Source: a virus
Taxonomy: Duplodnaviria; Caudoviricetes
Length of the DNA: 28,017 bases
Virus record (IMG/VR): IMGVR_UViG_3300020337_000013
Coordinates: 1 to 28,017 of that record
Strand: one strand, 5' to 3'
In this document: in pieces, positions 1-28,017 of the stretch
Layout of the letters: the number at the start of each line of letters is the position of its first letter
Numbering within the stretch: position 1 is the stretch's first letter
Notes under the pieces: generated by a model
Told to the model about the DNA's origin: nothing
Database searches by the model: none
What the model saw: only the letters and a program-made list of their open reading frames with translations
Translations under genes and position numbers: made by a program

Positions 1-452
1 GGTGCAGTATATGTAAATGGTGATACTTCATTATTAGAAGTTCCACCACCATCTGTTGACTCATTATCATTAAAAGTACCATCATTATGCCAAAATGCTT
101 GTATATCTGTTGTTGCTGGAACTGGACCCACACCACCATTTGAATAAAAGTTTGAATAAGTAGGTAAAAATGACTCTTGATTATCAAATTGTTGATTTGA
201 ACTTTCTGTCGTATCTACACCACTTTCATCTTTAAATTCATCAACAACTCCATCAACTAAATTAAAAACAGTTAAACCATCTCTAACTGCCATTTGAAAT
301 CCAATCAATCCTATATTGAATGCATTGTCATTTATTAATGCAGTATCAACTCCAGTTATCTGACTATCTGGTATGCTAGTTGTAGGACTAAAGTCTGCGT
401 TGACTACAGAACTATCTTTAATATTTGAAGATTTTATTTTTGTTATACTCAT
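1..452 (-). CDS. 5' part of a putative tail fibre/virion protein, paralog of 457..2163; runs off the left edge
   Basis: Manual translation from ATG at 452: MSITKIKSSNIKDSSVVNADFSPTT...FNIGLIGFQMAVRDGLTVFNLVDGVVDEFKDESGVDT..., open to base 1; N-terminus clearly homologous to the 568-aa neighbour; not in ORF track. Confidence 0.85.
   Translation of the reverse strand, partial: MSITKIKSSNIKDSSVVNADFSPTTSIPDSQITGVDTALINDNAFNIGLIGFQMAVRDGLTVFNLVDGVVDEFKDESGVDTTESSNQQFDNQESFLPTYSNFYSNGGVGPVPATTDIQAFWHNDGTFNDNESTDGGGTSNNEVSPFTYTA
250..278. repeat. 29-bp exact direct repeat, copy 1 (CCATCAACTAAATTAAAAACAGTTAAACC); copy 2 at 1961..1989
   Basis: Identical sequence in both paralogs encoding GLTVFNLVDG. 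Confidence 0.9.
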
Positions 453-456
453 TTAT

Positions 457-2163
457 TTACGCCCATTGCAGTGATACACCATGGATTTTATTTGTATCAG
501 TTAATGATGAACCTACTATTTTCCATCTAAGTTGTACTTGAGGACTAGCAGTTCCTGTAAGTGGTGTACTACCAGTATATATCTTCGTACCAGATGAACC
601 ACTAACATAACCTGTATCAGTTAAAGTTACAGCATCAAATGTTGTGTTATCTCTAGTGACAGATGTAGTAATGTCGGTATTTAAATCGTCAGTTAGTTCA
701 GCAAATAAAACTATTCTAGCTGTAGTTGGAGTTGAGTTTGCAGTAAAAGTATCAGATATTAAAGTTAAAGATGTACTTGCTACTGCACCTTGTAATTCTT
801 TAACAATAACAATACCTGGACCACCATCACCACCAACAGCACCACCTGCAGGAACTGGAGAAGGAGTTGTACTATCACCACCACCGCCGCCGCCACCAGT
901 ATTAAGTTGTCCTGGTAAACCTGGAAACCAATTTGCGTTACCATATGGAGTTAAATTTACTGCACCTCCACCAAAAGGTTCTGATGGGCTTGGTTTTGGT
1001 GTTCCATTTGTTCCAACACCATCACCCCCACCAGCGTATCCTACTGAAGTACTACCATCTGCAATATTATATGATAATCCTATACCACCTGCACCACCTT
1101 GGTCACCAGGTGGTGAAGTATCTCCACCTTCAGCTCCTGCACCTCCACCCCCACCAGATGCACCCTCACCTCTATTGTTATCAACATTAGCTGGTTGTAC
1201 TAATCCTCCGTGATTACCAAAAGCACCAGGTGAATTAACTGGTAATACTGAAGGAGTTAAAGGAATAGGATGATTTGTAAGTTGAGTGTGGTCATTAAAA
1301 GGTGAGTGCTGTACTGTTGTTCTAAAATAAGGGCTACCACTACTGCCTGCACCACCACCACTTCCGCCTTCTCCATAAGCACCAACAAGATTAGTACCAT
1401 ATGATGGGTGAATTGATTGTGATAAATAACCACCACCTGCTCCTCCACCTTCGCCAATTAAAGGACCAAAAGACGAGTCACTTCCCTTTTCACCTGGAGA
1501 GTATAATGAACGAACAGGAGCTGGTAGAGAGGGATTAGTATATCCACCAACTTCACCTGTACCACCAGTACTAGGATTAAGTGGAACTGCAGCTTCGTAT
1601 GGTGCTGGACCTCCACCCTTTCCACCAGTGCCAACAGTTATTGCAACTGTACCACCAGGTGTTACTGGATAATTAGGATAATAAATTAAACCACCAGCAC
1701 CTCCGCCACCACCTTGAGTATCGTTGTAACCACCAGCACCACCACCGCCACCGCCACCAACAATTAGAACATTAACAGAGGTAACTCCTGGTTCTACAGT
1801 ATATGTTGATGGACCTGTTGAGGTAAAAGAAAATATATCTTGAGTTGGTGGTGAAGTTCCAATATTTTCATTTTTATAAAAATCTGAAGAGTTATCATAT
1901 GTTGCATTATTATTCTCTGCAGTATCAATTCCTGTTTCATCATTAAACTCATCAACTACACCATCAACTAAATTAAAAACAGTTAAACCTTCATTGACTG
2001 CCATCTTGAAACCAAGAACACCTATATTAAAATTATTTGTGTCTATTTGTGCAATATTTCCACCAGAAATTTTATCTGAAGTTATTGCTGCAGTTGGACT
2101 AATATCTACAGCTGCTATCGTGTTATCAGCAATGTCTGAAGTTTTGATTCTTGTTCGTGACAT
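457..2163 (-). CDS. Glycine-rich tail fibre / receptor-binding-like virion protein (568 aa)
   Basis: N-terminal module shared with the downstream paralog, central Gly/Pro-rich domain (VLIVGGGGGGG...YAGGG...NTGGGGGGG...GGPGIVIVK) typical of marine phage Gly-rich fibre domains, distinct C-terminal domain. Confidence 0.7.
   Translation of the reverse strand: MSRTRIKTSDIADNTIAAVDISPTAAITSDKISGGNIAQIDTNNFNIGVLGFKMAVNEGLTVFNLVDGVVDEFNDETGIDTAENNNATYDNSSDFYKNENIGTSPPTQDIFSFTSTGPSTYTVEPGVTSVNVLIVGGGGGGGAGGYNDTQGGGGGAGGLIYYPNYPVTPGGTVAITVGTGGKGGGPAPYEAAVPLNPSTGGTGEVGGYTNPSLPAPVRSLYSPGEKGSDSSFGPLIGEGGGAGGGYLSQSIHPSYGTNLVGAYGEGGSGGGAGSSGSPYFRTTVQHSPFNDHTQLTNHPIPLTPSVLPVNSPGAFGNHGGLVQPANVDNNRGEGASGGGGGAGAEGGDTSPPGDQGGAGGIGLSYNIADGSTSVGYAGGGDGVGTNGTPKPSPSEPFGGGAVNLTPYGNANWFPGLPGQLNTGGGGGGGDSTTPSPVPAGGAVGGDGGPGIVIVKELQGAVASTSLTLISDTFTANSTPTTARIVLFAELTDDLNTDITTSVTRDNTTFDAVTLTDTGYVSGSSGTKIYTGSTPLTGTASPQVQLRWKIVGSSLTDTNKIHGVSLQWA
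1961..1989. repeat. 29-bp exact direct repeat, copy 2; copy 1 at 250..278
   Basis: Direct sequence comparison. Confidence 0.9.
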
Positions 2164-2167
2164 ACAT

Positions 2168-2974
2168 TTATCTCTGATACCTTGCTGTTACTACATCACC
2201 GTCAGAGAGTGCTGATGCAAAAGTTACAGTTGTTCCAGAGATAGTGTAAGCAGATGAAGGTATTTGCATGACACCATTGATGTGAATGAATACATCATTT
2301 GCTAAAACCTCGTGAGTTAAAGTCATTGTTGTTGTTGAACTACCACTTATTGTAACAGTATCTAAAACATAACCTGTACCTCTTCGTGTAGATGTTTTAA
2401 TACCTAAATCTCTTACTTCTATTTCAGCTGAAGAAGCAGGTGCAGAAGTAAATGTAATTGTCGTCCCAGAAACTCCGTAGTTAGCACCAGGTTTCTGTAC
2501 GATACCATCAATCGTAACTAAAAGTGAATTACCAGAAGATGCTGCTTCTGATAAAGTGAATGCTGTTGTTGAACCATCACCAGTGAATTCATTTAATGTA
2601 AAAGTTTTTAAAGTATCCACTAACATACTTGCGGTAATTGAATTAGCAGCAATACCTGTTTTTTCTGTACCTGGACCTAAACCTTTGTGAATAATATATA
2701 TTTCATCACTTGAAGCTAATGCTTCTGAAAACTCTAGTATTTTTGGAATACCACTTGCATCATCTTTGATAAAGTAAGCAACATCAGGTTCTTGTCTAAT
2801 ATTGTTAACGAAAACTTCTACATTTGATGCATTTAATCCTGGTACTTCTCTAGACAATACTAAAGAATTAGCAATACTATTATTTGTACCAGTATCAGAC
2901 CCTACGAAATCTTCTTTTGCAAATGTGTTTGCAGGAACATTAAGAAAAGGTCTGCCAATATATGAGTCAGACAT
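2168..2974 (-). CDS. Virion structural protein with three ~65-aa beta-repeat domains (268 aa)
   Basis: Three copies of F.GDGSTTAFTL...V.I(D/N)G..Q.P...Y.(V/I)SGTT(I/V)TF..A....I(E)VR-type units, common in marine phage tail/baseplate proteins. Confidence 0.7.
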   Translation of the reverse strand: MSDSYIGRPFLNVPANTFAKEDFVGSDTGTNNSIANSLVLSREVPGLNASNVEVFVNNIRQEPDVAYFIKDDASGIPKILEFSEALASSDEIYIIHKGLGPGTEKTGIAANSITASMLVDTLKTFTLNEFTGDGSTTAFTLSEAASSGNSLLVTIDGIVQKPGANYGVSGTTITFTSAPASSAEIEVRDLGIKTSTRRGTGYVLDTVTISGSSTTTMTLTHEVLANDVFIHINGVMQIPSSAYTISGTTVTFASALSDGDVVTARYQR

Positions 2975-2982
2975 TTTGTTTC

Positions 2983-3576
2983 CTAAGTTACATCTTCAAG
3001 TATTGATGCTATTGCATCCACTGTGCCAGCTGATGCGTAACATAATATTTTATCATCATTATTTAATACAACTTTTTGTCCAGAAATAACTTTTAAAGTT
3101 GAAGAAACTGGAATAGGTGCATCTTTAATAATATGATATGCTTTGTAAATAACAATAGTTCCTGCAGCAGTTCCGTCTGCTGCACTTGAATTTTGTGCAT
3201 ATGTAAATGTGTTAGCACCAGTTACTGTTACTTTGTAAATTCCATTAACATAATTTGTTGTAGAACCAGTTACATTCACATATTGTCCTGTTGTTAATCC
3301 GTGACCTGTACAAGTAACTGTTGCAGTGTCAGAAGAAGACACCACACTAGTTATAGTACCAATAGTTGCACTTGTATCTTGAACATATGCAGTATATGAC
3401 ACAACTTGGTTTCCAGTATTAGATGCGTCTAATTCAATAAGAACAGAATTAACACCAGAACCATTGTTTGCAGTATAAACAGCTTGTGGGCCTGTTGCAG
3501 AATCTGTTGCATCTGATTGATAATATTCACCAGCAGAAGTAACACTTACGAATGAATTTTTAAAATTATTAGCCAT
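2983..3576 (-). CDS. Small virion structural protein with an inserted HGL beta domain (197 aa)
   Basis: MANNFKN start and IIKDAPIP.SSTL.VISGQKVVL...D...SILE end match a common marine phage small structural family; internal TATVTCTGHGLTTGQYVNVTG...NGIYKVT...NTFTY domain. Confidence 0.65.
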   Translation of the reverse strand: MANNFKNSFVSVTSAGEYYQSDATDSATGPQAVYTANNGSGVNSVLIELDASNTGNQVVSYTAYVQDTSATIGTITSVVSSSDTATVTCTGHGLTTGQYVNVTGSTTNYVNGIYKVTVTGANTFTYAQNSSAADGTAAGTIVIYKAYHIIKDAPIPVSSTLKVISGQKVVLNNDDKILCYASAGTVDAIASILEDVT

Positions 3577-3592
3577 ATTTGTTTCTCTCTAG

Positions 3593-3600
3593 TATTTATC
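3593..3600 (-). promoter_or_regulatory. Putative T4-type late promoter variant (GATAAATA)
   Basis: 7/8 match to TATAAATA, 16 nt upstream of ATG at 3576, overlapping the upstream stop codon. Confidence 0.45.
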
Positions 3601-3937
3601 CTAATGCAACAGCCATTGCAATAGAAAATCCTGTTGTTGTTGCAGCTGTTGTTTGTGTAGTTCCATCAGCATAAGTTATTCCACTACTACTAAATGTCAA
3701 TCCAGCAAAAGTAGAAGTACCAGCGAATGTATTATTACCAGTAAAAGCAATATTGGCAGTTCTGTCAAATGCATTTGTATTTAATACAACGATAGCTTCT
3801 ACAATGTCAGTTGATGAAGCAATCAAACCTGTTGCAGCTTTCAAATCTGCAATATCACCAACATCTTCTGCAGTAGAATTATAGGTTGTTCTAAAGAGTT
3901 CAAAAGTATCACTTGCTGCTATGCTTCTATCTGCCAT
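3596..3937 (-). CDS. Short fibre-like virion protein (113 aa)
   Basis: N-terminal DTFE.FR..YN motif of T4-like fibre proteins; C-terminal TTGFSIAMAVALG motif common in marine phage tail proteins. Confidence 0.6.
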   Translation of the reverse strand: MADRSIAASDTFELFRTTYNSTAEDVGDIADLKAATGLIASSTDIVEAIVVLNTNAFDRTANIAFTGNNTFAGTSTFAGLTFSSSGITYADGTTQTTAATTTGFSIAMAVALG

Positions 3938-4160
3938 TTTCTCTCTCTAGTAATTGTTTCATCATTGATTTCATTTCATGCATTTCTGATTTAATAGTAT
4001 TTATCTCTCTGACTGCACCTCTTAACTCATCTCTTTGTCTTTGAGCTTCGTGTCTGATTTTTTTACTTCTTTCATACGCATCAAAATCTGTACTAATAAT
4101 AGCCTTTGAATAAGTTTCTCTTACTAAATGGTCTTTATCTTTTACTTTTATTTCTGACAT
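3927..4160 (-). CDS. Conserved hypothetical coiled-coil protein (77 aa; likely start MSEIKV at 4160)
   Basis: KVK...LVRE..SKAII.TD...Y followed by heptad pattern; follows the VrlC-like gene; start moved from 4178 to avoid overlap. Confidence 0.7.
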   Translation of the reverse strand: MSEIKVKDKDHLVRETYSKAIISTDFDAYERSKKIRHEAQRQRDELRGAVREINTIKSEMHEMKSMMKQLLERENGR

Positions 4161-4164
4161 AAAA

Positions 4165-7100
4165 TTAACCTGTTGCAACTACTCTTAATCTTTTAATAAT
4201 TGGTGGATTAGTAGTATCTGTACCTCTCATTCTAATTTTTATTTGAAATGCTGTAAAGTCTGATAAATCTTTTGCACTATATTCGTGTTCTATAAAATCA
4301 TCTCTTGTGGTTGAAGAGTTTGTAGTTACATCTGTTGAACCATCACCATTGAAATATGTGTAACCAATATCATTAAAGTCAGATGAATCATCTGTTCTTA
4401 ATATTTTAAACATTAAATCAATATTTGCACTTGAGTGTCTAACAGCATCAAGTTTAACATTTAATTGATTTGCAGGTGTCTTCAACTGTACTTGTCTTGT
4501 TAGATAAATTGCTTCTAAACTATCACCTTCTGGTTCAGTTGCTTCAACAAAACTTGCAGCTGGATATACATCACTTGAGCTGGTAATATTATCCATTCTA
4601 TGAGTAACGGTTGCTATAGATGTTTTATCTAAATCTATAACTGGTGATAAGTTTTCGTGTTCTGAAGACATAGTAATAGTTAAGAAAAATGATTTAGATG
4701 AATTTAATTCATTTAATTCATTAGGCTCTGAACATACCATTCTTGGCACATCAAAATAATAGTTTCTACCTAATGCAACTGGTTTAGTTTTTGATGTAGG
4801 TGTCAAGTTAAATGAAGTTTGAGTACCTGAAGGAGACCTTGCAGTTGTAGTTCTTATGTTTGTAGTAATTCTAGTTCCTGGATATTCTACATTGGAAACA
4901 AATGGTTTCATAAGATCCATCATTGCATTCTCTGTAGCTACAACTGATTTACCACCAAACTTTTCACTAGCAGTAGAGGCTGTACCAGTAGTTGCAGTAA
5001 CACCAGTTGATGCTGGTGTGTTAGCGGTAGTAATAGTATATGAATCAATATTAATATTACCAATAGATGTGTGTGTTTTATTAATTTGGTCTAATGGTAT
5101 TCCTTGTATTTGATACAACTCAACTGCTGCACCTGCAGCGTGTGATGCGGCACCACTAGCTGGTCTTGTAATACCAGAGATAGTTGTTCCAGATATAGTA
5201 CCTGTTACAATTTCTGCGTCTTGTGTTCTACCAAATTCATCTCTAGGTCTACTTATTTTAATTCTAACAGAACCACTACTTGGAAAACCAGTAGAGGATG
5301 TTAATACTATACTTGTTGCTGATTCTGATATTGCTGCAGATAATGTTGAAGATACTCCAGAAGATACACCACTAATTTTTACATTATTTGTACTTTGATA
5401 CATTTGATGATTTCTGTGATTAACCTTTATTACTTGTGAACTAGCAAGTGATTCTAATGGATTTTCTTTTAATGTTTGTGTTTCAACAGGTTCATTAACC
5501 AATACTAAATTAGAAGTTTTAGAAGTGTCAAATTTTGCTCTGTAAAGTCTGAATTTAAAATCTTCATCTTGATATGCAGTCCAAGTTCTATTATTTTGTG
5601 ATTTAAACATTGCACCAATATATGGTTGGTCATTTACAATCGTACCTGATTCAATATCGGCATTACCTAATTTAGAAATGAACATTTTATATTCTCTAGA
5701 ATCTGATTTAACAACTAGAGCATATTCTTTATGGTCTGAAACATATACTGGTCCAGGAAAATGGAATGTTGTTGCAACTGAAGCATCTTCTGATACATTT
5801 ACATCTTCTGGTTCTAAAGTTTTAGAGGCTAATGGTAACATTTTTTCTGTAGGATATCCATCAACCATTTCTCTTATCATTACTGTGATTGGTACACCAT
5901 CTGGGTCTACTTGAGAAAAGAATAAATCAGCTTTTGTAATAAATTCACCACCAACACTATCAACTAAGAAAGATTGAGCTAATGGGTCCCAAGGTTGAAT
6001 TAGTGTTCTACCTCTTCTAGAAAACTGTCTGGCTTCAAAAACTTCTTCTTGCCACACTTCACCATTTCTTGTTCTTGTTACTGTTTCTTCAACTGTATTT
6101 AAAAATCCTCGTGCTTCGTATATTGCTTGTGCGTATGTTTCAACACCTTCATTATTTACATCATCTGCTTCATTTATTCTAGAAGAAGTTAATCTAAATA
6201 ATCTTTCACCTGTTTTAAATGCAGGGTTACCTGGGGCAGTAGGGTCAGGTATTTGAAATACACCACTAATTTTACCAGTTGGTCCTGTTATGAAAACACT
6301 ACCATCTTCACCAGGTGGTAATAGTTTTCGTACTTTTCCACTTTCTGGTTCTTGAGTTCTAGGTCCTGTAAATATATTCATTGTGAATTGTAATACAGAA
6401 TCTCTCATATCTTCTTGTCTACCAATATTACCAGGAGTAACTGCACCTTCTTGAGGTTCAGTAGCATTAGGGTCAAATATTGCTTCACTAGGATTAATTA
6501 AGTTTTGGAATTGAACAACAGAACCAAATTGTCGTAAGTCTATAGATGTGGTTCCATCAGTATCAAAAAGTTGAACACCAAATAATCTGTGACCTGCACA
6601 AGTGTGTATTGGGTCTATTTTTCTAGATATTTGTATTCTGAAAAATTTCTCACCAAAGAAATTAGGTGTTAATGGTCCCTCTACAGAACCAGCAAATTCG
6701 TATTCATAAATTGCTGTGCTTCCTGCAGCAATTTCAATCGTTTGGTGATTTGAAAATTGTCCTGCATAACTAAAACCGTTTTCTGTATCAGAACTTAATA
6801 TTTCTGCAATATAATCATTTGCTTGGTCTGTATTATCATAACCAAATCTTATTTTACCAATACTTGTCCAATTTGGAGTTGCAGGTAATGTTATCTCTGT
6901 TAATGAACCACCTGGTGTACCAGCATCTGGAGTACAGAAATTACCAACATAACTTCTATCAAAGAAAGGATAAACTCTTGTCTTTGATTTCATTTTAGAA
7001 GCTCTAAATGTAACATTTCTAGAACGAATAAATGGTACTACATCTCTACTAATAATTTCTGAACCAACCACTCTATGATTGAATACATCTGTTACTAATG

Positions 7101-10100
7101 TCCTAGTTCCAGACCTTACTTGGTCTACTAATACTTGTTCCCAAAGTCCACCTCTACCTGGGCCACTAGTTGTTGTACCAGATACTATTTCTGAAAGTGT
7201 TTGCCAAGAGTTCCACATTGTACCTAAAATATCTTCACCACCTGCAGCTTGTAAAATCTGATCATAGTTACCTTCTTCATTTAAAAGAATAGATGGTATC
7301 TTATTTACTTCAAACCATTCATCACCCGATGGGTCAAGTTCTAAGACTCCTGTGTAGGAATAAAAGTAAGCAGACTGTACACTCTCATCTTGAGTTGCAA
7401 ATTTGTTCTCTACAGACACTTCACTTTCATATGGTAGTGTGTAAATATCGTGAGTCTTTTGATATCCATCTGCAGTTCTAGCAGCTGTAGTAGTGTTCTG
7501 CTCTGTTAGCGAAACATTCTTCATATTAAATTTTGGTCTAAGTGTTTTATTTTCGTAATCAATAGAGCAACTATAATCTTGGTGAGTAACATCACCAGTT
7601 TTATGACCTGTAAAGTTATCTACTACAAAACCCGATTTAAATCTATTCAAACCATTTGCATCAAGAACTTGAAAATTCTCTGTTTCAGCTTCTAATAAAT
7701 TAAGTGTCGTATAATCTTCTAATCTCTGAATTCTATTTTCTAATCTACCGATATCTCTCATTGTATATCTTTGATTCTTTTCTAAGAACATTTTTACATC
7801 TTGTTCAGAGTCTTTCACATAAGGTTGTAATTCTATATCTGCAATTTTCATTGCCTCTGATTCTGATAATGTTTTAGGAAACTCTGCTAGTTCTAATTCT
7901 GTTGCTAGACCTTGTTTCAAAACAAACTCTTTATCTTTTGTTAAGAACAAGCTATCTTTTCTACCTACATAAAAATCTAAATCATATTGAAAATTAGAAT
8001 TGTCTTCAGGTATGTTTGTTACAACTGCACCACCAGCTGTAAAATTTCTGTAATTAAAACTAAAAGAAAAACTAGTTACTTTATCTACATCTAAACTCTG
8101 AACTGCAGTTGTAAATGTAGTGCTTACATCTCTAGTTTCACCTAGAGTAGGTCTAAAATCAATAGCATCGTGTAATAAGAAACGACCTCTAGGTTGTCTT
8201 TGTTCTGTATCTATTCTTGTGGCAGTATATGTTGGTATTGATTCATAATCAATAGTTGAATATGAGTCAACAGTAAAGAAAGGCCCAGATGAATGAGAAA
8301 AGAAATCACCAACTATTAATAATTTACCAACAGGTGCATCTCTATGTGCTTTTCTTACAATTCTTGATACATCATAAAATGAATCTCTCATACCGTCATC
8401 TAAAACATATTCACTAGTCACAACATTATCACCAGCAGTAATAGTTGTTGCTACACCAGTTGCACCACTTGTTTGTCCTGTAAATGTTTCACCAGCACTA
8501 AAATCTGTTGTGGATAATAACACATAAAAGAAATTAGAAGGGCCCGTGGTTACAAGTTCACCAAGTGCACCAGAACTAGCACCTTTAATTTTTTCACCTT
8601 TAGTAAATGTGCCTGAAGAAACATTACCAGTAATTTTTGGAACTAATGGGTCAGTAGAAGCATCTATTGATTCATAAATTGCTCTGATTCTAAAATAGTC
8701 TGGTCTACCTAATGAAATTTCGTGATGATGAGCTGATGAACCATAAGCTGCACCACCGGCAACACCATCATTATCTACAAGAACTAAATTACAAGGATTG
8801 TGTGTTTTATTTTTTTGTTGTTGAGTTACAGCAGTTAAAGTTGCTGTAATTTTAACATCAATATCATCAGTATCAAAAACTGCAGCATCTGTAAATGTTA
8901 ATGTTTTATTACCGCCAGATAATACACCACCTAAGTCTTCAACATCAAGTACATCTCCAGCATTAACAGCAGAAGAGGTACCTTTAGCCATAACACTTAC
9001 TGTATATTTTGTATTAGCTACAGCATTAAATGTTTCATTTGTACCACAAGTTATTGATATAGCATTACTGTTTGAGCGTGTTTGAAATTGTTTTATAAAT
9101 GTATATGAAGTTTGTGATTCACCATTGTTATCTTCAGTTAACATTGCTTTAGCATATTTTTTAACTGTTTTTCTAATTAAAATATTTTTATTGGTATCAT
9201 TAATCTTTGTTCTTGTTCTAACTGCAGGAACTAAAGTAACAGGATTTGAAATTAAAATAATTGAACCGCCAGCAGATGGAGTAGAAACTCCAGAATTTAC
9301 AGGATATGTGGCTGTATCATTACCAGTTCTTGTTATCGTTGCTCTACCATTGAAACCATTTTCTGCGTGTCCTTGAAATACGACAGTTCTTGTTGAACTA
9401 CCGCCACCACTAATAACTGTACCTGAAGATGCAGTAAAGGCTGCTGTTGAGGTAAATGTTGCTGTAGAACTAGCCCTTGATGTGTTAGTTGTTAACGCTA
9501 CAGAACCACCTTCAACACAATAATATTTTGCTGTAGTATTATCAGTTACACTCTCAATAACAATTTTCTCAACTGCATTACCACTTCCAGTTGGAACTTC
9601 TATAACATCACCAGCTTTTAATTCAGTATTAAATAAAGTATTTGTTCCACTAAGAACATCTGTTCCTCTTTCTAAAGAAATAGTACCTGTAAGTGTAAAT
9701 CTTGCTTCTTGAACACAATCTGCAGTAAAATCTAAAATACTACCTGCAGTATCATCCATATACATTTGTTTAACACTACTAACATCAAAAGTTTTAACTG
9801 CACTAATTGTTAAGTCTGTACCTGAACCAGCAGACGCATTATCATCAACTAACTCGTCAGTAGCCCCGCAAGAAGTTGATTTGATTTTTTCACCACTTGT
9901 AAATATACCACTAACATTTGTTAAATAAATATATTGACTACCTACATTATGAACAAATCCGATTGCACCTGAATTTGCACCTGTAACTTTTGCACCATAA
10001 CTTGGTGATGCACCTAATTGACCAGTACCAGGAGTGCCACTTAATTGTAACTCAGTAAACATTTTGATATCAAATAATCCAACATTAAACTCTGAATCGT

Positions 10101-11550
10101 TGTCTGCACTATTTGATAAGAAATTAGCTGAACCGTGTGTATTGGTTGAATTACCAAAACTTCTTACTCTAGCAATACCAATGGGTCCTGTGTTTGGTTG
10201 TTGACTTGATGTTTCTGTGCCTCTTGCTGGGCCAGCTGCTGTGTTTGTGGCCTTTGCAATGGTGAATGTGTCGTGTAAATTAACTGTGTTATATGCTACT
10301 GATTTACCTGAAATTTCAGGAGTTACATCTGGTGTATTAAATACATTTTCAACCTTTACTGTATTACCAACTTCTATCGGAGTTATAGCAGAGTCAACAT
10401 TTTCCGTTGTTCTTGGTTTAGGTAAATCAACAAAAGTTGGTGCATTCTTTTCTATCTCATAACCACCAACATATGCTTTACCTGGTGTTAAATGTATTGC
10501 AAGTAAATCATCTGAAGTTGTTTCACCGCCATCAGTTGTGGCACCTGCATCAAATACTCCATTATTAATACCGTCATTTAAACTCTCTCTGATATCAGGT
10601 CTAAAATCTCTAACAACATAATGTCCAGATTCGTCATAAGTTCTTCTTGCAAGAGTATCTCCTAAAACTGAATATTCTGTTGGTCTTACTGCAGATAAAG
10701 TATTACCCAAATTAATTCTCATTAACTCTACAAAATTTGTATCGTTGGTATCAGTAAGTGATAATTTAGCTAATGTTAATGTAATTTTTAATCTATGTGC
10801 ACCAGCTGCATTTTCATTTGATGTACCTGTGGCATTATCAAATAAAGTGCCATCTTCTTCAGGTGTTACTAAATCTTCTGTAATTGTAAACCCTACTCTA
10901 TAAGATGGAGTGTTTGTATATTTGTCTAAGATTAATGTTTGTTCTGCAACATTTATAAAAAATCCTCTTACAAAATATGTGCCAGCAGCAACTGTTACAG
11001 CTGAACCTGTTGAACATGCATTACTAGTTTCAACAGTTAATGATTCTTGTCCTGATATAAAATTACCAAGTGCACCATTGGCTGATAAATTTTCACCATC
11101 AGTAAAAGTAATTACATCATCAACAAGAGTTGCACCTGCTCTAGAACCAACAACAGGAGTTAAATATTTTACAAATAAAGTAATTGGGTCATCACCAACA
11201 GCATCAGTAAATCCTATAACTTTTGCTGTTACACCTGAAGTTGCACCTGTAATAGTCGTACCTACATAAGATGAAATATTAGATGTGATATCTGCAGTGT
11301 TAAATGTACCTTGTACTTTAACAGCAAAATATTTTTTATCTAAACCAACTTCACCACCAGAAATAACTGTACCTTCTTTGAAGATATTTCTTCCAAATTT
11401 TTCTATTTGATTTTGTAATATTGATTGTTGTGAAGTTAATTCTCTTGCCTGAACAGCAAAACCTGGTCTGTAGAGAACTTTATGAAAATTATCACCTTCC
11501 TCAAAGTCATTATAATATGGTGTTACATTTAAATTTGTTTTTTGGGCCAT
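4165..11550 (-). CDS. Large VrlC-like (DUF4815-containing) virion structural protein (2461 aa)
   Basis: MAQKTNLNVTPYYNDF...KVLYRPGFAVQARELT..QSILQNQIEKFG, LARRTYDESGHY, YTMRDIGRLENRI..LE.YTTL.LLE, RFKSGFVVDNF, DPLAQSF motifs; position after gp8. Confidence 0.85.
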   Translation of the reverse strand: MAQKTNLNVTPYYNDFEEGDNFHKVLYRPGFAVQARELTSQQSILQNQIEKFGRNIFKEGTVISGGEVGLDKKYFAVKVQGTFNTADITSNISSYVGTTITGATSGVTAKVIGFTDAVGDDPITLFVKYLTPVVGSRAGATLVDDVITFTDGENLSANGALGNFISGQESLTVETSNACSTGSAVTVAAGTYFVRGFFINVAEQTLILDKYTNTPSYRVGFTITEDLVTPEEDGTLFDNATGTSNENAAGAHRLKITLTLAKLSLTDTNDTNFVELMRINLGNTLSAVRPTEYSVLGDTLARRTYDESGHYVVRDFRPDIRESLNDGINNGVFDAGATTDGGETTSDDLLAIHLTPGKAYVGGYEIEKNAPTFVDLPKPRTTENVDSAITPIEVGNTVKVENVFNTPDVTPEISGKSVAYNTVNLHDTFTIAKATNTAAGPARGTETSSQQPNTGPIGIARVRSFGNSTNTHGSANFLSNSADNDSEFNVGLFDIKMFTELQLSGTPGTGQLGASPSYGAKVTGANSGAIGFVHNVGSQYIYLTNVSGIFTSGEKIKSTSCGATDELVDDNASAGSGTDLTISAVKTFDVSSVKQMYMDDTAGSILDFTADCVQEARFTLTGTISLERGTDVLSGTNTLFNTELKAGDVIEVPTGSGNAVEKIVIESVTDNTTAKYYCVEGGSVALTTNTSRASSTATFTSTAAFTASSGTVISGGGSSTRTVVFQGHAENGFNGRATITRTGNDTATYPVNSGVSTPSAGGSIILISNPVTLVPAVRTRTKINDTNKNILIRKTVKKYAKAMLTEDNNGESQTSYTFIKQFQTRSNSNAISITCGTNETFNAVANTKYTVSVMAKGTSSAVNAGDVLDVEDLGGVLSGGNKTLTFTDAAVFDTDDIDVKITATLTAVTQQQKNKTHNPCNLVLVDNDGVAGGAAYGSSAHHHEISLGRPDYFRIRAIYESIDASTDPLVPKITGNVSSGTFTKGEKIKGASSGALGELVTTGPSNFFYVLLSTTDFSAGETFTGQTSGATGVATTITAGDNVVTSEYVLDDGMRDSFYDVSRIVRKAHRDAPVGKLLIVGDFFSHSSGPFFTVDSYSTIDYESIPTYTATRIDTEQRQPRGRFLLHDAIDFRPTLGETRDVSTTFTTAVQSLDVDKVTSFSFSFNYRNFTAGGAVVTNIPEDNSNFQYDLDFYVGRKDSLFLTKDKEFVLKQGLATELELAEFPKTLSESEAMKIADIELQPYVKDSEQDVKMFLEKNQRYTMRDIGRLENRIQRLEDYTTLNLLEAETENFQVLDANGLNRFKSGFVVDNFTGHKTGDVTHQDYSCSIDYENKTLRPKFNMKNVSLTEQNTTTAARTADGYQKTHDIYTLPYESEVSVENKFATQDESVQSAYFYSYTGVLELDPSGDEWFEVNKIPSILLNEEGNYDQILQAAGGEDILGTMWNSWQTLSEIVSGTTTSGPGRGGLWEQVLVDQVRSGTRTLVTDVFNHRVVGSEIISRDVVPFIRSRNVTFRASKMKSKTRVYPFFDRSYVGNFCTPDAGTPGGSLTEITLPATPNWTSIGKIRFGYDNTDQANDYIAEILSSDTENGFSYAGQFSNHQTIEIAAGSTAIYEYEFAGSVEGPLTPNFFGEKFFRIQISRKIDPIHTCAGHRLFGVQLFDTDGTTSIDLRQFGSVVQFQNLINPSEAIFDPNATEPQEGAVTPGNIGRQEDMRDSVLQFTMNIFTGPRTQEPESGKVRKLLPPGEDGSVFITGPTGKISGVFQIPDPTAPGNPAFKTGERLFRLTSSRINEADDVNNEGVETYAQAIYEARGFLNTVEETVTRTRNGEVWQEEVFEARQFSRRGRTLIQPWDPLAQSFLVDSVGGEFITKADLFFSQVDPDGVPITVMIREMVDGYPTEKMLPLASKTLEPEDVNVSEDASVATTFHFPGPVYVSDHKEYALVVKSDSREYKMFISKLGNADIESGTIVNDQPYIGAMFKSQNNRTWTAYQDEDFKFRLYRAKFDTSKTSNLVLVNEPVETQTLKENPLESLASSQVIKVNHRNHQMYQSTNNVKISGVSSGVSSTLSAAISESATSIVLTSSTGFPSSGSVRIKISRPRDEFGRTQDAEIVTGTISGTTISGITRPASGAASHAAGAAVELYQIQGIPLDQINKTHTSIGNINIDSYTITTANTPASTGVTATTGTASTASEKFGGKSVVATENAMMDLMKPFVSNVEYPGTRITTNIRTTTARSPSGTQTSFNLTPTSKTKPVALGRNYYFDVPRMVCSEPNELNELNSSKSFFLTITMSSEHENLSPVIDLDKTSIATVTHRMDNITSSSDVYPAASFVEATEPEGDSLEAIYLTRQVQLKTPANQLNVKLDAVRHSSANIDLMFKILRTDDSSDFNDIGYTYFNGDGSTDVTTNSSTTRDDFIEHEYSAKDLSDFTAFQIKIRMRGTDTTNPPIIKRLRVVATG

Positions 11551-11552
11551 TC

Positions 11553-13070
11553 TTAAAACTCAACTATAATTTTAATATCTTCTGTTTGGTCAGAAGCTCT
11601 AGAAATTGGTCTTCTATTTTCTATGTATATTATCTCTCCACTATCAGGATGTAATTCTGGATTAGCAAAACCACTAGTAAAAGCAATACTATCAACAGTT
11701 TCTGAACCAGTTGATGAAGGTGTTCCTGTTACACTAGAATTCGCACCTGTGATAACATTTGCACCTGAGAATGCAGTTGCATTACCTGATGCATCTACAC
11801 CATAATCAGAGAATCTTTCTTGTTGAAAATATAATATTTTATTTGTAGCATCCCATTCTACAACTCTACCAACAGCACCAGTTGTGGCTTGTGTTATTTT
11901 TTCATCTATTTCGTAATCACCTGATGGTGATGGAATATAAGCTGCAAATGTTTGTCTTGCAGTAGATGCAGAAAATAATGTTGAACTATTATATTGTGTA
12001 GGATTTTTAACTATACCTACTTGTCTAAAATCATTAGCAACTGTAATATCTTGACCTTCTTCTTGTTCAAACTTTGTATTTAAAATTACAAAGTGACCAC
12101 CTAATTCATTAACTGCATTGTGTCCGTGACCAACAGGAGGTGATATAATTGGTGTTATAGCTCCTGCAGATGCAGAGTTCCAAGATGTTAAAGTAGAACC
12201 ACTAATTAATGATGTTGCAGCAGCATCTGTGTATATGTTTGTACCTGCTAAACTAACTGTTGCAAAAGTATATTTTGAACCACCTGCCTGTACAGTTGAA
12301 ACACCAGATTCACCAAATCTTGTAATTACATTTGAAGCTACCACAAGTTTAAGAATACCTCCTGAACCATCACCTTGAACTTTTGCATAGTAAGTACCAT
12401 CAGGATAACCACTACCTTGATTTGTTACTAAGAACACATCAATAGGTGCACCATTAAAAGGTGCAGTATCACCACTTGCTGATTGGGCTGCAGAAGATAC
12501 TGTTGAGTCGGTTGTAACTGCAGCAAAATCTGTTGTAAGAAATTTATCAATTTCTGTTGTTGTCATTGTGTACATATATTGTAAGTAATAACCACCAACA
12601 AATTGTTTGACAGGTGATGTAAAAGTAGGTTCCGTTGTGAGTGGAAATGTGTTACCTAAAGCATTTAAATTATATAATACTTTATAAACTCTAAATGCAG
12701 AATTGACAAAGAAATAAGTTCCGTCAAATAAATTGTTAACACCTGAACTATTAGCAAGATTTGTACTACTAATATTATGTTCGTACATATCATAAGTTGT
12801 TCCTGATGAATATGTTCTTCTTGGAACACCTCTAGACACATCTGCAGCAGCAATTGCATTAGCACCTAACATTGAATCCCATCTATAATTTTCAGCAGTT
12901 ATATCATCATTTGGAGTTGGAGGTGCAGTATCACTGCCACCTGAAGTTCCTGTAGTGAATGGTGATGATTTACCAATGAACATATAATAATTTTCATTGG
13001 TTTCTGAGAACGACTCTTCAAACTGAGCCGCACTGTTTAGTCTAAACTTTTCTGTAATGATTGCTGCCAT
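11553..13070 (-). CDS. gp8: Baseplate wedge subunit gp8 (505 aa)
   Basis: MAAIITEKFR start; GHG.NA..ELG, NDFRQVGIVKNP, SGEIIYIENRRPISRASDQTEDIKIIVEF terminus characteristic of T4-like gp8. Confidence 0.92.
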   Translation of the reverse strand: MAAIITEKFRLNSAAQFEESFSETNENYYMFIGKSSPFTTGTSGGSDTAPPTPNDDITAENYRWDSMLGANAIAAADVSRGVPRRTYSSGTTYDMYEHNISSTNLANSSGVNNLFDGTYFFVNSAFRVYKVLYNLNALGNTFPLTTEPTFTSPVKQFVGGYYLQYMYTMTTTEIDKFLTTDFAAVTTDSTVSSAAQSASGDTAPFNGAPIDVFLVTNQGSGYPDGTYYAKVQGDGSGGILKLVVASNVITRFGESGVSTVQAGGSKYTFATVSLAGTNIYTDAAATSLISGSTLTSWNSASAGAITPIISPPVGHGHNAVNELGGHFVILNTKFEQEEGQDITVANDFRQVGIVKNPTQYNSSTLFSASTARQTFAAYIPSPSGDYEIDEKITQATTGAVGRVVEWDATNKILYFQQERFSDYGVDASGNATAFSGANVITGANSSVTGTPSSTGSETVDSIAFTSGFANPELHPDSGEIIYIENRRPISRASDQTEDIKIIVEF

Positions 13071-13085
13071 TGTAATTCCTTATTA

Positions 13086-13093
13086 TATTTAGT
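13086..13093 (-). promoter_or_regulatory. Putative late promoter variant (ACTAAATA) upstream of gp8
   Basis: Intergenic CTAAATA followed by AGGA RBS and ATG at 13070. Confidence 0.55.
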
Positions 13094-13099
13094 CTATTT

Positions 13100-13393
13100 C
13101 TATGATGGTTCCGTAGGCCAAGTTACATTATTTACTTGTTCTTCAGTTGTTAAACCATCTGTCAAATCTCTAAGAGCTTGACGGTATGTTGTCCATTCAG
13201 AACTTAAAGTTAAATCAGAACTAGCTCTCCAATCTGTTGCAGCTAGTTTTGCATTTCTTTCTCTTCTTAAATTTGCCATCGCACGATCAAATGCACCTGC
13301 AGCCCAAGCTGTATCTCTTGTTTCTAATGCAGTAATCTCTTCAGCTGTAAGTTCAACTCTTTTTCCATTAACCATTTTATGTGTATAAGCCAT
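13100..13393 (-). CDS. Tail fibre assembly chaperone (Phage_tail_APC-like, 97 aa)
   Basis: LRRERNAKLAATDW...WTTYRQALRDLT...VTWPTEP signature. Confidence 0.85.
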   Translation of the reverse strand: MAYTHKMVNGKRVELTAEEITALETRDTAWAAGAFDRAMANLRRERNAKLAATDWRASSDLTLSSEWTTYRQALRDLTDGLTTEEQVNNVTWPTEPS

Positions 13394-13394
13394 A

Positions 13395-13673
13395 CTAATC
13401 TCCTTTAGGATGTTTATCTTTTATAGCTTTAATTGTTGCTTTCCATCCATCAATTCCATTGTGATATATATCGTCTAATTGATCTTCTATTCTTGGGTAT
13501 TCATTTTCTCGTTTATCTTTATATGCTTCAGGGTCTGTCCAAGCATTTACTTGTGTCCAATTAACAGTAACTTCTGCACCATTACTATCTGTAGCTACAA
13601 TCGTTTCTTGCGTATCACCATTAATAGTAACTACTGAATTATGTATTGCTCGTATGGCTTTATGTAAATCCAT
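13395..13673 (-). CDS. Putative tail fibre chaperone/XkdW-like protein (92 aa; likely start MDLHKAI at 13673)
   Basis: Y...R..EYP.I.DQLD.IYH.G...WK..I.AIK.K.PK motif; TAATG overlap with upstream gene and AGGAG RBS support the shorter start. Confidence 0.7.
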   Translation of the reverse strand: MDLHKAIRAIHNSVVTINGDTQETIVATDSNGAEVTVNWTQVNAWTDPEAYKDKRENEYPRIEDQLDDIYHNGIDGWKATIKAIKDKHPKGD

Positions 13674-14194
13674 TATGCTCCTACCTCCATACAAGTTAAA
13701 CTTGTTGATCCTCTAAATAAATCATCAGAACTTCTTCTGTTAATATAATAAGTATAAGAACCACTACTTCCTCTAAAATATAATTTATAAGTTATTTCTG
13801 ATGTCGTATTTGGTGAGTCTAAAAAATTACCACTTACTGAATGATATGCTCCATTACCTGCATAAGAACCTGATGCGTAGTTATAAGTACCACCTCCTGT
13901 ACCTTGACCAATAGCATTATATCCACCACCACCAATATCTCTATAAGCTGTAAAAAACATATGAGCATTATAATTATTACCCATAGTACCTACATCAAAC
14001 ATTACTAACACTTTACTAGATGTTGCTGATGGAGTTAAGGTTAACGATAATCCAGATATCGCAACATCACTTGTAGAAGTGGTACTTGCAGTATCAGACT
14101 TAAATGCCGATTGCACTTGTAATATTTTTCCAACACCACTTGCTGCTGTTAGTGTACTGTTTACATTTAAATTATCTACTGTTAATGTTCCCAT
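13673..14194 (-). CDS. Small fibre/tip-like virion protein, paralog 3 (173 aa)
   Basis: MGTLTVDNL start; GKILQV...GLS.T.TP.ATSSKVLV...FLDSPNTTSEITYK...SLT.MEVGA beta-sandwich family common in marine phages. Confidence 0.7.
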   Translation of the reverse strand: MGTLTVDNLNVNSTLTAASGVGKILQVQSAFKSDTASTTSTSDVAISGLSLTLTPSATSSKVLVMFDVGTMGNNYNAHMFFTAYRDIGGGGYNAIGQGTGGGTYNYASGSYAGNGAYHSVSGNFLDSPNTTSEITYKLYFRGSSGSYTYYINRRSSDDLFRGSTSLTCMEVGA

Positions 14195-14195
14195 T

Positions 14196-14822
14196 TTATT
14201 TTACCAATCCATATATTGCAAAATTGTTCATTGTAATGTTTCCTCCACTCATATAAAATCTAATTCCATTCACCACACTATTATATGAGTTTATATCTTG
14301 CCCAGCTTGAAAATTATATCCTACTGTATTTCCATTTGTAGCACCACCAAAAACTTGACCTTGTAATCTTGTAGCAATACTTGTACTATTTACATTAGTT
14401 AAATCCATTTGTGCCGTTACTGTTTCTCCAGTTGCATTACCAAAATTGGCAGCTAGTTGCATATATGTTCCTCCAAGAGAATCATAATTATATGTTGAAC
14501 TTGTATTTGCACCATTTTCGTAACAATAATTTGCTTCTACAATAGTACCACCAACAAAAAATCTAGTATATAAAATTGTGTTATCAGTAGCAAAAGTAAA
14601 TCCTGCTATGATTCTATAATTATCATAATTTGAATTGATGTATGTACTATCTATATCAAAGTTTGCTACACCAGAAGAAGATGTGGATGTAAGTAATTTA
14701 ACCATACCAACATCAGTAGTTCTTAATGCTGATTCAGGAAGTAAATTTGATGTTGCAGCTCCATTTGTGATAAGTGCAGTACCATCTCTTTTTTGTAAGT
14801 TATCTACTTTTAATGTGCCCAT
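14196..14822 (-). CDS. Small fibre/tip-like virion protein, paralog 2 (208 aa)
   Basis: MGTLKVDNLQK start; GMVKLLT...INSNYDNYRI...VNGIRFYMSGGNI....AIYGL family pattern. Confidence 0.7.
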   Translation of the reverse strand: MGTLKVDNLQKRDGTALITNGAATSNLLPESALRTTDVGMVKLLTSTSSSGVANFDIDSTYINSNYDNYRIIAGFTFATDNTILYTRFFVGGTIVEANYCYENGANTSSTYNYDSLGGTYMQLAANFGNATGETVTAQMDLTNVNSTSIATRLQGQVFGGATNGNTVGYNFQAGQDINSYNSVVNGIRFYMSGGNITMNNFAIYGLVK

Positions 14823-15502
14823 TACACTATTCCATATACTTTTACTGTTCCGTGTGATTCAAATTTTGTTGTTGTATGGTTTAGAGAACCACCAGAACCA
14901 CCACCACCTACACCTAACATAAATGAAATAGTATCGTAAGATGTACTTGCAGTAGCAATATTTACTCCTTGTTCAAAATAATCTAGTGATGAACTTCCGT
15001 GCATTAGTGTATTAGATATAACACACATTGGATCTGTGCTTACTTGTGGATTTAAAACTTCACAAAACCCACTAGTATATATATCTTCATTTACTGAAAA
15101 ATTTTGACAAAGTGTTCCAATATCATAACCATCTCCGTAAACTACACCATTTTGAGTTGTATCTCCTCTAATATATTGTAATGAATGTTTTATAGTTGTA
15201 GACCCTGTTGTGCCTACACTACCACCACTTCCAAATCTAAATAGTAATGCACCATTAGCGGCATTAGCTGTACTAGCTTTTTCTCTTATGTTGTAATAAA
15301 TTTTGTAATTTGTATAAGTAGAAGTAAAAATATTTGCAAAAACAAATCCTTCTGTTGCATCTGAACCACTTGCAACTGTTTTTGTTTCTAATAAAACCAT
15401 ACCAACATTAGAACTTCTTAATGTTGCTGATGGAATAACACCATCAGTAATAACAGCACTACCATTTTCTTTTTGTATATTATCAACTCTTAAAGTACTC
15501 AT
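14822..15502 (-). CDS. Small fibre/tip-like virion protein, paralog 1 (226 aa)
   Basis: MSTLRVDNIQK start; GMVLLET...FTSTYTNYKI...GTVKVYGI; same family as 14196..14822. Confidence 0.7.
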   Translation of the reverse strand: MSTLRVDNIQKENGSAVITDGVIPSATLRSSNVGMVLLETKTVASGSDATEGFVFANIFTSTYTNYKIYYNIREKASTANAANGALLFRFGSGGSVGTTGSTTIKHSLQYIRGDTTQNGVVYGDGYDIGTLCQNFSVNEDIYTSGFCEVLNPQVSTDPMCVISNTLMHGSSSLDYFEQGVNIATASTSYDTISFMLGVGGGGSGGSLNHTTTKFESHGTVKVYGIV

Positions 15503-15510
15503 ATGTTTTC

Positions 15511-15873
15511 CTATATTATAACAACATCACCTTCTATTGTCAAGGTGTTTCCTGAGGTTACTGTTATCGGTCCTACTGTCATTGCATTAGCTCCTTGAGG
15601 AATCGTTAATGTTTCATTTATAAATTTAGTGTTAGCTCTAAACTGTGCTGATTGCCCAAAAGATTGAGGAATGGCATTGGCGTCAAGAACATCATTGTGT
15701 TGAACTTTTGAACCAGCATTAGCACTAGCATTATCTGTACCATCAAGTAAAAGATTATCACCATCTTCTAGTAATACATTAACAGATGCACCTAAACTTA
15801 CAGATGCATTAATCTTTGCAGTTGTGATGGCACCGTCTTCTATACCATCAGTAGGAACTTGAAAAACAGCCAT
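15511..15873 (-). CDS. Putative fibre adaptor/structural protein (120 aa)
   Basis: IEDGAITTAKI motif, LLEDGDNLLLDGTD acidic motif, C-terminal NAMTVGPITVTSGNTLTIEG motif that commonly precedes MSTLxVD genes in marine phages. Confidence 0.6.
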   Translation of the reverse strand: MAVFQVPTDGIEDGAITTAKINASVSLGASVNVLLEDGDNLLLDGTDNASANAGSKVQHNDVLDANAIPQSFGQSAQFRANTKFINETLTIPQGANAMTVGPITVTSGNTLTIEGDVVII

Positions 15874-15882
15874 AATTTATCC

Positions 15883-16782
15883 TTATGAAATAGTTACGCC
15901 GTTACTTGCAACAACATTCCAATTTGTACCATTATAAACTAATAATACATTATCTCCAACATCATTCCACACAATACTTGTAGAAACATTTGTAGAGTTT
16001 AAATTACCACCAGATTGTGTCATTGTAACATCACCATTATCTGTTGTCATAACAACTATTTTTCTTTGACCAGCAAATCTTCCAGCAGCCATTGTTATTG
16101 AACCAGAACCTGATAAAGCTAAAGTTGAAACTTCAACATCACGACTTAATGCACCTGCACTAGTAATGTTTTCTGTAGAAGAACCTTGTAGTGTAGATGT
16201 CACATTTGGTAATGTAACTGTAATGTTACCACTAAAAACAGAATGAGCTGGTGCTTGAAGAGCAGCATAGTGAGCATTTGAAGATTCACAGTATAGTCTA
16301 ACTTGTGATTGAGCACCATCATTTTTTAAATCTATAATACCAGTTGATAAAGTAATTCTATCATTACCACCAAACTTAATATCAATTTGATCATCAGTAT
16401 CAGCTGTAATTGATGTATCAGCATCTGCATCTAAAACTAATTCTTTTGCATTTAAATCAAACTTAGTTGCAGTCATTTGAAAAATGTCTGCACCATTAAT
16501 TTTGAAATCAATAGTATCGTCTGTGTCGGCTGTAATTGAAGTATCTGCATCAGCATCTAAAATCAATTCTGAACCATTCATATCTAAACTTGTGGCGATT
16601 ACGGGTGCAGTCAAAGTTACTACTGTTGCAGTTGCACTAAGACCACTTGTTAAAGCAGAACCAGTACCCAATAAGGTATATAATTCTACGAAATTATCGT
16701 TAACCTTGTCACCGCCAGCACGAAGTGTATCGCCAGTACCGTCATTTGCTGATGAACCAAGACCGATTGATTGATATGCCAT
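15883..16782 (-). CDS. gp9/gp10-like baseplate tail-fibre connector (299 aa)
   Basis: N-terminal IGLGSSANDGTGDTLRAGGDKVNDNFVELY is the T4 gp9/gp10 N-terminal signature; internal 42-aa duplication. Confidence 0.75.
   Translation of the reverse strand: MAYQSIGLGSSANDGTGDTLRAGGDKVNDNFVELYTLLGTGSALTSGLSATATVVTLTAPVIATSLDMNGSELILDADADTSITADTDDTIDFKINGADIFQMTATKFDLNAKELVLDADADTSITADTDDQIDIKFGGNDRITLSTGIIDLKNDGAQSQVRLYCESSNAHYAALQAPAHSVFSGNITVTLPNVTSTLQGSSTENITSAGALSRDVEVSTLALSGSGSITMAAGRFAGQRKIVVMTTDNGDVTMTQSGGNLNSTNVSTSIVWNDVGDNVLLVYNGTNWNVVASNGVTIS
16360..16590 (-). repeat. Two-copy coding tandem repeat, 126-bp (42-aa) period
   Basis: ELILDADADTSITADTDDTIDFK vs ELVLDADADTSITADTDDQIDIK; TGTAATTGA at 16405 and 16531. 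Confidence 0.85.
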
Positions 16783-16807
16783 ATCCTAATCTCCTAATAT
16801 ATGACTA

Positions 16808-16815
16808 TATTTATA
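16808..16815 (-). promoter_or_regulatory. T4-type late promoter TATAAATA
   Basis: Perfect consensus in the gp7/gp9-like intergenic gap, followed by AGGAG (16791..16795) and ATG at 16782. Confidence 0.8.
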
Positions 16816-16818
16816 ACA

Positions 16819-19800
16819 CTAGCTTGCGGTAGTGTCAAAAGTTAATCCATTAATTGTTAGTGTTGAGTCAAATTTAAACTCTGATGCATCAAAGGTAGTT
16901 GTTACATCTGCAATTTGGTCTGTACTAAAAGCAGTATCAAATCTTGCAAATGGTCCACCTAATGTATCATCAAATGTATAATTATCTTGTGAGAAGTCAA
17001 GCGGGTTAGTTATGCCCGCAATACCTTCATCAAATTTAAATGTTGTACTATCAAAAGTATGACCTATTTCAGAGAAATCTGTAAACTCAGTACCAAGAGT
17101 ATCTCTACCTGTTCCTGTACCTTCATCAAATGTATGTCTAATACTATCAAATGTAGTATAGTCCATATCAAATGCTTGATGTGCACCAGTCTTTCTAACT
17201 CTTATCTCACCTCTAGGTGGGACATTAATTCTTGTTGTAGTAGCACCATCTGCAAAACCATTGTTTGCAATCTCGTCAAAAGTTCGTGTAGTTGAATCAA
17301 ACTTCTCTTCGTCTGTGTCACTAAACCCGCCAGTTACTGATACATCACTAAATGTAAAATCTTTAAACTGGTCTATAGTATAATACGCATGAATGTTTTC
17401 ATCATCTTCTAAGAAACCCTCTTGCATAAATCCATATTTAGCTAAGTTAATTAAGAAAGGTGCACTAGCTTGTACAGTTGCATTAGTACCACCCATACTT
17501 ACAGTTACATCTGAACTTAGTGTTAACTCTCTTTTACCTGATGGTAATGTTGTACCCATTGATGCATTTTCTTCATATCCTATATTAGGTGAAGTATTTA
17601 ATGTTGTGCCATCTGTGGTTGTACCAAGTCTACGACCAAATACAGCTGTAAATATATTTGTAAATGTTGAAGCAAGTTCTGGAGTGAATGTTTCTGTATC
17701 ACCAATGTAACCAGAAATTTCTGAACCAGTAGGTATGGTAACACCACCATATATTCTTGTTGCACTAACGACTTGGCCAAATACTTGAAAACCAGCTGGG
17801 TGAGTTGCAGTTTTAATACTATCACGCCATTCATTTATTGATTCACCTATTTTAATTACATAAGAAAAATCTTGATAATAATAAGAATCTTGAATTCTCA
17901 TTTGGTCTTCAGAAACAAAACCTTTGTTGCCAATAAACTCACCAGTTGTATTACCTACTGAACCTGTATCTAAAACACCTTCTGCACTTAAACATTGAAC
18001 CACTGTTGCTGATGCATTTGCAGTTGATATTCTTTCACCCACACTAGGTGTATGAGTAGAATTTATTTTTACAATTTTTCTAGAGCTATCAAAACTAACC
18101 ACACTACCATCTGAAGATGTAAGACCCTCTAAAGATGTAAATGTTCCTACAACATCTTCTAACAATACATTCTTATTAAAACGAACTGAATCAACTTGTG
18201 TGTCTTCATCAAGAATACTATCACCTTCACCTTCGTTTTCAATTAATATATGATTGCCTGCAATTCTATCAGCAGATACTGTTCCATCTTCTAACACAAT
18301 ACGAATTGTTTCGTTACGATAATCAGCACCAAACTCTTTTATTCTAATAGCAGATATCGCACCAACACCAGATGTAGATTTTGCTGTTAAGTCTGCACCT
18401 GAACCACTTGTAAAGGTTTGTGCACTATTACCAGTTGTGGTAAAGTCAATTTCAAATTGTGATTCTTCATCTATTAAACTACCTTCACCATCTGTGGTTT
18501 CAATGGTAATGTCTCCACCTTCATTAACACCACCAGGACCAGATGAATTTAATACAATATTAAATTGTTCACTATCACTTTTAGTTGCTGCAAGTTTTAT
18601 AAAATCTTTTGTGAATCTTATTACAAAATAAGTTGTGCCACTAACCAATCCACCAATTGATGTACCACCACCATTATTGTAAACTAGTAAATCACCAGTC
18701 ACCAAACCGTGATTTAAAATTCTAATTGTGTTTTCATTTACTAATACATTACTTGTTGTAATTGTTCTTGTAATAGCTGAAACACTCAATACAGGTAATT
18801 TAGTATAACCATTACCTTGATTAGTAATTCTTATTCTAGTGATTTCACCTCGTTCTTGAGTTGGTAAAGTTGCTGGTTCTAATTCTGTAAAGTTTTCGTT
18901 TTCTAATAGTAGTGTATCAGGACATTCTGATTGTTCTAATTGTATAAGTTCATTGTTTAAAATATTTTCTTTTAATAAAAATTCACCTTCGTTAGCTGAT
19001 GAAGCATCAGTGCCGTCTAGTATTATATTGTCAATGGTTGGGTCTTGTTCAAGTTTTAATTCAAACAAGCTTGATTCTTCGCGAAGAATATTATGATTAC
19101 CTAATTCATCTTCTAGAATTAAATCATTTGCTATATCAACATCTGGTATTGATAATCTTTTATTTTGTTCTGTAAGTGTTTCTTCATCTTTTAAAACACC
19201 TAAAGTTATTCCATCAACATCTATTAAAGTTTTTAAGTTTGATAAAAATGTTCTTTTTCTTTTTTGAGGTACCACATTTTTATAGCCACCATCTGTTCCT
19301 TGAAGTCCAGAGGCATTAGCCCAAGATGTCCATATGTTTGAGAAAGGTTCAATGGGATAATAATCTTCATCTTGGTCAATCATTAATCTACCATTTTCTA
19401 ATTCATCTTCTAATATAATATCTTGACCCTCATCTGCTCTTGCAGAATTTGTACCATCTAATTTTAAAGTGTTTCTACTAAAGTCAAAGACTCTTGTTTC
19501 TACAATAATATTTTCACCAGCATTTGCACCACTACCATCAGTTCCATCTAACACAATATGAATATCATCAACAGTTGCATTTTCTAATTCAATATTACCT
19601 GGAGAGTTTACGATTATTTTATCATCATCATTGAATCTAAGAAGTTCAGGAGCTGTTGCGTGTTCTAATTCTATTGACCCACCTGCAACATCTATCTCTG
19701 CAGTAAAGTCTTTACCATTTGTATCATCATTATTAATTGTAATTGAAGTGCCAGATGTATAACCTGTACCACCAGCATCAATTATCACTTCATCAACTTC

Positions 19801-20868
19801 ACCTTCAGAAGTTTTAAATACTTCCATATCACCAAAATTATTACCACCGATAACATTTATGTTATCACCTGTTTCATAATATTGTCCAGTTGATAATAAA
19901 GTAACACCTGTTAATATTTCTTTTACAACACCATTAATAGATACATCATCAATAATATCTGTAGTGGAAACAGTTTCACCTACTAAAAAGTCACCAGTTA
20001 AAGAACCCTCTGCCATAGATAATTGTGCGTATGATTCACCACCTTCTTGAAAGTTTGTAACAGTTGTAATTCTACCAGTAATACCTGAAGTTGCACCTGT
20101 AAGAACTTGGTTTGCCGCATTACTAAAATTTACATTTCCTGATGATGTAACTCTGACTATTGGTTCAGTATTCCAAGAACCATCAGATGGTCTTAATAAA
20201 TTATCTCTAGGAAATATAACTTCTATCTCTTCATCAAATAACATTCTAAAGAATAATTTGTGACCGTCAACTGTACCTTTCTTAGTGTAAAGTTCTTTAA
20301 TATTTTTAATTAATTTTCTTTTAGATAATCCTGTTGCTAATGTATTAGGTATGCCTTCTAAAAATGAATCTCTAAATTTATCTAAAAAATCATATATTGT
20401 ATGGTCAACATCAGCATAATCTAAAAACTGTTGTATGTTCTGTACTGGATTTGCTCTATAAGAAACAACAGTTGCAACAGAACCAGAAGTTACACCTCTG
20501 ACACTTTCACCTGTAATAAATTGTTGTTGTGAGGTAATGTATAATGTTTTATTACTATCAAAATCATCTACAAGTATTGTTGCAGTTGCACCAGATGTAA
20601 GACCTGTGATTGTTTCACCAACTACAAATTTTGCAAGTGAATCTTCTAATACAACTTTTTCACCATCAACTTCACTACTAATATAATTTACAGAAGCTGT
20701 TTCTTGAATCACATAATTTATTGTACCACTTAAAACAAGTTGACCTGATTCTAGAAAACGATAATAATCTTTTAGAAATTTAACAAACTTTGGATGGTCT
20801 GCTCTTACAAACTCTGGTAAAAATTCCTGAAGAATAGGAGATAATTTTTTCTCAAATATATTTGACAT
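16819..20868 (-). CDS. gp7: Baseplate wedge initiator gp7-like protein (1349 aa)
   Basis: LPEFVR.DHP.FV.FLK.YY.FLE, LIKNIKELY.KKGT...K.FFR.LF.EE..V.FP...LL.PSDG.W N-terminus and RIQDSYYYQDFSYVIK...W...IK...HPAGF.VFG C-terminal signature; follows gp6. Confidence 0.85.
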   Translation of the reverse strand: MSNIFEKKLSPILQEFLPEFVRADHPKFVKFLKDYYRFLESGQLVLSGTINYVIQETASVNYISSEVDGEKVVLEDSLAKFVVGETITGLTSGATATILVDDFDSNKTLYITSQQQFITGESVRGVTSGSVATVVSYRANPVQNIQQFLDYADVDHTIYDFLDKFRDSFLEGIPNTLATGLSKRKLIKNIKELYTKKGTVDGHKLFFRMLFDEEIEVIFPRDNLLRPSDGSWNTEPIVRVTSSGNVNFSNAANQVLTGATSGITGRITTVTNFQEGGESYAQLSMAEGSLTGDFLVGETVSTTDIIDDVSINGVVKEILTGVTLLSTGQYYETGDNINVIGGNNFGDMEVFKTSEGEVDEVIIDAGGTGYTSGTSITINNDDTNGKDFTAEIDVAGGSIELEHATAPELLRFNDDDKIIVNSPGNIELENATVDDIHIVLDGTDGSGANAGENIIVETRVFDFSRNTLKLDGTNSARADEGQDIILEDELENGRLMIDQDEDYYPIEPFSNIWTSWANASGLQGTDGGYKNVVPQKRKRTFLSNLKTLIDVDGITLGVLKDEETLTEQNKRLSIPDVDIANDLILEDELGNHNILREESSLFELKLEQDPTIDNIILDGTDASSANEGEFLLKENILNNELIQLEQSECPDTLLLENENFTELEPATLPTQERGEITRIRITNQGNGYTKLPVLSVSAITRTITTSNVLVNENTIRILNHGLVTGDLLVYNNGGGTSIGGLVSGTTYFVIRFTKDFIKLAATKSDSEQFNIVLNSSGPGGVNEGGDITIETTDGEGSLIDEESQFEIDFTTTGNSAQTFTSGSGADLTAKSTSGVGAISAIRIKEFGADYRNETIRIVLEDGTVSADRIAGNHILIENEGEGDSILDEDTQVDSVRFNKNVLLEDVVGTFTSLEGLTSSDGSVVSFDSSRKIVKINSTHTPSVGERISTANASATVVQCLSAEGVLDTGSVGNTTGEFIGNKGFVSEDQMRIQDSYYYQDFSYVIKIGESINEWRDSIKTATHPAGFQVFGQVVSATRIYGGVTIPTGSEISGYIGDTETFTPELASTFTNIFTAVFGRRLGTTTDGTTLNTSPNIGYEENASMGTTLPSGKRELTLSSDVTVSMGGTNATVQASAPFLINLAKYGFMQEGFLEDDENIHAYYTIDQFKDFTFSDVSVTGGFSDTDEEKFDSTTRTFDEIANNGFADGATTTRINVPPRGEIRVRKTGAHQAFDMDYTTFDSIRHTFDEGTGTGRDTLGTEFTDFSEIGHTFDSTTFKFDEGIAGITNPLDFSQDNYTFDDTLGGPFARFDTAFSTDQIADVTTTFDASEFKFDSTLTINGLTFDTTAS

Positions 20869-22766
20869 TAGTAACCACTACTACTACTTGCACCTGTTGT
20901 GATGTATCTAGAAGAAGTACTTGCAGTAGTTACAGCTGAAGATGTTGTTGTTGCTGCTGAACCTGAACTGGATACTGTTGTGTCAACTTTAGAACCTATG
21001 GTAGAATTGTTTATGTCAATTTCTAAAATTGTATTTCTTAAAGGAATAATATCTGAAGACCTAGGTACTGCAACAACTCTTACAACTGAAGACTCAGAAT
21101 CATCAACATTAGAAATAGAATTTATTTTTACTGAGGGTATTGTAATTAAACCTAAATCATAATTAACTGTACCAAAGTTTAAATCAACATAGGTTCTTGT
21201 GGTACCTACTAAATAATATGTCCTTAATGCACCATCAGCATCATCTAAAAATAATTCATTAGTGTTACCATCTATTTTAAATCCTGTTGATGATATAACT
21301 GATTCGTGGCCACCGTGAGGATAATAGATAGCATTTGCAAAATTGATTTCATACTTTGTTGTTTCACCTAATGTTGGTGTAAAATTTTTAGCCATTTGAA
21401 CTGTTGTAATATTTGATATTATAGATTGGTCTGTGTTATCAATCAAAGTTAATAATTCTGAATATCTAAAGTTACTGTTAAATTGTTTTAAATTATTATT
21501 GTTATAATCATTTATTGTAGTGTTAACTAACGCCTCTAAATCTGCTGCACTACTATTTGTAATTGTTGAATTATAATCAAAGTTAACTGTAAGACGAATA
21601 AAAATAGTTTCAGGATTTGTAATCTCTGTTCTAATAGAACCAACATTATATTGTTTTAATGATTCATTAATGTTTGCCTTTTGAGAATTAGTCAAATCGT
21701 TTCTATCTTTTGTAAGTATAGAAATAAAAACTTTACCATAAGTCGGTGGGTCATTATCTTCACCACCCCATACTTGAACTGACTCTGCATCAGGAAAGAC
21801 ATTTGGTACAAAAACTTTATAATCATTTACTGTTACTGCACGACCTTGACTTGCATAATCTAAAGGTGCTTTAAATTTAATACTTTCTATACTTTCTTTT
21901 TCAGAACCACCTTTGGCACTATCAACAGTTAATATTGAATTATCACTAGAACCACTAATTGATGCTGGTGGTGTAAATACAGAGGCACCATTACCTTCGG
22001 TTCTATTAGTAACAATATATTCTAATATTACAATGTTACTATCTGTTAATGATTTACCTAATACACCATCACCAAAGTAAACCTCATATTGTCCATTATC
22101 AACTTCTTGTAAAAAGTAAACATTACTTGTACCAGTAACTTGAGTTATATCTTCGTTTAATGTATATACTGTTGTTGTAGCATCAGTGCTAGAATTTTGT
22201 ACTGTAACTTTTAATGTTGTAGTATCTACATCACTTGACGGTATGATATATTTTTGGTCTATGTTTGTGGTATCAACTGTGTACCTTGTAGTAATTAAAT
22301 CGCCTTCATATAAATCTACATTAGTAAAAGTTAAAACATTACTTACTCTTGATTGAGTTAAATCTGATATTGTAAAGAAATTATAATTTTGATTATCTAT
22401 TGTAGTAGTAAATTTTGTACCTCGAGGTATCGTGGCAGTTGTGACAGAAGTATCGTTAATCGTAATATCCACAACAGCTACAGGTGAACGAGCACTTCTT
22501 GGTAAGTATCCTAAACTTTTTGCATGTGAAACAACTGATGACCTTAAACTTGCACTATCTATAAACATTTCGTTAGCAGCTAAGTTTACATTCATAGCAC
22601 TATAGTGTGTATTATATGCTAGAACATCTAAAAGAATATTCATACCTGAACCTTCAAAGTCATAGTCTGTAAATTCGTTTTGATTTTTTAGGAATGTTTT
22701 TAGATTTTCTTTGATACCATCAAAGTCTAATTCTGAAACTGAAATTCTTTTGTCGTTTGTTGCCAT
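20868..22766 (-). CDS. gp6: Baseplate wedge subunit gp6 (632 aa)
   Basis: ELDFD.IK.NLK.FL..Q.EFTDYDFEGSGM.ILLDVLAYNTHY, ESI.SIKF.AP..YASQ.RAVT..DY, VWGGEDNDPP.YGKVFISI. Confidence 0.95.
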   Translation of the reverse strand: MATNDKRISVSELDFDGIKENLKTFLKNQNEFTDYDFEGSGMNILLDVLAYNTHYSAMNVNLAANEMFIDSASLRSSVVSHAKSLGYLPRSARSPVAVVDITINDTSVTTATIPRGTKFTTTIDNQNYNFFTISDLTQSRVSNVLTFTNVDLYEGDLITTRYTVDTTNIDQKYIIPSSDVDTTTLKVTVQNSSTDATTTVYTLNEDITQVTGTSNVYFLQEVDNGQYEVYFGDGVLGKSLTDSNIVILEYIVTNRTEGNGASVFTPPASISGSSDNSILTVDSAKGGSEKESIESIKFKAPLDYASQGRAVTVNDYKVFVPNVFPDAESVQVWGGEDNDPPTYGKVFISILTKDRNDLTNSQKANINESLKQYNVGSIRTEITNPETIFIRLTVNFDYNSTITNSSAADLEALVNTTINDYNNNNLKQFNSNFRYSELLTLIDNTDQSIISNITTVQMAKNFTPTLGETTKYEINFANAIYYPHGGHESVISSTGFKIDGNTNELFLDDADGALRTYYLVGTTRTYVDLNFGTVNYDLGLITIPSVKINSISNVDDSESSVVRVVAVPRSSDIIPLRNTILEIDINNSTIGSKVDTTVSSSGSAATTTSSAVTTASTSSRYITTGASSSSGY

Positions 22767-23206
22767 TACCTTACTCTTTCTAATAATACATCTAGTGTTA
22801 CTAGCTCTCCTGGACTATTGACAACAAAAAATTCAATACGAACATCATAAGCATTTCTGTCTATATTAGGGATTGCTTTTATATTACTCAACTCTACCCT
22901 TGACTCATAAGTTTTAATTACAGTTTCAATATTTCTAGATAATAGTGCTGCTGTAATTGGTGATAAGTTTTCAAACAATGTTGCTCTTATGTTTGATCCT
23001 ATCTCAGGATGAAAAGGTTTTTCATAATGATTTAATTGTACAAGGTTTCTTACACTTCTTTTTATAGCCTCTATGTCTGTAAGTTTGCTAACATCATTCG
23101 TTACAAGATTAGGTGCAAAGTTTAAATTTAAATCTTTGAATATACGAACACTTCGTTTCTCATTCGTAATACTGGCATCGTAGTTAACACTTCCTTTAGT
23201 AGGCAT
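22766..23206 (-). CDS. gp25: Baseplate wedge protein gp25 (146 aa)
   Basis: FKDLNL.F..N..T.D...L.D.EAIKRSVRNLV.....EKPF.PEIGS.I...LFE...YE.RV, directly upstream of gp6. Confidence 0.93.
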   Translation of the reverse strand: MPTKGSVNYDASITNEKRSVRIFKDLNLNFAPNLVTNDVSKLTDIEAIKRSVRNLVQLNHYEKPFHPEIGSNIRATLFENLSPITAALLSRNIETVIKTYESRVELSNIKAIPNIDRNAYDVRIEFFVVNSPGELVTLDVLLERVR

Positions 23207-23222
23207 AAAAATCTCCTATACT

Positions 23223-23230
23223 TATTTATA
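23223..23230 (-). promoter_or_regulatory. T4-type late promoter TATAAATA
   Basis: Perfect consensus in intergenic gap, followed by AGGAG (23213..23217) and gp25 ATG at 23206. Confidence 0.8.
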
Positions 23231-23238
23231 GTGTTATG

Positions 23239-23529
23239 CTAACCACCTGCAAAAACATTCTCACTTCCTTGTGCAACAGAAGTACAAGATGAAATACCAT
23301 CACCTATTCTTCCACAACCTTTGTTGTTTACAAAAACTGTAGTTGAACCCACGGCAATAGGTCGTGAATGTGCAGGACAAGGCAATCCTGGTAATACATG
23401 CACTGTATTATTATCACCTTGTCTTGATACACCTATACCATTTACAAAAACATTATCTGAACCTTGTAGTCTATTTGGTCGTGAACAATGTACAACATCT
23501 GCATCACCTATTCGTGTTACTGCTGGCAT
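23239..23529 (-). CDS. PAAR-domain spike tip protein (gp5.4-like, 96 aa)
   Basis: MPAVTRIGD..V.HC, GS.NVFVNG..V.RQGD...H, H...I..GS.TVFVN....GRIGD...C...GS.NVF.G repeats; near gp5. Confidence 0.9.
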   Translation of the reverse strand: MPAVTRIGDADVVHCSRPNRLQGSDNVFVNGIGVSRQGDNNTVHVLPGLPCPAHSRPIAVGSTTVFVNNKGCGRIGDGISSCTSVAQGSENVFAGG

Positions 23530-23735
23530 TACTCTTCCTCCCTCATCATTAACTCTTGAAGCTTATCGTTAAATGTTTCTATATATTTATGGTCTTCTTC
23601 ACTATGTGGTGAAGGTGGTGCTTCAGGTTCAAATGATATCATATTTTCAAATGAATCTGGTATATCATTCCAGTTGGTATAAGTGACAACTTTACCACCA
23701 ACTAAAACTTTATATGTTCCATCACCCTTGGCCAC
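23529..23735 (-). CDS. Conserved hypothetical protein (68 aa, GTG start)
   Basis: Y....DIP..F...I.F.P..PP.PH.EE.H..IE pattern; translationally coupled to PAAR gene. Confidence 0.75.
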   Translation of the reverse strand: MAKGDGTYKVLVGGKVVTYTNWNDIPDSFENMISFEPEAPPSPHSEEDHKYIETFNDKLQELMMREEE

Positions 23736-23859
23736 GATACTTTTTAAAACTCCGTCTTTTACTTTTATTCATTGTAGAAGTTTTAACTTTACCTCTACCT
23801 ATTGATGTTCTTTTGAATGTCGGTTCGTAAACAGACATTGTATTCATTTTTTTAGCCAT
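23722..23859 (-). CDS. Small basic protein ending KKYRGQG (45 aa), not in ORF track
   Basis: Manual translation MAKKMNTMSVYEPTFKRTSIGRGKVKTSTMNKSKRRSFKKYRGQG*; fills the gap after gp5; the K.YRGQG terminus is typical of a small marine phage family. Confidence 0.85.
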   Translation of the reverse strand: MAKKMNTMSVYEPTFKRTSIGRGKVKTSTMNKSKRRSFKKYRGQG

Positions 23860-23862
23860 TGT

Positions 23863-24936
23863 CTAATCCTTATTTAAATCAATTCTTGTACCTTCAATAC
23901 TTATGTTACCACCAGCTTTCGTGTCTTGGTCACCACCATAATCTTCAGATACATCACCACTAACAGAAGATGATTGAGATTTCTTAATTGTTTCTGAATG
24001 ACTGCCGTCAATCGTTTCTGTATGATTACCTTTAATCACCTCTGTAAGATTACCATCTACTTGTATATCCCAATTACCCTTTACATAGGTTCTACAGTTA
24101 GAGTCAATCGTTAAATTACAATCACCTTTTACATTTACAAATTCTGAACCAGCAACTACTTCATAATTACTTCCTACAATTCTTGTTGTTTTATTTCCGT
24201 CTGCATCTATTTCGTAGAATGTACCTGTTCTATGATATTCCATAACTCGTTCTGCAAACGGCGTATCATCATATTCTTTTATGTGACCTGACTCTGATTC
24301 TTTCGTGTGATTATAAGGATACTCTGAACCTACTCTTTTCTTTTCTTCTCGTTCTTCATTTGTTTCTGTTGAGATACCTCGTTCTTCTGTTTTACCTCTA
24401 CCAGTTTCATCAGTTGTTTTTTGTTCATCCCAAGTTGTGTCTGTATTGGCCAATGGAATTTTAAGAGTTGCAGCTTCATCTCTTGCTTCTCTATTGCCGT
24501 GTGTCGTGCTTGGTACACCTAATCTATTTACATCAGATTCACTTGTACGAACAGGATAAGGACCAAAGTCTTCTCTTAACTCTGGGTCATTGAAACCTTT
24601 TTCTTTATTATTTTTTTGTGATGGTTTACCAGGAAGAGTTCCTAGTATAATTGGTTCTTGTAAATGTTGTGCATCACGAAAGAATCCTACAACCCAACAT
24701 CCTGGTACTAACCAAGATGGTGTATCACCAATACCATTCATACTTGGTGTTGTCGTTGGTGACATTACCAACGCCCAAGGTAAACTCTCTGTAGGGATTT
24801 TAGTTTTATCTTCGGTATGATAGCCAAGTGCACGAACTCGCACACGGCCTAATCGGTGTGGGTCATCTCTATCTTCAACGACACCTACAAACCAAGAGAA
24901 ACCATCTTGCCCCATAAAATAAGAATAATTTTTCAT
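23863..24936 (-). CDS. gp5: Baseplate hub/central spike gp5 without lysozyme domain (357 aa)
   Basis: WFVGVVEDR.DP.RLGRVRVR..G.H...LPWA...VVGFF.D....Q.P.ILGT OB-fold, YPYNH..ESESGH..EYDDTP..ER....HR.GTF.EI, and 8-residue V.G beta-helix repeats. Confidence 0.92.
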   Translation of the reverse strand: MKNYSYFMGQDGFSWFVGVVEDRDDPHRLGRVRVRALGYHTEDKTKIPTESLPWALVMSPTTTPSMNGIGDTPSWLVPGCWVVGFFRDAQHLQEPIILGTLPGKPSQKNNKEKGFNDPELREDFGPYPVRTSESDVNRLGVPSTTHGNREARDEAATLKIPLANTDTTWDEQKTTDETGRGKTEERGISTETNEEREEKKRVGSEYPYNHTKESESGHIKEYDDTPFAERVMEYHRTGTFYEIDADGNKTTRIVGSNYEVVAGSEFVNVKGDCNLTIDSNCRTYVKGNWDIQVDGNLTEVIKGNHTETIDGSHSETIKKSQSSSVSGDVSEDYGGDQDTKAGGNISIEGTRIDLNKD

Positions 24937-24941
24937 ACTCT

Positions 24942-24949
24942 TATTTATT
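24942..24949 (-). promoter_or_regulatory. Putative late promoter variant (AATAAATA) upstream of gp5
   Basis: 7/8 match, 5 nt before the gp5 ATG, at the boundary between small genes and the structural module. Confidence 0.5.
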
Positions 24950-25142
24950 CACACATCAATCGTATCTCTTCGCGTTCTCTAAATTCTTGTTTGAGAACTT
25001 TCTTTCTTTTTTTTGTAAGTTTGATAACTTGTTCCCACCAGTAAGCACGAATGTCTTTTTTGGTATCGTCATCTTGATACTTACGAATCATAGAGCCACA
25101 ATCATTGATTGCTTCTCTTAACATATCACTTTCTAATCTCAT
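24945..25142 (-). CDS. Hypothetical protein (65 aa)
   Basis: ORF with ATGA overlap to thyX; charged helical composition. Confidence 0.65.
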   Translation of the reverse strand: MRLESDMLREAINDCGSMIRKYQDDDTKKDIRAYWWEQVIKLTKKRKKVLKQEFREREEIRLMCE

Positions 25143-25792
25143 TTCTCTACTATATCATCAAAGTTTGTTTTTGTCAAGTATTTCCAAGAAATAGGAAATG
25201 CATCTTGACAATGAATATCTATTTGTTTAGCTATCTCTTGTGTTTCTTTTTGTGCATGATCATCTAATCGTAAACCACATACTCTTGCAAATGCAAAAAG
25301 TGTGCCTGACCATATCCAATTAGTATACATTGTTTGTGGTAACACAGCACGAGCTTGTTCAGGTGCAACATTATGTGATAACAATGTATTGTAAAGATTT
25401 ACACTTTTCTTTAAATGTTCTGATACTTCTAATTGTAATTCAGATGGTATGAGTATTTGTTCACCACTACCTTGTTTACTGTTTTGAGGTTTCTCTCGCC
25501 ACTTACGAATGAAATAAAGTTCTGGGTCATCAGAAATGTATCTACGACTTTCTTCATTCCATACTAATCCTATTTGATGCTTGACTAGTTGTCGTGCAAC
25601 AAACACTGGTGCCTTTATGCGAAAAGAAAGGAAAGTGTGAGCGAAAGGCGACCAGTGATTGTGTTCTGCTAGATAACGAATAAGTCGTTTATCTGATTCT
25701 TCAAATTCTGTTTTTTCTTTTGCATAGGAAACTCTAGCTGCATTGACAACAGATAGGTCGTCTCCCATTTTATCTATTAATTCTACCTTCAT
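25139..25792 (-). CDS. thyX: Flavin-dependent thymidylate synthase ThyX (217 aa)
   Basis: VVNAARVS, H.HWSPF.H, AP.FVARQLVKHQ.GL.WNE.SRRY, APEQAR.VLPQ.M.T, LR....AQ.E motifs. Confidence 0.95.
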   Translation of the reverse strand: MKVELIDKMGDDLSVVNAARVSYAKEKTEFEESDKRLIRYLAEHNHWSPFAHTFLSFRIKAPVFVARQLVKHQIGLVWNEESRRYISDDPELYFIRKWREKPQNSKQGSGEQILIPSELQLEVSEHLKKSVNLYNTLLSHNVAPEQARAVLPQTMYTNWIWSGTLFAFARVCGLRLDDHAQKETQEIAKQIDIHCQDAFPISWKYLTKTNFDDIVEK

Positions 25793-25916
25793 TTCTATCT
25801 AACTTATAAACCTGTAAGTAATACCAAAAACATCTTGGATACAAATAAGGACTAGGAACAGGACTTGAGAAATGCTGTTTCATTGTATTCCATATTTTAT
25901 CTATGTCGTAATCCAT
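25770..25916 (-). CDS. Hypothetical protein (48 aa), not in ORF track
   Basis: MDYDIDKIWNTMKQHFSSPVPSPYLYPRCFWYYLQVYKLDRNEGRINR*; fills the gap between neighbours with short overlaps. Confidence 0.6.
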   Translation of the reverse strand: MDYDIDKIWNTMKQHFSSPVPSPYLYPRCFWYYLQVYKLDRNEGRINR

Positions 25917-26122
25917 TCTTGTACCTCAATACAATTACATATTTTACTTTTAGCTCTTTCTAATGACCTTTCCATCAGAACAGCTGTACCTATGTTTCCT
26001 TCTATGAAAAAACGAATACCATCTTCGTTACCTCTCATATCACAAACTTCAGGAACTATAAACTCAACTTTATATTCCTGTAGTTTAGGAAACTTAATTA
26101 TCTTGTTTGTTGTCTTGGACAT
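25901..26122 (-). CDS. Hypothetical protein (likely start MSKTTNK at 26122)
   Basis: ORF track 25901..26134; NKIIKFP N-terminal motif common in small phage proteins. Confidence 0.6.
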   Translation of the reverse strand: MSKTTNKIIKFPKLQEYKVEFIVPEVCDMRGNEDGIRFFIEGNIGTAVLMERSLERAKSKICNCIEVQEWITT

Positions 26123-26252
26123 CTTTATATGCATCCATTACATCAGTTGCAAATGTTTCTGCACTATTGAAATATTGACCCACTTCATTTTCAATGGGAT
26201 ACTTCCAACACAGATACAAAGCAAATATCACACCTATAATAAATTTCATCAT
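26094..26252 (-). CDS. Small protein with N-terminal hydrophobic segment (52 aa), not in ORF track
   Basis: MMKFIIGVIFALYLCWKYPIENEVGQYFNSAETFATDVMDAYKDVQDNKQDN*; AAGGAGGT RBS upstream. Confidence 0.65.
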   Translation of the reverse strand: MMKFIIGVIFALYLCWKYPIENEVGQYFNSAETFATDVMDAYKDVQDNKQDN

Positions 26253-26253
26253 A

Positions 26254-26466
26254 TCACTCACCTCCTTTTTTCACATAACGATTATATAATTCTTTTTCTT
26301 CTCTTGCCATACCTTTACGATACTCTTTCATTGCTTCTGAATTTGTATAAGGTACACAATAACTAAATCCTATTTTCTTAGCCTCACCATAACTTATCTT
26401 ATCGTAAGTATTCTTACCATAGCGTTTGGCTATTTTTTCAGAGTTTATTTTCCAAATAGTAGTCAT
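26254..26466 (-). CDS. Hypothetical protein (likely start MTTIWK at 26466)
   Basis: ORF track 26254..26478; ATGA overlap with upstream gene. Confidence 0.6.
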   Translation of the reverse strand: MTTIWKINSEKIAKRYGKNTYDKISYGEAKKIGFSYCVPYTNSEAMKEYRKGMAREEKELYNRYVKKGGE

Positions 26467-26669
26467 TGTACAAAACACTCATATGGTATCGTAAACGATA
26501 GATAAAACAATAATATGATATTAGCTGCAGATAAACATGCAGTCAAAAAGATTGCCCACTCAAGTCTGTGTGGCCATACTTTAAATTCAAAGAAGTCTTC
26601 TACACTCCACCAGAAGTTTTGTAGAAACTTCCAAGTATCAATACATATTTCTTTAAATATCGTTTTCAA
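26463..26669 (-). CDS. Hypothetical membrane protein (68 aa)
   Basis: Trp/Phe-rich amphipathic N-terminus and hydrophobic WAIFLTACLSAANIILLFYLSF segment. Confidence 0.6.
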   Translation of the reverse strand: MKTIFKEICIDTWKFLQNFWWSVEDFFEFKVWPHRLEWAIFLTACLSAANIILLFYLSFTIPYECFVQ

Positions 26670-26910
26670 GATTTAATCCTTTATCTTTGTTGCGTTTTTG
26701 ATCCTCTAAATAATTCTTATAACCTTCTTGACTATAACATTCAGCTGTTACGACAACTGTTTCAAACTTATTTTTAAAGATATAATCTATATCAGCTTTT
26801 GCTTGACTACAATGACCAAACGAAGTATATGCTCGTAACTCGTAAGTCTTTGGATCAAAAGCATTGTCATTGTGTATAATTGATACAGCTAGTACCATTA
26901 ACCATTTCAT
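26653..26910 (-). CDS. Hypothetical protein with two Cys (85 aa)
   Basis: MKWLMVLAVSII hydrophobic start; Y.S...C..A...C pattern. Confidence 0.6.
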   Translation of the reverse strand: MKWLMVLAVSIIHNDNAFDPKTYELRAYTSFGHCSQAKADIDYIFKNKFETVVVTAECYSQEGYKNYLEDQKRNKDKGLNLENDI

Positions 26911-27026
26911 TTCGTATTCTCCTCGGTTGCATCACACCAATTACACGGATAACCCTTTTCTGTACCTATAATATCTTTTTCTACAGGACAGTAATGTTCC
27001 CAAAATTCTATATCATCAGAAATCAT
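26907..27026 (-). CDS. Tiny putative zinc-binding protein (39 aa; HxC...CxxC)
   Basis: MISDDIEFWEHYCPVEKDIIGTEKGYPCNWCDATEENTK; start moved from 27089 to 27026 because the longer form overlaps the SDHAF4-like gene. Confidence 0.6.
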   Translation of the reverse strand: MISDDIEFWEHYCPVEKDIIGTEKGYPCNWCDATEENTK

Positions 27027-27177
27027 AACAGATACCTTTCTTTTCCCAATCACCATAACGCGTGGGTTCGGGACCCTTACGACCACCAATCTCTTTTTCG
27101 TTTGAAAACTGAGATAGTTTTACATTTGTAATTTGTGGCGAACGCCATTCTATTTCGTAAGGGTACCAACCGCACAT
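27016..27177 (-). CDS. SDHAF4/Sdh8 (DUF1674) succinate dehydrogenase assembly factor homolog (53 aa), not in ORF track
   Basis: Manual translation MCGWYPYEIEWRSPQITNVKLSQFSNEKEIGGRKGPEPTRYGDWEKKGICYDF*; C-terminus matches the family signature E.GG.KGPEPTRYGDWE.KG.C.DF-stop. Confidence 0.88.
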   Translation of the reverse strand: MCGWYPYEIEWRSPQITNVKLSQFSNEKEIGGRKGPEPTRYGDWEKKGICYDF

Positions 27178-27182
27178 ATTAG

Positions 27183-27494
27183 TTACTCACTAGCACCAGT
27201 GTTACCAAAGTAAGCTAATGGATTAGTAGGAGCACCAGTGTTACCAAAGTAAGCTAATGCAGTAGAACCCATAGCAGCATTGGCTGCAGCAATCATAGCT
27301 CGTGAAGGTCTACCAACTCTATACGCAACACCTTCTGATGTATCGTTACGATAGATACACATACCTGATGCTCTGAGTGAGTCAATTAGTTTTCTTGGTG
27401 ATTTAACTTTTGTCTTGAGATAAGACCAAGTCACATTACGACCTGAGTTTAGTTTGTTTACAATTTTTTGTGTTGTACTTAGTTTTTTATACAT
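27183..27494 (-). CDS. Putative winged-helix DNA-binding early protein (103 aa)
   Basis: Basic; KIV..L.SG..VT......VKSPR..I..LR..G..IY.N......YR.G.PSRAMIAA pattern; GGAG RBS and sigma70 promoter directly upstream. Confidence 0.6.
   Translation of the reverse strand: MYKKLSTTQKIVNKLNSGRNVTWSYLKTKVKSPRKLIDSLRASGMCIYRNDTSEGVAYRVGRPSRAMIAAANAAMGSTALAYFGNTGAPTNPLAYFGNTGASE
27192..27259. repeat. 29-bp exact direct repeat x2 (27192..27220, 27231..27259), 39-bp period
   Basis: AGCACCAGTGTTACCAAAGTAAGCTAATG twice, encoding LAYFGNTGA twice in frame. Confidence 0.92.
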
Positions 27495-27527
27495 TTACAC
27501 TCCATAGTTTAAGTTATTATTAATCAT

Positions 27528-27556
27528 AGTATACCATAGTTTTCGTTGAATGTCAA
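27528..27556 (-). promoter_or_regulatory. Sigma70 early promoter TTGACA-N17-TATACT with extended -10 TG
   Basis: Minus strand TTGACA TTCAACGAAAACTATGG TATACT, intergenic, upstream of ATG at 27494. Confidence 0.88.
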
Positions 27557-27564
27557 GGGTGTTG

Positions 27565-27735
27565 TTAATCGTCATCCATTTCTACACAATATGCACCACC
27601 ATCAAAGTCACCAAATGCACATCTATAGGGTAAGTTCTTCGCTTCAACCCAACCGAGATATTTCGTACCTGGTCGTTCTGCATAGTATTTAGCTACTCTA
27701 TCACTTCTATATGGTTGTATTTTTCTTTTACTCAT
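27565..27735 (-). CDS. Hypothetical protein (56 aa), not in ORF track
   Basis: MSKRKIQPYRSDRVAKYYAERPGTKYLGWVEAKNLPYRCAFGDFDGGAYCVEMDDD*; fits exactly between two promoters. Confidence 0.7.
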   Translation of the reverse strand: MSKRKIQPYRSDRVAKYYAERPGTKYLGWVEAKNLPYRCAFGDFDGGAYCVEMDDD

Positions 27736-27741
27736 AGATTT

Positions 27742-27770
27742 ATTCTATACTTTCTTACAGTTTTCGTCAA
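27742..27770 (-). promoter_or_regulatory. Sigma70 early promoter TTGACG-N17-TAGAAT
   Basis: Minus strand TTGACG AAAACTGTAAGAAAGTA TAGAAT, intergenic; 6 nt from ATG at 27735. Confidence 0.8.
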
Positions 27771-27780
27771 GGGTAACTCG

Positions 27781-27924
27781 CTATTTTTTTTTACGATTTT
27801 TTTTCGTAATGTGTTCTCTGCGTAGACCTTTCACCCATACTCCGACTATGACAAATCCCCACAATACCCATAGTACAATTACTATAGCTAACATCTTTGC
27901 AAAGAGTATCTGACCTATATCCAT
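27781..27924 (-). CDS. Small single-pass membrane protein (47 aa), not in ORF track
   Basis: MDIGQILFAKMLAIVIVLWVLWGFVIVGVWVKGLRREHITKKNRKKK*; one TM helix followed by a basic tail. Confidence 0.7.
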   Translation of the reverse strand: MDIGQILFAKMLAIVIVLWVLWGFVIVGVWVKGLRREHITKKNRKKK

Positions 27925-27930
27925 ACTATA

Positions 27931-28017
27931 TCATTGAATGTCATAGAGTGTTCCTTCAAAATAATCGGGTTGTACATACGGCATAGTTTTGATCTGAAAG
28001 TATATATCAGAGAATAC
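27931..28017 (-). CDS. 3' end of a hypothetical gene entering from the right edge
   Basis: Open frame ...VFSDIYFQIKTMPYVQPDYFEGTLYDIQ* ending 6 nt before the next ATG. Confidence 0.5.
   Translation of the reverse strand, partial: VFSDIYFQIKTMPYVQPDYFEGTLYDIQ

Follow-up and report, generated by a model that had tools for sequence, protein, structure and literature searches.

The window, that is, the whole stretch of DNA analysed (28,017 nt), is an entire 28-kb virus record, 16% complete, and is a fragment of a marine T4-like myophage. Its features are collected in Table 1. Translation of the minus strand at 27016–27177 gave a protein of 53 aa followed by a stop, with the N- and C-terminal words that the original prediction had read there. 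A Pfam profile search matched residues 27–53 to PF07896 (DUF1674) with an E-value of 3.8e-16 and 59.7 bits, against a cut-off of 23.5; the proposed assignment to SDHAF4/Sdh8 (DUF1674), for which an HMM search had been suggested as a check, was thereby upheld. The only PDB sequence matches of the protein were 2k5k (RhR2) and the human SDHAF4 entries 8dyd and 8dye, and human SDHAF4 aligned with it over the C-terminal 27 residues (E 4.8e-9). No family for the protein was found in PHROGs or NCBIfam. Judged by every sequence test, the 53-aa ORF is a true member of the DUF1674/SDHAF4 family. The exact protein was found on 153 contigs, and at 90% identity it falls in a cluster of 32 members, indicating that the ORF is not an assembly error. 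All 13 further members of this cluster that were read end in DF, and the total protein length in relatives is 43, 45 or 53 aa.

Table 1. Features of the window, with positions counted from its first letter.
Feature	Position	Strand	Basis
T4-like baseplate/tail module: gp5, PAAR, gp25, gp6, wedge subunits, gp8-like, fibres	3..24936	(-)	
thyX, end of the small-gene cluster	25139..25792	(-)	
39-aa Cys-containing downstream ORF, overlaps the last codons of the 53-aa ORF, source of the masking call	26907..27026	(-)	
53-aa phage SDHAF4/DUF1674 protein	27016..27177	(-)	Translation, Pfam, PDB matches, intact in relatives
SDHAF4 core (tail), residues 28-53 + stop	27016..27096	(-)	Alignment to 8dyd_C
Phage N-terminal leader, residues 1-27: conserved MCGWYPYE start, then variable-length linker	27097..27177	(-)	
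103-aa gene upstream of the 53-aa ORF, first behind the promoter-like site	27183..27494	(-)	
Sigma70-like promoter TTGACA-17-TATACT with TG, predicted driver of the small-gene cluster	27528..27556	(-)	Consensus match only
Second sigma70-like site, ahead of a 56-aa ORF (27565-27735)	27742..27770	(-)	

In the distant phage copy L002, a GGAG lies 7 nt ahead of the same ATG, which supports the start codon of the 53-aa ORF; the window's own ribosome site before the ORF is weak. The ORF had been described as partly masked by a call in a different frame, and such a call exists: it spans 26907–27089 and encodes 60 aa from a TTG start. The gene in this frame probably starts at the ATG at 27026, which gives 39 aa and an 11-nt overlap with the 53-aa ORF, and it had no Pfam match. 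It is dispensable in relatives, as L399 lacks it, yet the 53-aa ORF of L399 is intact. Conservation of the motif by the overlapping frame was ruled out, because L399 is without that gene and L002 has another one. The unbroken ORF in L002, L399 and the cluster members also agrees with the expectation of intact copies in related phages.

The phage-encoded context was confirmed by the flanking phage genes, including the T4-like baseplate/tail module. The sequence TATAAATA, which we take to be the T4 late-promoter octamer, occurs at 23230 and 16815. The closest gp6 proteins are those of Melnitz (52%) and of Mosig and HTVC008M (48–49%). In the gp5-like spike (357 aa; 23863–24936, minus strand), Pfam matched OB and C-terminal repeat domains and no lysozyme; a PAAR gene follows a short way downstream. 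Phage homologues of the 103-aa gene were found only in Mosig, HTVC008M and Melnitz, and most close relatives carry a 90-aa version. A 39-nt duplication near the end of this gene (27183–27265, minus strand) was seen by eye, and the gene of L396 also encodes 103 aa; Tandem Repeats Finder reported no repeat at 26500–28017. For the tail of the 53-aa protein, a tblastn search of 50,697 cultured-phage records gave nothing at E ≤ 1. The nearest cultured phages have neither the tail nor the Fe-S carrier described below, a mild co-absence.

The 53-aa ORF had been placed second behind a near-consensus sigma70 promoter. This position was borne out: the site at 27556–27528 matches 11 of 12 consensus bases, with the 103-aa ORF first behind it and the 53-aa ORF second. 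Promoter-like sites in the region, counted as a whole class and not as 11/12 sites alone, were not above chance (12 found versus 15.0 ± 3.5 in shuffles). Contigs from marine RNA libraries overlap the ORF (X3, 27044–27220; X2, 27035–27229; X6, 27039–27364); such contigs tell nothing about strand, level or timing, and may stem from carried-over DNA. We rejected them as proof of early timing, since late genes are covered as well and the contigs give no ranking of genes.

To compare functional residues, the numbering of human SDHAF4 was taken from the structural study (PMC10784507) and mapped by alignment to 8dyd_C. Phage residues E29, E37, D52 and F53 correspond to human E84, E92, D107 and F108, and all four are kept. 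Mutagenesis of these human residues showed a role in binding or in SDHAF2 displacement; in the human structures, the terminal D107-F108 occupy the dicarboxylate site against H407 and R451, E84 and E92 bind R171, and the bound peptide clashes with SDHAF2 and SDHB (PMC10784507). The phage protein likewise ends in a free Asp-Phe (D52-F53-stop). The stop lay exactly 8 residues past GDWE in 51 of 51 complete viral loci (45 DF and 6 DY), with a search pattern that left this end unfixed; one of the 52 loci was cut by a contig end. At the docking-glutamate positions, 49 phage-type tails had E in 44 cases and D in 5, and those 5 have an insertion.

Between the window and L002, the tail has 15 silent and 3 replacement differences, an uncorrected pN/pS of 0.057, compared with 0.18 for the whole ORF and 0.30 for the leader. 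Over 465 pairs of 31 unique tails, pN/pS was 0.21, and it was 0.38 at the codons that the search pattern left free. In phages, purifying selection acts on the tail. Selection also acts on the MCGWYPYE start: leader residues 1–11 are identical in L002 despite silent changes, and the leader varies in length among relatives, yet its first 8–11 residues are conserved in this clade. Every residue of the window's tail (26 positions) was also present among 38 alphaproteobacterial tails, so that no change is phage-specific. These tails came from 40 host regions, picked from 135 hits in favour of strong hits and small genomes, and two regions without a parsed tail were dropped. Phage tails shared 21–24 of 26 residues with the nearest host tail, and host tails shared 16–24 of 26 among themselves. 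The leader is hydrophilic throughout, with all hydropathy windows negative. The 53-aa protein begins with Met-Cys (27172–27177, minus strand); Cys2 could become a free N-terminus and is kept in the clade members read except P0004.

With a GTDB search pattern tailored to one tail variant, the exact variant was found at 47 loci, all titled Alphaproteobacteria. The 31 low-GC loci belong to uncultured Alphaproteobacteria, 'Rickettsiales' MED/SAT and Pelagibacteraceae TMED13/REMEI136, and the 16 high-GC loci mostly to Kiloniellales/Rhodovibrionaceae/Rhodospirillales. The best low-GC marine copies share 25 of 26 tail residues with the phage; the low-GC host copies are about 44 aa long, have a Lys-rich leader and lie between rsmB and acs. 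For that class, 135 of the 201 genomes sampled around G005 carry DUF1674; of 14 control genomes, one has it, that of Caulobacter vibrioides. These sequence matches suggest that the host is probably a low-GC marine alphaproteobacterium. The evidence for the predicted alphaproteobacterial, SAR11-like host is weaker than proposed: none of the 47 titles names Candidatus Pelagibacter. In addition, the end of P0002, a close variant of the phage protein, resembles the gammaproteobacterial copy P0110. Among candidate low-GC hosts, SdhA was found in 9 of 10 genomes and SdhE in 3 of 5 incomplete genomes. Candidate-host SdhA has Arg, His and Arg residues spaced by 236 and 44–45, which fits human R171, H407 and R451 as mapped by spacing alone.

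The original prediction had not recognised the tail as a portable module that many different carriers bear. A wider pattern gave 56 loci in IMG/VR, comprising 50 phage-type loci and 6 giant-virus contigs. The 50 phage-type loci and the window showed nine carrier (N-terminus) types: WDGK peptides (17), the window's L-x-Q-F type (14), a ribonucleotide-reductase-adjacent type (5), KRRP (5), NUDIX (3), IscA (2) and three singletons, with 2 loci cut by contig ends. A stretch is common to the WDGK and KRRP types, which may be related, and the 26 residues of the tail hold too little signal for a tree that would count independent captures. Three of the carriers usually occur without the tail, which marks the tail as a portable unit. 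It was missing from WDGK-type peptides at 109 of 120 loci (120 of about 210) and from 75 of 78 complete NUDIX genes (best 80 of 255), and 44 MazG-like clusters lacked it, compared with 2 fused clusters of 12 and 51 members. The MazG-like gene of L125 is not fused, the tail being on the gene that follows, and in L161 the MazG-like gene itself carries it; the two loci agree in 75 of 78 tail bases and share the genes downstream. The NUDIX-tail fusion exists in two forms that are 91% identical, and an IscA-type Fe-S carrier fused to the tail (171 aa) is present in L127 (2340–2852, minus strand) and L134, with IscU nearby.

The window's leader was never seen without the tail: by its linker pattern, 9 of 9 viral loci had both, and by the MCGWYPYE pattern 8 of 9 metagenome loci did, the ninth being cut inside the tail. 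In the viral and metagenome data searched, every locus with the MCGWYPYE-type N-terminus (2 viral, 9 metagenome) had a phage context, and within these loci the suggestion of a phage-specific N-terminus was supported. Two further observations concern carriers and tails. The WDGK[ST]RP...Y..IF peptide (L175–L294) is itself a shuffled N-terminal module of small marine phage ORFs with many C-termini, some of which have a Cys/His motif that presumably resembles a CDGSH finger. A divergent tail type with an insertion before the TRYGDWE core occurs on ORFs of 63–106 aa (L120, L136, L146, L156 and L163); in L120 and L163 it directly follows ribonucleotide reductase genes.

In 5 of 9 metagenome loci with the window's leader type, the tail gene has an A-type Fe-S carrier gene about 1 kb upstream, a spot that falls just past the window's end; such a carrier gene was also found in 4 of 5 longer tail-bearing contigs. 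A zf-CHCC gene, which we take to be NDUFS6-like (a complex I zinc finger), directly follows the tail gene in L124, L126, L158 and L160, all of the window's leader type, and is present in 2 of the 5 longer contigs. In the 50 short phage loci, all of them tail-bearing, the carrier motif was found in 3, IscU in 5 and the zf-CHCC motif in 9. Six of the seven zf-CHCC regex candidates scanned reached the Pfam cut-off; the match in L135 gave no ORF, and L132 was left out. Matches to a 'CDGSH' regex in phage loci were discarded, as the pattern had picked up the IscA motif. No SdhA-family gene was found in the 5 longer tail-bearing contigs (12–41% complete), no SdhA or SdhB motif in the 50 phage loci, and no link to sdh operons either near 10 SdhA loci or in phage loci. 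A DUF1289 gene also occurs in the window's phage clade (L394, 567–722, plus strand; L126, L158 and L160), and in L394, L396 and L400 the Fe-S carrier gene is close by.

We propose that the phage protein supports the assembly of host complex II and shields its flavin, a reading to which we give an even chance. The SDHAF4 core would have been captured by the phage and set on a phage leader. The protein likely binds the host's newly flavinylated SdhA and, capping the exposed flavin site, likely frees it from SdhE. By analogy with the human system, E29 and E37 would dock on the arginine of SdhA that corresponds to R171, the SdhA dicarboxylate site would be filled by the terminal Asp-Phe, and the bound peptide would clash with SdhE and SdhB. 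Since it would compete with SdhB, the peptide would act on unassembled SdhA only. The context suggests that the phage copy may top up the host's own copy after host expression drops; complex II assembly would then be maintained and reactive oxygen limited during infection. In this way the gene likely helps to keep the infected bacterium's respiration supplied.

Assembly support was favoured because the phage tails lie within host variation, and because in the human system an excess is tolerated and loss is harmful: with more than 10-fold excess of SDHAF4, most SDHA was still assembled (PMC10784507), and SDHAF4 loss impaired assembly and raised ROS (PMC9270418). It was also favoured because of the Fe-S carrier and zf-CHCC neighbours, the IscA fusions, the SdhA and SdhE of candidate hosts and the citrate-cycle expression raised by pelagiphages. 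The last was reported for two podovirus–SAR11 systems, the podoviruses being unrelated to the window's phage (PMC12753301). We counted against assembly support the patchy Fe-S neighbourhood, the SDHA-SDHAF4 species that accumulated in over-expressing human cells (PMC10784507), the fact that no SdhA gene was seen in phages, and the likely presence of the host's own copy. Truncated SDHAF4 displaced about 50% of SDHAF2 instead of about 80% (PMC10784507), and for this reason the tail on a foreign leader may hand over poorly. The structural study terms bacterial DUF1674 proteins putative homologues (PMC10784507), and no experiment showing that a bacterial DUF1674 protein promotes assembly was found in the literature examined. 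When the 53-aa protein (50-row alignment) was co-folded with a candidate-host SdhA (8-row alignment) and FAD, the score was 0.00, which was taken neither for nor against binding. The original prediction had left assembly, sequestration and inhibition open; the evidence leans to assembly support.

The modular form of the tail raises a broader and more tentative possibility. The 26-residue SdhA plug may be a portable viral effector, repeatedly grafted on the 3' ends of unrelated phage genes, by which abundant marine myophages control host complex II, either to throttle it or to bring it cargo, for example an Fe-S carrier; it might then form part of a respiratory-chain kit with IscA, IscU and the NDUFS6-like finger.

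We consider it less likely, though a serious rival reading, that the protein is a sequestering inhibitor, an excess of early peptide that would trap SdhA, plug its active site, starve complex II and divert TCA carbon to biosynthesis. A terminal Asp-Phe that occludes the substrate site and a bound peptide that conflicts with SdhB (PMC10784507) would suit such a role, as would the strong promoter-like site at 27556–27528 and the precedent of CP12, a host-like phage-encoded inhibitor (PMC5082946). Moreover, the tail persists on unrelated carriers, which are without the native leader that complete hand-over requires, and no sdh structural genes were seen in phage loci or longer contigs. However, the more than 10-fold excess of SDHAF4 did not block assembly in human cells, and the peptide cannot reach assembled complex II (PMC10784507); the tail has no phage-specific substitution, and the Fe-S carrier and zf-CHCC neighbours fit maintenance better.

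It appears improbable that the tail is a docking tag, bringing its carrier (IscA, NUDIX, MazG-like or the Cys/Trp-rich leader) to SdhA or another flavoprotein, where the carrier would do the work. Fusions do persist through divergence (the NUDIX-tail forms and the MazG-like-tail clusters), an IscA-tail fusion is biochemically sensible, and the selected MCGWYPYE start was not seen apart from the tail. The tail is nevertheless mostly missing from the WDGK, NUDIX and MazG-like carriers, and in L125 and L161 it stays at one locus while the gene that it ends changes, so that the carrier looks incidental. Finally, a neutral passenger or host contamination, that is, a chance host fragment or a mis-assembled contig, is very improbable: the module is only about 80 nt, Lys/A-rich junctions could ease its capture and no cultured-phage record contains it, but phage genes lie on its flanks, the exact protein recurs on 153 contigs, host copies of this tail type sit elsewhere (between rsmB and acs), and the selection data contradict this reading, with silent sites saturated and the protein kept.

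Compared with known systems, the phage protein shares the C-terminal core and the equivalents of E84, E92, D107 and F108 with human SDHAF4/yeast Sdh8 (8DYD, 8DYE). It differs in length (53 aa versus 108 aa for human SDHAF4) and in its leader, which is unrelated to the human N-terminus, and its target would be a bacterial SdhA. Bacterial DUF1674 proteins (PF07896; 2K5K, RhR2) are also short, with a variable N-terminus and the same core; in contrast to the host copies of this tail type, with their length of about 44 aa, Lys-rich leader and rsmB–acs setting, the phage copy has a conserved Cys/Trp/Tyr leader and lies in a small-gene cluster. The Fe-S genes of marine T4-like phages (ATC, IscU) are likewise small host-derived assembly helpers, often on tail-bearing contigs, and these carriers may serve the phage's own Fe-S enzymes (PMC5332604); they are folded general carriers, whereas the phage SDHAF4 would be a peptide specific to one respiratory enzyme. 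Cyanophage CP12 is another small host regulator captured to act on a central metabolic enzyme and is thought to inhibit the Calvin cycle (PMC5082946). It has no sequence relation to SDHAF4, and its host role is inhibition, unlike that of SDHAF4, a transient cap in assembly.

As to the criteria for an auxiliary metabolic gene, the ORF is an intact host-derived gene between viral genes, and in phages purifying selection maintains it. That phages control photosynthesis is well known; our literature searches found no case in which they control the assembly of respiratory complexes in heterotrophs. A phage-encoded SDHAF4 was not found among the literature matches listed, subscription papers and supplements being outside the search. 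Membership of the family is established by sequence; its phage setting and modular form were not found in print. The target would be the one enzyme common to the TCA cycle and the respiratory chain, which bears on whether infected marine bacteria respire or rebuild carbon. The 26-residue tail offers a synthesisable probe for the role of bacterial SDHAF4, and a length of 53 aa is less than gene callers and AMG surveys usually accept.

Viral genes aimed at complex II are also known from giant viruses: PkV RF01 and related Mimiviridae encode SDH subunits, and the main text of that paper makes no mention of an assembly factor (bioRxiv 2020.07.30.228163). The giant-virus SDHAF4 differs from the phage form in its presequence-like leader and its DY end, and no SDH subunits were seen in the phages. 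SDHAF4-type genes (85–98 aa where complete) were found on the GVMAG contigs L128, L139, L144, L147, L162 and L172, with possible host contamination of the bins. In L147 and L162, SdhB lies beside the SDHAF4-type gene, and L147 also carries SdhC and an Fe-S carrier.
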